From the NCBI GenBank assembly GCA_016839555.1, contig JAEOUA010000010.1, forward strand, positions 224,001-288,000: 64,000 nt of DNA. The letters run 5' to 3'. This document shows positions 1 to 64,000 of this stretch, piece by piece. Origin of the DNA: Promethearchaeota archaeon (GTDB lineage: Archaea; Asgardarchaeota; Lokiarchaeia; Sigyniarchaeales; SOKP01). Positions within the stretch are counted from its first letter, which is position 1, and every line of letters begins with the position of its first letter. The notes beneath the pieces were generated by a model. The model saw only the letters and a list, made by a program, of their open reading frames with translations, ran no database searches and was not told the DNA's origin. Both the position numbers and the translations under genes were made by a program.

Positions 1-1
1 T

Positions 2-928
2 CTAACTATTAATAGTACGGAAAAAATCAAAATAAATCCATCCCTTTATATTGATAAAGCTGGTAGACCACATACAGTATGGACCGAAGTAAATAAAACT
101 AATTCTAGCTATTACAATATCTATTATAATAAAAACTTTTTAACAACGGAAAGAATAACAAATTATTCTGCGGAAGAAGCAACCAATCCGCAAGTTATTT
201 GCGATTCTGAAAATAAACCCCATATAGTATGGCAAGAGAAATATGTTGTTGGAATTGGTACTAGTATAAAAATAAGGCATATATGGTATGATGAGGGATG
301 GAAAGACATAGAAGATATAAGTCAAATAGGAGAATATATAACTTGTAAAGATCCCAGTATCGCTGTAGATAGTTCAGGCAACATACACGTTGTTTGGCAA
401 ACACACGATAGTACATTCTCTTCCTCCTCCATAAATTATAAAGTTTGGGATAAAATAACTGAAGAATGGGGATCAACTAAGACAATCGCAAATATTGAAT
501 CAACAGAATATGTTTTCCCTGAGATTGCGATTGATAGTGCGGATAATATACATATAGTATATGGAGATGATCCAAATGCTACATTGGAAAGAGATTTATT
601 TTACATAAATCTTTTGAGTGATTCAATCATTTGGAGTCCAGCTCAATGTATAGCAAATGGTACTAAGAGTGTATGGGAGTTCTCTATTACAGCAGATATT
701 TACGACAAAATACATATTGTATGGGAAGATTATTCAAATTTTAACAATTCGGGAGATGATTCAGACATATTTTATAGGCGATTAACTTTAATTCAAAGGA
801 AACAAAATATCCTATTCCTTCTCCCGAGCAGTCAAGCGCCACAGATTCCAGGTTATAATATTCTTATCTTAATTGGTGCGATTTCTGTAATATCGATGAT
901 TATAATGAAAAAATATTTGAAAATATGA
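2..928 (+). CDS. Cell-surface beta-propeller-repeat protein with Loki-CTERM-type sorting tail (5' partial)
   Basis: Frame is open from nt 2 into the 584..928 ORF. Repeated P-x-I-x-x-D-x-x-x-x-x-H-x-V-W units (NPSLYIDKAGRPHTVW, NPQVICDSENKPHIVW, DPSIAVDSSGNIHVVW, FPEIAIDSADNIHIVY, SITADIYDKIHIVW). Ends IPGY + hydrophobic helix + KK. Confidence 0.8.
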   Translation, partial: LTINSTEKIKINPSLYIDKAGRPHTVWTEVNKTNSSYYNIYYNKNFLTTERITNYSAEEATNPQVICDSENKPHIVWQEKYVVGIGTSIKIRHIWYDEGWKDIEDISQIGEYITCKDPSIAVDSSGNIHVVWQTHDSTFSSSSINYKVWDKITEEWGSTKTIANIESTEYVFPEIAIDSADNIHIVYGDDPNATLERDLFYINLLSDSIIWSPAQCIANGTKSVWEFSITADIYDKIHIVWEDYSNFNNSGDDSDIFYRRLTLIQRKQNILFLLPSSQAPQIPGYNILILIGAISVISMIIMKKYLKI

Positions 929-1066
929 ATGTATATCTAATACATCATATTTTCTGTTTTCTTTTTTTTAATGAGACAAGCAAAAATGATAGAGAGATTA
1001 AAAAACCTTTAAAATAAGAATCATATTATTCTCTAAATAGATTTTTCTTAGTTGATATAAGTATAA

Positions 1067-1774
1067 CTAAATTAATTCTCTTAAATCAGATAAGGTACCC
1101 CTAAAATTTGGTTCCGGAGTTTCTGGACTCAAATCAGTATTTTCATTTTCAATCAAAAAAGTTTTGCAGCCCAGTTTAGCTGCAACCATATCTTTATCTT
1201 CATCTCCAACCATTAAGCACTTTTCTGGGGAAATTTTAATTTTCTCTGCTATTTGTTTAAAATATAGTAAATTTGGTTTTGTAGCGCTAACTTGGTCATA
1301 GCTGGTTATGAGATCATAATCAAAATCACCTAAATCTCCCCAATCTAAGCGTTGTCGAATAGCCGTCTCGGGCAATAATGGTGTGGTGGCAATCACTACT
1401 TTATATCCATTTTCAAACGCATTTTTAACAGTTGGTCGGGCCTCAGGCTTTTTATTCGCATATTGTTTGAGCTTATGAAACTCCTCTTTATAAAATTGTA
1501 TAAAGCGCGGCTCTAAATCGTCCCGCGTATAGCCCTCAATTGGAAAAAAATAGGTCGCAAAAATCTCTTCATTGGTAGCCTCTCCATTATTATTTTCAAG
1601 CCTATTAGAGGCTTCAAGAAGTCGAGGGATAAATATTTTTCGAGGTATATATTCTTTTACATAATTGGAAAGCAACTTGATATAACCGGGAATAAATTTC
1701 TTAAGATTAATATCAATAAGAGTCCCATCAAGATCAAATAATATTGCCTCAATATGAGTACCATTGATAATCAT
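1067..1774 (-). CDS. HAD-superfamily hydrolase
   Basis: Motif I FDLDGTL, motif II VIATT, motif III KP, motif IV GDEDKD. Confidence 0.9.
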   Translation of the reverse strand: MIINGTHIEAILFDLDGTLIDINLKKFIPGYIKLLSNYVKEYIPRKIFIPRLLEASNRLENNNGEATNEEIFATYFFPIEGYTRDDLEPRFIQFYKEEFHKLKQYANKKPEARPTVKNAFENGYKVVIATTPLLPETAIRQRLDWGDLGDFDYDLITSYDQVSATKPNLLYFKQIAEKIKISPEKCLMVGDEDKDMVAAKLGCKTFLIENENTDLSPETPEPNFRGTLSDLRELI

Positions 1775-1830
1775 ATTTAGTATTATGTTGTTTTTTTGAA
1801 TAATTTTTTGCTTAATTTATTAAGTTTAAT

Positions 1831-2679
1831 TTGTTTATGCTTTTCTCAAAAATTATTAAATTGAAAAAAGATGATATAATATATAAAAAAGAGGATTTTA
1901 GAAAAAAGGATCAAAAATTATTTGAATTTATTAAGAGTAAAAGTATAATGATCACGGAATTAAGTCCCAAAATAATCGAAGCGTTTGATAGGGTAAGAAA
2001 AATATATTTCCTACAAGGGTTTGAAAGGATTTCTAAAGAAACTAAAAATATACTTAAATCTAATTTGAAGAATGAAGAATATTTAATGGATATTAAATCT
2101 ACGATTGAATTAATAATCGAATCTCAATATGAGGAAAAACTTACTGAATTTGATGAATTTTTCATCTTACCTCATCTTAAAGAAGAATTAGCTTTAATCC
2201 ATACATATTTAATTGATCTCTTGAAGGGAGATCCTGATGTGGAGAATTTAAAATGCTTCATTATTTTTAATCCCAAAACTGGCATCGTGAGATTTGGATG
2301 GAACCATCAGATTTTCAAAAAGGATATTGATCTTGTGGCAGGACTATTTACTGCTATAACCAGTTTCTCCAAAGAAGCAATTGAAAGACAGCTGAAGGGT
2401 TTAAGCGTGGAAGGAATGGAATTTCAGATGATTTCTTTTAAAAAATGTGATATAGCAATATTATATATATTAGAGAGGGACCCTTCCCCTCTTTTGATAA
2501 AAAGATTAAACATATTCGCTACTGAACTTGAGAATGAATTTTTAGAATTATTTGGAACAATGGATTTTATAGATTTTACAGACGATAAAGAGGTAAGGGA
2601 AAAAATGTATAAAATAATGGTTAATATTTTAAGATTTGATTATAAGAAATTAGCCAAAAAGGATAATCATAAAGAATAA
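1831..2679 (+). CDS. Hypothetical protein with C-terminal longin/roadblock-like domain
   Basis: FIIFNPKTGIVRF...DIDLVAGLFTAITSFSKE...LKGLSVEG pattern typical of Asgard longin-like domains; start codon uncertain. Confidence 0.65.
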   Translation: MFMLFSKIIKLKKDDIIYKKEDFRKKDQKLFEFIKSKSIMITELSPKIIEAFDRVRKIYFLQGFERISKETKNILKSNLKNEEYLMDIKSTIELIIESQYEEKLTEFDEFFILPHLKEELALIHTYLIDLLKGDPDVENLKCFIIFNPKTGIVRFGWNHQIFKKDIDLVAGLFTAITSFSKEAIERQLKGLSVEGMEFQMISFKKCDIAILYILERDPSPLLIKRLNIFATELENEFLELFGTMDFIDFTDDKEVREKMYKIMVNILRFDYKKLAKKDNHKE

Positions 2680-2741
2680 TTCTTACAACGCAATTTTAAT
2701 TAATTAAAAATGAAATTATGATAAAATATAAAAAGTAAAAT

Positions 2742-3404
2742 ATGAGTATACAAAATTTTTTGAATCAATTGCATCAAAAAATTAAAATTTTTCATGATAT
2801 TGTCAAAAAAGAGGTCTTTTATCTAAGTGAGTGTAATTTATCAGTCATAAAATCTAAAAATGAATCAGATGTGATGCCTCTTTCCATGGCAATCTTTTTT
2901 TTAAGAAATATAGTGAAAGAAATGTCCCGATCGAGTATTAAAATAAAAGATTTTAATAGATTAGAAGCAAATATTAAAAACCTTTTTCAAAAATTTATTG
3001 ATACTCCCGAATTAATTAATTTTGATAAAGGAGAAGATTTATTTATTAAATTAAATGAGCAAAGTTCATTATCTATATTTCAACCGCTATTTAATAATTT
3101 TTTTCAAGAAAATATAAATAAAGAAGTAATGAAACACAACTGTCTTACATTAAAAGAAAGTTTAATCAATTTTGAGAATTTTAAAGAGAAATATAGAGAA
3201 TTCAATTTAAAATGTCAGAATTTTGAGAATTTAAGAGAAAAGTTTGAAAGATTGCAAAATCTCTTAAACGTTGGAGACTTGAAAACACTTAACGAACAAA
3301 ATATAGAAGATTTTAGATTATTTCGAAGTTTTTTGCCTTTTAGCGCAAATTCCGAATATGTAATTGATATTGAACAGAAAAAAATAGTTAAATTATCCAA
3401 ATAA
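2742..3404 (+). CDS. Hypothetical helical/coiled-coil protein
   Basis: 220-aa ORF co-oriented with neighbours; no recognisable motif. Confidence 0.6.
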   Translation: MSIQNFLNQLHQKIKIFHDIVKKEVFYLSECNLSVIKSKNESDVMPLSMAIFFLRNIVKEMSRSSIKIKDFNRLEANIKNLFQKFIDTPELINFDKGEDLFIKLNEQSSLSIFQPLFNNFFQENINKEVMKHNCLTLKESLINFENFKEKYREFNLKCQNFENLREKFERLQNLLNVGDLKTLNEQNIEDFRLFRSFLPFSANSEYVIDIEQKKIVKLSK

Positions 3405-3450
3405 TTGATTTATAAATTTAATAGAAAGTAATCAAATATTCCTTGAAATC

Positions 3451-3816
3451 ATGCAATTAAAAGAAGTAATGAGATTTTTATTAGAAGAAGTAGAAAATAA
3501 TTGTTTTATTAAAATCTCGGATTTTTTAAGCGAAAAAAATTTAGATTCCGTAAATACTAAAGACTTAATTAAAGTGATTAAGAAAATACCTCATAGTAAA
3601 TTACTCTTGGATACAAATGATGAGGTAATATATTCATATAATTTAGTTTATACATATTGTAGAGAGAAGTTTTTCGAATCTTTAGCTAATCAAAACGAGA
3701 TTAATCTTACTTCAGATGATTTTGAAAACTTTAAACCAGAAGATATAATTCGGATTTTTTGTAATATTAATAGAGAATTTTTCGATTTTCTTATTTCAAT
3801 TATCAGAGAAAAGTAA
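3451..3816 (+). CDS. Hypothetical protein, possible winged-helix fold
   Basis: 121-aa ORF; helix-FIKISDF-helix-strand pattern is only weakly suggestive. Confidence 0.55.
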   Translation: MQLKEVMRFLLEEVENNCFIKISDFLSEKNLDSVNTKDLIKVIKKIPHSKLLLDTNDEVIYSYNLVYTYCREKFFESLANQNEINLTSDDFENFKPEDIIRIFCNINREFFDFLISIIREK

Positions 3817-3990
3817 GTCGGTAAAAGCATTAAGATTTATATGTTATTGGAGAATTTCTTCATCAACTATAAAACAAAATCAAGAATTTGTTATAATTTT
3901 ATTTATAACCTCATTCAATATGAATAATGGTCAAATTATTAAAATTAAGTTAATTTTTTTATATATCAGAATAAATTTTTACATTATTTT

Positions 3991-5199
3991 ATGAATTTAA
4001 ATCTAGTTCCTCTCGAACGAACTGTATATGTTGGCGACAAACTGCCAGTTCAAGTAAAATTTATCTTTGATGAAGAAGAAGAGCTTTATTGGAGTGGGAT
4101 TATATTAATTACTTCTCCTCCATGTGCAAAGGAATTACAAATAGCAAGAAAAGAAATTTTTACAAAAGGAAATTTTGAGGCAGGAGAATATATTCGAAAA
4201 AAATCAATAACTATAAAAAATAATGTTGTACCAACTATAGAAAAGAGAGATCTAGTTTATAATATTCAATTATTATTGAGAAAACCTAATCCAATTAATC
4301 CAGATGAGCATCTAATCATTAAGAGGAAAGAAAAAATAGAAATCCTTCCCAAGAAAACCGCTGAACAGAGGTCTACGAGCCCATTATCTTTTTCAATTTC
4401 TAATTTGAACGTAAATGTAAAAAAAGACGTTTTTAAGCCAGGAGAAACAATTAAGATAAACTTTTCATCAAAAGGTTTAAAGGAATTAGAAGTAAGATTA
4501 CTCCAAAAAGCAAATTTAGTTTGCCATTGTGAACAATATGGTAAAAGCTGTCAGCAAGTTGATAATTTGCCTCCTGCGATTGCTGGTAAAGCACGGAAAA
4601 AAGCAAATACAGAAGAAGGATATTTATTAATCAAAGTACCTGAAACAGCAGAACTCACCCATAATTACTTATGGGAACCCTCAGAAAAAGAATTTTGGGG
4701 ATTAAAATATGGAGATTATTGCGAATGGTCTTTATTAGTGATTGGGCGAAAAGATCCTGAATACGGAAAAGAAGCTATAAGATTTGAATTGCCAATTTCA
4801 ATTACCGCAAAACCAATTGAAGAAAGAAAAATTGGTGTAGATTTATTTTCTGAATCAAAATCAGGGGCTTCCTCTTTATTTGAAGGAGTCTCGACGCAAT
4901 TTCAGAAAAAATTTAATGTATTATCAACATCTTTGTTGAGTGAAAGTGGGACTGATTTAAAAAAGTATAAAATACAAATAGAAAATATATCAAAGAAAGC
5001 CCTTGAAGGAGCAACAATAAAATTGTCAGGCCTTCAAGAGGGATTATTCGAGACTGCCCCTTCCATCACGGGGTTTAAAAAATGGGAAGAAGGTGAGGTA
5101 AAGGATATTATATATGAAACAAAGCAACCAATAACTGCATTAGTAAGCGTTATCGAAGATAACTCGCAAATGATTGTGAGAACACAAAAACCTATTTAA
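3991..5199 (+). CDS. Arrestin-fold-like (alpha-arrestin/Vps26/Spo0M-like) beta-sandwich protein
   Basis: Two sandwich starts (RTVYVGDKLPVQV; KDVFKPGETIKINF...ELEVRLLQ), plus GNFEAGEY...VVPTI...LVYNIQLLL and FELPISI. Extra C-terminal Ig-like segment. Confidence 0.6.
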   Translation: MNLNLVPLERTVYVGDKLPVQVKFIFDEEEELYWSGIILITSPPCAKELQIARKEIFTKGNFEAGEYIRKKSITIKNNVVPTIEKRDLVYNIQLLLRKPNPINPDEHLIIKRKEKIEILPKKTAEQRSTSPLSFSISNLNVNVKKDVFKPGETIKINFSSKGLKELEVRLLQKANLVCHCEQYGKSCQQVDNLPPAIAGKARKKANTEEGYLLIKVPETAELTHNYLWEPSEKEFWGLKYGDYCEWSLLVIGRKDPEYGKEAIRFELPISITAKPIEERKIGVDLFSESKSGASSLFEGVSTQFQKKFNVLSTSLLSESGTDLKKYKIQIENISKKALEGATIKLSGLQEGLFETAPSITGFKKWEEGEVKDIIYETKQPITALVSVIEDNSQMIVRTQKPI

Positions 5200-5376
5200 A
5201 ATTCTAAAATATCATCTGAAATTTTCATAATTTTTTCTCTTTATTTTGAACTGATTAAAACCTTTATTTAAAAGCTATATTTTATTGACCAGTTCCGCAT
5301 AGAGTAAAACAGCTAATAAAAGCTCTGAAGGAATTTTTTTCTTATTTATAAAAATCTATTACTCAAAATGCTTAAG

Positions 5377-5392
5377 CGAAATGCTTTATAAA
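5377..5392 (+). promoter_or_regulatory. Putative BRE/TATA promoter of uxaC (leaderless or very short leader)
   Basis: CGAAATGC followed by TTTATAAA (5385-5392), 22 nt upstream of ATG 5415; no SD. Confidence 0.45.
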
Positions 5393-5414
5393 GTAAAAAA
5401 TCTTTTGTTTATTT

Positions 5415-6782
5415 ATGGCATTTTTAGATGATAATTATTTATTAACAAACAATACAGCAAAAACGATATATGATCAGATAAAAGATCTACCGATTTTAGA
5501 TGCTCACAATCATGCTGATGTTAAAGAAATCCGAGAAAATAAGAATTATTCTGATATATGGTATATAGAAGCAGCAACAGACCATTATGTGTGGGAATTA
5601 CTTAGAAAAAGAGGCGTGGAAGAGAAATATATTACTGGAAGTGCATCAAATAAAGAGAAATGGATGAAATTAGCAAACGTTTTTGAGCAGCTCGTGGGTA
5701 ATCCCGTATATGAATGGGTTCATTTAGATCTTAAGAGAAGATTAGGAATAGATCTATTAATTAATGAATACAATGCTGAGAAAATTTGGGATATAACAAA
5801 AGAGCTTTTAGAGCAGGAAAATTTTAAACCTCAAGCGCTTTTAAAAGAGATGGATGTTGAACTGATGTGCTCAACAGATGATCCCATTGATTCACTTGAA
5901 GATCATAAAGCTTTAAAGGAATCAGATTGCAAAACTAAAGTTTTACCAACATGGCGACCTGATAAATCTATGCATATTAATAAAGTGGGATTTCCTGATT
6001 ATATTAAAAAACTTGAAGAACGCGTTCAGAAGCAGATACTAAATATTGATGATTTAATTGAAGCACTACAAGAAACACATGATTTTTTCGAGAAGATGGG
6101 CGCAAAAGCAAGCGATCATGGTGTGGAGGTACCTTTTGGATATATTATTGATCATCAAAAAGCGGATCAAATATTTCAAAAGAGGATGAAGGGAGAAAAT
6201 GTAAAAAAAGAGGAGGAAAAGGCATATATATCTTATATGCTTCATAAGTTCGGTGAGATGAATGTAAAATCCAATTGGGTTATGCAAATCCATTTAGGAG
6301 CCATGAGAGATATTCGAGATACACTATATAATAATATTGGGCCGGATTCAGGAGGAGATATTTCCAATCATTTTATTCCCATTGTAGAACCACTAAAAGC
6401 TTTTCTGAATAAATTTGATGAGAGATTAAAAATCGTCCTCTATGCTCTTGATCCAACACATTATCCAACATTAGCTACATTAACTCGCGCATTTGGAGAG
6501 ACCGTAAGCTTAGGAGCTGCATGGTGGTTTAATGATTCTCCTATTGGAATGAAACGACAATTAGAATATATTGGCACTGTAGACTTATTAATGAATTTTG
6601 CTGGAATGGTCTCTGATTCGAGAAAATTAATGTCGTATGGGTCAAGAACTGAAATGTTTCGAAGAGTACTTTCAGATGTTTTGGGAAATTTAGTTGAGAA
6701 AGGGCAAATACCTTTAGAACTTGCTATTCGGGGTGCTGTTCATATTTGTTATGAAAGAAAAAAGGTTTTATTCAACTTCTAA
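5415..6782 (+). CDS. uxaC: Glucuronate (uronate) isomerase
   Basis: DAHNH, DHYVW, STDDP, PTWRPD, QIHLG, GAAWWFND, SDSR, RTEMFRR motifs. Confidence 0.95.
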   Translation: MAFLDDNYLLTNNTAKTIYDQIKDLPILDAHNHADVKEIRENKNYSDIWYIEAATDHYVWELLRKRGVEEKYITGSASNKEKWMKLANVFEQLVGNPVYEWVHLDLKRRLGIDLLINEYNAEKIWDITKELLEQENFKPQALLKEMDVELMCSTDDPIDSLEDHKALKESDCKTKVLPTWRPDKSMHINKVGFPDYIKKLEERVQKQILNIDDLIEALQETHDFFEKMGAKASDHGVEVPFGYIIDHQKADQIFQKRMKGENVKKEEEKAYISYMLHKFGEMNVKSNWVMQIHLGAMRDIRDTLYNNIGPDSGGDISNHFIPIVEPLKAFLNKFDERLKIVLYALDPTHYPTLATLTRAFGETVSLGAAWWFNDSPIGMKRQLEYIGTVDLLMNFAGMVSDSRKLMSYGSRTEMFRRVLSDVLGNLVEKGQIPLELAIRGAVHICYERKKVLFNF

Positions 6783-6796
6783 AATTAGTTCACATA

Positions 6797-7039
6797 TTAT
6801 TTTTTAATATTTAACTCTTTTTTAAGGATTTCAATATGTTTTTCAGTAAGTTTCTTAGGTTTTTTCGGCGTTTCAGACTTATTTTTCTTAAAATGAGAAA
6901 ATGGAATAAATATTTGAGAATATAAATTAAATAAATCCTGTAATGACGTGAATTTTTGTTGTATTTGGTTTTGTAAATCAATAAATTCTTTACGGTCTAA
7001 TTTTTCGCTATTGAGCTGAATAATCAGATCTTTCGACAT
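6797..7039 (-). CDS. Small hypothetical protein downstream of the MglA-like GTPase
   Basis: 80-aa ATG ORF filling the gap, co-oriented with the GTPase. Confidence 0.55.
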   Translation of the reverse strand: MSKDLIIQLNSEKLDRKEFIDLQNQIQQKFTSLQDLFNLYSQIFIPFSHFKKNKSETPKKPKKLTEKHIEILKKELNIKK

Positions 7040-7177
7040 TATGATCTAATTAGTTTGAATCTTTTTAAAGAACCAGAGATTGAAGATTTAATAAATTATT
7101 CATCCTTTAAAAAATGAATTTAGATTTTTTTCTAGTAAAATAATAGTTCTAAAGGGGCAAACAAAACTTTTTGAATC

Positions 7178-7774
7178 TTAATTGTTATTAAGAAGAGTAG
7201 TTTTTTGATAAGATTTTGATAGAATTAAGGTTAGGATTTTTTCGAATGTTTCTAGTACACCTTCGCCGTTTAGGGCGATTGTTCGAATAAGCGCGATATT
7301 ATCATAAGATTCATAGTTGATTTCTTTTAAAAAATGAGGCACCGCAAATTTTTCTCGCAAATCCTGTTTGTTTAAGGCAATCACTTTAGGTATTTCATTT
7401 AAGGTTTTTCTATTAAAATATCTCTTCAGCTCTTTCCACGAATTAATGTTCCTCTTGAGTGCTTCTTTGTAAGAATCGGCAACAAATATAATTCCGTCTG
7501 TTGCCCTTACAACTGTTGGACGTGTGATAAGGTAAAAATCCTGACCTGTAGTAGTATAAATATTCATTTTAAGCTTCCAGTTCTTATTCTGAAAGGTAAT
7601 TGTTCCATAATCAAAAAATAAGGTTCTATTTACAGTGCTTTCGATGCTCTGTATCTCTTCTCCTTTACCAAAGTGATTGAATAAACTCTTAATAGAGGTT
7701 GTTTTACCCGACATTGCAGGGCCATAGTAGACAATTTTAAGCTGAATAACCTTTTCCAAACTATTAATTATCAT
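7178..7774 (-). CDS. MglA-like small GTPase
   Basis: KIVYYGPAMSGKTT (G1), RTLFFD (MglA switch I with Arg), TTTGQ (G3 lacking Asp), DGIIFVADS, NKQD (G4). Confidence 0.88.
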   Translation of the reverse strand: MIINSLEKVIQLKIVYYGPAMSGKTTSIKSLFNHFGKGEEIQSIESTVNRTLFFDYGTITFQNKNWKLKMNIYTTTGQDFYLITRPTVVRATDGIIFVADSYKEALKRNINSWKELKRYFNRKTLNEIPKVIALNKQDLREKFAVPHFLKEINYESYDNIALIRTIALNGEGVLETFEKILTLILSKSYQKTTLLNNN

Positions 7775-7853
7775 TTTTTACATTTAATAGTTATAAAAAG
7801 AATTATTTAAAGAACGAGATAATTCTAATCAAAAATCCAAAAAACTTTTTTAA

Positions 7854-8183
7854 TCAAAGATGATAGATTTTTTTCATTTTTTTATTGATTTTGCGTTTTA
7901 TTTGCTTACTTATATGACCTAATTCTCCAATAATAAGATTCTTACTAATAGTGGCTATTTTATCTAAAAAGATTGTAGAACTAACTTTCAAATTAGTAAT
8001 CGGAAAATCTTTATAATTTTTATCTAAGATAATATAAGTTTCTTCTGAGGATTTTGGTATTTTAGAAGATATAAATACCACAACCACATCTTTTGGTCTT
8101 TCAAGGATAACTAGAGCTGGTCTTCTCTTAACTGTTTTTAAATCGGTAAACGTGAATGGAATTAAAACAATTTTTCCTTTCAT
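7854..8183 (-). CDS. Type II toxin, PemK/MazF family endoribonuclease
   Basis: KGKIVLIPF.FTD...KRRPALV, ISS, LKVSS...DKIATI, IGELG. Confidence 0.9.
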   Translation of the reverse strand: MKGKIVLIPFTFTDLKTVKRRPALVILERPKDVVVVFISSKIPKSSEETYIILDKNYKDFPITNLKVSSTIFLDKIATISKNLIIGELGHISKQIKRKINKKMKKIYHL

Positions 8184-8422
8184 TTGTATCGCTTAATTAA
8201 ATCTTCATCTGTATAGATATCGGGTTCTTTTTCAAGGAACTCTTTTAAAGAACGTTCAGAAAGCATTTCTAATTCTTGACAAAATATTGGTCCTTCTTGA
8301 TATTTTAAATTTTTCAAATAATTTTCAATAGCTCTGCTTGCGATAGAAGACCAATTTACTTCAGGGTAATCTTCCATTTTTTTTACTAATTCTTCTGGGA
8401 TGGAGATTATTAGTTTACTCAT
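8180..8422 (-). CDS. Cognate antitoxin (N-terminal ribbon-helix-helix)
   Basis: LIISIPEELVKKM...VNWSSIASRAI RHH pattern; acidic C-terminus; 4-nt ATGA overlap with toxin start. Confidence 0.8.
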   Translation of the reverse strand: MSKLIISIPEELVKKMEDYPEVNWSSIASRAIENYLKNLKYQEGPIFCQELEMLSERSLKEFLEKEPDIYTDEDLIKRYK

Positions 8423-8917
8423 TTCTCTATTATTAATATAATACCATAATATAAATTTCTTTCTTTACATTAAGAATTAATTTAAAATTTTTTAAACTAT
8501 ATTCCCATATTAATATCTTGATTATCTTTCTTTAATATTTTCAATAAATCCGATATTCTTTCTCTACTTTAATCTTAAATTCTACATTATTTTCATTAAA
8601 TAATTATCATTTAATTCATAAATAATATGATAAATATCGTATTTGGATCTTCAAAATTAGCTATCCCAGATATAATATTTGAAAATTTTTAAATCTTTAA
8701 AAATTTATAAAATATTCCTAAAAGTAATATTTTGCCTTACTCTAATATGTTTTGAGAGCTATAATAAAATCTGATCAATATTACCCTCTAAACTTTGTGA
8801 TAATATTATGATTCATTTCTACAAAAAAAGAAAAAGAATTACATAAAGAAGAATATTTTTTTTAAAAATATATAGAAGGACTTAATTCAATTATAATTAA
8901 GAAAAAAGGGGTTAATA

Positions 8918-9466
8918 TTATGTCTCTTCTGCCTTTAATTTAGATGTGATTCTTTTAGTCAATTCAATAAACGCCTTTTCAACATTTTCATTGGTTTTAG
9001 CAGAAGTTTCTATATATATACTGCCTCTCTCCTTAGCAAACTCAGATGGAAGATTTGGTTCAATAATTCTTCCTACCTCCGAAATTAAATCTAATTTGTT
9101 TCCAATTAAAATAAAAGGAACTTCATGCTTCGTATAAGTTAACATCTCAGCATACCATTTTTTTATCAAATTATCATAGGTAAACGCTCTACTCAAATCA
9201 AAAACTAATAGAGCACCATTAGTACCTCTATAAAAATTGCGGCGCAAATACTTGAAGCGCTCTTGTCCTCCAATATCCCAAATAGTGAGAGTTGCTGAGA
9301 GATTTTCAAAATCAACTTTTTTATTCATAATATCAACCCCCATTGTCATTTCATATGAAGAAGAAAACCTGTTATGAACAAAACGATTAACTAAACTTGT
9401 TTTTCCCACGGATCCAGGGCCAATCAAAATGATTTTATATTGATACTTCATAATATTTTGACACAA
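8918..9466 (-). CDS. Rab/Ras-like small GTPase
   Basis: GPGSVGKTS, TMGVD, IWDIGGQERF, FYRG, GNKLD, ETSAK; no C-terminal Cys; real start may be the ATG of MKYQY. Confidence 0.93.
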   Translation of the reverse strand: MCQNIMKYQYKIILIGPGSVGKTSLVNRFVHNRFSSSYEMTMGVDIMNKKVDFENLSATLTIWDIGGQERFKYLRRNFYRGTNGALLVFDLSRAFTYDNLIKKWYAEMLTYTKHEVPFILIGNKLDLISEVGRIIEPNLPSEFAKERGSIYIETSAKTNENVEKAFIELTKRITSKLKAEET

Positions 9467-9666
9467 ATTAAATTAAATTAAAAATTTTACTCCTAGATTA
9501 ATTAGTAAAATTAATAGATAATAAAGATATCATTTTTAGCGTGTATTGTTAAAAAACGGTACTTTAAGTTTTAGATTTTAGACTCTAGAATCAATCAATA
9601 TAAATAGATTTATTAAGAAAAATGAGAATTATAATTAATAAAACTAAAAATAAATTTTAGATTTGT

Positions 9667-10371
9667 ATGAAAATTAAAAGTGATGTAAAAGGGATACTAT
9701 TCGATCTTGATGGTACTCTTTTAGATATTCATTTGACGAAATTTAATAGATCCTATACTAGAAATTTATATGAATATTTTCCAAGTTTAATGAATTTTGA
9801 CCAATTTTTTAAACATTACATGGCTTCAATTCAAAAAATGATTAATAATACAACGGGAAAAGCAAATTTTGATGTATTTCTAGATGAATTTCTTCCTCCT
9901 TTTAATCTAACAAGAGAAGAAGGAGAATCAATATTAAGAAATTATTATAAAAATGACTATCAAAAATTGAAAAAATTTGTAAATCCACGTCCGAAGCCAA
10001 GAGATACTGTTCAATATGTATTCAAAAAGAATTTTCAGGTTGTAATTGCTACCATTCCAATATTTATGCGTGATGCCATAAATGCACGTATGAACTGGGC
10101 GGGGATTGATGATTTTCAATTTGATTTAATAACCTATGCTGAAGATTTTACAACTTGTAAACCGAATTTAAATTATTATAAAGAAGTTTGTTCAAAAATC
10201 GGACTGAAACCCGAAGAATGTTTAGTTGTTGGAGATGAACATAATGAGATGGTGGCAAAATCGCTCGGTTGTCAAACTTTTTTGATTAAAAGCCCAATGA
10301 CGCACTTAAAAGATGATACACCAAAGCCCGATTTTGTTGGAAATTTACAGGATTTAATAAAATTATTATAA
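9667..10371 (+). CDS. HAD-superfamily hydrolase (paralog of 1067..1774)
   Basis: FDLDGTL, VIAT, KPNL.Y, VGDE; same length and C-terminal TP.P.F.G.L.DL as the first copy. Confidence 0.9.
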   Translation: MKIKSDVKGILFDLDGTLLDIHLTKFNRSYTRNLYEYFPSLMNFDQFFKHYMASIQKMINNTTGKANFDVFLDEFLPPFNLTREEGESILRNYYKNDYQKLKKFVNPRPKPRDTVQYVFKKNFQVVIATIPIFMRDAINARMNWAGIDDFQFDLITYAEDFTTCKPNLNYYKEVCSKIGLKPEECLVVGDEHNEMVAKSLGCQTFLIKSPMTHLKDDTPKPDFVGNLQDLIKLL

Positions 10372-10484
10372 AGATTAAAAAGAATATAATCTTCAGCAAT
10401 TAATTTATAAATAAAATACACTTCCTCTCTATCTTATTTAAAAAAATTATTTAGAAAAGTAAAAATAATAAAAAAAATTTTGAA

Positions 10485-11066
10485 TTAAGCAGTCTTTAAT
10501 TTTTTTCTTAAATATACTATACCGACAATGAGACCAGGAATTCCTACGACGATAAGGATCCAAAAAACGGCCCACAATAATTTTATAATCCAGTAGGTGT
10601 AAGCGATTGAATTAAATCTTGTAAAGAGGTTTCCGTCTATTGATATTAGAATTAGGAATACAATAAAAACTATAAAGCCGAAGACTCCACCTGCTGCGTT
10701 CGATTTCTGTCTTATACCTTCCTCTTTGCCTCTTTTTTGTTTCAATAGTTCCTTTTCTTCTTGAGGTAATCTATACCACCACAGACCAACTGTTAAACCA
10801 AAATAAACTGCGGCGGGAATTCCAACAAATAAAAGCTCCCATAGAGCAAGCCATAGTAAAAATATGATTACAGTTCCAAAAGAGAAATCTCCAATTGTCC
10901 AATTTCCATATCCTCCGATATCTGATTTAACTATAACAAAATATAATGTCAAAATTGCGCCAACTACTACCCCTACGATTCCTATAACTAATAAAATCCC
11001 TGCTTTCCAATGTTTTTGTAGCATCAACTTTAAAAAGGAATAATCTGTGATATCTTCATCACTCAT
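10485..11066 (-). CDS. Hypothetical integral membrane protein
   Basis: Four to five hydrophobic segments; GGTGA SD upstream. Confidence 0.75.
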   Translation of the reverse strand: MSDEDITDYSFLKLMLQKHWKAGILLVIGIVGVVVGAILTLYFVIVKSDIGGYGNWTIGDFSFGTVIIFLLWLALWELLFVGIPAAVYFGLTVGLWWYRLPQEEKELLKQKRGKEEGIRQKSNAAGGVFGFIVFIVFLILISIDGNLFTRFNSIAYTYWIIKLLWAVFWILIVVGIPGLIVGIVYLRKKLKTA

Positions 11067-11255
11067 TTACCTTCACCTTTTATATTTTTTTTATGCTTTT
11101 GTTTATGATTTTATAATCAATACTTTTTTTATGTTATGAAATAAAGAAGTATAGTGATATATATTTCTAATGTAAATATTTTATATATAATTGATTTATA
11201 GCTCTATATATTTACTTTTAAAAAAAGTTCAGGGTTAATAATTAAAGAGAAAAAT

Positions 11256-11636
11256 CTATGATAAAAGCAATTTATTGCCTTGAATTTTATAGGGAAGTAT
11301 GCCTCGTAAAATTAACAATTCAATTTCTCTTCTCAATAATTCTGGTTTTAAATCAAATTCCATAGTTTCTTTAAAATGGGAGCTTAAAGAATTGAAATCT
11401 ATTTCTTTATGATCTCTAGCCAATTCTGATAATTCTTTTGTGATTTTCTTCTGATTTAATAAAGATTCCGCATTTGAAATTAATTGATATAACTTATGAG
11501 TAAGACTAGTATCGAAATCTCCTTTTATTTCAATCTCTTTTAATTTATACAAAATATTTAATGCATCTATGTAGTTTTCTTGAGAAATGTGTTCCTCAGC
11601 TTCAGTTAATAATCTAATAAATTCTTTAGTTTCCAT
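11256..11636 (-). CDS. Small helical-hairpin plus winged-helix (PCI-like) protein
   Basis: N-terminal helices followed by IDFNSLS...ELLRREIELLILRGILPYKIQGNKL. Confidence 0.55.
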   Translation of the reverse strand: METKEFIRLLTEAEEHISQENYIDALNILYKLKEIEIKGDFDTSLTHKLYQLISNAESLLNQKKITKELSELARDHKEIDFNSLSSHFKETMEFDLKPELLRREIELLILRGILPYKIQGNKLLLS

Positions 11637-11837
11637 TTTTTAACGCAACTATCTTAATTTAATTATTTTGAATAATCTATTGTGAATATTATAATTTTTT
11701 TATTTTATATTAATCAAAGTATCTCTTATCTTCATAATAATAATTATTTTGAATGATAATTCCATATTTTATAAAACAAACGCTTTAAAGGCTTGATTTA
11801 TTACTTTAAATTAATAATAGTAAAAAGTTGATTAAAA

Positions 11838-12065
11838 ATGGTTGATAAAGAAAAAGTCGAAAAAATTATAGAAAGGATAAGATCGCAATTAAAAATGGAC
11901 GGTGGCGATGTAGAGCTTGTCGAAATAACTGATGAGGGAATTGTGAAGGTTCGCCTTCAAGGGCATTGTGTGGGCTGCATTCATGCTCAGGAGACATTAA
12001 AATATGGGATAGAAAGAGCGATCAAGCAATTCGTGCCTGATATAAAGTCAGTCGTAAGTGTCTAA
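11838..12065 (+). CDS. NifU C-terminal-domain (Nfu-type) Fe-S carrier
   Basis: IR..L..DGGDVELV...VKVRLQGHCVGC...TLKYGIE. Confidence 0.92.
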   Translation: MVDKEKVEKIIERIRSQLKMDGGDVELVEITDEGIVKVRLQGHCVGCIHAQETLKYGIERAIKQFVPDIKSVVSV

Positions 12066-12225
12066 TTTTTTATTTTTTAAATTTTTTTAAAGTCAAAATA
12101 ACTTAATTTTATTCTTGATAATATTTTTCTGATTTAAGAATTAGATTAATAGTAAAATTTTAATTTGATTTTGTTAAATGCTCTCATTTTTTTAAAATAA
12201 TAATAATCAGAATTATTGAAACCAA

Positions 12226-13005
12226 TTAAAGACATAAATTGATAAAATCCGTTATTATTTTTTCTCCAGCGATTTTTGCTTTGTCAATAATTTCATCACT
12301 AATATAGGGAGGATAATGATAATTTCCTATATGATTTTCAGGGTGAAATTGAATTGAATATATCGGTTTATTTTTATGCCGCATATATTGAACAGTTTTA
12401 TAGTTATCAAGAGCAAGAGTGGCAATTATTTTGAAATGTTTGCGCAATTCAAAGTTATAAGGATCTATATAATCTTTATGATTAAGGTTCACATAAATGC
12501 GCTCATGTGGGATTAATTCATCGGGAAATCTTATTCGTAATAAGGAAACATCATTATTTACTACACGATAATTCATTCTTTTGATCTTTGAATTAAAAGC
12601 ATAGGCGGCTAATTGGTGTCCAAAACAAATTGCTAAAATAGGTTTATTGTATTTTCTTTTAATTAGTTCCAATTCTTTTCTAAATAACTCTTTCATATTT
12701 TCGTTCTTATAAAAATTGGAAACATTAAGGTTGGACCCAGTTAAAATTAATCCTTTACTTTTTTTGAGGGTGTAATAATTAATTTCAGAAAAATGGATTG
12801 TGTTTACACGGACCTCCGGAAAATTTATTCTTATAATATTCTCTAATCTAATGATTCTCTCTGGTTTAGCTTTGGTAGGATAATTATTTATAATGTAGAT
12901 TATCTTATGTTTTTTAAATGCTAATCTTATTTTTATTTTTAATTTAATATAGATTCTCTTGATTTTATTTTTAATTTTCTTTAGGAATTGCGCCATTCTT
13001 ATCAA
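12226..13005 (-). CDS. Class I glutamine amidotransferase-like protein
   Basis: LILTGS, PILAICFGHQ (nucleophile Cys), IQFHPE (His-Glu). Confidence 0.88.
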   Translation of the reverse strand: MIRMAQFLKKIKNKIKRIYIKLKIKIRLAFKKHKIIYIINNYPTKAKPERIIRLENIIRINFPEVRVNTIHFSEINYYTLKKSKGLILTGSNLNVSNFYKNENMKELFRKELELIKRKYNKPILAICFGHQLAAYAFNSKIKRMNYRVVNNDVSLLRIRFPDELIPHERIYVNLNHKDYIDPYNFELRKHFKIIATLALDNYKTVQYMRHKNKPIYSIQFHPENHIGNYHYPPYISDEIIDKAKIAGEKIITDFINLCL

Positions 13006-13143
13006 ACTTTTAGCATTTAATTTGAGTTTAATTGACTATTATTGGTTTTTTAGAAATAATTTGTCTTTAATCTAGTACTTTGAATGCCTAATGTTTATAA
13101 TTTTTAAGTATTATAAGTTATAAATAGATGAACAATAAAAGTT

Positions 13144-14604
13144 TTAAAAAGGAAATCCTCCTAAAAGTCTATCAATAAGACTTTCATGTCTAGATCTTAC
13201 ATTTTGGATGCGATCTCCTGGTTCCAAGGGAATTTGTAAACCTTGAACATTGAGCGTATTAATTATTTTTATTGATTTAAAAGATTTTACTAATTCATCT
13301 TCTTCTTCATAATCGAGATCATATTTCACTGATAATTTTCCTTGAATTTGCCTGCCTCCATTGACTTTATATTTGTCTCCTTGATCATCAGAAACAATTC
13401 TGGAATTTTCTAAGATCACAGTAGCATATAAATTTCCTTGTTGCCTAATTTTTTCAATTTTTCGTGTTTGAAATTTAATTCCCAATTCATCTTGGATCTG
13501 CGGTCTTTGAAATTTAAGGGTCGGCAAATTTTTAATTTTTACTCCTAAATTAGCCTCATATTTAGAAATTTTTTGAATCCATTCATAAAGACTCTCTTTA
13601 AAACTAATAACATTTCCCCCATTTCTTTTAAAGCTAGCTTCGTTCCCATATGTTATTGCTCTTTCTATATTTTCTTTATGATAGGGATCTTCTGTGATTT
13701 TTCCTGATTGTGCCAAAGATATCGCATGTAATCCAGAACAACAACAAAGGTATGCAATATCTAATAAATCTTCTATATAGTGCTGAACATCAATTATTCT
13801 AACTTCCACACGATTTCTTGAAGGAGAATCATCCTTATCTCCTTGGATGTTCGTAAAAGGACCTCTAGGAGTAATATCCATTAAGCGATCCCCACTCGAA
13901 TTAGTGATAACCTTTTTCGAAAATTCATCCTCCCCAGAACCAATTTTTAGCTGATATCTCATAAGTCCATAATATCTCATAGGAATTAACGCTGGTTTTT
14001 CTTCAGGAATTTCTATTTGCGCAAACCCATTCGGTTTTAAAACCGTGCTATTTGCACATCTATTACTTGCAATATTTGTTTTTCTTCCTTGAAAAATCGG
14101 GGAATTCGCAGATAAAGCAATAATTTCCGGTAGCATATTCCATAAGTAATTATTTACTGCTTTTAATTCCCATGATTTCATTAAACTTTCTTTTTTTTGA
14201 ACAGACACATTAATATGTGTTCCCACGATTGGGTTGGGATCTGATTGGATTGGGTGGAGACTTTGCGTGAAGATTTTAACCTCTAACTTTTTCCCAGCAT
14301 CAATTAATAATCTCCTGCCGGCTTTTACCGCCTCTTCCAATTGATTTGGTCTTAAAGGAAGCGAAACATATTCTATTTGTGCGGGACTCGGTTCTGCATC
14401 TAGGCTCTGGATTTTTATACGAAGCGCATCAAGAAGATCATTATTCTGTTCAAGAATTTCTGCCGCTTTCATCATTAAATTATCTGCTGCCTCAATTAAA
14501 GTACCATCTTTGTTTAGAATTAGGAACTCTTCTTCTATTCCGCAAAGAACGCGATAATCATCCGTTATATCGTCAATTTCCTTTTCTTTTACATGAAACC
14601 ACAT
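13144..14604 (-). CDS. Glutamate-cysteine ligase family 2 (GCS2/YbdK-like) carboxylate-amine ligase
   Basis: GIEEEF, QIEY, GTHINVS, LPEIIALSANSP, RVEVRIID; extra C-terminal beta-rich region. Confidence 0.85.
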   Translation of the reverse strand: MWFHVKEKEIDDITDDYRVLCGIEEEFLILNKDGTLIEAADNLMMKAAEILEQNNDLLDALRIKIQSLDAEPSPAQIEYVSLPLRPNQLEEAVKAGRRLLIDAGKKLEVKIFTQSLHPIQSDPNPIVGTHINVSVQKKESLMKSWELKAVNNYLWNMLPEIIALSANSPIFQGRKTNIASNRCANSTVLKPNGFAQIEIPEEKPALIPMRYYGLMRYQLKIGSGEDEFSKKVITNSSGDRLMDITPRGPFTNIQGDKDDSPSRNRVEVRIIDVQHYIEDLLDIAYLCCCSGLHAISLAQSGKITEDPYHKENIERAITYGNEASFKRNGGNVISFKESLYEWIQKISKYEANLGVKIKNLPTLKFQRPQIQDELGIKFQTRKIEKIRQQGNLYATVILENSRIVSDDQGDKYKVNGGRQIQGKLSVKYDLDYEEEDELVKSFKSIKIINTLNVQGLQIPLEPGDRIQNVRSRHESLIDRLLGGFPF

Positions 14605-14896
14605 TATAATACCACTTTTATCTATTCATAAATATATTTTTTGAAATTACATCTATACAATAAAAAATGGTTTTAATATCAAAAATTCATTTATTAAAAA
14701 TTATTAAATATCTTATTTTATAGATTTTAAGTTCTTGATTAAATGTTGTTTTCTTAATTATCTTGAACAATCAAATTATATTATAAAAATCTTTTTTAAG
14801 AAATAGAATGATTAAACAATAACTTTAATTCAATTAAATTAATTAAAAAGTGGGAGTTATCATAATATAATAAAAAAAAATGAAAAAAAAAAAAAA

Positions 14897-16174
14897 ATGA
14901 AAAAAAACGACAATAGCAATAAACTAAAAGAATCTGCTAAGAAAGATACAGGGGATTCAGAAGAGAAACAAAAAAAAGCAAAAAAACCAGAGAAAAAGAC
15001 ACAAACACAAATTTTACAAGAAACTTTAGGTTTAGAACCAGGTATTTTAGAAAATATAGAGCAAAAATTGTTTGTAGCAAGATTTCTCGATTACTATTCA
15101 GAGGAACCTCTTGATTTTATATATAGAGAGAAAGCTATCGATAGTTATAAAAATCAGATTTCCAACATCATAGAGAAATATGATAAAACTACTGAAGAAG
15201 ATAAACTTATTAAGCAGAGTTTTGAGAATAAACAGATTCTTAATACTATCGATAAAATAAGAGAACAAACAGAAAATATAGCGGCAGAAAAGGGATTTAA
15301 AAAATCTATAAATAAAAAAATGAGGAATTGGAGCATTTTAGTAAGTATCCCTATGTTTTTACTCATTATTGTATTTACTATTTTACCCTATTTTGATATC
15401 AATATTAATTATATATATCTTTTTCCTGTGTTATGTGTGTTCTGTATGGTGCCGACAATAATTCGAAATTTTTTGGCAAAGAAATGGTATAACTTTAAGG
15501 AACAAAACAAGATGGATATTTATACTACTAATCGTGAAGATATTATGATTCTAAAAGGTTTTATAAATGAAGTTTTAGAAAATGTAAGATCTAGACTCAT
15601 TGAACTTAAAGTTCCCTTAGAATTAATAAAATTTGTATTAAATAGCAATGATTATGATGCGGTAAAGGTTTTAAATCAAAAAGTGGAAAAGGGTACTAGA
15701 GTATATTACGTGAGATTTGATTATCCTTCCGGTATAGAACCATTTCCTATTCCCGAAGAATTGGCACGACAATATATACCACCAGAAAAAACCTTAGAAA
15801 AAATTGCAGAAGCAGAGAAAAATTTCATAGTATTAGAAAATATTGAGGCTGAAGGCGGAGTAATTGAAAGTTTTATTCCTACTTTAAAAGATAGTCTTGC
15901 TGAGCCTATAAATGAGATGTTGAATAATTGTGAATTTAAAAAAGCATCTAAAGATATAGAGTCAATTCTCCCTAATTATTCTACAGAAATGGCTATTTAT
16001 TGTAAATGCGGAGAAATGGTGAATATAAAGGGTATTCAAATCTGTACTTGGAAAAAAGATTTCAACTTTTATTTATTCGAAGGGGAAATTTGCGATTGTG
16101 GCGAAAAAGTATATGCGCTTTCATTAATGGACAAAAAGCAGGACATTCCAAAAGAATTAAAGAAAATATTTTGA
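14897..16174 (+). CDS. Hypothetical membrane protein with two central TM helices and a C-terminal Cys cluster
   Basis: Hydrophobic segments near aa 147-195; YCKCG...ICDCG. Confidence 0.7.
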   Translation: MKKNDNSNKLKESAKKDTGDSEEKQKKAKKPEKKTQTQILQETLGLEPGILENIEQKLFVARFLDYYSEEPLDFIYREKAIDSYKNQISNIIEKYDKTTEEDKLIKQSFENKQILNTIDKIREQTENIAAEKGFKKSINKKMRNWSILVSIPMFLLIIVFTILPYFDININYIYLFPVLCVFCMVPTIIRNFLAKKWYNFKEQNKMDIYTTNREDIMILKGFINEVLENVRSRLIELKVPLELIKFVLNSNDYDAVKVLNQKVEKGTRVYYVRFDYPSGIEPFPIPEELARQYIPPEKTLEKIAEAEKNFIVLENIEAEGGVIESFIPTLKDSLAEPINEMLNNCEFKKASKDIESILPNYSTEMAIYCKCGEMVNIKGIQICTWKKDFNFYLFEGEICDCGEKVYALSLMDKKQDIPKELKKIF

Positions 16175-16265
16175 ATTTAAAATATGAACCATACAATCTG
16201 TATAAAAACTAATTTTTTACTAAATTTCTTATTTATTTTTTCAATTTTAAAAAGAAAGAATAAAT

Positions 16266-17636
16266 TTAATTTTTTTTAATTTTTGAGTAATAATCATAGA
16301 GACATTTGAACCCGCGTACAGCTCTTTCGATTTCGTTTTCAAATACAGGTATTTCTAATTCAGAAGCAGTTTCTATAACCCTTTTTGCTCCTTCTCTTTC
16401 TGCTTGTATCAATATTGCGATTATAGGTTTATTAGGATACATCTCTTTAATATTTTTAAATATACTAAAATCAAATTCGATTTCTATAAAAAATTCTAAA
16501 GCTAATATGAGTCCATTTACAGATTCATCATTAAGAAGTGTTTTAGCAGAAATATTATAAATTCCGCATATTTTTGTACCAATAAATTTATCAGGCGGCC
16601 AATAATCAACCGGATTTCCTGAAATACAAGTTGATCCTCCCACTTTATCTAAAATAATATTTCTATGCTTATTAGCTATTTTTGCCAGCGACAAATTTTG
16701 TTTACGCATTTCTTTTGCTATGATATGAATCGCTCCGCTACTTGGACCAATTAGACCGAGATTTTTACCTTCTGGAGGAGGACACCATAAAAAGAGTTTT
16801 GAGAAATCAAATAATTCGATATAATTTTCAACCTTAATGCCCCCCACTTCGATTAATCTCGTTTCATTTTTAATTTCTTTTCCAACATAAAAGAATAAAA
16901 CCGGTTTGACTGGGGCACACCTTTTTACCGCATTAATTAAATCTTCAGATATTTCTCGTAAAAAGAGAAGGATGACTTTAGTTTTTTTATCATTGATAAA
17001 ATAATGTAACACATCAGATTCCCTAATATTAAATCCATGCCCCAAATGAACTACTTTTGAGATAGGAACATTCTGATTAGGAGACCACCATCCTAATCCC
17101 CCAGCTAATCCACCAGATTGTGCAATATAACTTGCTCCCGATTTTACGTTCCGATTCTGTTTCATAATATAATGTCGAACGGGTATGATGGAGGTGGTAA
17201 AATTATTACTAAAATTAATGCATCCAATCATAGATGGTCCCATATATTGTACATTATATTTTTCAGAAATCTGGTTTAAATGTTCTATGATTTCAATACT
17301 ATTTTCTCGCGAAGCTAATTTATATTCATAATCTACCTTCAATTCTGACTCTATAACAATAAATTTTATTCCAAACTCTGCCAGTTGTTGAAAAATAACT
17401 TCAACATTTTTTCCAAGAACAATTACTGCTAATTCAGGAATAATTGGTAATTCTTCTAGAGAATGATAAGACTTAATCCCTAAAATTTCATCTGCATTGG
17501 GATTTACAATGAAAATTTCTCCGCGGTAAAAAATTTCTATTAAATTTTTAAGTACAGTATAGCTAAAAGTTAATTCTTCGCGAGATACGCCAACGATTAC
17601 AATGGAGCTAGGATTAAAAAAGGGTTTAAGATCCAT
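16266..17636 (-). CDS. Acyl-CoA synthetase (NDP-forming) alpha-subunit-like CoA-binding protein, degenerate
   Basis: FFNPSSIVIVGVS, VNP, AQSGG, NPVD; the phospho-His SHTG loop is absent. Confidence 0.8.
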   Translation of the reverse strand: MDLKPFFNPSSIVIVGVSREELTFSYTVLKNLIEIFYRGEIFIVNPNADEILGIKSYHSLEELPIIPELAVIVLGKNVEVIFQQLAEFGIKFIVIESELKVDYEYKLASRENSIEIIEHLNQISEKYNVQYMGPSMIGCINFSNNFTTSIIPVRHYIMKQNRNVKSGASYIAQSGGLAGGLGWWSPNQNVPISKVVHLGHGFNIRESDVLHYFINDKKTKVILLFLREISEDLINAVKRCAPVKPVLFFYVGKEIKNETRLIEVGGIKVENYIELFDFSKLFLWCPPPEGKNLGLIGPSSGAIHIIAKEMRKQNLSLAKIANKHRNIILDKVGGSTCISGNPVDYWPPDKFIGTKICGIYNISAKTLLNDESVNGLILALEFFIEIEFDFSIFKNIKEMYPNKPIIAILIQAEREGAKRVIETASELEIPVFENEIERAVRGFKCLYDYYSKIKKN

Positions 17637-17876
17637 AACGTTTTCTCAAAAGAATTTTTCTAAATAACTTTTTAATTTAATTGACTATAGGTAGTAATAT
17701 AATCAAAATGGTATAAATATTATTACACTAAAAAAGATTAAAGGGTTTTAAATCCTAAGAATTTAATCAGATCAAGAGATTACTTAGTATCAGTAATGTT
17801 ATAAGGGGGATTAAAAAATAAAAGATTAAGTTAAAATAATTTCTTTTTTTGCTAAAATCGCTAAAGGGTGAAAAAT

Positions 17877-18515
17877 TTATTTTGTTAATTGGGCGATCTC
17901 AACGCTATATAAAGGAATTGGTCTTTTCTTTTCTGCATTATATAATGGTAATCCTACTCGCTTCAAATATTCAGGTTTTTTATACTTCAAGAGCACTATT
18001 TGACAAGAAGAAGGTATTTTTTTAGATGCCACATTTAATCTTTTCTTTGCCAAATCTAACTGCTTCATCTGAATACCTAAATCACAAATAACTTGTCCCG
18101 CATTAACCCGCGCACAAACTGTTGTGGCTCTACCAAAAGAATTTCTCATCCCAGACTGCACTCTATCTGCTCCAGCAAATGCTAGCATGCGATTTTCTCT
18201 AATTTTATGATGACATTGTGGTCTAATCCTTAGTCTAAAATTTTTTCGACCTACTTTTTTTATAAATGCGCTATTGATTGCAATTCTTAATGCTTCTAAA
18301 GCACTTGAAGAGATTTGGACTTTGTCCTCTACTTTCAGGCCAACTACCACATCCCACTCATCCCAGGAGATCTGTTTATTTCCTCCCCAAAATCTATTAA
18401 TTTTACTCTGAGCTCCTCCACGAGCATATTCTCTTCTATGATTTGCGGAACGCTTATGTTGATAGGGTCTACTGTCCCATTTTGAATAACAGTGCCAAGG
18501 TCGCTTAGTAGCCAT
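17877..18515 (-). CDS. rpl10e: 50S ribosomal protein uL16 (L10e)
   Basis: RPWHCY, ALEALRI, RENRMLAFAGADRVQSGMRNSFG; AGGTGA SD upstream. Confidence 0.96.
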   Translation of the reverse strand: MATKRPWHCYSKWDSRPYQHKRSANHRREYARGGAQSKINRFWGGNKQISWDEWDVVVGLKVEDKVQISSSALEALRIAINSAFIKKVGRKNFRLRIRPQCHHKIRENRMLAFAGADRVQSGMRNSFGRATTVCARVNAGQVICDLGIQMKQLDLAKKRLNVASKKIPSSCQIVLLKYKKPEYLKRVGLPLYNAEKKRPIPLYSVEIAQLTK

Positions 18516-18953
18516 ATTTTTTCACCTTTTCTATTATTTTTGAGAAAAATTCCTAAAATTTAAGAATGATTCTGTAAATTATATTATATTTCAGCTAATT
18601 TTTAATTTATAAAGTGGTGAATATTATAAAAATTTTATCTTAGAGATTTATATAGGATTTTTCTATTTATTTTTTAATACTTTTATTTTAATTCGAAAGT
18701 TTTCTTCTTATTTTTAAATCTAAGAATTAATTTAGAATCTTTTCAAATTTATTTGATTATTTAACAACTTACCACGCATTTACGTATTACTTGAAAATAG
18801 TATTTTTTTAATGATATCAAGTTTCTTTGTGAATTTTTCTTAATTCAAGATGGATTTTTTTAAGGAAAATTTTATAAAATACTAAACGAATTACTTTTAA
18901 TCAAATTAAAATATATTATATTTAATCTAATTAAGTATAAATAAAAGTATAAA

Positions 18954-21524
18954 ATGGCTACTGAAATCCAACCACTGGAAAATATTCTTCCTCCACTTCT
19001 AAAAGAAGGAATCGTGGTCTTTTGTGGCGCCGGTATCTCAATCCCGCCCCCAAGTTGTTCGCCTTCATGGTGGACACTTACCGAGGAGATTTTGAAAGCT
19101 TTTTTTGATAGAGTACCTGAAGACTATAATCTCCCAAAAGATATGATTATCAAAGATCCAGAAAGAACACCGGAGGAAGTATTTGAAGCATTCTCAAATA
19201 TATTAGATGAAAGAATGTATAAGGCTTTTGAAGTGCTAAATGTTGCTGAACCTAATGCTAACCATTATGCCCTTGCTCGTTTAGCTAAGAAAGGAATATT
19301 AAAGGCATGCTTTACAACTAATTTCGATATATACTTAGAAAAAGCATTAAAGGAGGAAGGGGTAGATTTTAAGCTTTTAGTTGAAAATATTGAATATGAA
19401 AAATATTTTGAAACTCATATTAGAAATATTGAAACTAATCATAAATTTATTTTATGTAAGGTTCATGGGACAATAGAAAGACCAAATACCATTGTAAGTG
19501 TTGCATCAGCCTATAAAAGTGCAAAGGGATTTTCTGCTCCTAAAGGAAATGTATTTAAAAAGTTAATAGAAACTTATCCTTGTGTGTTTTTAGGATATTC
19601 AGGATGGGATTTTAATCATTTAAATTATAGGAGGTTTTGGAAGCGAGTTGGACCTAGCGTTAAGAAAATAATTTGGAATAATCGCCCTGGTAAAAGGGAA
19701 AATATAGATTTTAGTGATATTTTTCAATCATGTTGGGGAATATTTGAATTTACACAAGCAGAGCTCCCAAATGGGCTTATAAAAGCCATAGAAAAGATTC
19801 CTGAACTAAAAATTGATATAGAAGATTTAACTATGGATTTGATTAAAGATGATGCATCCAATTATGCAAAAGCTCAGGCAGAAAGAATAAGATTTTTTAA
19901 TAATTGGGTTGGAGATTTTCCAGAATCACATATGATTGGACTAGTAATTACTGAAAGTCAAAAATTTTCCACAACTTTTAGAGAATTCATGAAACATACT
20001 AAAGAGTATACTCAAGACACTGAAGCGATTTCATATAATATAAGTAATAAAATTCAAGAAATAACTGAAAAACATAATTTAGGAGAAATTTCTCTTGAAG
20101 AATATCAACACCAAATTTTTACCATATCGCTTGAAAATGCTATAAAGTTGATCAGAAAAGAATATATACCAAGAATTAGAGAAATCATAAATAATAATGA
20201 ATTTCCAGGTATCACAGATAATTCAAGTATTGTTTTAATGTTATTAAACGCATTAATTGCAACCTCAAGATATTTTGATATTGATAAAGCTATATTTAAA
20301 GCGGTAGAATATATAAATAATGTACAAGAATTAAACAAGCTTCAGACCAATGAATCTAGAGCAGAACAAACAATTTTAGGATTTAAATTACAACTTGAAC
20401 GCCCAAATAGAGATGATTGGAAAAGATATCTTGATCAAATGTATTTAGAGAAGCAAGAATTTATTTCTGGAGAGATTGATTTTAATCAATTCAGTTCTAA
20501 CTGTGCAAAGATAAATCAAAAAGCAGTAAATGAATTGGTAGGAATGACTGTTGATATTTATGAATTATTAGACAAACAAGTTGAAGCTACAATTAGGAGT
20601 AATTCAACAGATGAATTTGAGGATCAAGCAGGAGCGTTATCCATCACGATTATGCAAATTGCAGCATATTTATGCTCAAAATTTTATAATAATCAAATTT
20701 ATTTGGATTTACTTGAAGCACTTAGTCAAAATAATCTTCCTGAACATCAAAGAGATCCTAATAAAGTAATTAAAAAAGAGATGCTGGATGGAATTGATAA
20801 AATAATTCGTGATCCATTCATTCCGGTATTAAAAATTGCAGAACAAGAAAGTAATCTGGTTTCAATATTAATGGAAATGGCAATTCTTTCAATTTGGATT
20901 CAAACTGTTCAGTATCTGGATCCTATTGGGATGAAAGAATATCAAAGAATGTGGGATGCAGGAGAATATCCAAAACGCTTCTCCCCTAAGATGATATATA
21001 ATTATCTAAAAGAAAAAATTAAACCTTGGCTTGATAATGCGTTAGAGAATCTACCCGCAAGATATGCTCAGAAATTGTGTGGAAATCTCGCTATTATGGG
21101 AGAGATGGGTGATGATCTTGATTTATGTAAGCAAGCAACTTTAAGAAGCTTGGAATTAAGTGAGAATATGGTCACAGAAGCTACTCCTGAAAATATTCCA
21201 GGAAACCTAGCTGCTTTTTACGAGCGTTTAGGAGATTCAGAAAATGCGCTAAAATATTATATGATTTGTTTAAATGGAATAAAATTAAGATATCCGCCCG
21301 TATTGGCAGATGCAATTGTTTATAGAACTGCAGTCCTTTTGAATGAAAAGGGTGAAAAAACAAAGGCTTTAGAAATTTTAGGTACCTTTCACCCTTCATT
21401 TAGAGGAAATGCAAGTTCTGTAGTTCTAGTATCACGCAAAAAGGGAGAATTGCTTGCCGAAGAATTAGCAAGAGATTTAGGTTATAAAGATGCACATATT
21501 GCTGTGAATAATGTATTAGGATAA
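18954..21524 (+). CDS. SIR2-like (SIR2_2) domain protein with long helical/TPR-like C-terminus
   Basis: VFCGAGIS, PNANH, TTNFD, KVHG, FLGYSGWD; C-terminal GNLAAFYERLGDSENALKYY TPR-like repeats. Confidence 0.85.
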   Translation: MATEIQPLENILPPLLKEGIVVFCGAGISIPPPSCSPSWWTLTEEILKAFFDRVPEDYNLPKDMIIKDPERTPEEVFEAFSNILDERMYKAFEVLNVAEPNANHYALARLAKKGILKACFTTNFDIYLEKALKEEGVDFKLLVENIEYEKYFETHIRNIETNHKFILCKVHGTIERPNTIVSVASAYKSAKGFSAPKGNVFKKLIETYPCVFLGYSGWDFNHLNYRRFWKRVGPSVKKIIWNNRPGKRENIDFSDIFQSCWGIFEFTQAELPNGLIKAIEKIPELKIDIEDLTMDLIKDDASNYAKAQAERIRFFNNWVGDFPESHMIGLVITESQKFSTTFREFMKHTKEYTQDTEAISYNISNKIQEITEKHNLGEISLEEYQHQIFTISLENAIKLIRKEYIPRIREIINNNEFPGITDNSSIVLMLLNALIATSRYFDIDKAIFKAVEYINNVQELNKLQTNESRAEQTILGFKLQLERPNRDDWKRYLDQMYLEKQEFISGEIDFNQFSSNCAKINQKAVNELVGMTVDIYELLDKQVEATIRSNSTDEFEDQAGALSITIMQIAAYLCSKFYNNQIYLDLLEALSQNNLPEHQRDPNKVIKKEMLDGIDKIIRDPFIPVLKIAEQESNLVSILMEMAILSIWIQTVQYLDPIGMKEYQRMWDAGEYPKRFSPKMIYNYLKEKIKPWLDNALENLPARYAQKLCGNLAIMGEMGDDLDLCKQATLRSLELSENMVTEATPENIPGNLAAFYERLGDSENALKYYMICLNGIKLRYPPVLADAIVYRTAVLLNEKGEKTKALEILGTFHPSFRGNASSVVLVSRKKGELLAEELARDLGYKDAHIAVNNVLG

Positions 21525-21853
21525 ACCCTTCCATATTAAACCTCTTATATTTTTTAGTATCAATTAATTATGCAAACATAAACTATAGATCGATTTTTTT
21601 TATATTTTTTGTATTTAAAAGTATATCTATTAATGACATTTCTTTTCCTATTGAAAAATTTTTAAATACCCAAAAATGATTTAGATGAATTAAAATATGA
21701 TATATCTTCATTAAAATCATTGATAATTCTATTTTTTGATAAAACGAAACCTTTATATATAAAGCTGATTAATATTTTACTAATGAATTCTGATGATCGA
21801 TAATGATCACTTTATCTATTTAAAACGTATGAAAAAGTAAGACGAATATAGAT

Positions 21854-24364
21854 ATGAAAAAAATAAAAAATGAAACAGAGAAACCAAATAAATCGAAAAA
21901 TTCCTTGAAATCAAATAGAAAAAGTAAAAAGAGTTTAAGACAAAATAATCTCCCAAAATCAGTTAAGAAACCGAAAAAAATAAACCAAGTTGCTGCTATA
22001 TCGCTTCTAATACTCGGAATCGCCCTAATACCTGGTGCTATCTTTTTAAATTCTTTTATTCAAGAAGAAATCGATAAAGGAATTGAAGAACAAATTTTAG
22101 TTCCTACTTCTCCTGGTACCAATTTCTTAGCATTTATCACAAATGATTATCTTGGAGCTCCAGAAGAATTTAAAACCTTTTATCTATGGAATTTAACCAA
22201 TCCCGATGAATTTCTCTCTGGTGATGAAAAACCCATATATGAACAAATCGGACCATTTAAATTCAGAGATCTGAAGTATAAATACGATATTGCCTATAAT
22301 CCGTTGCTCACTGAAGTTACTTATAAAGAATACGATAAATATGTACAAGTTGCAGGTGATAATATTTCTGAAGTCTATATAACAAACATTAATCCTGGAT
22401 TTTTGGGTGCCATTGAGTACGCCGGCGGAACTGAGCAAAACCTCATCGAAATGAACTTACCTTTAGTGCTTTCTAAAGTAAAGGGAATGTTTTGTGAAGA
22501 ATTGAATCAGACATTAGGAGAAGTTCTCACAGAAGAAGGAATGTTCAGTATGTTAAATGAGACACTTATGGGAATAATAAATGATGCAAGAGTCGACAGT
22601 TCTTTTATTGATGCATTTTTAGATTTACTGGAAACCTTTTATGGAGAAGGTATAATTGAAACATGGATTGAAAATATAATAACATACATTTTCGATTATC
22701 TTCTACCTCCAGAACATTTAATTAATTTTATGGCTAATGCAATGCCCACAGCTGAAGAAGTTTTTTATGAAGAATGGGCAAATGACTATTTTCCTGAAGT
22801 AGATGCTAATCTTACTACGCTTTATGAAGAAATCGAAGGAGTTAATAGTACTGTGTTATTAGATATATTGGAATTCATTTTTGAGACATTTCCTGCTCTT
22901 AAAGATTTAGGAGAATCCATAATGGGGAGTATAATTCAACAATTAGGTGATGATATGGTAAAAAGTGAGGGGAGCAGTGACGGAACGGGTATTGATTTAG
23001 ATGGGCGAGATCCATATAATTATCCGGGTTCTTATAGAGATTTAAATATCGCGAATCATACTGATGGAGGGTCTAGTTTGACCTACGAGCAATGTACTGC
23101 ACTTTGGAATGAGAGTGATCCTAATTCGCTTCTTGGAATGGATTATGAAATCAATAAAGTTTGGTTTGATGCTCTTAATGGTGATAACGATTCACAATAT
23201 TTCTTAAGGGACCATTTTGGAATAACAGAAACTCAACTTAACTCTATTTTGAATTGGATCGAAACAGGTCTATCCACTTGGCTACCAAATTTAATAGAAT
23301 ACTCCTTAAATAAGGAGTATAATAGTGGAGTGATAACGAATAGAACAGTAGAAGAATGGTTATTTACAGCAGAAGACGCAGCTATCAAAGATGCTATGTC
23401 ACAGAATGGGAAAGATGAGTCACTTGCTCGTGTTAATCTGTTTGATAGCTGTCAAAATGAAACTGAGGCAGAAGAAGCAGATATAAAAAGTATTACTATA
23501 ATGACAGGAGAAAATAATAAATATCTTGCCCGACAAGTAGTTAAATACGATGGTAAATCAACTATAAATATCTGGGAAAGTACAGAAAAAATAAGAGGCT
23601 CCTTAGGAATGTATAATATTCCTGGTATGACTGATCTTATACCTCCTAAGATCTTTATTTCAGATTTAATGCGCGTTATTGACATGGTATACATAGGTCC
23701 AACCTCAATATTTGGGGTTAACTTAAATAGATTCACGTTTGCTCCGAAAACATTCTCACCTAATGAAAATTACTATATGAATACTCAAGGATTAATCAAT
23801 GTGCAGGCGGTGGAGAAATTTCAAGGAGTTCCTGTGCTTGTAAGCAAACCTCATTTTCTTGATAGTGATCCGAGTGTTATAAATGCCATAGAAGGCATAG
23901 AACCTAATAGAATATCACATGATACCTTTATAGATGTGGAACCCATATCTGGAGTAACTATGAATGCGCGAGAACGGATTCAGGTGAATTTCAATGTGTC
24001 CTCCGACGAATATTTTACATCTGATATAAATACCACAGTAATGCCCATTGCCTGGTATGAGCAAAGCGGAATAGTTCCAAAACATTTAGCGGATAGATTT
24101 ACTCAGGAAGTGTATCCCGCACAAACAGCACAAATCGCGATAATTTCCGGTGGACTGGTATTAGGTGTGGTATTTTCCATAGCAGGTGGGTCTGGAACCT
24201 TAAATAACGAATTTAAAAAGTCTATAATAAGGAAAAGGCTTGGCCCTAAGGGTAAAAAAGCAATGAAATCAAAATTAGGTTATAAAACTGAGGAGAGTAA
24301 ATTAAAAAAGAAAAAACTAATCAATTCCTCCGAATCATTTGAGAAAAAACCCCATAAGAACTAA
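21854..24364 (+). CDS. CD36/scavenger receptor class B (SR-BI/LIMP-2)-like membrane protein
   Basis: FYLWNLTNPDE...KP..EQIGPFKFR, RTVEEWLF, PVLVSKPHFL, GIEPN..SH.TFIDVEPISGVT...RERIQVN, PIAWYE; TM helix near each terminus. Confidence 0.85.
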   Translation: MKKIKNETEKPNKSKNSLKSNRKSKKSLRQNNLPKSVKKPKKINQVAAISLLILGIALIPGAIFLNSFIQEEIDKGIEEQILVPTSPGTNFLAFITNDYLGAPEEFKTFYLWNLTNPDEFLSGDEKPIYEQIGPFKFRDLKYKYDIAYNPLLTEVTYKEYDKYVQVAGDNISEVYITNINPGFLGAIEYAGGTEQNLIEMNLPLVLSKVKGMFCEELNQTLGEVLTEEGMFSMLNETLMGIINDARVDSSFIDAFLDLLETFYGEGIIETWIENIITYIFDYLLPPEHLINFMANAMPTAEEVFYEEWANDYFPEVDANLTTLYEEIEGVNSTVLLDILEFIFETFPALKDLGESIMGSIIQQLGDDMVKSEGSSDGTGIDLDGRDPYNYPGSYRDLNIANHTDGGSSLTYEQCTALWNESDPNSLLGMDYEINKVWFDALNGDNDSQYFLRDHFGITETQLNSILNWIETGLSTWLPNLIEYSLNKEYNSGVITNRTVEEWLFTAEDAAIKDAMSQNGKDESLARVNLFDSCQNETEAEEADIKSITIMTGENNKYLARQVVKYDGKSTINIWESTEKIRGSLGMYNIPGMTDLIPPKIFISDLMRVIDMVYIGPTSIFGVNLNRFTFAPKTFSPNENYYMNTQGLINVQAVEKFQGVPVLVSKPHFLDSDPSVINAIEGIEPNRISHDTFIDVEPISGVTMNARERIQVNFNVSSDEYFTSDINTTVMPIAWYEQSGIVPKHLADRFTQEVYPAQTAQIAIISGGLVLGVVFSIAGGSGTLNNEFKKSIIRKRLGPKGKKAMKSKLGYKTEESKLKKKKLINSSESFEKKPHKN

Positions 24365-24521
24365 AACGTCTTAAAAACTTATAAAAATTCATTTATTCCT
24401 ATTTTTTTATTATATTTTTGTTAAGAGAAAATATTATTTTAAAATAAAACGTATACAATTAATTTTTATGAGAAACTAAAAAATAAACTTACGAATACTA
24501 TATTATAAAATTAAATCGAGA

Positions 24522-25226
24522 TTAATCAATAATAATAGAAAGATCAAAATAAGAGTCTTTTTTATCTCCACCAATATGGTAATTCTCGATTTTGCACTCA
24601 ATCTTTCGGTTTGTTTCTTTTTCTAATATTCCTTCAGTGAGACCGCATATAAAATGTAAGTGATAAATGTAGTTGTCATTTTCTTCCAAAAAAACGGAAT
24701 TTCGGAAGCGATAAGTAGCCTTCTTACCTTTAGGATCTATCTTTAAAATCGAAATATCCACATCTGGTTGGAAGATGTCGTAAGTTGGATAAAATTCTTT
24801 AAATATTTCCAGATGGATCTTAGTGAGTTGAGAGATTGGATGACTTTTTATATATTTTAATTGCTTGTAAATTTTTGGACTGAATGTGAATTTGATATCC
24901 TGAACGTTTTCTTTTATTAATTCTTTAAAAAATTCTCCTTTTTCAGGAAAATTTTTTTTTAATCCTTTTAATAAGATTTTGTAATAAGATAAAACAAGGG
25001 AATTAGGGAGATAATTTTCTTCTGACGAGAAATAAAGCGAATATGCTCCCACTTTCTTTTTATAGATTTTATTTTTTAATTTTAAGATACTAATATATTT
25101 TGATACCGTATTTCTTGAGTAACCTTTAATATCAGAAATGTCTGTGATAGTTACTCCACCAGGATTGTTTTTAATACATTGTAGTATTTCATATTCATAC
25201 TTTATACTGCTATCTTGCTCCGAAAT
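24522..25226 (-). CDS. HTH plus V4R-like domain regulator (extends upstream of the tracked GTG at 25052)
   Basis: Frame stays open upstream and encodes YEILQCIKNNPGGVTITDISDIKGYSRNTVSKYISIL (HTH). C-terminal HFICGLTEGILE is V4R-like. Proposed ATT start at 25226 behind a GTGGTG SD. Confidence 0.7.
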   Translation of the reverse strand: MSEQDSSIKYEYEILQCIKNNPGGVTITDISDIKGYSRNTVSKYISILKLKNKIYKKKVGAYSLYFSSEENYLPNSLVLSYYKILLKGLKKNFPEKGEFFKELIKENVQDIKFTFSPKIYKQLKYIKSHPISQLTKIHLEIFKEFYPTYDIFQPDVDISILKIDPKGKKATYRFRNSVFLEENDNYIYHLHFICGLTEGILEKETNRKIECKIENYHIGGDKKDSYFDLSIIID

Positions 25227-25402
25227 TCTTAAACACCACGAGAAAATTCTTTCAAATAAGAGTAAAGATTTATCTCTTATATGTTTTTTTACATTAAATT
25301 TGAAATTAATTAGATCAAATAATAAGATTCAATATTAATGATTTTAATGATAAAATAATAAAAAAAATTAATGATTTCTTTTGCTTTTTTTTTAAAAGAA
25401 AT

Positions 25403-26545
25403 ATGTCCAAAATTCACAGAATTCTCCGAGAAAAAACTTACCTCCTCTGCAAAGGACTTTATTTAAGCAATGAATTGATTATTTATTACAAAAAGCAAGG
25501 AATTAACCTTGATTTTGGAAGGAAGGGAGGCGCAGGACCATTGGGAGGAAGATATTTTTTATTAGATGATGAAAAAACCTTAGTTAATGTTGCCTTATGG
25601 GATAATAAAGAAAGAACGGAATTAACTTTAGGAGAAAAGAAAGATAAATTCTTTGAAGTAATTAATAGAAATAACGAGGATGTTTTTTGCCACTTGGATT
25701 TAATTGAAAATCCCGAATATTATTCCCCCAACTATAAAACTTCTGATGGTATAGAAATGAAAAAAATAGCCTTAGTCCACGGAGTCGATTGTCTTGCTAC
25801 AACTATTTACCAAAAATGTAAATACTGGGAATGTGGGGAAGCATGCAAGTTCTGTGGAATTGAACTTAGCCTTGCTTATGGTACCACCATTCTAGAAAAA
25901 AACGCTAAACAGATCTCAGAAGTTATTACCGTTGCTAAAAATGAAGGAAGATGCGCCCATATGACGATAACCAGTGGGACAGAAGCAAGTGAAGACAAAG
26001 GAGCCCTAAGATATATAAATGTTCTAAAGGGTGTGAAAAAAAAGCACCCAGATATTCCTCTTCATGTTCAGATTGAGCCTTTAGAAGATTTAACATATCT
26101 AGATAAATTAAAGGAAGCTGGTGCGGATACGATTGGAATTCATATCGAACTTTTAGATGATAAACTTCGAAAAAAAATTACTCCTGGCAAATATAAGATA
26201 CCTTATAACTGTTTTGTTAAGAGCTGGAAAAATGCTCTTGAGGTATTTGGAAAAAATCAAGTGGAATCCTTCATATTAACTGGTTATGGAGAACCTATTG
26301 AAAAATTTATGAGGGATTTAGAAGATGTTATTTCTATTGGCGTGATCCCTTTTATAACACCCGTGCGGGCAATTCCTCTTAAAGGATCCAAAACCCCTCC
26401 CACTAATCCAGAGAATTTATTAAAAATTTATTATCAAGCCGCGGAATTAATGAAGGAGTATGGAATTAACCCCCTTGAAAATAAAGCAGGATGCGTTAGA
26501 TGCGGCGGCTGTTCAGCCATCAGTGAGGCATTTAAAATTTTTTGA
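25403..26545 (+). CDS. Radical SAM protein, MSMEG_0568/Nit1C-like family
   Basis: GRKGGAGP, KIALVHGVDCLATT, CKYWECGEACKFCGIE, C-terminal KAGCVRCGGCS. Confidence 0.85.
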   Translation: MSKIHRILREKTYLLCKGLYLSNELIIYYKKQGINLDFGRKGGAGPLGGRYFLLDDEKTLVNVALWDNKERTELTLGEKKDKFFEVINRNNEDVFCHLDLIENPEYYSPNYKTSDGIEMKKIALVHGVDCLATTIYQKCKYWECGEACKFCGIELSLAYGTTILEKNAKQISEVITVAKNEGRCAHMTITSGTEASEDKGALRYINVLKGVKKKHPDIPLHVQIEPLEDLTYLDKLKEAGADTIGIHIELLDDKLRKKITPGKYKIPYNCFVKSWKNALEVFGKNQVESFILTGYGEPIEKFMRDLEDVISIGVIPFITPVRAIPLKGSKTPPTNPENLLKIYYQAAELMKEYGINPLENKAGCVRCGGCSAISEAFKIF

Positions 26546-26688
26546 CGCTAGAATTTTTAATATACTTTATTTTCTACGATTAAAAAATTATACATAATTT
26601 ATACTGCTTAAAAAAGTTAAAAAAAGTTCCATTGTTATTTAAATTGATATCTTTAAATTTATTTTAAATTAAAGTTTATTTTTAGAAA

Positions 26689-28335
26689 ATGACGGAAATA
26701 AAAACTGCTAAGGATAAAGAAAAAGAATCAGAAGGAAAGGAGCGCCAAAAGCAAAGAACTTTTAGAAATTTATCAGATATCGAAATAAAACGCCTTTATA
26801 AACCAGAAGATGTTGCCGATTTGAATTATGAGCAAGATTTAGGAGAGCCGGGAAAATATCCTTATACCAGAGGCCCTTATAAAAATATGTATAGGGGCAG
26901 GTTGTGGACAATGCGACAATTTGCGGGTTTTGGAACAGCAGAACAAACTAATAAGCGATTTAAATTTTTAATTGAGCATGGTCAGACGGGTTTAAGTGTG
27001 GCATTTCATTTGCCAACTATCTATGGATATGAGTCTTGTGATGAAAAAGCGCTCGGGGAAGTTGGCAAAGAGGGCGTTGCTATTGATATTCTTAAAGATA
27101 TGGAAATATTATTTGACGGGATTGATTTATCTAAGATTTCTACATCAATGACGATTAATGCGCCAGCATCTATTTTATTAGCAATGTACATTGTAGTAGC
27201 TGAAAAACAAGGGGTTGCTCCAGAAGAATTGAGAGGAACAATCCAAAATGATATATTAAAAGAATATATTGCACAAAAATCTTGGATATTCCCTCCAGAA
27301 CCTTCTATGAGATTAATTATAGATACAATAGAATATTGTACCAAACATGTTCCACAATGGTACACAATTAGCATAAGCGGATATCATATTCGAGAAGCTG
27401 GTTCAACGGCTGTTCAAGAATTAGCTTTTACATTAGCTGACGGATTTGCATATGTGGAAGCTGCTCTGGAGAGAGGATTAGATGTTGACGATTTTGCTCA
27501 TAGATTATCTTTTTTCTTCAATGCACATAATAATTTTTTTGAAGAAATAGCAAAATATAGAGCAGCGAGAAGGATTTGGGCTAAAAGAATGAAAAATAAA
27601 TACGGAGCAAAAAAACCAGAATCGATGCGTCTCAGATTCCATACTCAAACTGCTGGAGTTTCATTAACTGCGCAAGATCCGGAAAGTAATATTGTACGTG
27701 TTGCATATCAAGGTTTAGCCGCAGTATTAGGCGGTACCCAATCTTTACATACAAATTCTTTTGATGAAGCTTTATGTTTACCGACCGAGAAAGCGGTGAG
27801 GATTGCATTAAGAACTCAACAAATTATAGCACATGAAACGGGAGTTGCTGATACCGTCGATCCATTGGCGGGCTCTTATTTTGTTGAATGGTTAACTAAT
27901 AAAATGGAAGAAGAAGCAAATAAATATTTTGAAAGAATTGAAGAATTAGGAGGCGTGATCCCCGCGATCAAGAAAAATTTCTTTCAAAAAGAAATCGCAA
28001 ATGCTTCATATAAATATCAAAAAGAAGTAGATAGAAAAGAAAGAATAATCGTAGGAGTTAATAAATTTAAACCAAAAACAGAAAAAGAATTAGAGATTCT
28101 CAAAATTGATGAAAAAGTAGCACTCGATCAAATCAAGAATCTAAATAAAGTAAAACAGAAGCGCAATAATAAAGCAACCAAGCAAGTTTTATCGGAACTT
28201 AAGGAAGCTGCTAAAGGAACCGAAAATTTAATGCCGTATATCATTTCTGCTGTGCGAGAATATGCATCTGTGGGAGAGATTATAGGAACACTCAAAGAAG
28301 TTTTTGGAACTTATAGAGAGGATTCAATATTTTAA
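26689..28335 (+). CDS. Cobalamin-dependent acyl-CoA mutase large subunit, isobutyryl-CoA mutase signature
   Basis: PYTRG, WTMRQFAGFG, GTIQNDILKEYIAQ, ISGYHIREAG, GGTQSLHTNSFDEAL. Confidence 0.93.
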   Translation: MTEIKTAKDKEKESEGKERQKQRTFRNLSDIEIKRLYKPEDVADLNYEQDLGEPGKYPYTRGPYKNMYRGRLWTMRQFAGFGTAEQTNKRFKFLIEHGQTGLSVAFHLPTIYGYESCDEKALGEVGKEGVAIDILKDMEILFDGIDLSKISTSMTINAPASILLAMYIVVAEKQGVAPEELRGTIQNDILKEYIAQKSWIFPPEPSMRLIIDTIEYCTKHVPQWYTISISGYHIREAGSTAVQELAFTLADGFAYVEAALERGLDVDDFAHRLSFFFNAHNNFFEEIAKYRAARRIWAKRMKNKYGAKKPESMRLRFHTQTAGVSLTAQDPESNIVRVAYQGLAAVLGGTQSLHTNSFDEALCLPTEKAVRIALRTQQIIAHETGVADTVDPLAGSYFVEWLTNKMEEEANKYFERIEELGGVIPAIKKNFFQKEIANASYKYQKEVDRKERIIVGVNKFKPKTEKELEILKIDEKVALDQIKNLNKVKQKRNNKATKQVLSELKEAAKGTENLMPYIISAVREYASVGEIIGTLKEVFGTYREDSIF

Positions 28336-28338
28336 TAG

Positions 28339-28749
28339 GTGGATAAGATGGAAAATAAAAGGAAGATAAAAGTCTTAGTAACTAAACCTGGGCTTAATGG
28401 ACATGATCGGGGGGCGAAAGTTGTAGCTCGGGGTCTTAGAGATGCTGGGATGGAAGTAATATATACTGGGCTTCATCAAACACCGAAAGATATAGTAAAT
28501 ACCATCATTCAAGAAGATCCTGATGCTGTGTTATTGAGTATCTTAAGCGGGGCTCATAACGCCTTATGTCCAAAAATTATGGAATTGTTAAAAGAGCAAA
28601 ATATAGATGATGTATTAGTGGCCGTTGGGGGTATTATTCCCGAAGAAGACAAAGAAAGTTTACAAAAAATTGGATTGAAAGGTTTTTATGGACCTGGTAC
28701 AGAAATTAAGACAATTGTTGAATTTGTAAGAAAAAATCTAAAGCGATAA
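28339..28749 (+). CDS. Acyl-CoA mutase small (B12-binding) subunit
   Basis: KPGLNGHDRGAK, SILSGAH, GGIIP; true start probably ATG 28348 behind an AGGTGG SD. Confidence 0.93.
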   Translation: MDKMENKRKIKVLVTKPGLNGHDRGAKVVARGLRDAGMEVIYTGLHQTPKDIVNTIIQEDPDAVLLSILSGAHNALCPKIMELLKEQNIDDVLVAVGGIIPEEDKESLQKIGLKGFYGPGTEIKTIVEFVRKNLKR

Positions 28750-28762
28750 TTAAGATCTTATA

Positions 28763-29755
28763 ATGAAGAATCAATATAATGACTTAATACCCAGATTATT
28801 ACAAGGAGAGACCAGAGCTGCTGCCCGGCTAATTAGTTTAGCAGAAAATGATATTAAAGCTGCGGAATCCATCATAAAAGCTATTTATAAATACACTGGA
28901 AACGCATATATTCTAGGTATTACTGGAGCACCAGGGTCAGGAAAAAGCACCTTTATTTCCACTTTAATTGATAAATTAACAGGTAAAGAAAATAAAATAG
29001 GGATAATTTGTGTAGATCCTTCCAGTCCTTTAACTGGAGGTGCGTTATTGGGAGATCGAATTCGAATGAAGCAACATTTTTCCTCAGATAATGTTTTTAT
29101 AAGAAGCATGGCTAATCGAGGGCAATTAGGTGGGCTTTCTCGAGCAACTGAAGATGTTATTAAAATATTGGATGCGTATGGTTGCAATATAATTATCGTT
29201 GAGACTGTGGGAGTTGGTCAATCAGAAGTAGATATTTTTAAATCTGCTCATACTGTTTTAGTTTTATTAGTACCTGGGCTTGGTGATGATATCCAGACTA
29301 TCAAAGCTGGCATTATGGAAATTACAGATATCTTTGTAGTAAATAAGATGGATTTGCCGGGAGCAGACAAAAAAATTGCTGAAATTATTCAGATGTTGGA
29401 ATTGAACATGAATTATAAATATAATTCAGAGGATATAAATGAAAATTTTTCGAAAACTACACAATGGACTCCTGAAATCATAAAAACTAATTCTATTACT
29501 GGAGAAAATTTTAATAAATTATTAGATAAAATTGAGAAGCATAGAAAATTTTTAAACAATAACAATGTGCTTGAGAGCTATCTAAAAGGTCGGATTAAAA
29601 ATGAGACATTGCAGATATTAAAATATAAATTAACTAAAAAAATAGAAAATATATTTAAAGAAAATGAATCAATAGAAAAACTAGTTAATCAACTAATGGA
29701 AAAACAGATTAGTCCTTATGAAATGGCCAATTTGATAATTTTAAAATTCTTTTAA
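28763..29755 (+). CDS. meaB: Mutase-associated GTPase MeaB/ArgK
   Basis: GAPGSGKS, VDPSSP.TGGALLGDRIRM, ETVGVGQSE, NKMD; adjacent to mutase genes. Confidence 0.93.
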   Translation: MKNQYNDLIPRLLQGETRAAARLISLAENDIKAAESIIKAIYKYTGNAYILGITGAPGSGKSTFISTLIDKLTGKENKIGIICVDPSSPLTGGALLGDRIRMKQHFSSDNVFIRSMANRGQLGGLSRATEDVIKILDAYGCNIIIVETVGVGQSEVDIFKSAHTVLVLLVPGLGDDIQTIKAGIMEITDIFVVNKMDLPGADKKIAEIIQMLELNMNYKYNSEDINENFSKTTQWTPEIIKTNSITGENFNKLLDKIEKHRKFLNNNNVLESYLKGRIKNETLQILKYKLTKKIENIFKENESIEKLVNQLMEKQISPYEMANLIILKFF

Positions 29756-29903
29756 TGATCTTAAAAATAATAATATATAATTATCCAAATTAGGTAGATT
29801 TTAATCATTATAATTCATTTTTAACAATATCAATAAATTTTTAATTTGTAATAGATTAAAAAATTATAAATTAAAATATAGAATAATAAAAACTTAATAA
29901 AAA

Positions 29904-30497
29904 ATGAGCAATATCATATTCTTTTATTATTTCAATCAATATTTAACCCAAGAGTCATTTCCTAAGGAGGGTTATACAATTTTTATTATTCCTGATTTTG
30001 TTATATTAGGATTTCTTGTTGTTTTTACGTATCTTTATTTTAAGAAATTTAATAAGGGTGGGGAATATAAAAAAATATTAAATTTAATTTTAGCATATGT
30101 ATTTTTTGTCATTGCTTATATAATACAATCTATTGTAAATTTTTTCATTCTTTTTGATTTTACTCAAAATACAATTTATATATTTATTGAATATCAGTTT
30201 TTAGCGCTAGTAATTCTCGGTTGTATTCCGCTCGCGCTTTTTTATAATGATTTTGAATCAGACTCTATTGAACAATTTAATTTTATATTAATTATAGGAA
30301 TAATATTAATATTTTGGATGACCGTTTCGGCTTTTTTTGCACCTCAAGCTAAATGGATAATGTATATTGCATTCATTATTACGAGCTTTTTTAATAGCGC
30401 ACTTATTAATTACTACATAGAAGAGCCAGAAAAATATCAAGAAAAGATTTCGCCTCCTAAAAAAACTGATCTATCTGAACAAAAGACAGTTCCTTAA
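29904..30497 (+). CDS. Hypothetical integral membrane protein
   Basis: About five hydrophobic segments. Confidence 0.7.
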   Translation: MSNIIFFYYFNQYLTQESFPKEGYTIFIIPDFVILGFLVVFTYLYFKKFNKGGEYKKILNLILAYVFFVIAYIIQSIVNFFILFDFTQNTIYIFIEYQFLALVILGCIPLALFYNDFESDSIEQFNFILIIGIILIFWMTVSAFFAPQAKWIMYIAFIITSFFNSALINYYIEEPEKYQEKISPPKKTDLSEQKTVP

Positions 30498-30500
30498 AAA

Positions 30501-31277
30501 GTGCGAAAAACTAATCTTTTAGTAGTTGGTGGGGGAAAATTTGGGTTAAGAGCAATAAAATTTGCAAAAAAAAGAAGTTATAATACAATCCTAATCGATA
30601 AAAATCCCAATTGCCTTGCGGGTAATTTTATTGAAACAAAGTTTAGAGAATTTTATGCTCTGTTAGATTATTTTAATAAACATCAAAACAGAGAAATTGT
30701 TTTTTTTGAAAGCGATATATCCATTATTAATAAAATTTTATATGAAATTGAATTTTCCTGGATTATACCAGTTGTGCCAATCCATTTAATAGCTTTAATC
30801 GTTAAAAATTTTATGATATCAAATAATATTCAATTGCTTCTAGATAATATAACTAGTAAAGTTTACTCAGAAAAAATCAAACCTGATATATTATTAACCT
30901 CTCCCGTTCAAGAAGGAATCTTATATTTATCTTATGCTAAAGAAGATGAAGTATGTCCTGAAGATTGCCCAGGTCCACCAGACTATTGTCCCTCTTTCAA
31001 AAGAGAAAAGCCCATTACCATCACTGAATATTTGAAAAAAGTCTTTGATATTTCTGACAGTTTTAATTTACTGAAAAATAAGAAAAAATTAATTATTTTA
31101 TTGCATAGCTATCAGTTGATGCCCGGATTAGGAGGACTCAAAGGACAAGAGATTTATTCTATTTATAATCAACTCGAAAATAATCTCATTTTTTTAAAAA
31201 ACAATCAATTTAATTTAATCGTAGCAACTACCTGTAACTGCCATGGAGTTATTAATTTCTATAAATCTAGAAAATAA
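30501..31277 (+). CDS. Rossmann-fold protein with C-terminal Cys cluster, function unknown
   Basis: LVVGGGKFG...LIDKN; CPEDCPGPPDYCP; TTCNCHGV. Confidence 0.7.
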   Translation: MRKTNLLVVGGGKFGLRAIKFAKKRSYNTILIDKNPNCLAGNFIETKFREFYALLDYFNKHQNREIVFFESDISIINKILYEIEFSWIIPVVPIHLIALIVKNFMISNNIQLLLDNITSKVYSEKIKPDILLTSPVQEGILYLSYAKEDEVCPEDCPGPPDYCPSFKREKPITITEYLKKVFDISDSFNLLKNKKKLIILLHSYQLMPGLGGLKGQEIYSIYNQLENNLIFLKNNQFNLIVATTCNCHGVINFYKSRK

Positions 31278-31297
31278 AGACCATTAAAAAAACTAAA

Positions 31298-31552
31298 TTA
31301 TTTTTGTTTTCTGGGATCGATCCATTCAGAATATACTTCCGTTATTACCGAATTTCCAGATTTTTGGCATTCAAGACATTTTTCATCTTCTAGTTCCTTA
31401 AATGTAAAGTCTCCCTTTTTAAATTCACGTGTATATTTTTTTTGACAGTTTCTACATTTAATAACGCTATAAACCTTCTGAATAAATCGGTCTTTTCTAT
31501 CTAAGATGTCTCCTATCGCTGGAAGTGGTGGAAGCTCGGGCTCTTCACTCAA
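31298..31552 (-). CDS. Small archaeal zinc-ribbon protein
   Basis: CRNC...REFKKGDF...CLEC; GGGG SD-like run upstream. Confidence 0.75.
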   Translation of the reverse strand: MSEEPELPPLPAIGDILDRKDRFIQKVYSVIKCRNCQKKYTREFKKGDFTFKELEDEKCLECQKSGNSVITEVYSEWIDPRKQK

Positions 31553-31714
31553 AATTTATTCCCTACTATATTAATTACTTTTAATAGAATAAATGAAAAG
31601 AATTCTAATAATTTTTTGGTTAATTTTTTTTATACTTTAAATAAAAATATTTAATTTCCAAAATTAAAAACTCTATTATTTATTTCAAAGATTGAATTAT
31701 ATGGAATATTAAAT

Positions 31715-32602
31715 ATGTTTGAATTTAAAAAAGAACAGCAAATAGCGAGAATTGATAATATTAAAATTGGGGGCCCTTCAGGAGAAAATCCAACTGTACT
31801 CATTGGCAGCATTTTTCATAAGGGAGATCAAATAGTATCGGACGAAAAATTAGGAATTTTTAACAAAAAGGAAGCTGAAAGGTTAATTTTCAAACAAAAA
31901 GAACTCTCTGACAAATCTGGAAACCCCTGTCTATTAGATCTAGCTGGAATTTACGAAAAAGCATGTAAAAAATATATTAATTTTATCACAAGCATAAACG
32001 ATGATCCATTTTTATTAAATGCTCCTTCGGCAGAACTTAGAATGAATTTGATTAATTATACGAAAGATATTGGCTTAAATGAAAAAATAATTTACACATC
32101 TCTAAATTATACTTGTACAGAAGAGGAAATCAATACTATTAAAAATTGTAAAATTAAATCTGCACTTCTTCAAGCCTTTAATCCACGAGATCCTAGAATT
32201 TCTGGAATGATCAAGCTGTTGAGGGGATCTCTTAAACACGAAGGTCTCATAGAAAAAGCAAACAGGGCTGATTTAAAAAATTTATTGCTTTTTACCAACG
32301 TATTAGATTTACCCTCTATAGGTGTAGCTTCAAGTGGTATTTATCAAATAAAAGAAAGATTTGGTTTACCAACAGGAACTGCTCCCGTAGGAATAATAAG
32401 CAAATGGTGTTTAAATACTGATGAATTCAGAGGAAATTTTAAGTTAGCATGCGAAGCAACAGGAATAACCTTAGCACAAGCAATGGGAGCAGATTTTATC
32501 ATTTATGGAGCTCTCAAAAAAGCAGAATATATTTTTCCTGCTGCAAAAATTATCGATGAGATGATCGCTTATAACTCAAGAATTACTTTTTATAATGTTT
32601 AG
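31715..32602 (+). CDS. mtrH: Methyl-corrinoid:pterin methyltransferase, MtrH family (stand-alone)
   Basis: MFEFKKEQ...IGG..GENPTVLIGSIF, FGLPTG.AP, GADFIIYG. Confidence 0.87.
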   Translation: MFEFKKEQQIARIDNIKIGGPSGENPTVLIGSIFHKGDQIVSDEKLGIFNKKEAERLIFKQKELSDKSGNPCLLDLAGIYEKACKKYINFITSINDDPFLLNAPSAELRMNLINYTKDIGLNEKIIYTSLNYTCTEEEINTIKNCKIKSALLQAFNPRDPRISGMIKLLRGSLKHEGLIEKANRADLKNLLLFTNVLDLPSIGVASSGIYQIKERFGLPTGTAPVGIISKWCLNTDEFRGNFKLACEATGITLAQAMGADFIIYGALKKAEYIFPAAKIIDEMIAYNSRITFYNV

Positions 32603-32691
32603 TCTATAATAATAATGAAAATAATAAAAATATCAAATAATTTAGAGGAAAAATAAGGATATTATTTTCTAAATAATTAATTGATAAGAAA

Positions 32692-33606
32692 TCATTCCTT
32701 TTCCCAGATGTAAGTGTAGTAATTAAACATATCTGTATAACTTGGATTTTCAATTATTACTTCACATTGTGCGTTTTCTTCTTTTACTATCGATTTTATT
32801 CTTTCAATAGGTGAGTCTTCAGTAGAAATAAAGCCTATTGATTCTCCCCCTTTCTCAAACAATCTATTGCCTATAAGATAATCTGTTATTCTTCTATTTA
32901 TTTTTGCTGTAGTGGAGGTTAATCGTACTGTTTTTGGGACTTTTCCTAATAATCCTTTAGGGGTATCAATCGTAATTATATCGCTTCCCAATTCTGTACC
33001 TCGCATAAAAGCTATTCTATCAGCTATTTCGGCGTTAATTGGGTTATGAGTAGATAAGATTATCGTTTTACCTGCATCTTTCTCTTTTAATAGAAGATCG
33101 TGAAAAACACGAATCATTGATAGATCCAGACCCGTAGTTGGTTCGTCAAAAATTAAAATTGGGGTATCAATAGTTAATGCAATGATTAATTCTATTTTTC
33201 TTTTCATACCACCTGAATAATTTTTGACTAATTTTTTAAGTTCTTCTTTAATTTCAAACTTATTTACGAGATCTTTCCATTTATCAGTAGATCTTTCATG
33301 TAATCTTGTGAAAAATTGAATATTCTCTTCTCCATTCAGAAAATCTATTACCATAGATCCTTGTAATAAAAAACTAATTTGCTTTTTTACATCCATAGAT
33401 AATGGTGATTTTCCATTTATTAGAACTTCTCCTTCTGTTGGAATGATACCACCAGTAAGACAACAGAGTAAAATGGTCTTACCCACTCCATTAGGGCCCA
33501 TAAGAACCAATATTTCATTTTCATTTACATCTAAGTTGATATTCTCCAGTACCCTATCCTCTTCAAAGTCTTTCTTAATATTTTTTGCAGTGATTATTGC
33601 ATTCAA
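32692..33606 (-). CDS. ABC transporter ATP-binding protein
   Basis: GPNGVGKT, YSGGM, IFDEPTTGLD, STH. Confidence 0.93.
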   Translation of the reverse strand: MNAIITAKNIKKDFEEDRVLENINLDVNENEILVLMGPNGVGKTILLCCLTGGIIPTEGEVLINGKSPLSMDVKKQISFLLQGSMVIDFLNGEENIQFFTRLHERSTDKWKDLVNKFEIKEELKKLVKNYSGGMKRKIELIIALTIDTPILIFDEPTTGLDLSMIRVFHDLLLKEKDAGKTIILSTHNPINAEIADRIAFMRGTELGSDIITIDTPKGLLGKVPKTVRLTSTTAKINRRITDYLIGNRLFEKGGESIGFISTEDSPIERIKSIVKEENAQCEVIIENPSYTDMFNYYTYIWEKE

Positions 33607-33607
33607 T

Positions 33608-34450
33608 TTAATCCCTCGTTTTAGTGAATTTTTTTTGATATTGATATTTACGTATCAAAAGATAACCAACCAATAAAAACAGAATTCCATAAATTAATAA
33701 AATGATTAAAAACCAGGGATTTGCTGGCATATCAGGAGGGCTGACATTCGCATCTTCATATCTGAATCCTGAAAAATTAATTAGACATAAAGTAATTATT
33801 CTCGTAGCTAATGAATTAGGAATTATATTCAACATCCATTTAGGTCCCGGAAACATAGATGTTAAGGTTCCATTATATCCAGTAATAAAAAAGAGGAGCA
33901 TTAATATTACTAGCGAAAATCCTACGGCATAATTAGGATTATTGGTTAGATTTGCTATGATAAGCCCAATTCCCATACCTATAAAACTTAATAATAATAA
34001 TGATAAGAGTATAACGGGGATAGAAAACAATGGATGAATCATAATTCTTCCTCCGATAAAATAAGCGATAATAATTATAATTCCAAATGATAGGCAGCCA
34101 AATATAAACCCTGTAAAAAAGCGGCCAAGAAAATCTGCCAGAGGATTAATTGGATATGACCTATAAAGCCGATACCTTTTTAAATTAATATCTTCAGCAA
34201 AATCAATAGAGAATCCCACCAAAGTACTCGTTAATACGGCGAATATTCCCATGCTTACCGCAGTTATTCCTATAGCTACTCCGAAAGCTTCTCCACCAGG
34301 AGTATAGGGTGCTATAAATAAAAAGACTGATAAAAAAAACCAAAACAGTGGCCAGACAAACAACCAAAATAGTACCATTTTATTTCGAATAATTTCACGA
34401 AAAGATCTGATGACGAATGCCCAAACTTGTCTAAAAAATTGTTTATTCAT
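33608..34450 (-). CDS. ABC-2-type transporter permease
   Basis: Six hydrophobic segments; directly upstream of the ABC ATPase. Confidence 0.85.
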   Translation of the reverse strand: MNKQFFRQVWAFVIRSFREIIRNKMVLFWLFVWPLFWFFLSVFLFIAPYTPGGEAFGVAIGITAVSMGIFAVLTSTLVGFSIDFAEDINLKRYRLYRSYPINPLADFLGRFFTGFIFGCLSFGIIIIIAYFIGGRIMIHPLFSIPVILLSLLLLSFIGMGIGLIIANLTNNPNYAVGFSLVILMLLFFITGYNGTLTSMFPGPKWMLNIIPNSLATRIITLCLINFSGFRYEDANVSPPDMPANPWFLIILLIYGILFLLVGYLLIRKYQYQKKFTKTRD

Positions 34451-34615
34451 TTGATTTTTTTTTTTTTTATGATAGTTATTTATATATTTTTTTTAGAATA
34501 TAAAAACAATTTCTAATCCAATTTTTATTTTTACAATTTTTATTAAATGATATGATATTACACTTATAATAAATAATTTTGAAAATTAAACTAAAAGGAA
34601 AAATAAAATTTAGCG

Positions 34616-36298
34616 ATGAGCGAAAATATTAAATTTATCTATAAGGAGGAGTACTGGTTTATTAGTGCTTTTATTAATAGTATAAAAGTGGATATATCAG
34701 AAATTTCACAAAAGCTTGAAAATGCTATTAAAATGCGAATTTCTCAAATAACAAAAAAGGATGCTTATCGCCCAGAATTTGCCGATGAACTGCTTAATAT
34801 GGCGAAAAATATTTCACTTAATTGTCAATGGGTTGAATGCATTGATAATTTTCCCTATTATAACGAAAATACAAACAAATTTTACAATTCTTTAGGATAT
34901 TTTTATTTTGAAGTGGAGTATTATAAAAATAATCCTGAAAAGAAGAAACTCATTAAATCTAATTTAATTCAACAGATTCCTGGAATAATTTTATCTGAAT
35001 TGAAGAGAGAGAGTATCTTCTCACAGGAGGAAGTCTATTTTGATTTAGAAAGCCAAATTTTTATTTTTGCTACGTCTAATAATACAAACCCTCTTAAAAT
35101 CGAATGGACTAAAAATAAGATAGAGGAACATGATAAAGAACTTTCTTATTGGACGGTGTTATATTCAGGACAATGGGAAGATTATTCACCGAAGTTATAT
35201 AGAGATCGCGTTCAAGATAACTTATCTAATCGTCTTTCGGAATTGCATTTTATTAATAGAAACTCGGGATTTGTGTATATGGCAGAAGATAATTATGAAC
35301 GCTTTTTTGATTCGTATATGAAAGAAAATGTGCTACAGTCCACAGCCAAATTCAGAGCAATTATTTTTTCATTAAGAGAAATAAACAACTCCTTAGATTA
35401 TTTATTCTTGAATACCCATTCTGAAGCTTTACAAGATATTGGAATTTTAGAGGAAAAAATAAAAAATTTAAGATTTTTAAGAGGCGTTCTACAAAATACC
35501 TTAAGTTTAATCTATAATGAACTAGATTATAATAGAAGACAACATTACACTTCTGTACTAAAGCACCTAATTACAAAATTCGATTTGGATAATATAAAAG
35601 AGAGAGTAAACAATAAATTTAATTTAATTTACGATACTATGCAAGAGATTTATCAAAGACGTGCTGAACAAGATCAAGAAAAAACAGAGAAAGCATTAAA
35701 TATATTGAATTTTCTCTTAGGTGCAGGAATTATAGCTGATTTAGCGGGACTATTAATGACTACATTTGGATTAAGTGAAGGAGATTTTCCAGCAATATTT
35801 TTAAATGGTTTAATAGCGATTTTCATATCTTCTGTACTTGTATTTGCATTTATATATTACGCGTTAGTTAAATATAAGATTAAAAAAAAGAATATAAGAA
35901 GAGCTGTTGATGGTGTAATCCTTGATGGAAAGGGAAATATTCTATTAATTAAACGGAAATATCCTCCATTTAAGGATTTTTATGCCCTTCCAGGAGGATT
36001 TATAGAAAAAGGAGAGTCTCCAAAACAAGCAATAATGCGGGAAATAAAAGAAGAGACTAATTTGGAAGTAGAAATTGTTGAAAAAATTGGTGTTTATGAT
36101 AAACCTGGTAGAGATCCACGTGGTGAAATTCATTCCACAGCTTTTCTCTGTAAAATTATTGGTGATATCTCTAAATTAAAAGCAAGTATGGATTCAAAGG
36201 ACGCAAGTTTCACCCCCATAATGGAATTAAATCATATAAAATTTGCCTTTGATCATAAACAAATACTAAGAGATGCAGAACTTATCAAACAAGATTAG
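34616..36298 (+). CDS. Membrane protein with CorA/DUF155-like helical region, 2 TM helices and C-terminal NUDIX hydrolase
   Basis: Nudix box GGFIEKGESPKQAIMREIKEETNL, RDPRG, AFDH (ADP-ribose pyrophosphatase-like); long stalk helix into two TMs before it. Confidence 0.8.
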   Translation: MSENIKFIYKEEYWFISAFINSIKVDISEISQKLENAIKMRISQITKKDAYRPEFADELLNMAKNISLNCQWVECIDNFPYYNENTNKFYNSLGYFYFEVEYYKNNPEKKKLIKSNLIQQIPGIILSELKRESIFSQEEVYFDLESQIFIFATSNNTNPLKIEWTKNKIEEHDKELSYWTVLYSGQWEDYSPKLYRDRVQDNLSNRLSELHFINRNSGFVYMAEDNYERFFDSYMKENVLQSTAKFRAIIFSLREINNSLDYLFLNTHSEALQDIGILEEKIKNLRFLRGVLQNTLSLIYNELDYNRRQHYTSVLKHLITKFDLDNIKERVNNKFNLIYDTMQEIYQRRAEQDQEKTEKALNILNFLLGAGIIADLAGLLMTTFGLSEGDFPAIFLNGLIAIFISSVLVFAFIYYALVKYKIKKKNIRRAVDGVILDGKGNILLIKRKYPPFKDFYALPGGFIEKGESPKQAIMREIKEETNLEVEIVEKIGVYDKPGRDPRGEIHSTAFLCKIIGDISKLKASMDSKDASFTPIMELNHIKFAFDHKQILRDAELIKQD

Positions 36299-36478
36299 AA
36301 TTCGTGAACAAGAAGTAATAATAAAATATGACAAAGATTTTATTTAATTATGAGGGAACGCCTAGATTTTTTATAAACTAGATTCCGTTTTTTTTTCTTT
36401 ACCTTCACTTTTATCTGTGTCTTCTATATCGCGTTTTATTTTTTCTTTTTCCTCTTTTTCATTTCTTTCTTGTTTCTC

Positions 36479-37174
36479 TTATGTGTTTTTTTCTTCTTTT
36501 TTCTCTTCTTTCTCGGGTGGTTTAGGTGGGGGTTTAGGTTTTCGGGAAATGATTACCTTTGCATATCTAAGGATATCATCTTTAAATTTCCACCCTTCTT
36601 GAAGTATGTCAATAATAGTATTATTGGGAAGATCATCTCTTTCTAGAGAACTTAGTGCTTCATGTTTATCATAATCAAAATTATCTCCTTCCTTAGTTTC
36701 TAATGGTTGAGCGCCATAAGACTTTAATATATTCATAAATTGCTTATAGAATCCTGTTAATGGATTATTATCATCCAAATCTTTATTAGCACTTCTAAAA
36801 GAATCATATAAAGGTAAAAAATTTCTTAACACGTTAGCTGTATATTGGGTCATTAGTGATTTGCGAGCTTTATCCCATCGCTTCTGCGAGTTTTCGAATT
36901 CTGCCTGAAGGCGCATATATTTATCCTGCCATTCCTCATTTTTGTCTTTTAATTCCTGATTTTCTTTCTCTAAGTTAGATAAGTTTTCTTTGATTTTGAT
37001 AATTTTGTTTATCAACTCCTCTTTAGATAATTCTTTCAGTTCTAATCTGTATTTCTCCTCTTCATCAAGTTCTTTTTCTTTTTCAATTTCGATCTCATTT
37101 TCTTGCCTTTCTTTTTCCTCTGTTTGCTCGCCTATTTCAACCGAATTTTTACTTGCTTCTTCTTTATTATTCAT
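36479..37174 (-). CDS. grpE: Nucleotide exchange factor GrpE
   Basis: RLQAEFEN, FDYDKHEAL, QEGW..KD.ILR.AKV. Confidence 0.93.
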   Translation of the reverse strand: MNNKEEASKNSVEIGEQTEEKERQENEIEIEKEKELDEEEKYRLELKELSKEELINKIIKIKENLSNLEKENQELKDKNEEWQDKYMRLQAEFENSQKRWDKARKSLMTQYTANVLRNFLPLYDSFRSANKDLDDNNPLTGFYKQFMNILKSYGAQPLETKEGDNFDYDKHEALSSLERDDLPNNTIIDILQEGWKFKDDILRYAKVIISRKPKPPPKPPEKEEKKEEKNT

Positions 37175-37235
37175 TCCTCAATCTTATGATAATAAATCTT
37201 TTAAGTAAATTATAGAAAAATTTCTTTAAAGTTTT

Positions 37236-37319
37236 TTGATTTAGAGAGCATTTTAAATATGATCGTAATGCGTGTTATTTTTTAAATATCTTTTAATATA
37301 TCTTGATTTAGAGATCATT
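37236..37319. promoter_or_regulatory. Two 17-bp direct repeats in the divergent grpE-dnaK promoter region (candidate operator)
   Basis: TTGATTTAGAGAGCATT (37236-37252) and TTGATTTAGAGATCATT (37303-37319), 16/17 identical. Confidence 0.55.
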
Positions 37320-37437
37320 ATAAGCAAAAAATTTTAAAATTTCGTTTCTTTTAGTTTATTAAGCAAATTAATTAAATCATTATTTTATTAATCATAATTT
37401 GAATTAAGCTATTATTTTTAAAAAGTGAAAATTAACT

Positions 37438-39435
37438 ATGAGTGAAGGAGAAAAGAAAAAGAAGAAGCGAACAAGAAAGGAAAGAATAATTGGTATCGAT
37501 CTGGGAACCAGTAATAGTGCCTGCGCAGTTTTAAATGCTGTCGGTAAACCAGAAATTGTCCCCGCGGCAGAGGGAAGGACTCTGGGTGGGAAAGCTTTTC
37601 CATCTTATGTGGCATTTGATGAGGAAGGAAGAAAAATAGTGGGTGAGCCAGCTCGTAGACAAGCATTGTCAAATCCGGATGGTACAATAACAGGGATTAA
37701 ACGTAAAATGGGAACAAGCTATAAAGCTGAAATAAAAGTAGGTAGTGAAATAAAGGAATTTACACCCGAAGAGATCAGTGCAATGATTCTTAAAAAGATT
37801 AAAAACGATGCTTCAGATTATTTAGGAGAAGAAGTTCAAAAGGCAGTGATAACGGTTCCTGCATATTTTAATGATGCCCAACGTACATCTACAAAAAATG
37901 CGGGAGAAATCGCAGGCCTAGAAGTTGTTCGGATGATTAATGAACCTACTGCTGCTTGTTTAGCTTACGGATTAGATAGAGTTTCTGATGAATTATTAAA
38001 AATTTGTGTTTTAGACCTTGGAGGAGGAACATTCGACATAACATTAATGGAATATGGAGAGGGAGTTGTTGAAGTGCTTTCTACTGCAGGTGATACGCAA
38101 TTAGGTGGAAGAGATATGGATGATAAAATCACCGATTGGATCGCTGACCAATTTGAACAAAAAGAAGGTATTAATTTGAGTAATGACAAGAAAGCCATGA
38201 TTAGAGTAAAAGACGCCGCTGAAAAGGCAAAAATAGAACTTTCTACCACATTATCAACCACGATTAATCTGCCGTATATTTCTCAAAGACAGGGAGAACC
38301 TGTTCATTTAGAGATGGAATTAACAAGATCAAAATTGGAACAACTGGTAGAACCTGTCTTAAAGCGCCTAGATCCCATAATGAGAAGATCAATAGATGAT
38401 AGCAAATTATCCATAAATCAAATCGATAAAATCATATTAGTAGGTGGTCCTACACGGATGCCATGCGTTCAAGAGAGATTTCAGAAATTCTTTAATAAAG
38501 AACCAGAACATTCTGTTGATCCTATGGAATGCGTGGCGATTGGAGCTGCAATTCAAGCTGGTGTTATTGCAGGAGAGATTGATGATTTACTCTTATTAGA
38601 TGTGACTCCTCTTTCCTTAGGCGTAGAAACTTTAGGGGGGGTAAATACAAAATTAATTGAACGAAATACAACAATCCCTACTGAAAAGAAAAAAATATTT
38701 TCTACAGCAACAGATAATCAGCCTGCGGTGACAATTAATGTGCTTCAAGGGGAAAGAGCAATGGCAAATGATAATATTTCACTCGGGCAATTCCATTTGA
38801 CTGGAATTCCACCAGCTCCACGAGGAATACCACAAATAGAAGTTAAATTTTCCATCGATGCCGATGGGATTGTTCATGTGACTGCTAAGGATTTGGGAAC
38901 TGGAAAAGAACAAGGAATAACAGTTACCGGCGCGAAAGGACTTTCTGAGGATGAAATCCAGCGCAAAGTAAGAGAAGCAGAAAAATATGAAGAAGAAGAT
39001 AAAAAACTAAAAGAATTAATTGAGGCAAAAAACAATGCTGAATCTATGATTTATCAAACTCGAAAATTAATGGAAGAAAACAAAGACAAAATTCAAGAGG
39101 ATGAAAAACAACAGATTGAAAGCGCCATTAAATCTTTAGAAGAAGATGTAAAAACCGATGATGTTAATCGTATTAAGGCAGGAACAGAAAATCTGCAAAC
39201 GTCAATTCACGGGTTTTCTCAAAGAGTTTATGCTCAACAGGGACAACAGCAAGCCTATCAGCAAGCTGCAGAGCAAGCACAGAGAGCCGCTCAGGGCGCT
39301 GGTGATGTTCCACCAGGAGGGATGGGAGGAGCCACACCGAAAGGATCTGGAGGAGCCTCTTATAAATCTAAGAAGGATAAAGAATCCGAAGAAAAAGAAA
39401 ACGTGGTTGACGTTGAATGGGATGACGAGGAATAA
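37438..39435 (+). CDS. dnaK: Chaperone DnaK (Hsp70)
   Basis: [42 protein letters not shown]; short archaeal/Gram-positive-type N-terminal region. Confidence 0.98.
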
Positions 39436-39608
39436 GATTTAAATTGCCTAATTTCTTTTTAACCTCTTTCCTTTTTAGTTTATTTTAGATCTTTTTATTT
39501 TATTCTATTTAGAATATATTAAATGAATTTTTTATAAAACTAATATATATTCCATATAGCATTGATATTATAAAACCAAATTTTGGTGATAATTGTAGAT
39601 AGATTACA

Positions 39609-41006
39609 TCATTCCTCCAATCTTTTGTCATATATCTTTTTCATCTCATTTTTTACCCGTTCTAGTTTTTCACCACGTAATGGAAAAAAAAGTAAAAGCA
39701 AAAATCCAATAATTAAGAGAATGATGGGAATGAGTGCAGTTCCTACTTGAATCCCAAGAACTGCTTCTTCGGTTTGAGTTATAGCTGCTCCATTATATCC
39801 CATTGAAGTTATGATCAAGGTAAAAAGGAATATCATAATGGATTTACTTGGTGATGTAAATATTGCATTTATTCCTAGAAATGTGCCTTCATTTCTATTT
39901 CCTGTCTTTAATTCGTTTTCATCAATAACATTCCCAAAAATGGGCGAAGAAAGGATCCAAAAAGCGGCATTACCCATATTAACAATGAGGTAAAATATTA
40001 TTGATAATATAAAAATTCTAGATAATAAAAGACCAAGAAACGCTATAATATTCATCGATAAAAATATCATAAGAGTTTTTCTTGGGCCGAGTCTTTTAGT
40101 GACGACTTGCACAAAGTAATATGCGAAAAATGTAAAGGGTAATGTAATACCACTCACCAAGGCAACTAGAGTTCCCGCAACCCCAACAACATCTTCAAAA
40201 TAAAAAACTTGGAAGGTTATCACTGTTGAGGTAACTGCACCCACTACAAATTGAAGAAGGATGTAAAATATAAATGATTTCGATTTATATACTTCCTTTA
40301 TTAATGATTTAATTTTAGGAAATGTTTGTCCATAGTATAATTTGGAAGGTTCTTTGATCCCATTCACACCTAAAAATGCAACTCCCACAGCAATAACTCC
40401 CACAATAATAAATACAATATAGAGCACTGATAAAGGAGTAGTTCCTGTAAAAAAAAGTAATATTAACAAGTAAGAAATAATTCCCAAAATTGTTTGGAAA
40501 ACTAAGCTTGTAGTTACAATTGAAGCTCTCTCACTATCATCATCCGTGACCGTAATTATAAGGGCCGTCCTATTAATACCATGCATGGCATATCCAGTGT
40601 CATATATAGCTAAGCCAATAAGTAAACAAATAAAAATCATTATATGAGGAACGTAGGGATTCATAGAAATTATTAAAAAATATCCAATGCCTAACAGAGG
40701 AATGGCTCTGTATAACCATAACTTTCGTTTTCCTTTTCCTTCAACTGGTTTAGTTCGATCTGAAAAATATCCTATTATTGGATCATTAATGGAATTTATA
40801 ATTGCAAATAATAATTGCACGATTCCAAACCAAAGTGCGGGAAATAATATAAAATCTGTATAGAATTTTAACAACGCACCATCTATCATACTCCCTATAA
40901 ATGTAAATCCTGCTATTGAAATCCCGAAATAAGCCTTTTGGCTAAAGGGAACTTTATGAATTGTATTATTTATATCTTTAGGGCTATTATTCTTTCTTTT
41001 AGACAT
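39609..41006 (-). CDS. MFS glycoside-pentoside-hexuronide (GPH) family transporter
   Basis: NDPIIGYFSDRT, IDENELKTGNRNEG, about 12 TMs. Confidence 0.88.
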   Translation of the reverse strand: MSKRKNNSPKDINNTIHKVPFSQKAYFGISIAGFTFIGSMIDGALLKFYTDFILFPALWFGIVQLLFAIINSINDPIIGYFSDRTKPVEGKGKRKLWLYRAIPLLGIGYFLIISMNPYVPHIMIFICLLIGLAIYDTGYAMHGINRTALIITVTDDDSERASIVTTSLVFQTILGIISYLLILLFFTGTTPLSVLYIVFIIVGVIAVGVAFLGVNGIKEPSKLYYGQTFPKIKSLIKEVYKSKSFIFYILLQFVVGAVTSTVITFQVFYFEDVVGVAGTLVALVSGITLPFTFFAYYFVQVVTKRLGPRKTLMIFLSMNIIAFLGLLLSRIFILSIIFYLIVNMGNAAFWILSSPIFGNVIDENELKTGNRNEGTFLGINAIFTSPSKSIMIFLFTLIITSMGYNGAAITQTEEAVLGIQVGTALIPIILLIIGFLLLLFFPLRGEKLERVKNEMKKIYDKRLEE

Positions 41007-41147
41007 TGAAATTAATTCCTAAATTTTTTTAATTATTATTTTATTCTTTTTTTTAAAAATAAAAATTATTTCCTTCCATCAAAGAAATTATATCTCTTTA
41101 TATTTTTTGTTGAAATTGAATGCTTAAATTATATCATATATTTTTTC

Positions 41148-42740
41148 TTATAATGCGGCTCTTTTATGTGAATAGTGAGGATTATCACTATTTCTTAGAT
41201 ACCAAGATAATAACTGTTCTTTTAAAGATTTAATAACATCTGAATATTGAGGGTCATCAATTAAATTAACAAATTCTTGAGGATCTTCTTTAAGATTATA
41301 TAACTCTTCCTTTGCTTCTGGCATACTTCGAATATTTAATTTCCATTCTTTTGTCCGGATCATTGTTGTACGGCAACTTGTGTTCAGATAATCATGAGTA
41401 ATTTCAATTTTATCAAAATATATTCCCGTTAATGGAGTTTCAGGAGAGGGAATCTTTTCTTCGAATGCTTGAGGTTCTCTAGAATCATAACCACCTTGTG
41501 CATAAACAACATCTCTGTGAGTATCGAGTTCTCCTTTCAGTAAGGGTAGCAGAGATTTACTGAAATGAGTATATTTTGTATTTATTTGAGCAACTTCAAG
41601 TAATGTTGCAAAAATATCTATTGTTTGAGTTAATTCTGTATTGATTGATTTTTTTGGTTTAATTCCAGGAATTTTAACGACTAATGGGACATTTAGCAAG
41701 CAGTCATGCATACCCGTTGACCATTTCTCTGTTAAACCATAGCTTCCAGCATAATCTCCATGATCGGAAAAGAAAGTAATTGCAGTATTATCATATTCTC
41801 CGATTTCTTTTAATTTGTCAATAATTTGTCCAAATAGATCATCAACTTTTGAGATCATTCCATAATAAACAGCTAATATCTCTTTAAAATCATTTTCTGT
41901 AATTTTATCCAACCCATACCTTGAGCGCATTAATTTCATAAATTCTGGTTTATCTTCATAAAAATTAGGATTATTCATTAATTCTGATGGAAATGGGAGT
42001 GGAATCTTTTTTCGATCATACATAGAGAAGTAAGGCTCTTCAACACTATAAGGAGGATGCGGCAAATTAAGAGCAATGTATAAACAAAATGGTTTCTTTA
42101 TTCTCCTTCTTTTTTTAGAAAATTTATCAAAATATTTCAGAGCAGCTTTAATTATTGCATTATCGAAATTATTTTGAGCTTGTTCTTCTGAACACTTTCC
42201 ATAGTAGAAACTTTTTCGCATTGGATGATCAATAGCCCAAGGATTAAGTGGCCAGAATTTTGAGAGAGTTTCTAACATTTCTGGCGGAGGAGTCAAATTT
42301 TTAAGCGACGATCGTAATTTCGGAAGGATTTTTATTAATTTAAAAAAACCTATATGTAGTATAGCAGAGCGAATCAATCGTTTCATTACATTTATCCTTT
42401 TACTAACACTTACTCTAATTGCTTTTTCATGAAAGAGATCATTGCGCCCAATCCAAATGACCTCATAACCCTTTTCTTTCAGAAATTTAAAGAGATTTTC
42501 ATCATCGGGGCGTAGAAGTTGAAATAGTGAACGGTGGGCTCCTGCCATAGGATAAGTTCCAGTAAAAGTGCATACTCGGGAGGGTCCACAGACAGGATTA
42601 ACACTGAAATTATTAGTAAAAATAACCCCGTCATTGGCAATACTTCTTATATTAGGTATTTTAACATTTGGATTCTGAATTACATCGCCTCTCATCTCAT
42701 CGGGAACGAAAATCAAAAGATTAGGAAGACTCATAATCAA
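41148..42740 (-). CDS. Formylglycine-dependent sulfatase
   Basis: PNLLIFVPDEMRGD, CGPSR..FTG, LPHPPY, SDHG, ELYNL.EDP.E; no signal peptide. Confidence 0.92.
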   Translation of the reverse strand: MIMSLPNLLIFVPDEMRGDVIQNPNVKIPNIRSIANDGVIFTNNFSVNPVCGPSRVCTFTGTYPMAGAHRSLFQLLRPDDENLFKFLKEKGYEVIWIGRNDLFHEKAIRVSVSKRINVMKRLIRSAILHIGFFKLIKILPKLRSSLKNLTPPPEMLETLSKFWPLNPWAIDHPMRKSFYYGKCSEEQAQNNFDNAIIKAALKYFDKFSKKRRRIKKPFCLYIALNLPHPPYSVEEPYFSMYDRKKIPLPFPSELMNNPNFYEDKPEFMKLMRSRYGLDKITENDFKEILAVYYGMISKVDDLFGQIIDKLKEIGEYDNTAITFFSDHGDYAGSYGLTEKWSTGMHDCLLNVPLVVKIPGIKPKKSINTELTQTIDIFATLLEVAQINTKYTHFSKSLLPLLKGELDTHRDVVYAQGGYDSREPQAFEEKIPSPETPLTGIYFDKIEITHDYLNTSCRTTMIRTKEWKLNIRSMPEAKEELYNLKEDPQEFVNLIDDPQYSDVIKSLKEQLLSWYLRNSDNPHYSHKRAAL

Positions 42741-42913
42741 TTTATTAAAAATTTAATTAATAAAAACTTTTGACATTTGTTATAATTTAAAAAGTCTAAA
42801 AGGATGATTTTATTTAAATTTTAAATAGATAATTAACCTATATCTATAAATGAAGGTTAAATTAATTTTGAATTAAAAAGATTTTATAAAAATTAAAAAA
42901 ATAAAATGAGAGT

Positions 42914-44350
42914 ATGATGATTGAACCAAAAAATATGAAATTTGCTGAATCAATTACTACAAAAAAAATGATTTTATTCTCTTTGCAAGGAATAATTAGT
43001 GGATTTTTGTTTGGAATGTGGGGACAAGTTCAATATTTTGCGGTAAGTATCCTTTTGATACCCCAAGCATTGATTGTAATAATATATTTAGTATATTCAA
43101 TTGTAGATTCAATTAATGATCCTTTAGTGGGATATTTAGCAGATAAATCGACAAGATTTACCACTAAATTTGGAAAGAGATATCCTTGGATATTAATTGG
43201 TGTAGGAATAGGGCCTGTATTTTTAATACTTTGTTTTATCCCAATTTCAACAAATATAGTGGTAATTACTATTTGGTTGCTTGTAATCATGGCAATTTAT
43301 GAAACCTTTTTGACTTCTTTTGAAATTAATCATAACGCTCTGCTGCCCGATTTGATACGGGGAGCTTCTCATAGGAGAAAAATTGTTTCAATAGGTGCAA
43401 TCTTGGGGGGTATTTTTACAATAGTAACAGGAGCTTTAATACCTCAATTAATTGTTTCAATAGGTTATTTAGGAACTGTTATATTTGTAGTTATAATTGC
43501 GTATATTTTAATAATTCCATATAGCTACGGAATCCGTGAACCAGCTGAGATGAAAATGTTTCGGGTTAGATTAGAAAAATCAGAAGAAAAGAAGTCACCA
43601 TTAAAAGAGGTAGTTAAGCGCGTCTTTAATGATAGGAATTGGATGGGTATCGTTATTGTAGTTTTTACATGGTCGGTAGCGGGAGCATGTTGGTTATACG
43701 GTTTGAATTATTTTATGGTAGGCAATCTCGGTTTAGATATTGGATGGACTGCCATACCTTTATTACTGCAGAACCTTATTGGATTTGCGCTAGCACCAAT
43801 ATGGGCATATATTTCTAAGAAAATTGGAGTTAGAAAAGCTTTTATTGCTGGAATGGTATGCAATATAATAGTATATCTTGCTTTCCTTTTTGTTACAGAT
43901 ATGCTTGGGGTTATAATTATATTTACATTCGCAGGAGTTGGGTTTAGCGCAACTTATGGTGTTATAACTGGGCTTTTGAGAGCGGAGGGAATAGATAATG
44001 CAACGATGACTACTGGAAAACGAGAAGAAGGAACGTATATGGGTGTTTTAAGGATATTTACTGCATTTTCCTACTTTTTTCAAACAGTCATTTTCGCAAT
44101 AATTGGGGGACTTACAGGATATGGAGCTATTTTTAATACAGGAGATAATATTTTAGCAGAATTAGGATTGGATATTGAGATATTCATTACTCCAGTAAGC
44201 AATATAGGAAAATTAGGATTAAATTTACAGATGTCAATTATACCTATGATTATTAGCTTAATTGGTATCATCGCCTTTATATTAATGTATAGAGTATCCC
44301 AAGAGGATGCGATAAAAAATAAGCAGAAATTAGTTGAAATGGACTTATGA
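42914..44350 (+). CDS. MFS GPH family transporter
   Basis: DSINDPLVGYLADK...FGKRYPW, TGKREEG.Y.G. Confidence 0.88.
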   Translation: MMIEPKNMKFAESITTKKMILFSLQGIISGFLFGMWGQVQYFAVSILLIPQALIVIIYLVYSIVDSINDPLVGYLADKSTRFTTKFGKRYPWILIGVGIGPVFLILCFIPISTNIVVITIWLLVIMAIYETFLTSFEINHNALLPDLIRGASHRRKIVSIGAILGGIFTIVTGALIPQLIVSIGYLGTVIFVVIIAYILIIPYSYGIREPAEMKMFRVRLEKSEEKKSPLKEVVKRVFNDRNWMGIVIVVFTWSVAGACWLYGLNYFMVGNLGLDIGWTAIPLLLQNLIGFALAPIWAYISKKIGVRKAFIAGMVCNIIVYLAFLFVTDMLGVIIIFTFAGVGFSATYGVITGLLRAEGIDNATMTTGKREEGTYMGVLRIFTAFSYFFQTVIFAIIGGLTGYGAIFNTGDNILAELGLDIEIFITPVSNIGKLGLNLQMSIIPMIISLIGIIAFILMYRVSQEDAIKNKQKLVEMDL

Positions 44351-44409
44351 TTCTAATCTAATTAGCTAAAATAATATCTTATTTTTTTTTTAATATTCAA
44401 TTTTTATCT

Positions 44410-45822
44410 CTATTTAATTTTATTTTGATCCCTTTTATGTACATCAAAATTTGTTAATTCTTTCGTATTAGAATTTTTTAATTCGTTAATAATATGAATA
44501 ATTGCTCTCGCTAGAGGTATATAACTGTCTTGATGTATTTTATCTAAAGTATCAGCGGGATCAAATAAATATGGGGGAGCAGTTAAGAAAGATATAAAAG
44601 GAACAGATTTTTTATGATAAAAACATCCGTCTGTTGGAGGTTTATCACTTCCAGGAGAAAATCCTTCTGGTGGGAAAATGATAGAGCGTTTTAAATCTTC
44701 TTTTTTAATTGCATTTTCAACAATATTTATAAGTTCATTTATTCGACTGACAAACCACCAACGAACTGTCGGTTTGTTTAATGGAATTAACTTTCCATCT
44801 TCACTTTTTACATCTCGAGCTACATGCTCAAGATGGATAGCGATAACCGTTTTTTCTAATAATTTTTTATTTTTTTCCACAAAATTTTTTGCTCCTTCCG
44901 CTCCAGCCATATGAGCACAATTCATTAAAAACATCATATTAAATGGGCGTAAATTTTTTGGGATTTGAGCCCAATAATTTGCTTGGGCTAAGACAAGAGT
45001 CATCCCAGAAGCATCTTCTACTGCTGAATTCCAAGGAGCATCATGATGTGTGCCTATTATTACCCACTCATCAGAATTCCCTTGTAAAGAACCGGTGATA
45101 TTATGAGAAATACCCTCTATAATTTTAGTATTAGAAGATAGATTAGCCCTCACGGTGCCCTTTTTCATTAGTTCAGAGATTTTTTTCCCATTTTTAGGAC
45201 TGACATAGACTGCGGGAATGTTCCTCTCTACGGCATCATATGGAACATAATATTTATCGGTTTCCCAAGGATATCCTGAAAGTATACAAATATAACCTAA
45301 AGCATCTTTTAATAAATCGGAATCTAGTATATTTCGTTTTTGTATATCAAAGGGGAGCATTTGTTTTAGTTCGTTAAATTCATTTTCCGGATCATAATAT
45401 CGGTATTCATCAGTTCTAAGGATTCTTGGGATGATTTTCAGTGGTAGCTTCAATAAATTATAATATGCAACTCCGATCTTTTTAGAAATTAATGTTTTAT
45501 TAGAAATTAATTCCAATTCTCCTTCAATGTTTTTCGCAGATTTTGTATAAGGTATAGGAAAACAAGGAATTTCTATGATATGTTCAGGTTCATTAATAAG
45601 CCATATTTTTAGATGAGCATCGAAAACTTCCCATTTTTTTACTTTAATCGGATCTAATACGATATTTTCTAATCCAAACGTTTCAAACTGGTTCTTTATC
45701 CAGGATTCTATTTTATAGTTAGCTGGATATCCTGGTCTTCTAATTCCTTGGTTAAATATTTTAGCAGTCCATTCAAACATTTCATCCTTTGAAGGTATTA
45801 GCTCACTTTTAATAAAATTCAT
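44410..45822 (-). CDS. M28-peptidase-fold hydrolase with PA-like insert and non-canonical metal site
   Basis: IIGTHHDA...AVEDASG, DTLDKI; the EE motif and terminal His are replaced. Confidence 0.75.
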   Translation of the reverse strand: MNFIKSELIPSKDEMFEWTAKIFNQGIRRPGYPANYKIESWIKNQFETFGLENIVLDPIKVKKWEVFDAHLKIWLINEPEHIIEIPCFPIPYTKSAKNIEGELELISNKTLISKKIGVAYYNLLKLPLKIIPRILRTDEYRYYDPENEFNELKQMLPFDIQKRNILDSDLLKDALGYICILSGYPWETDKYYVPYDAVERNIPAVYVSPKNGKKISELMKKGTVRANLSSNTKIIEGISHNITGSLQGNSDEWVIIGTHHDAPWNSAVEDASGMTLVLAQANYWAQIPKNLRPFNMMFLMNCAHMAGAEGAKNFVEKNKKLLEKTVIAIHLEHVARDVKSEDGKLIPLNKPTVRWWFVSRINELINIVENAIKKEDLKRSIIFPPEGFSPGSDKPPTDGCFYHKKSVPFISFLTAPPYLFDPADTLDKIHQDSYIPLARAIIHIINELKNSNTKELTNFDVHKRDQNKIK

Positions 45823-45938
45823 TAATCAATGCAATAAATGAGTTTAAATCTTATTAATTGCTCGGTTTATTATGAAAAGATTTATTTACATAAGAAGAGA
45901 ATTTTATTATAGAAATAATCAAAAAGGTTTGAAAATAT

Positions 45939-48629
45939 TTGACTAAATATGATTATGGTTCAGGGCATTTTGGAAAATGGATTAAAGATGAATTTGGTTT
46001 ACCCGCATATCTTTATACATGTGATCAAATTAAGGATCCTAAAGCTGTTTCACCAGTAAATAAAAAAATTACCAATCCAAGAGAGCACCTTTTTCTAGTT
46101 GGAAATGACCGTCTAGTTTCAATTGCTTCAAATTTTGGTCATGTTCGAGTTAGGCAAGATGAAGGAAGTCCTAAATTTTTGAATGATTATTATCCTGAGA
46201 TTCAGCAATACGCAGGAGGGTTTGGATATTTATATGATGGGAAAATGATACTAAATACGTATTATCATGGTCAGAAAAAGAATCTGGAAAGAATATATGG
46301 TATCGGATATTTTCGAAAAACACTCAAACATGTTAATTATGAGATAGATCACCGTATTTTTGCTCCATATGGGGATGATCCCCTTCTAATCTCCAAAGTA
46401 TATATAAAAAATTTACAAGATACTCCCGTAGATCTTCAATGGTATGAATATTGGGGGTGTTTCAATTATCAATTTTCATTTGAAGGGGTAATGGCGGCAA
46501 TAAAAGAGAAAGATATTAAAATAGCACAGAAAATACGAAGAGATAAAAGTAATAAATTGAAAAATAAATACTTTCTTATGAATGATGGTAAGTGTATTGT
46601 AAATGTTAAGCATGAGTCAAAATTAGAGTTTCCTAAAGAAAGTAGTGAAGCTTTAGAATTAATTGCTAATAATCGCTTAAAGCAAAAAAGACCTGGTCTT
46701 GAAGACAGATATCCTCCTCCTATTTATCTAATTTCTCTGGATGAGAAAGCGGATGGCTGGATGACTGATGGAAAGAATTTTTTTGGAGGCGGTGGAATTG
46801 AAACTCCTAATGGAATTAAAAAAGATTTTCAATCAGAGTTGAATTCCAAAGGTTCCGAAAGTTCCTTGATAATGATACGGAAATTTAGATTAAAACCAGG
46901 AGAAAGTAAAACTCTATATTTTGCATATGGCTATCTTCCAGAAGATATTGATTTAAACCAACTTATTTCTAAATATTCAACCAATTTAGATAAATTATTA
47001 TCACAATCGTGTGAAAAATGGAATTCCAATCGTATAAAATTAGAAATACCTGAGATTTCGTGGGTAGATCGTGAATTAACATGGCACCATTATTATTTAC
47101 GTGGGGCAATGAGCTATGACAGTTTTTTCATGGAATATATTCTTTCCCAAGGGCATGTTTATCAATATGTTATTGGATTTCAAGGAGCGGCAAGAGACCC
47201 CTTGCAGCATGTTTTGCCGTTTCTATTATGTGACTCTCAAATTGTAAAGGAAGTAATTCGATATACTTTGAAGGAGGTACAAGAAGATGGGGAGATTCCA
47301 TATGGAATTACGGGAAATGGAATGCTTATGCCCTCTCCTTGGAAGCCTAGTGATTTAGAATTATGGCTGCTATGGGTTGCAAGTGAATATATTTTATCTT
47401 CCCGTGATAAAGATTTTTTAAATGAAGAAATCCCCACCTATCCTATTCATGGGCGAAAAGCAGGAAAATCCACAGTTAAAGAACTACTTCAATTATGTTA
47501 TTTCCATTTTACAGAAAAAACTGGAAAGGGTAAGCATGGTTTACAAAGACTTTCTAATGGTGATTGGAATGATATGGTAGTTTTAGGAAGTTATACTAAT
47601 AAACAACAAAGCGATATAAGAAAGTATGCTGAAAGTGTTCTTAATTCAGCAATGGCAATTAAAGTATTTTATTATTATGCTGAAATGCTTCAATTTGTTG
47701 GCGAAAACGTGCTTGCCACAGAAGTTTTAGATTATTCTAACTCTTTAAGGAAAGCGGTTCATAATCAATGGGGAGGAAAATGGTTTAAACGCGCATGGTT
47801 AACAGAAGAAATAGGATGGATTGGAGAAGAAAGAATGTGGTTAGAACCCCAACCATGGGCCATTATAAGTAATTCAACGGATGAAACACAAAGGAAGAAA
47901 CTTATTAACTCCTTAAATGAGTTAGTGCGTAATCCGTCAAATATAGGTGCCATATTACATGATAAACCTTTGGATGTAAAAGATACTCCTGTAGGGATGG
48001 GTACGAATGCAGGAATTTGGCCTTCAATTAATGGAACTCTAATTTGGGCTCTCAGCTTGGTCGATCGAAAATTGGCTTGGGAAGAATGGAAGAAAAATAC
48101 TTTAGCAAAACATGCTGAAGAGTATCCCGATATATGGTATGGAATTTGGAGCGGTCCCGATACATATAATTCTAAATATTCAAAATATCCTGGTCAAACA
48201 ATTTTCGATGAATATTATAAAACAGGGAATTTAGAAGATAAATCGACAGAGATCGAACTTGGAGGTATGAATTGGACGGACTGGCCGGTATTAAATTTGC
48301 ACCCTCACGCTTGGCCGTTATTTAATACTAAGCATTTAATTGGAGTAGAATTTACCAAAGATGGATTAAAAATTACTCCGACCTTACCTTTTGAGGAGTA
48401 TTCATATTCAACCCCACTTTTTGGATTTGCAAAATCTAAAGAGGGATATTCAGGATGGTACGCCCCAAAAAAAGAAGGTGAATGGAAAGTCACTTTAAAG
48501 TTATCTAAAAAAGAGATGAGTAAATTCAGTTCAGTCTCTATTAATAGGATTAAGGAATCATTATTAATCACGGAGGATAAAGTATTATTTACTGGTAGAG
48601 GCACCCCATTAAAATGGGCTATTAAATAA
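45939..48629 (+). CDS. GH94-like glycoside phosphorylase/hydrolase
   Basis: GAARDPLQH, SDLELWL, NGDWND, AESV, WLEPQPWAI; beta-sandwich N-terminus and helical-barrel C-terminus. Confidence 0.75.
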   Translation: MTKYDYGSGHFGKWIKDEFGLPAYLYTCDQIKDPKAVSPVNKKITNPREHLFLVGNDRLVSIASNFGHVRVRQDEGSPKFLNDYYPEIQQYAGGFGYLYDGKMILNTYYHGQKKNLERIYGIGYFRKTLKHVNYEIDHRIFAPYGDDPLLISKVYIKNLQDTPVDLQWYEYWGCFNYQFSFEGVMAAIKEKDIKIAQKIRRDKSNKLKNKYFLMNDGKCIVNVKHESKLEFPKESSEALELIANNRLKQKRPGLEDRYPPPIYLISLDEKADGWMTDGKNFFGGGGIETPNGIKKDFQSELNSKGSESSLIMIRKFRLKPGESKTLYFAYGYLPEDIDLNQLISKYSTNLDKLLSQSCEKWNSNRIKLEIPEISWVDRELTWHHYYLRGAMSYDSFFMEYILSQGHVYQYVIGFQGAARDPLQHVLPFLLCDSQIVKEVIRYTLKEVQEDGEIPYGITGNGMLMPSPWKPSDLELWLLWVASEYILSSRDKDFLNEEIPTYPIHGRKAGKSTVKELLQLCYFHFTEKTGKGKHGLQRLSNGDWNDMVVLGSYTNKQQSDIRKYAESVLNSAMAIKVFYYYAEMLQFVGENVLATEVLDYSNSLRKAVHNQWGGKWFKRAWLTEEIGWIGEERMWLEPQPWAIISNSTDETQRKKLINSLNELVRNPSNIGAILHDKPLDVKDTPVGMGTNAGIWPSINGTLIWALSLVDRKLAWEEWKKNTLAKHAEEYPDIWYGIWSGPDTYNSKYSKYPGQTIFDEYYKTGNLEDKSTEIELGGMNWTDWPVLNLHPHAWPLFNTKHLIGVEFTKDGLKITPTLPFEEYSYSTPLFGFAKSKEGYSGWYAPKKEGEWKVTLKLSKKEMSKFSSVSINRIKESLLITEDKVLFTGRGTPLKWAIK

Positions 48630-48715
48630 TTTAATTCTTTTAAATGTATTGAAGAATAAATTTTATTAAAATTTGAAATTAATAAGATAAAAAATAAAAA
48701 AATAATTGTTAACGT

Positions 48716-49900
48716 ATGAATGCCCCAGAAAGAGTTTTGAAAGCTGTTAATCATGAAGAACCAGACAAGGTTCCTGCCTTTGAAACCACAATTACTAATA
48801 CTGCTTTAGAAAAACATTATGGAATATCCTCGGGTACTAATTTAGCGGAAGTGTATGCGACTCTAAGTAAAATAGGAAAAAAAGGTATGGAACTACTTCT
48901 AAAAAGTTTTCTTAATAAGGAAGTGGTGAAAGGAGTAATGAAACCACTATATGAGTTTCACCATAAAGCTAAACTTGATATCACTCTTAGTATGGCTTCA
49001 TTATTTCCTCGAGAACTCTTAGAGAAAGGGGAAGGATTTATTGATGAGTATGGTAGAATATTAAAATTTGAGAGTTACGAAGATAAGCAAGGAAATGTAA
49101 CAATTATTTCGGGATATCGAGGAGGAATATTTGAAAATTTTGAAGATTATGAAGCTTGGGAACCGCCGGATCCTCATTGGGAGGCACGCTATATAAATTT
49201 TGAAGCTGGTAAAGAAGTTCAAGAAGAAATGAACAATATAGTATTCTCGATCCCTTCTGTTGGCGCTCTAATGGAATGTACGTGGGAAGGCTTCGGATTA
49301 GAAACCTTTTCAAAAGTTTTAAGACATCCTAAACAGGCTAAGAAAGTATTTGATGATCGTGGAGAATTCACTCTGGAAATTGTAAAGATTTTAGCGGAAA
49401 AAGGTGCTCAAATAATCGTATTATGGGATGACTATGGCTTTAAGAATGGATTGTTTATGAGTCCGCGTAATTATAGAACATATGTATTTCCGTGGTTAAA
49501 ACGGATCTGTGATGCCGCCCATAAACATAATTGTAAAATTCTTCTACATTCTGATGGAGATTTACTGGAAATATTCGAAGATTTAATTAATTGCGGCATT
49601 GATATATTAAATCCTCTCGAACCTACTACTGCAAATCCCAATTATGATATTTTTAAATTAAATGAAAAATATGGGGATAAGCTAACATTTTGTGGAAATA
49701 TATCTCCAGTGATGCTAGCTAGGGGTAAAATTTCAGAAATTGAATCCTATACTAAACGATTAATACGTGAACTTGCTCCCGGGGGAGGATATATATTTTC
49801 ATCAGGACATAGTATTAATCCTGCTATAACGGTAGATAGATACGAGGCAATGGTTAAGATTAGAGAAAAATATGGAACATATCCCATAGGGAATATTTAA
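48716..49900 (+). CDS. Uroporphyrinogen decarboxylase/MtaA-CmuA family protein
   Basis: ERVLKAVNHEEPDKVP, DDYG, HSDG, GNIS, PGGGYIFSSGHSI. Confidence 0.87.
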   Translation: MNAPERVLKAVNHEEPDKVPAFETTITNTALEKHYGISSGTNLAEVYATLSKIGKKGMELLLKSFLNKEVVKGVMKPLYEFHHKAKLDITLSMASLFPRELLEKGEGFIDEYGRILKFESYEDKQGNVTIISGYRGGIFENFEDYEAWEPPDPHWEARYINFEAGKEVQEEMNNIVFSIPSVGALMECTWEGFGLETFSKVLRHPKQAKKVFDDRGEFTLEIVKILAEKGAQIIVLWDDYGFKNGLFMSPRNYRTYVFPWLKRICDAAHKHNCKILLHSDGDLLEIFEDLINCGIDILNPLEPTTANPNYDIFKLNEKYGDKLTFCGNISPVMLARGKISEIESYTKRLIRELAPGGGYIFSSGHSINPAITVDRYEAMVKIREKYGTYPIGNI

Positions 49901-50095
49901 TTTCTTTTTATATAAGTTGCTTAAATGAAAATATTCATAGCACAGATCATAGTTTTCAAGAAATTGAGAGAATTGTTGTATAAGCTGAAAACTTTTTAAA
50001 TTACTAAATTAAAATAATAATTACTAATAAATCAATTAAATAAATAAATCAAGAATTAGTTAAATAATAAGAAAATAAAGAGGCTTGAAATTAAA

Positions 50096-50521
50096 ATGGT
50101 TAATGAAGAGATTATTAAAAAATTAAAAGCATTAAGAGATAAAGAGCTTACTGAAACAAAGGATGCAATAACCTTATTCGAAATATATAAACAAATAGCT
50201 CAAGAAGAAGATGATATTAAGGAAGAATTAGAGGATATGGATGAGATTATTATTCAAAATGTTTATTCTGATGCAGATTTCAAGTATTGGGTAAAATTGG
50301 GTGCAGGAAAGTTTGATGTAGGAGAAGGAGAGGCAGAAGACCCTAATGTAACGATGAGTGCAACTGCTGAAACGTGGTCTGGATTAGGTTCTGGCGAAAT
50401 TGAAGCTGCTGGTGCCTATATGGCAGGAGACCTGTCTATAGAAGGAAATTTGCAAGACGCAATTGCCTACGGCGAAATCTTAGATCTATTTAGAGATATT
50501 ATGGCAGATTTAGAAGAATAG
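50096..50521 (+). CDS. SCP2 sterol/lipid-binding domain protein
   Basis: GEGEAEDPNVTM...AYMAGDLSIEGNL. Confidence 0.88.
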   Translation: MVNEEIIKKLKALRDKELTETKDAITLFEIYKQIAQEEDDIKEELEDMDEIIIQNVYSDADFKYWVKLGAGKFDVGEGEAEDPNVTMSATAETWSGLGSGEIEAAGAYMAGDLSIEGNLQDAIAYGEILDLFRDIMADLEE

Positions 50522-50697
50522 CTATTCTTTGTATCAATCCTTAAAATATTTTATTTTATCCTTTTTTAAAACTAATAGTATTAAATTTTTTATTATTGGG
50601 AAAAGCATTGTTAATTTTATTTTCATTAGAACTACTAATTATACAACTAGTACAATTTTAAAAAGAGAAAATTAAAAAATAGAAAAAAAGTAAATTA

Positions 50698-51741
50698 ATG
50701 AACAATCTTGAGTTAACGTTATCAGCAATAAGGGGAATACCAGATAAAGTACCTTTTAATCCCTTTATCATGCATTTGGCAGCTTCATTATCTGATTTAG
50801 ACTATAATAAAGACTATTGTCAAGTTCCTGAGAATTTAGCAGATGCCCAGATTAAATGTTCAGAATTTTTTGGAATAGATCATGTAAATGTGTCCACGGA
50901 TGCGTATCGCGAGGCAAGCGCTTGGGGGGTAGAGATTGACTGGAACTCTCATACACCAGTGGCCCGAAAGCCCTTAAAGGTCGAGGAATTCGATTCATTA
51001 GAACGCCCAAATTTGGAGGAAAGTCAGCGGATCATGAATCGTGTAAAAGCGGTGGAAATCCTCTCAAAAAAATTAGGTGATTCTCAATGTATAGTAGGTT
51101 GGATAGAGGCTCCCTTTGCAGAGATTTGCTGCTTATTTGACCTAATGAATGTTCTATTATTATGTAGATATGAAGATTGGGATGAAAAAATTAAAGCATT
51201 AATTAATAGAATATTACCAATTCAAAAAGAATTTGCTAAGATGCAGATTGAGGCAGGAGCTCATATTATTGGAGCGGGGGATTCCGCAATATCCCAATTA
51301 GGGCCAATGAGATACGAAAGATGTTGCCTTAAAGCGACTCAAAAATTATTTAATGAAATACAGAAAAATGTACCAGTCCTTTATCATATATGTGGAGATA
51401 ACTCAATTGTAGATAAAGATGGTCGAGACATGTTAAAACTGGTATCAAGTACGAATGCCGCAATCTTGGATTTAGATTATCAAGTTGATTTGAAATTAGC
51501 AAAAGAAAAAATAGGAAAAAAGAATTGTATACGCGGAAATACTAATACTCAAGTATTAGGAAGCTTACATTATCCAATTACTGAAGTTATGAAGGAAATT
51601 ACAAATACAATAAATTTAGGGAAACCTGGAGGAAATTATATGTATGCTGCGGGATGTGAATGGCCTTGGGAGCCTAAAAATATGGCGATACGCAATTTAA
51701 GTCTTGCAAAGGCTTTAAATGAAAAATTAGGTCTGTACTAG
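50698..51741 (+). CDS. MtaA/CmuA-like corrinoid methyltransferase (URO-D fold)
   Basis: EASAWG, EAPF, GDS, HICG Zn motif and C-terminal AGCE Cys. Confidence 0.85.
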   Translation: MNNLELTLSAIRGIPDKVPFNPFIMHLAASLSDLDYNKDYCQVPENLADAQIKCSEFFGIDHVNVSTDAYREASAWGVEIDWNSHTPVARKPLKVEEFDSLERPNLEESQRIMNRVKAVEILSKKLGDSQCIVGWIEAPFAEICCLFDLMNVLLLCRYEDWDEKIKALINRILPIQKEFAKMQIEAGAHIIGAGDSAISQLGPMRYERCCLKATQKLFNEIQKNVPVLYHICGDNSIVDKDGRDMLKLVSSTNAAILDLDYQVDLKLAKEKIGKKNCIRGNTNTQVLGSLHYPITEVMKEITNTINLGKPGGNYMYAAGCEWPWEPKNMAIRNLSLAKALNEKLGLY

Positions 51742-51917
51742 AGAAGATTTAAATCCATTTTTTGAATATTTCTCTTTTACTTTATTTTAATTTAGGTATT
51801 TAGTTTCTTTTAATTTAGAAAATATCCAGTCGATTTTCTAAAAAATTAAATTATAATATTGATTTAAATACTTAGGATCAAGAATAAATTAAACCCAAAT
51901 GAATAGAATAAATTACA

Positions 51918-53045
51918 ATGAACTCAACTAATAAAAGGGACTATTACGAGGTATTAGGAGTTTCCAAAGATGCGGATATTGATGAAATAAAACTCGCATA
52001 TAGAAAATTAGCAAAAAAGTTTCATCCCGACATAAATAAAGAAGATCCTAATGCCAAGGAGAAATTTATCGAAGTGCAAGAAGCATATGAAGTATTAAGT
52101 GATCCAGAAAAACGCAAAAACTATGATACTTTCGGATTTAGAGGAGTTGACATTGATATTGGCGATATTTTTAGAGGAGGCATACCGGGAATTGATGAGA
52201 TTTTTGAGTCTTTCTTTGGTGGTTTTGGTGGTTTTGGAGGCTTTGGAGGTTTTGGGAGTGGAAATAGAGCAAGTCGGCAAGCTCAAAGAAGAGAAATTGG
52301 ACAAGATATTGAGAGAACTCTTGATATTAGTTTTAAAGAAGCCATGTTTGGAGCTAAGAAAGATGTCGTAATAGAACGATATGTTCCTTGTTCCGCATGT
52401 GATGGAACTGGTGCGGAGGATTTATCTTCGATTGAAACTTGTCCAGAATGTCAAGGGAGTGGGAGATATAGAAAAATGACGCATTCAGGGTTTGGAACCA
52501 TCATCCGAGAATCAGAATGCCCTTACTGCGATGGAAAAGGCAAAATCATTAAAAACAAATGTAAAGTGTGCGGAGGGAGAAAAGTTGTCAAAGAAAAGAA
52601 AGAGATCAAAGGCATAAAAATCCCTTCTGGTATAGAAAACGGGGTTCATTTAAAAGCCCAAGGTGCGGGTCATATTCCTTCCAGAGATGCATATCCCGGA
52701 GATTTGTACCTTAAGATAAATATTGAAGAGAATGAAAATTTCATAAGAAGAGGGAATGATTTATTTACTCAAGTCGATATTGATATAATAAAAGCTATTC
52801 TTGGGGGTAAAATCGTCGTACCTACCTTGAACTATAAAAAAGAAGAAATTGTAGACAAAGAATTAGAAATACCTCCTGGAACTCAATTTGGCACTGAATT
52901 TCGTATAAAAAATCGTGGCGCCACTTATATGAGAGGAAAAGGGCGAGGAGACCAGTATATTGTAGTCAATATTGTAATACCAAAAAAGATTACAAAAGAG
53001 CAAGAAGAATTGCTTCTTAAATTTAGAGAATTAGCTCCTACTTAA
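51918..53045 (+). CDS. dnaJ: Chaperone DnaJ (class A)
   Basis: [13 protein letters not shown] region, four CxxCxGxG-type repeats. Confidence 0.97.
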
Positions 53046-53112
53046 TTAGACAGTCTAATTTTTATCCTAAATTTAAGTTAGATTTAAAAATAAGAAAAAA
53101 TAAAATTAAATA

Positions 53113-53958
53113 TTAGACATGGTTTTCAAGCCATTGAACAAGATCATTTAACACCATACTTCTTTTATCCTTACTTTCATTATAAACTTCGTGATATAGA
53201 CCTTCATAAATCTTCACAGTTTTATCCTCCATTTTGTAATGTTCTTTTAAGTCTTCAATACCAAAAACCGCTTTATCCTCAGAACCGCATTGAACTAACA
53301 ATGGTAATTGGAAATCTTCAACAATCTCATTTAGATTCCCAAAATTAACTAGCATTTCTTTAGCAAGTCGAGCAGTAATTTTTTCATGATGAACCAATGG
53401 ATCTTCTATATATGCTTTCACCACTTCAGGATCATGACTAAGAAAGTTAGGATCTAATTTGGTCTCAATAGTCATTTTTGGGGCTATTTTTGAAATTCCT
53501 TTCGATAGGAGTTTAACAAATCCAGAAACATCCTCCCCAGCGGAATTTCCCGCTCCAGAAAGGATTAATCCATCCAATAAAGATTCATATTTTTTGGTAA
53601 AATATTGTGCAATTACAGAACCCATAGAATGGCCCAACATAAAATATGGAATATTTGGATGGTTTTCTTTTGCTATTTCATATATTCTCTTTTCATCTTC
53701 AATATATTGATCAAATGAATCAACATAATTAGTAGTTCCCTCTGATTTTCCATGTCCTCTATGATCATCAGCATAGATTGCATATTCTAATGGAACTAGT
53801 TTATTTATCACATTTGAGTATCGACCGGAATGTGACCCAAAACCGTGAACAATTTGCACTACTGCTTTTGGTTTTCCTTCAGGTAGCCAATACTGATAAT
53901 AAATCCTGAGACCTTTTTCCCCATTAAAATTATTTTCTTTATGTTCCATAATTATCAA
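53113..53958 (-). CDS. Alpha/beta hydrolase, monoacylglycerol lipase/lysophospholipase family
   Basis: HGFG.H..RY, DHRGHGKS, GHSMG, Asp in SED, YHE. Confidence 0.9.
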   Translation of the reverse strand: MIIMEHKENNFNGEKGLRIYYQYWLPEGKPKAVVQIVHGFGSHSGRYSNVINKLVPLEYAIYADDHRGHGKSEGTTNYVDSFDQYIEDEKRIYEIAKENHPNIPYFMLGHSMGSVIAQYFTKKYESLLDGLILSGAGNSAGEDVSGFVKLLSKGISKIAPKMTIETKLDPNFLSHDPEVVKAYIEDPLVHHEKITARLAKEMLVNFGNLNEIVEDFQLPLLVQCGSEDKAVFGIEDLKEHYKMEDKTVKIYEGLYHEVYNESKDKRSMVLNDLVQWLENHV

Positions 53959-54068
53959 ATTTCACTTTAATTTCTAGTATTAATATTATAAAATAATATT
54001 TAAATAAAGATAAATATTACAACTTCTCATATATTAATAAGGTAAATAGCTTGACTTCTAAATAGAGT

Positions 54069-54623
54069 ATGAACGCAAAGATATTGATTACTGGACCTCC
54101 TAAATCTGGAAAATCCACCTTAATCCAAAATTTAATTAAAAATCTTAAAGGTGAATTTGAATTATCCGGCTTTCTAACTCCTGAAGTTCGCAAAAATGGT
54201 AAAAGAATTGGCTTTGATGTAGAAGACATAAATTCTAATATGAAACTCCCACTTGCTCGAAAAGGAGCCTATAGTTCTCAATATAAATTAGGAAGCTATA
54301 ACGTCTTTATTGATAAATTTAATCAATACTTAAATGAAACAATTAGACCAGCTTTAGATAAGTTAGATTTAAAGGAAAATAAAAAGACGATTTTAATTAT
54401 TGATGAGATCGGAAAAATGGAATTATATTCTAGACTATTTCAAACTATGTTAAAAACTATCTTTAACTCTGAAATTTGTATTATAGCAACTATTGGTCAA
54501 AAGATGAAACATCCAATCAAAGATTTTATTTTAAATATTCCATCAATTAAATTATTCAAAGTATCCCATAATAATCAAGAGGAAATATTGAGAGATATAG
54601 TTGCAATTGTCAAGAATAAATAA
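54069..54623 (+). CDS. THEP1-family nucleoside triphosphatase
   Basis: ITGPPKSGKST, GF.T.EVR..GKRIGF, IIDEIGKME. Confidence 0.92.
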   Translation: MNAKILITGPPKSGKSTLIQNLIKNLKGEFELSGFLTPEVRKNGKRIGFDVEDINSNMKLPLARKGAYSSQYKLGSYNVFIDKFNQYLNETIRPALDKLDLKENKKTILIIDEIGKMELYSRLFQTMLKTIFNSEICIIATIGQKMKHPIKDFILNIPSIKLFKVSHNNQEEILRDIVAIVKNK

Positions 54624-54789
54624 AAAATCTACTTTTTTAATATTCTAATCATCATAGAAAGCTTCAATAAATTTATTTTTATATTTCATAAATTTAAAGC
54701 TCTATATAGTTCTCCATTTTAACTATTTAATAAAATTCCTCTTTAAAATGTAATTAAAAGAGATATAATAGTAGGTTTATATCTTATTA

Positions 54790-55656
54790 ATGAGAAAAAG
54801 CATGAAAAAAATCACTTTAGGTCGGACACAAGAAAAAATACCGATTATTGGGCAAGGTACATGGGGTATCTCAAGATTTTTTAAGGACAACAATTATTAT
54901 GAGCAATGGAAAAAATCATTGAGAGCTGGTATTGAACTCGGAATGACGCACATAGATACTGCGGAATTCTATGGGTGGGGCAAGGCAGAGGAAATTGTAG
55001 GAGAAGTTATAAAAGAATATAACAGAGATGATTTATTCATTACAAGCAAGCTGTTTCCTATGCATTTAAGTAAAAGAACTATGAAAAAAGCTGCAGAAAA
55101 AAGTCTAAAACGATTAGATCTTGATTATTTTGATCTATATTTAATTCATTGGCCTAATCCACTCGTATCTATTAAGAAGCAGATGAGGGTTTTAGAAACT
55201 TTAGTTAATGAAGGAAAAACTCGTTATATTGGAGTGAGTAATTTTTCATTAGAGCAATTTAAAAGAGCTCAAGAAAGTCTTAAAACTGTAGAATTAATAA
55301 ACAATCAATTGAAATTGAATATAATAGACCAAGAGATCATGCACGATTCTTTATCATATTATCAAAAAAATGATATTATTATAACCGCCTATAGTCCACT
55401 TGGTCATAAAGGACTTAAGGATATTAATATCTGGTTAATGGACAAATTAGAAGAAATTGCGGAGCGTCATAATGCAACAATTCAACAAATTGCAATTGCA
55501 TGGTTGATAAGTCATAAAAATGTTATTACTATTCCGAAAGCATTTCATATTAATCATATTAAAGAAAATGCAGAAGCTGCTTCTATTAAGTTAACGAAAA
55601 GTGAAATCGAGCTTTTCTATAAAAAAGATTCAAATTTTATTTTAAATAAGCTTTAA
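54790..55656 (+). CDS. Aldo/keto reductase
   Basis: GQGTW, IDTAEFYG, ITSK, DLYLIHWP, IGVSNF, AYSPLG, IPK. Confidence 0.94.
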   Translation: MRKSMKKITLGRTQEKIPIIGQGTWGISRFFKDNNYYEQWKKSLRAGIELGMTHIDTAEFYGWGKAEEIVGEVIKEYNRDDLFITSKLFPMHLSKRTMKKAAEKSLKRLDLDYFDLYLIHWPNPLVSIKKQMRVLETLVNEGKTRYIGVSNFSLEQFKRAQESLKTVELINNQLKLNIIDQEIMHDSLSYYQKNDIIITAYSPLGHKGLKDINIWLMDKLEEIAERHNATIQQIAIAWLISHKNVITIPKAFHINHIKENAEAASIKLTKSEIELFYKKDSNFILNKL

Positions 55657-55951
55657 GATTAATTTTGATGAATGAGCGATTCTTGGGATATATAATTTCG
55701 ATATATCTTAATATAGAGTGTTTTTTAATATCATACTATTTATTTTTATCAAATAACTCTAATTTTAATGTGCATTAATTAAAAAGTATTAAGAAATAGA
55801 ACAATTGAGAGATTTGCTAAAAATTATAAATAAGAAAATTCATATATATAAATTAATACACATTTTAAACACAAAATATTTCAAATTATTAAGAAAAGAT
55901 TTTTATTTTTCAAATTGATGAAAAATATAACGATTAATTAAATGAATAAGA

Positions 55952-56560
55952 TTGCCTTCTCAAAAAATTACCCTCTCAAATTATTTTAAAGAGGGTATAT
56001 ATTTCACATGCGAACAATGCGGAACGTGTTGCAAAGGGCGAGATAACGGAGAGGTTTATTTATATAAAGAAGATATAATTAGGTTAGTAGATAATTTAAA
56101 TAATAAGGGAAAAAATTATACCTTAAGTTCCTTTTCTAAAAAATATTTAAAAGTGGTACGAACAAGTTTTTATTGGGAAAAATCGAAACAAAGTAAAGGA
56201 AAAAATTACTCATATAAAGCTTTAGGATTTAAATTCATCGGAGATGACGAATATTGTCCTTTTCTTGTACAAGATCACATTTGTAGTGTTCATGAAGCCA
56301 GACCTTATCAATGTAGAGCCTATCCCATCGGATGGAATATGCTTATTAATAGTAACAGGAATTTTGCTAAATACTCTAAAGAATGTCCGGGGCTAAGAAA
56401 TTCACTCGAAAAAAAAGGGCATTATTATTCTCCCCAAGAAATTATAAAATGGGCAAGAAAGGAATATGAAATGGAAAAAGAATTTTTTTTAGAAATGAAG
56501 AAAAACAATTTCGATCTTTTTAAAGCATATCCCTTTTTACCGGAAGATATATCAAAATAG
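55952..56560 (+). CDS. YkgJ/CxxCxxCC family cysteine-cluster protein
   Basis: CEQCGTCC...CPFL...CSVHEARPYQCRAYP...CPG. Confidence 0.9.
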   Translation: MPSQKITLSNYFKEGIYFTCEQCGTCCKGRDNGEVYLYKEDIIRLVDNLNNKGKNYTLSSFSKKYLKVVRTSFYWEKSKQSKGKNYSYKALGFKFIGDDEYCPFLVQDHICSVHEARPYQCRAYPIGWNMLINSNRNFAKYSKECPGLRNSLEKKGHYYSPQEIIKWARKEYEMEKEFFLEMKKNNFDLFKAYPFLPEDISK

Positions 56561-56847
56561 ATACTATTAAATCCCAATTACATTTTTAGTATTTACTTCT
56601 AATTAAAAGAGAAAAATCACTATCTTATTATTGCTTTTTTTAGATATTTTAAATTTCTCTATTCATATTTTTTATATAATTTTATATAGAGCGAATATCT
56701 CCCACTGAATAATATTTAATAAGAATTTTAGATGAATTCTCTACTTTTATGAATGATTAAGGTTTTTTTATTTTAGGAACTATTTTATAATAGATATTAA
56801 ATTAATACAATTATTATACAAAATACTCTAAATAAAGGTTTATAATC

Positions 56848-59238
56848 TTGAATATTGGCTTATTTCTTTGCGACTGCGGTAAAAATATTTCGGGAATAAT
56901 TGATAATGAAAAACTTGTTGATTATTTTACCAACTATCCCGATGTTTATGTTTTTCGGGAGCAATATTTATGCTCAGAACTAGGTTTAAAGGAAATAAAG
57001 GAGGAAATTGAGGAAAAACAAATCGATAGAGTAGTGATTGCTGCATGTTCTTTTAAATTACATGGCTCTTTATTTAGAAAGACTATAGAAAAAGCAGGCA
57101 TTAATAGGTTTTTAATATCTTTTGCCAATATTAGGGAACAGAACTCGTGGGTCCATGCAAATCAACCAAAAAAAGCAACTCAGAAAGCGATTGATCAAAT
57201 TAAAATGGCTATCGCACAAGTGAGATTATTAACTCCTTTAGAAGTCCAAACTGTTAAAACAATCCCAAAGGTACTTATAATAGGAGGAGGTATCGCTGGC
57301 ATAAAGGCTTCTTTGATCATTGCTGATGCAGGATTTAAAGTATATTTAGTTGAGCGTGAACCTACTATTGGAGGGCATATGGCTCTTTTTGACAAGACAT
57401 TTCCTACTCTCGATTGCTCAATCTGTATACTTGGTCCTCTTATGAGTGAAGTAAATGAGCATCCCAATATTGAATTATTAACATATTCCGAAGTTGAAAA
57501 AGTGGAAGGATACATAGGAAATTTTAAAGCGACAATTAAAAAGAAACCTCGCTTTATAGATGAAGATGCGTGTGTTGGGTGTTTTGATATATGCAGCGAT
57601 GTCTGTCCGATTGATGTGGAAAATTCTTTTTTCCCACGAAAAGCTATTGATGTTCCATATCCCCAAGCGATTCCACTTCTTCCCACGATTTTAGAAGAGG
57701 AATGTATAGGGTGTAAGGCATGTGCCCAAGCATGTGATAGAGATGCTATCGATTTTGACCAACAAGCAGAAGAGATCGAAATAAATATAGGCGCAATAAT
57801 AGTTGCGACAGGATTAAAAACATTTGATCCCACAATATTAGCTGAGCTGAACTATCAGAAGTATCAAGATGTGATTACGACTCTTCAATTAGAACGATTA
57901 TTAAATAATGACGGACCTACAAATGGGAAAGCAGTAATACCATCTACAGGAAAAACGCCTCGAAAAGTGTCCTTTGTGTTATGTGTGGGTTCAAGGAATA
58001 AAAAAATAAATCGTGATTATTGTAGTCAAGTATGTTGTAATGCTGCAATTAAACAAGCAGTTTTGTTAAAAAAGGAAAATCCTGATATTACTATTAATAT
58101 TTATTATACTGATATAAGAGCTGTTGGAAAGAATTGTGAAGAATTTTATAATAGGGCAAGGGAAGAATTTGGGATACGATTTATTAAAAGTAATATTTCT
58201 TCTATCGTAAAAAGTGATACCTCCGATGAATTAATCATTCGTGGAGAAGATGTAATTGAAAATGTTTTATTTGAACATAAAACTGAACTTGTTGTTCTTG
58301 CGGTTGGCATTGAACCAGCTGAGGGAACGGAGGAATTAAGCCAAATTTTAAATATATCCCTGGATCCCTATGGATTTTTATTGGAGAAACACCTTAAAGT
58401 AAAACCTTCAGAATCTTCTGTGAATGGAATATATATTGCTGGTGCTATTCAAGGACCGAAGGATATTCCCTCAAGCATAGCACAAGCGGAAAGTGCTGCT
58501 TCGAAGGCAATTGCTTTGATTTCAAAAGGTTTGGTTGAATTAGATCCTCATATCGTCTATTTTGACCCAGAAAGATGTGATTTGTGCCGTTTATGTGAAA
58601 ATATTTGTAATTTTAATGCTATTGAAATAAAGGATAATCAATTAAATTTAATCCAAGAAAATTGCTCGGGATGTGGGGCATGTGCAGCGATGTGTCCTAA
58701 TGATGCGCTTTATATTCCAGGATTTTCAAAAAATCAGCTTGCAGCTCAAATGGAAGCTTCTATAGAAGAAAAGAAGGAATTTCCTTTCATAATTGCCTTT
58801 TTATGTAATTGGTGCTCATATGCGGGTGCAGATATAGCAGGGATCTCAAAAATTCAATATCCCTCAAATATTCGAGCTATTCGAGTAATGTGCACTGCAA
58901 TGTTAGATCCCTCATTAGTATTTGAGAGCTTTTTTCATGGTGCTGATGGAGTTTTGATTGCGGGTTGTTATCCACAAGATTGCCACTATGATACAGGTTT
59001 TTTAAAAGCAAGCACTCGATATAAAAGCATTCGTGAAATGTTAGGTGAAGCAGGTATTAATGAAGAGCGAGTAAGGATTGAAAGTGTTTCTGCTGGGGAG
59101 GGTGAAAAGTTTTCAAGAATTGTTACTGAATTTAAAGAACAAATAGAAAAATTAGGGCCTATTAAGCCGAATGAATATTTAAAACCCATCCTTCAAAAGA
59201 AGAAAAAGGAGGAAAAAGCAAGACTAGATGAAATTTAA
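56848..59238 (+). CDS. hdrA: Heterodisulfide reductase subunit A-like flavoprotein fused to an MvhD domain
   Basis: GGGIAG, FPTLDCSIC, inserted and C-terminal ferredoxin motifs, CSQVCC; C-terminal FLCNWCSYAGAD, RVMC, GC...DCHY. Confidence 0.93.
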   Translation: MNIGLFLCDCGKNISGIIDNEKLVDYFTNYPDVYVFREQYLCSELGLKEIKEEIEEKQIDRVVIAACSFKLHGSLFRKTIEKAGINRFLISFANIREQNSWVHANQPKKATQKAIDQIKMAIAQVRLLTPLEVQTVKTIPKVLIIGGGIAGIKASLIIADAGFKVYLVEREPTIGGHMALFDKTFPTLDCSICILGPLMSEVNEHPNIELLTYSEVEKVEGYIGNFKATIKKKPRFIDEDACVGCFDICSDVCPIDVENSFFPRKAIDVPYPQAIPLLPTILEEECIGCKACAQACDRDAIDFDQQAEEIEINIGAIIVATGLKTFDPTILAELNYQKYQDVITTLQLERLLNNDGPTNGKAVIPSTGKTPRKVSFVLCVGSRNKKINRDYCSQVCCNAAIKQAVLLKKENPDITINIYYTDIRAVGKNCEEFYNRAREEFGIRFIKSNISSIVKSDTSDELIIRGEDVIENVLFEHKTELVVLAVGIEPAEGTEELSQILNISLDPYGFLLEKHLKVKPSESSVNGIYIAGAIQGPKDIPSSIAQAESAASKAIALISKGLVELDPHIVYFDPERCDLCRLCENICNFNAIEIKDNQLNLIQENCSGCGACAAMCPNDALYIPGFSKNQLAAQMEASIEEKKEFPFIIAFLCNWCSYAGADIAGISKIQYPSNIRAIRVMCTAMLDPSLVFESFFHGADGVLIAGCYPQDCHYDTGFLKASTRYKSIREMLGEAGINEERVRIESVSAGEGEKFSRIVTEFKEQIEKLGPIKPNEYLKPILQKKKKEEKARLDEI

Positions 59239-59351
59239 TAATGTTAGACTCTAAGATTTTATTTTTTAATAATCCTCTTTCTTAAGTGAAAAGTTCTAAA
59301 TATTAATAAACCTAAGGATAAATTATATTAATCAAAAGATTTAATCAAATT

Positions 59352-59810
59352 ATGATGGATGAAGAAATTTCCCGTGAAAAAAAAGAAAATGAATTAAAGA
59401 TTTTTAACGAGGCAGTTGAATATTTTAATCAATATGATGACATCAGCAACCATGAACCATTAAAATCTACTGAAATGTTTAATAGTATTCTTTTGCGAGA
59501 CCAAATGTTATCTGAGCTTAACAATTTAAAAGAATTAATTTTGAATAATCCTGATTCTAAAATAAGTCAGTTATCAACTGAGGAAAAAGAAGTATTTAAT
59601 AAATTTATGAAAGCATACTCTATATGTCCGATATGTGGAGGTCATAATCACTATTATAATCTTAAAAAAATATATTTTGATGAAGATGTAAGTGATTTAA
59701 AGGAATATTTAGTTGAAAATATGAATTCCAGAGAAAAAAAGATTGGAGCACTTACCGTGATTACAGGTATTGTATGTTGTGGTTGCTTCAAAAAGTATTT
59801 AAAACCTTAA
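59352..59810 (+). CDS. Hypothetical protein with C-terminal Zn-finger-like Cys pairs
   Basis: CPICG...CCGC. Confidence 0.7.
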   Translation: MMDEEISREKKENELKIFNEAVEYFNQYDDISNHEPLKSTEMFNSILLRDQMLSELNNLKELILNNPDSKISQLSTEEKEVFNKFMKAYSICPICGGHNHYYNLKKIYFDEDVSDLKEYLVENMNSREKKIGALTVITGIVCCGCFKKYLKP

Positions 59811-59812
59811 AT

Positions 59813-60060
59813 TTACAAATCATTTAAGTATTTAATAATTTCCCCGTTTTGGGTTATTTGAAAATAATTATTCTTGCTAACTTTATCCTTAACTACTTCT
59901 ACACAAAACGCTTTTTTTAAATAATCCAGATTATATTTTGAAACGTCTTTTTTATTTAGAATACTTTTATTTTTTAATTCTATGTATAAAAATAGCGCAA
60001 TTTAAAAATCAATGCTCTTAACTTGATATTATTATAGCTATTGTTAATGTTTTTTCTCAA
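59813..60060 (-). pseudogene. Frameshifted winged-HTH regulator remnant
   Basis: TTG at 60060 gives MRKNINNSYNNIKLRALIFK. A second frame (60001..59813, 62 codons, no ATG/GTG/TTG at its start) gives ...VSKYNLDYLKKAFCVEVV...YFQITQNGEII. Confidence 0.4.
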
Positions 60061-60217
60061 TATTTTTTTATATTAATTTTTCTACAAAATTTTTATTAGA
60101 ATTTTAATAAATTAAAAACCTCAAGTTTAAATAGTTCTTTTAAGATATATAATATTGAGAATAATATTAATAATATTAAAAATATAAATCATATCTTTTC
60201 CAAAGGAGTATAAAATA

Positions 60218-60340
60218 ATGTGTCTCCATTGTAATTATTGGAATGTTGAAAACCTCAAGAAGGCAAGCCCCAAACCTAAGTTAGAATCATCCTCAGAAGA
60301 AGTTAAACCCGTTTATCAAAGTACCCCTCATCAAGAATAA
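60218..60340 (+). CDS. Unannotated 40-aa small protein with N-terminal CxxC
   Basis: MCLHCNYWNVENLKKASPKPKLESSSEEVKPVYQSTPHQE*; AAAGGAG SD upstream; T-rich tract downstream; higher GC than flanks. Confidence 0.6.
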   Translation: MCLHCNYWNVENLKKASPKPKLESSSEEVKPVYQSTPHQE

Positions 60341-60580
60341 TTATCTTTTAAAATAACTCGAAACATTATATCATCTTACTAATAATCAGTGATAATTTGT
60401 TCACAGATTAAAGGAAATTTTTTTAATTTACCTTTTTTCTTTTTTTTTTTTATATAAGCAAATTTTTTACCTTACAAATTCAAATTTTTAAAAATTAAAC
60501 TTCCAGTTTTATAAAATTAATCTCTCAAACTTAAGATGGTATGATTAATAATTTCAAAAAATGGAGAAAAAGATAGATTT

Positions 60581-61126
60581 TTAATAGATTCCACGATATT
60601 TTCGCCGGAGACTTATAAATAGACCTTTAAAAAAGGGGAGGTATATTAAGATTATTGCAATCACTATTGCTATAATATTTAAAACAATCCCGAGTATCGC
60701 AAATACACCCCCCATATCTATGAAAAGATTTTTTGACTCATTAGCGCGTAATTTTTGCCGTATCATTCTAGAAATAATACCTAATGAACAACCAGCAATA
60801 CTAGAGAGTATAGCAACTAGTCCAAACACCTCAGTCACCAATTTTAATTCTTCATCAAAATAATATGATTCATAAAAAATATAATATGTAGACTGAACAG
60901 AATTTCTTAGAATTAATATAAGAGCTAAACCGATAATTATAAAGATGATTGCTATTATAAAAGACGATAATCCGAGGATAAAACATCTTTTCGACTCTTT
61001 TATAGTAGTAACATCTGAATCAGAAGTTTTCATAGATATCCTCAAGTCTGCTCCACAATGGTCACAAAATTTTTGATCTGAAGACTTTAATTTTTCACCA
61101 CATTGAGGACAATACAAATTATTCAC
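60581..61126 (-). CDS. Zinc-ribbon membrane protein, tandem paralog 1
   Basis: CPQCG...QKFCDHCGA plus 3 TM helices. Confidence 0.85.
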   Translation of the reverse strand: MNNLYCPQCGEKLKSSDQKFCDHCGADLRISMKTSDSDVTTIKESKRCFILGLSSFIIAIIFIIIGLALILILRNSVQSTYYIFYESYYFDEELKLVTEVFGLVAILSSIAGCSLGIISRMIRQKLRANESKNLFIDMGGVFAILGIVLNIIAIVIAIILIYLPFFKGLFISLRRKYRGIY

Positions 61127-61159
61127 ATATTTATTTTTATTATTATATATTACAATATT

Positions 61160-61224
61160 TTAGATTTCGAAAATAAAATTAAATGATTATATTATCAAAG
61201 AGAGGTTCTTATATAAAAATGTTA
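61160..61224 (-). repeat. Conserved promoter/leader repeat, copy 1
   Basis: TTAGATTTC...AAAATTAAATGATTATATT..CAAAGAGA...CTTATATAAAAATGTTA (+ strand); TATA box on the minus strand. Confidence 0.75.
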
Positions 61225-61382
61225 CTTCACTATCTCAATTGAAAAAATTTTGAAAAGTTAAAAAAAAAACTCTAATTTAATTTTTGTTGATAATAAAGCT
61301 TCTATATGATTGAGAAATATTTCCTCATCTAGAAATTACAATAAATTCTTGATATCATATGGAAAAAAAAGAAAAAATTTGA

Positions 61383-62006
61383 TTAATAATAAAAATAATA
61401 TCTAAGTTCTTCAAGGCTTGGAATATTTTTCATAAGTTCGTAAAAAAGTTGAAAATAAAAGGGGATAAAACATAATAGCACACCAATTATTAACCCATTT
61501 ATGTTTATAAAAATACCAAGCATTTCGAGATAACTACTTATCTTTATTAAACGATTATTTGATTCATTAATTAATCTTTTCTGTCTTATTATTTTAGCAA
61601 TTATTCCTAATATAATCCCCGCAACGCTAATTAATATAAAAACTATTCCGAGCATTAAACTTAAGGTTTTCAATTCTTCTTCTAAAATAAGTTCACCTTT
61701 GATAAAATAAAAACCCGCTTTAAAAAGTATCAAATCTAAAAAATTATATTCCCAATGGACAGAATTTAAAATTTTGAAAATAAAGCGTAAACCAATAATC
61801 ATGGAAATTAATCCTAATATAAAAGAAACTATTGCGAGAACAAAAGATATTATTATATACTTTTTGGATATTCCCTTTTTGGTTTCAGTAATTTTTGGTT
61901 GAGAAGATTTTGCTTTAATTTTCAATTCTGCTCCACAATATCTGCAAAACTTTTGATCTGGCGATTCTACTTTTTTACCACAGTTAGGACAATTCAATTC
62001 CTTCAC
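61383..62006 (-). CDS. Zinc-ribbon membrane protein, tandem paralog 2
   Basis: CPNCG...QKFCRYCGAEL plus TM helices. Confidence 0.85.
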   Translation of the reverse strand: MKELNCPNCGKKVESPDQKFCRYCGAELKIKAKSSQPKITETKKGISKKYIIISFVLAIVSFILGLISMIIGLRFIFKILNSVHWEYNFLDLILFKAGFYFIKGELILEEELKTLSLMLGIVFILISVAGIILGIIAKIIRQKRLINESNNRLIKISSYLEMLGIFININGLIIGVLLCFIPFYFQLFYELMKNIPSLEELRYYFYY

Positions 62007-62039
62007 GAATTTTATTTATATAAATATATATTAAATAAA

Positions 62040-62113
62040 TTAGATTTCACAGCTTTAATAAAATTAAATGATTATATACCAAAGAGATAATCTTATATAA
62101 AAAGGTTATCATG
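62040..62113 (-). repeat. Conserved promoter/leader repeat, copy 2
   Basis: TTAGATTTC...TAATAAAATTAAATGATTATATACCAAAGAGATAATCTTATATAAAAAGGTTATCATG. Confidence 0.75.
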
Positions 62114-62287
62114 CTAGCTTTATAAATAAATCTTTTAAGATTCTAAAGGATTTTTGCATCCAAACTTTTCCCAAAAACAGTTATAATCTACTTTAAACTA
62201 TAAAAAAAACTCGATGATTGATATTAAAAAATCTCAAATCTAACAGAATAAAGAATTAAATCGCTCCAATAATAAAACTTATTTTAT

Positions 62288-62908
62288 TTAAAATCCATAC
62301 ATAAATTGATTTACGTGTATATTATACTCAAGAATATACTTGGGAATATATAATAAGATCCCTCCGATTAAAATACCTAATATACTCAATGCAATCCCTA
62401 CTATACCAAATATAAAACCAATTTTTCGTAATTTCTTACCTGCTGTTTCATCACGAGCTCTTTTCCTTATTGCCATAGCAATGATTCCTAATAGAGACCC
62501 AATAATACCAAAAATAATAAGTAATAAACCAAATAAATAAGCTCCCTGTTTTAAATCTTCTTCTAAAATATATAAAGGTTCAGGAACACCGAAATAAAAA
62601 CCTTCCTCTAAACACACCTTAACGTAAGTAAGTTCAGAAAACCCATATTCTAGGGAAACAGATGATCCTACGGAGAAAAAAACGGGTAAACCGATACTTA
62701 TGGAAAGTAATGCTAAAAAGATAGATACAGTTGCTAATCCAAAGAATATTTTTGAATATTCTCTAGTTGCTTTATTATTTTTATGAGAATTTTGAAACTG
62801 AGATTTTTCTCTATTTATATTCAATTCTGCTCCACAATTTCTGCAAAACTTTTGATCTAAAGACTCTAATTTTTTTCCACATTTAGGACAGCTCAAATTC
62901 TTCACCAA
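62288..62908 (-). CDS. Zinc-ribbon membrane protein, tandem paralog 3
   Basis: CPKCG...QKFCRNCGAEL plus 3 TM helices. Confidence 0.85.
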   Translation of the reverse strand: MVKNLSCPKCGKKLESLDQKFCRNCGAELNINREKSQFQNSHKNNKATREYSKIFFGLATVSIFLALLSISIGLPVFFSVGSSVSLEYGFSELTYVKVCLEEGFYFGVPEPLYILEEDLKQGAYLFGLLLIIFGIIGSLLGIIAMAIRKRARDETAGKKLRKIGFIFGIVGIALSILGILIGGILLYIPKYILEYNIHVNQFMYGF

Positions 62909-62937
62909 TTTTATTCATATGAATATTCTTAAATAAC

Positions 62938-63011
62938 TTAGATTTCGAATATTTAATAAAAGTTAATTTTTATATTACCAAAGGGATAATCTTATATAAA
63001 AATATTATCAT
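62938..63011 (-). repeat. Conserved promoter/leader repeat, copy 3
   Basis: TTAGATTTC...TAATAAAAGTTAATTTTTATATTACCAAAGGGATAATCTTATATAAAAATATTATCAT. Confidence 0.75.
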
Positions 63012-63110
63012 TGGGCTTTTTTAAATATTTGTTTGGGATATTAAAAAATAATGCATATTATACTATTTTCAAGACATATGATTCATTAAATTCTAGACCA
63101 ATCAGAGATC

Positions 63111-63659
63111 TTAAAAAACGGCGACAATAAAGGGCATTGATCTATATAGGATAATTCCGAAGATGATTCCTACTACACTTATAGTGATCCCCAATATTCC
63201 AAAAATTCCCCCAATTTTAACTAATCTACCATTTAGATCATAAGATACTGCTTTTCGTCTCAATAACAGAGAGCTACTTCCTAATAAAAGACCAGCAAGA
63301 CTTAATATTATAATCCCTATTCCAATCACATGAAGATATCTCTCTCTTTCCTCACTTCCAATGACTCCCCAAGAAGGAAAAATTGTACTCTCATAGCTTA
63401 TCATACCAAAACTAGAATATAGAGATGCTCTTATGGATAGAATAAAAGCTAGACCGGTTATTGTAGTAGATAATGCTAAAAGAAAAGAAATTAATGCAGT
63501 TATAAAGCATATTTTTGAATAATTTTTAGTTTTGGTTTCTTTTTCAAGGGAAATTTGGGGCTGAGAAGCATCAGTAGGCAATTTCAAGTCTGCTCCACAA
63601 TATCGACAAATTTCTTCATTAGGAGTATCCAATTTTGCTCCACAATTAGGACAATACAT
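63111..63659 (-). CDS. Zinc-ribbon membrane protein, tandem paralog 4
   Basis: CPNCGA...ICRYCGADL plus 3 TM helices. Confidence 0.85.
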   Translation of the reverse strand: MYCPNCGAKLDTPNEEICRYCGADLKLPTDASQPQISLEKETKTKNYSKICFITALISFLLALSTTITGLAFILSIRASLYSSFGMISYESTIFPSWGVIGSEERERYLHVIGIGIIILSLAGLLLGSSSLLLRRKAVSYDLNGRLVKIGGIFGILGITISVVGIIFGIILYRSMPFIVAVF

Positions 63660-63701
63660 CTTTTTTGCTTTTTCTATTTAATTAATTATATTTAAGAAAT
63701 A

Positions 63702-63776
63702 TTAGATTTCAGAAATTAACAAAAATTTAATGATTATATTATTAAAGAGATAGTCTCGTATAAAAATGTTATCATG
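63702..63776 (-). repeat. Conserved promoter/leader repeat, copy 4 (TATA variant)
   Basis: TTAGATTTC...AAAAATTTAATGATTATATTATTAAAGAGATAGTCTCGTATAAAAATGTTATCATG. Confidence 0.72.
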
Positions 63777-63905
63777 TTTAGATTTTTAATTGAATTTGAT
63801 TATTGAGAATAAAAAAAATAAACGTAATTTTAGAAAATAAGATTGAAGTTTCAGCCGTTCCAGAATTCAAAGAAAAACATCGAAAAATCATTTGACCTTG
63901 GAACT

Positions 63906-64000
63906 TTAGATATTCTCCTCATTTTCTACTAAGATGTCTTTGATTGTTAAATTTTTACCGCAGTAAGGAGCTAATTCATTAAAGAATTCTGTGGGATCGG
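63906..64000 (-). CDS. 3' end of a gene running off the window
   Basis: Open frame DPTEFFNELAPYCGKNLTIKDILVENEENI*. Confidence 0.55.
   Translation of the reverse strand, partial: DPTEFFNELAPYCGKNLTIKDILVENEENI

What the first reader, a model, noticed from the sequence alone, without database searches (positions are those of the whole stretch)
21854..24364. Archaeal CD36/SR-BI/LIMP-2 scavenger-receptor homologue with a greatly expanded apical region
Seen: the CD36-family blocks occur in order (WNLTNP..KP..EQIGPF, TNIN, RTVEEWL, W....I.G..G, SKPHFL, EP.SG, RIQVN, P..W). There are two terminal TMs, Lys-rich cytoplasmic tails, many N-x-S/T sequons and few Cys. An acidic helical insertion of about 300 aa lies between TNIN and RTV. 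Known: CD36-family proteins are eukaryotic lipid-uptake and phagocytic/lysosomal receptors, and this interval forms the ligand-binding apex. Inference: an Asgard surface lipid/particle receptor and a candidate eukaryotic signature protein. The SCP2, lipase and acyl-CoA genes elsewhere in the window fit lipid scavenging but are not linked to it.
Basis: partly seen in the sequence, partly recalled or inferred. Interest (0 to 1): 0.8.

Follow-up and report, generated by a model that had tools for sequence, protein, structure and literature searches.

The report
Asgard archaeal CD36-family membrane receptor
An Asgard archaeon encodes an intact relative of the animal CD36/LIMP-2 lipid receptors, and the large extra domain on its tip is partly homologous to the one in amoebal versions, so this family, which the papers I could search survey only in eukaryotes, may predate them.

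Summary

The roughly 300-aa acidic helical insertion at the apex is real but not an Asgard invention. Its conserved 75-aa unit is homologous to the apex module of long-form protist CD36 proteins (profile-profile prob 98.7%, E 2e-16). Hodarchaeales/Kariarchaeaceae versions carry that whole module, partly in tandem (E 1e-43).

In the ML tree all Asgard sequences form one clan outside the eukaryotes (SH-aLRT 99), so this is not a recent transfer. AU tests cannot reject some alternatives, and the tree has no root.

The family is patchy: 29 of 400 Asgard genomes.

The apex diverges much faster than the barrel (31% against 79% identity).

A wHTH regulator with a V4R/Bet3-like fold is adjacent in most loci.

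Lipid capture or transfer is inferred, not shown.

I found no paper on archaeal CD36. This scan has already flagged the family on other Asgard and Marine Group II DNA.

The parts
21525..21853 (+). AT-rich upstream intergenic region (GC 0.20); presumed promoter and 5' region of the CD36-family gene
   Evidence: no promoter was mapped
21854..24364 (+). Complete CD36/LIMP-2/SR-B family gene, 836 aa plus stop (P0001)
21854..21988 (+). N-terminal tail, residues 1-45, 33% Lys, disordered (pLDDT below 50); cytoplasmic by the positive-inside rule (inferred)
21989..22057 (+). Transmembrane helix 1, about residues 46-68
   Evidence: hydropathy; model helix 42-81
22058..22408 (+). N-terminal part of the CD36 barrel, residues 69-185 (WNLTNP, EQIGPF, TNIN)
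   Evidence: Pfam first stretch; aligned to LIMP-2 chain residues 5-94; PF01130 positions 51-146
22409..23053 (+). Fast-evolving acidic helical part of the apex insertion, residues 186-400, including the conserved F-x-E-x-W-A-N block at 306-314
   Evidence: no Pfam family
23054..23317 (+). Conserved apex unit, residues 401-488 (GGS..T..QC.ALW ... W..A..G ... QL..IL.WI). It is homologous to the first roughly 75 aa of the roughly 200-aa apex module of long-form protist and Heimdall-type CD36 proteins
   Evidence: pLDDT above 90
23318..24124 (+). C-terminal part of the CD36 barrel, residues 489-757 (RTVEEWL, SKPHFL, EPISG, RIQVN, PIAW)
   Evidence: Pfam stretch 474-777 against profile 142-458; LIMP-2 chain 128-402
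24125..24208 (+). Transmembrane helix 2, about residues 758-785
24209..24361 (+). C-terminal tail, residues 786-836, 33% Lys, disordered
24525..25226 (-). Conserved neighbour, possibly functionally linked: a 234-aa winged-helix protein whose C-terminal domain has a V4R/Bet3-like fold. It is convergent with the CD36 gene. No ATG, GTG or TTG start lies upstream of the wHTH

Best explanation
The gene encodes a genuine archaeal member of the CD36/LIMP-2/SR-B family in its 'long form'.

Anatomy. The protein is a hairpin membrane protein. Two terminal TM helices anchor it, and the Lys-rich tails most likely face the cytoplasm. A large, acidic, probably N-glycosylated ectodomain sits on the cell surface. 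That ectodomain is the CD36 asymmetric beta-barrel. At the membrane-distal apex it carries a roughly 300-aa helical domain made of two parts: a fast-evolving part (186-400) and a conserved unit (401-488) shared with protist long-form CD36 proteins.

Most likely mechanism, by analogy with CD36, SR-BI and LIMP-2. The apex docks a lipid-bearing ligand, particle or partner surface. Hydrophobic molecules (fatty acids or other amphipathic lipids) then pass through the barrel to or from the outer face of the membrane. Expression is probably controlled by the adjacent wHTH regulator, whose sensor domain has a fold used elsewhere to bind hydrophobic small molecules.

Shown here by computation: the ORF is intact; family and fold membership; topology signals; the position and partial homology of the insertion; the archaeal context; the conserved neighbour.

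Inferred only: surface location, glycosylation, the tunnel, the ligand, the direction of transport, and regulation by the neighbour.

My odds: CD36-family member 0.97; lipid capture or transfer as the function about 0.45. The confidence figure below covers the statement as a whole.
For: - Family: PF01130 233 bits, E 5e-69; LIMP-2 E 5e-29 and CD36 E 3e-22.
- Topology and surface character: two hydrophobic helices, 33%-Lys tails, sequons enriched about twofold; ectodomain pI 4.1. Dictyostelium LmpA is comparable: 779 aa, pI 4.4, 19 sequons (PMC2148220).
- Insertion site: it lies where eukaryotic apex expansions lie, between motifs M4 and M6 at helices alpha4/alpha5 of the ligand-binding bundle (PMC10715195).
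- Insertion homology: Loki-type against long-form eukaryotes, prob 98.7%, E 2e-16; Heimdall-type against long-form eukaryotes, prob 100%, E 1.3e-43 over 225 columns.
- Selection: 32 orthologues share 57 invariant columns. The barrel is 79% identical to P0003 and the apex 31%, as expected for an exposed recognition surface on a constrained core.
- Not an artefact: single copy in a 92%-complete genome; synteny with another MAG; contigs from other runs bridge both gene ends.
- Neighbour: the wHTH plus V4R/Bet3-like protein matches Bet3 at E 5e-6 and the phenol sensors MopR/PoxR at E 2e-4. It is adjacent in 14 of 19 loci. By my reading of the coordinates, it lies on the same contig within a few kb in most of the 20 CD36-positive genomes of the class.
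Against: - No experiment or expression data bears on the function.
- The tunnel could not be examined, because the tools give no access to model coordinates.
- The vertebrate ectodomain disulfides are absent: there are 3 Cys, and none aligns with a LIMP-2 Cys.
- The apex, which sets ligand specificity in animals, is largely unrelated to the animal three-helix bundle, so the ligand cannot be transferred by homology.
- The regulator orthologue also occurs in many genomes without CD36 (72 against 20 of 161), so the linkage may be only positional.
- The gene is accessory: it is missing from 93-95%-complete genomes of the same genus. It therefore serves no core process.
- Known family members also act as adhesion receptors, phagocytic receptors or sorting receptors without lipid transport.
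Confidence: 0.5

Rival explanations
1. Function rival. The protein is a surface recognition or adhesion receptor. The hypervariable apex binds a partner cell, a particle, an extracellular protein or a virus, and the barrel serves only as a scaffold with no lipid transport.
For: The apex evolves far faster than the barrel: 31% against 79% identity with P0003. The closest homologue P0002 shows a mosaic pattern, apex 90-95% but cores 80-85%. Both are typical of exposed recognition surfaces under diversifying selection or allele exchange. Family members do act this way: LIMP-2 binds glucocerebrosidase and enterovirus, CD36 binds PfEMP1 (titles), and Dictyostelium Lmp proteins act in phagocytosis (PMC10715195). 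Paralogue duplications in other genomes fit a diversifying receptor.
Against: The barrel, which forms the tunnel in animal members, is the most conserved part; a mere scaffold would be less constrained. The adjacent regulator has a fold used to bind hydrophobic ligands. The two functions are not exclusive in known members.
Confidence: 0.25
2. Function rival. The protein works outward, like the remote actinobacterial relative LmcA: it handles the cell's own lipids, glycolipids or lipid-linked glycans during envelope or surface-layer biogenesis rather than taking up foreign lipids.
Against: The gene is absent from most related genomes, including near-complete ones, which argues against a core envelope role. 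The similarity to LmcA is remote, and P0001 itself has no PF11271 hit.
Confidence: 0.15
3. Origin rival. The Asgard genes descend from an ancient transfer of a long-form CD36 gene from an early eukaryote, later spread among Asgard lineages, rather than from the archaeal ancestor of eukaryotes.
For: - The family is in almost every eukaryotic supergroup (PMC10715195) but in only 29 of 400 Asgard genomes.
- In the window's class it occurs in only 4 of 30 genera, all in one family.
- Midpoint rooting places the Asgard clan among long-form eukaryotes.
- AU tests do not reject Heimdall-type plus long-form eukaryotes as a group (p 0.19), or Asgard plus the clade that holds the amoebozoan long forms (p 0.09).
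Against: - All 37 Asgard sequences form one clan (SH-aLRT 99), with deep internal divergence (about 32% identity between types).
- The types track taxonomy: Loki-type in family f1, Heimdall-type in other classes.
- Gene GC is 0.34 against 0.30 for the window and there are no introns, so any transfer is old.
- The lineages that share the full apex module with eukaryotes carry the submitters' names Hodarchaeales and Kariarchaeaceae, which is what vertical descent predicts.
Confidence: 0.3
4. Artefact rival. The gene is eukaryotic contamination or a chimeric assembly.
For: None found, beyond the papers I could search surveying the family only in eukaryotes.
Against: - The contig is 504 kb in a 12-contig genome.
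- Flanking archaeal genes, L10e and a CoA ligase, are syntenic with another MAG that also carries the gene.
- A zero-mismatch contig bridges L10e, SIR2 and the CD36 start; another bridges the CD36 end and the regulator; a run from a different study holds pieces.
- About 30 orthologues lie on Asgard contigs.
Confidence: 0.01

Closest known systems
Dictyostelium discoideum LmpA/LmpB/LmpC and other long-form protist CD36/SR-B proteins (Amoebozoa such as Luapelamoeba, Cavostelium and Endostelium; MMETSP protists)
   Same: - Length 700-870 aa, two terminal TM helices, a very acidic and sequon-rich ectodomain.
- A large helical insertion at the same site in the barrel apex.
- The conserved unit at 401-488, and the blocks at 186-240 and 306-314, align with their apex module.
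- They are the nearest eukaryotic neighbours in the tree.
   Different: - Only the first roughly 75 aa of their roughly 200-aa module is present here; residues 186-400 are specific to the Loki-type.
- The tails are long and Lys-rich, with no YxxO or di-leucine lysosomal sorting motif on reading the C-tail. An archaeon has no endolysosomal system to sort to.
- I did not hold the Dictyostelium sequences themselves. The comparison rests on other amoebozoan transcriptome proteins and on PMC2148220 and PMC10715195.
Human LIMP-2/SCARB2, CD36/SCARB3 and SR-BI/SCARB1 (Pfam PF01130; PDB 4F7B, 4Q4B, 4TW0, 5UPH, 5LGD)
   Different: - About 300 extra residues at the apex.
- None of the vertebrate disulfide cysteines.
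- Much longer basic tails, without palmitoylatable Cys.
- Ligand unknown, tunnel unverified.
Heimdall-type Asgard CD36 proteins (Hodarchaeales and Kariarchaeaceae MAGs, 600-1650 aa)
   Same: Same family. They form one clan with the window's protein (SH-aLRT 99). The insertion is at the same site.
   Different: They carry the complete apex module found in protists, partly as tandem repeats, with insertions of 466-1199 aa. They share about 32% identity with the window's protein. They occur in other Asgard classes.
Mycobacterium smegmatis LmcA (MSMEG_0317; PDB 7N3V, 7SHW), actinobacterial DUF3068/PorA family
   Different: No significant sequence similarity to P0001. It has no apex bundle, only a single helix. 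It is a different Pfam family.

Membership tests
CD36 / scavenger receptor class B (Pfam PF01130) | Profile match above the curated threshold, covering both halves of the domain | tested here: met
   233.4 bits against a 26.5-bit cut-off, E 5.1e-69. The C-terminal stretch, residues 474-777, matches profile positions 142-458 of 463. The N-terminal half matches positions 51-146.
CD36 / scavenger receptor class B (Pfam PF01130) | Asymmetric beta-barrel ectodomain fold of LIMP-2 and CD36 | tested here: met
CD36 / scavenger receptor class B (Pfam PF01130) | Hairpin topology: one TM helix at each end, both tails cytoplasmic | tested here: met
   Hydropathy peaks at 41-70 and 756-781. The tails are 33% Lys and the ectodomain is acidic. 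Model helices span 42-81 and 743-796. Orientation is inferred from the positive-inside rule.
CD36 / scavenger receptor class B (Pfam PF01130) | Helical ligand-binding apex (alpha4, alpha5, alpha7 bundle) | tested here: inconclusive
   A helical domain sits at the right site, and 374 of 392 LIMP-2 residues find structural partners. I could not inspect which helices correspond to the bundle. The apex is expanded by about 300 residues.
CD36 / scavenger receptor class B (Pfam PF01130) | Continuous hydrophobic tunnel through the barrel | not testable with these tools
CD36 / scavenger receptor class B (Pfam PF01130) | Conserved ectodomain disulfides of the vertebrate members | tested here: not met
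   The only Cys are at 214, 414 and 533. No Cys lies opposite the LIMP-2 cysteines in the HMMER alignment. This is a feature of animal members, not of the Pfam family as such.
CD36 / scavenger receptor class B (Pfam PF01130) | Heavy N-glycosylation of the ectodomain | not testable with these tools
   Only the sequons can be counted: 13 in the ectodomain against 6.5 +/- 2.2 expected.
CD36 / scavenger receptor class B (Pfam PF01130) | Binding or transfer of lipids or lipoprotein ligands | not testable with these tools
   This needs biochemistry.
Long-form CD36 (amoebozoan Lmp type) | Insertion of hundreds of residues between the N- and C-terminal barrel halves, at the apex | tested here: met
   Residues 186-488. 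The site is the one described for eukaryotic expansions (PMC10715195) and for DdLIMP (PMC2148220).
Long-form CD36 (amoebozoan Lmp type) | Homologous apex module of about 200 aa | tested here: inconclusive
   The homology is partial. hhalign of the insertions alone gives prob 98.7%, E 2e-16 over 74 columns. Only the first roughly 75 positions of the module match in P0001, against about 200 in protists.
Long-form CD36 (amoebozoan Lmp type) | Endolysosomal sorting signal in the C-terminal tail | tested here: not met
   Direct reading of residues 786-836: no YxxO motif and no [DE]xxxL[LI] motif.
Actinobacterial LmcA / PorA (PF11271, formerly DUF3068) | Profile match above threshold | tested here: not met
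V4R / Bet3 fold (for the neighbouring regulator only) | Sequence or fold match to V4R, Bet3 or H-NOX-like sensor domains | tested here: inconclusive
   No Pfam V4R hit; only wHTH families at E 3e-5 to 1e-3. By Foldseek the model (pLDDT 82) matches Bet3/TRAPPC3 at E 5e-6 with target TM 0.52-0.60, and the MopR/PoxR sensors at E 2e-4.

The most novel reading that the evidence does not exclude
The long-form CD36 protein (lipid-handling barrel plus modular helical apex) was already present in the Heimdall/Hodarchaeales-like archaeal ancestor of eukaryotes and was inherited vertically. LECA then had a long-form receptor, and the short animal CD36/LIMP-2/SR-BI forms arose by loss of the apex module. 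In Asgard cells the protein would mediate capture or exchange of lipids with the environment or with syntrophic partners. That would be a surface lipid-traffic device predating phagocytosis and lysosomes, and it bears on how the archaeal host handled bacterial-type lipids.
Probability: 0.3. Interest if true: 0.85.

Novelty: new member of a known kind. Interest (0 to 1): 0.62.

Why it matters
CD36-family proteins are central to eukaryotic lipid uptake, phagocytosis and lysosome biology. The broad survey of their evolution that I found treats only eukaryotes and calls the apex expansions lineage-specific and independent (PMC10715195).

A conserved, intact family in Asgard archaea has two consequences. 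First, it adds a membrane-traffic and lipid-handling receptor to the candidate eukaryotic signature proteins. Second, it challenges the 'independent origins' view for at least the amoebozoan-type apex, because the Hodarchaeales and Kariarchaeaceae versions share the full apex module with protists.

It also gives a testable handle on how wall-less, syntrophic Asgard cells interact with external lipids or partners. The family's patchy, accessory distribution, the unrooted tree and the lack of any functional data limit what can be claimed today.

Tried and rejected
- RNA evidence: no RNA holder is listed for the gene. Only DNA contigs could be laid, so nothing can be said about expression.
- Insertion alone against Pfam: no family at E up to 0.1.
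- tRNA and Rfam scans of the window: nothing.
- Word-based search from the Cavostelium long form, meant to collect named eukaryotic relatives: only 3 hits. I call them eukaryotic because they group with named protists and lie on transcript-sized single-gene contigs.
- AU test under the LG+C20 mixture model: did not finish in four attempts. I replaced it with LG+F+G4 and fast constrained searches; those p-values are rough.
- First FastTree on an hmmalign alignment split the Asgard sequences into two groups. That alignment left short forms 40-60% filled. The E-INS-i alignment with IQ-TREE supersedes it.
- The iterated 'unit' HMM drifted into the long module. I use it only to say which proteins carry about 75 aa, about 200 aa, or repeated copies.
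- ESM Atlas searches returned only eukaryotic CD36 clusters and added nothing.
- Marine Group II homologues reported by earlier notes of this scan could not be tested.
- Phylogenetic-profile test of the regulator: it is much more widespread than CD36, so co-occurrence does not support an obligate pair.
The ORFs I scanned at 34.6-53 kb are Nudix, DnaK/DnaJ, MFS transporters, sulfatase, GH94, an M28 peptidase and URO-D-family proteins, none linked to this gene.
Full report
**1. What is there**

Window 21854-24364 (+) is an uninterrupted ATG-started ORF of 836 codons, P0001. Hydropathy gives two membrane segments, at about 46-68 and 758-785. Both tails are one-third lysine. There are three cysteines. 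The ectodomain carries 13 N-x-S/T sequons against 6.5 +/- 2.2 in shuffled sequence. The ectodomain has pI 4.1. Gene GC is 0.34 against 0.30 for the window, within the range of other coding parts of the window.

**2. Family and fold**

By sequence:
- Pfam CD36 (PF01130) matches at E 5.1e-69, 233 bits against a 26.5-bit cut-off, in two stretches that flank a long unmatched middle.
- phmmer against PDB sequences finds LIMP-2 at E 5e-29, with query 69-164 aligned to chain 5-94 and query 477-750 aligned to chain 128-402. It finds CD36 at E 3e-22.

By structure:
- An AlphaFold2 model built on 32 homologues has mean pLDDT 79.7 and pTM 0.70. Only the two tails are disordered.
- Foldseek finds LIMP-2 and CD36 at E 1e-20 to 9e-23, with target TM 0.80-0.85.

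Membership in the CD36 family is therefore about as secure as computation allows. The vertebrate disulfide cysteines are absent. I could not test the tunnel.

**3. It is archaeal DNA**

- The window lies in a 3.74-Mb genome of 12 contigs, 92% complete, with a single CD36 gene.
- The neighbours are archaeal or ordinary prokaryotic genes: ribosomal L10e, a CoA ligase, a radical SAM protein, a B12 mutase and MeaB.
- Another Asgard MAG has the same L10e, CoA-ligase, CD36, regulator order.
- A contig from a public run covers 17000-22164 without a mismatch. Another covers 23775-25273. A marsh metagenome from a different study holds pieces.
- Contamination and chimerism are excluded.

**4. Relatives in archaea**

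- A word-based search found 33 proteins of 544-982 aa (all but one of 756 aa or more), all carrying PF01130. Every named one comes from an Asgard MAG.
- A pattern scan of 185,579 species genomes gave 18 loci, all from Asgard MAGs or one unclassified archaeal MAG.
- PF01130 occurs in 29 of 400 genomes of the phylum.
- In the window's class it occurs in 20 of 161 genomes, all in one family and in 4 of 30 genera. It is missing from 93-95%-complete genomes of the window's own genus.
- In other classes it occurs in four families, in 8 of 18 genomes, not counting one sub-threshold match. Those proteins are of a second type, which I call 'Heimdall-type'. Their closest named relatives are from Hodarchaeales and Kariarchaeaceae.
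- The gene is thus conserved but accessory. Some genomes carry two copies.

**5. The insertion**

Residues 186-488 are acidic and mostly helical. They sit where LIMP-2 has its apex helices. A survey of eukaryotic SR-B proteins found all apex expansions at this same site, between motifs M4 and M6 at helices alpha4/alpha5, and called them lineage-specific and of independent origin (PMC10715195).

The exhaustive profile search gave 6,286 hits. After the Asgard proteins, the best-scoring hits are 700-870-aa proteins. The named ones are amoebozoan (Luapelamoeba, Cavostelium, Endostelium) or MMETSP protist transcripts. These long forms align with P0001 not only in the barrel but also inside the insertion, at 186-240, 301-320 and 401-500. 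Short forms of about 500 aa lack all of it.

Profile-profile comparison of the insertions alone:

| Comparison | Probability | E-value | Columns |
|---|---|---|---|
| Loki-type against long-form eukaryotes | 98.7% | 2e-16 | 74 |
| Heimdall-type against long-form eukaryotes | 100% | 1.3e-43 | 225 |

The Heimdall-type insertions, 466-1199 aa long, contain further overlapping copies of the module.

So the apex is modular:
- Protists carry one module of about 200 aa.
- Hodarchaeales and Kariarchaeaceae carry it whole and partly repeated.
- The window's type keeps only the first roughly 75 aa (residues 401-488, pLDDT above 90) behind a type-specific helical region (186-400).

Dictyostelium LmpA was described in 1999 as 779 aa, pI 4.4, with 19 sequons and insertions after residue 160 (PMC2148220). 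The long form as such is therefore known. Its presence in archaea, and its homology with the archaeal apex, are absent from every paper I could find.

**6. Phylogeny**

I used 439 barrel columns with the insertion removed, 91 sequences, and LG+C20 PMSF.
- The 29 Loki-type and 8 Heimdall-type sequences form one clan (SH-aLRT 99).
- Loki-type has support 100 and Heimdall-type 93.
- Long-form eukaryotes are nearest. Short forms, including Ciona and a Cavostelium short form, lie on the far side.
- LG+F+G4 recovers the same Asgard clan.

With three clans the unrooted tree fits a root on the Loki-type branch, which gives Heimdall-type plus eukaryotes as the species tree predicts. It fits a root inside the eukaryotes equally well.

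AU tests are weak:

| Constraint | p-AU | Result |
|---|---|---|
| Heimdall-type with long-form eukaryotes | 0.19 | not rejected |
| Asgard with the amoebozoan-containing clade | 0.09 | not rejected |
| Asgard with short forms | 0.27 | not rejected |
| Loki-type with long-form eukaryotes | 0.036 | rejected |

I conclude that a recent transfer is excluded, but the direction of an ancient relationship is open. My odds are roughly 0.5 for archaeal ancestry of the eukaryotic family, 0.3 for ancient transfer from a eukaryote into Asgard, and the rest undecided. Earlier notes of this scan report very divergent homologues in Marine Group II archaea. I could not test that. If true, it widens the archaeal range.

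**7. Evolutionary tempo**

Against P0003, the C-terminal barrel is 79% identical without gaps, while residues 186-400 are 31% identical with 14% gaps. Against P0002 the pattern is reversed: apex 90-95%, cores 80-85%. This suggests exchange of apex alleles. It is the signature of an exposed recognition surface on a constrained core.

**8. The neighbour**

A 234-aa protein encoded at 24525-25226 (-) is the only neighbour conserved across loci. It is adjacent in 14 of 19 loci, in tandem or convergent orientation. By my reading of the coordinates, it lies on the same contig within a few kb in most of the 20 CD36-positive genomes of the class. It is single-copy in this genome.

Its features:
- an N-terminal winged helix (Pfam HTH_11, HTH_24, IclR-type; E 3e-5 to 1e-3);
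- a C-terminal domain whose model (pLDDT 82) matches Bet3/TRAPPC3 (E 5e-6, target TM 0.52-0.60) and the V4R sensor domains of the phenol regulators MopR and PoxR (E 2e-4). Elsewhere this fold binds palmitate or small hydrophobic ligands.

Orthologues also occur in many genomes without CD36: 72 against 20 of 161. In one such genome the regulator sits next to an NMO/FabK-like enzyme and an acyl-CoA-synthetase-like AMP-binding enzyme. In another, a 546-aa unknown gene occupies the CD36 slot in otherwise conserved synteny. This is a suggestive but not obligate link to hydrophobic-compound metabolism.

**9. How it most likely works**

Computation shows an intact, selected, two-pass membrane protein with the CD36 barrel and a modular, fast-evolving apex.

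I put about 0.45 on this, 0.25 on a recognition or adhesion role without transport, and 0.15 on an outward envelope-lipid role.

**10. Verdict**

The gene is a new (archaeal) member of a known family, not a new kind of system. Its interest is evolutionary and cell-biological. The scan has flagged the same family before on other Asgard DNA (e1-5426387, e1-4830269) and in Marine Group II.

Noticed in passing
window 24525-25241 (-): The conserved wHTH of the regulator next to the CD36 gene lies upstream of the first ATG, GTG or TTG (GTG at 25052). The same holds for most of its 13 orthologues in other loci. Several of their open frames begin I-I-S, I-S-E or similar right after a stop, which suggests ATT/ATA-type initiation in this lineage, as another first-stage note proposed.
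   Followed up: partly
window 18954-21524 (+): An 856-aa SIR2_2-domain protein (Pfam E 1e-13) lies between ribosomal L10e and the CD36 gene. It is absent from the otherwise syntenic locus L016, where L10e and CD36 are 1.4 kb apart, so it looks like an inserted, possibly defence-type gene.
   Followed up: partly
P0001 against P0002 and P0003 (alignment A1): A mosaic pattern. The closest homologue P0002 is more similar in the apex (90-95%) than in the barrel (80-85%). P0003 is 76-79% identical in the barrel but 24-37% in the apex. This hints at recombination or exchange of apex alleles between strains.
   Followed up: partly
L011 2863-5310 and 5824-8526; G265:C33; G275:C4; SHMU01000004 (L003 and L016): Several related genomes carry two CD36-family genes, either in tandem or 15-17 kb apart. 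In one case two copies of the regulator lie between them. The window's genome has one.
   Followed up: no
L034 6914-8554 (-): In a related genome without CD36, synteny around the regulator is kept (unknown 182-aa gene, regulator, TPR protein). A 546-aa ORF with no Pfam family occupies the CD36 slot on the opposite strand.
   Followed up: partly
L031 10279-13372 (-): In a same-genus genome that lacks CD36, the regulator orthologue (63-65% identical) sits beside an NMO/FabK-like flavoenzyme and a 663-aa AMP-binding (acyl-CoA-synthetase-like) enzyme.
   Followed up: no
Heimdall-type proteins P0045, P0053, P0048, P0050 (1330-1650 aa): Their apex insertions (up to about 1200 aa) contain several overlapping tandem copies of the module that occurs once in protist long-form CD36 proteins. 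A Kariarchaeaceae protein (P0081, 615 aa) has only a short insertion of about 150 aa.
   Followed up: partly
window 34616-53045: Other genes scanned in passing: a membrane protein with a C-terminal Nudix domain, DnaK and DnaJ, two MFS_2 transporters flanking a sulfatase, a GH94-like glycoside phosphorylase, an M28 peptidase and two URO-D-family proteins. None is linked to the CD36 gene.
   Followed up: no
L035 11851-13503 (-): A DDE_Tnp_1 transposase lies 3.9 kb downstream of a divergent CD36-family gene (P0055, 984 aa) in another Asgard MAG. A 949-aa gene with no Pfam family lies between them.
   Followed up: no
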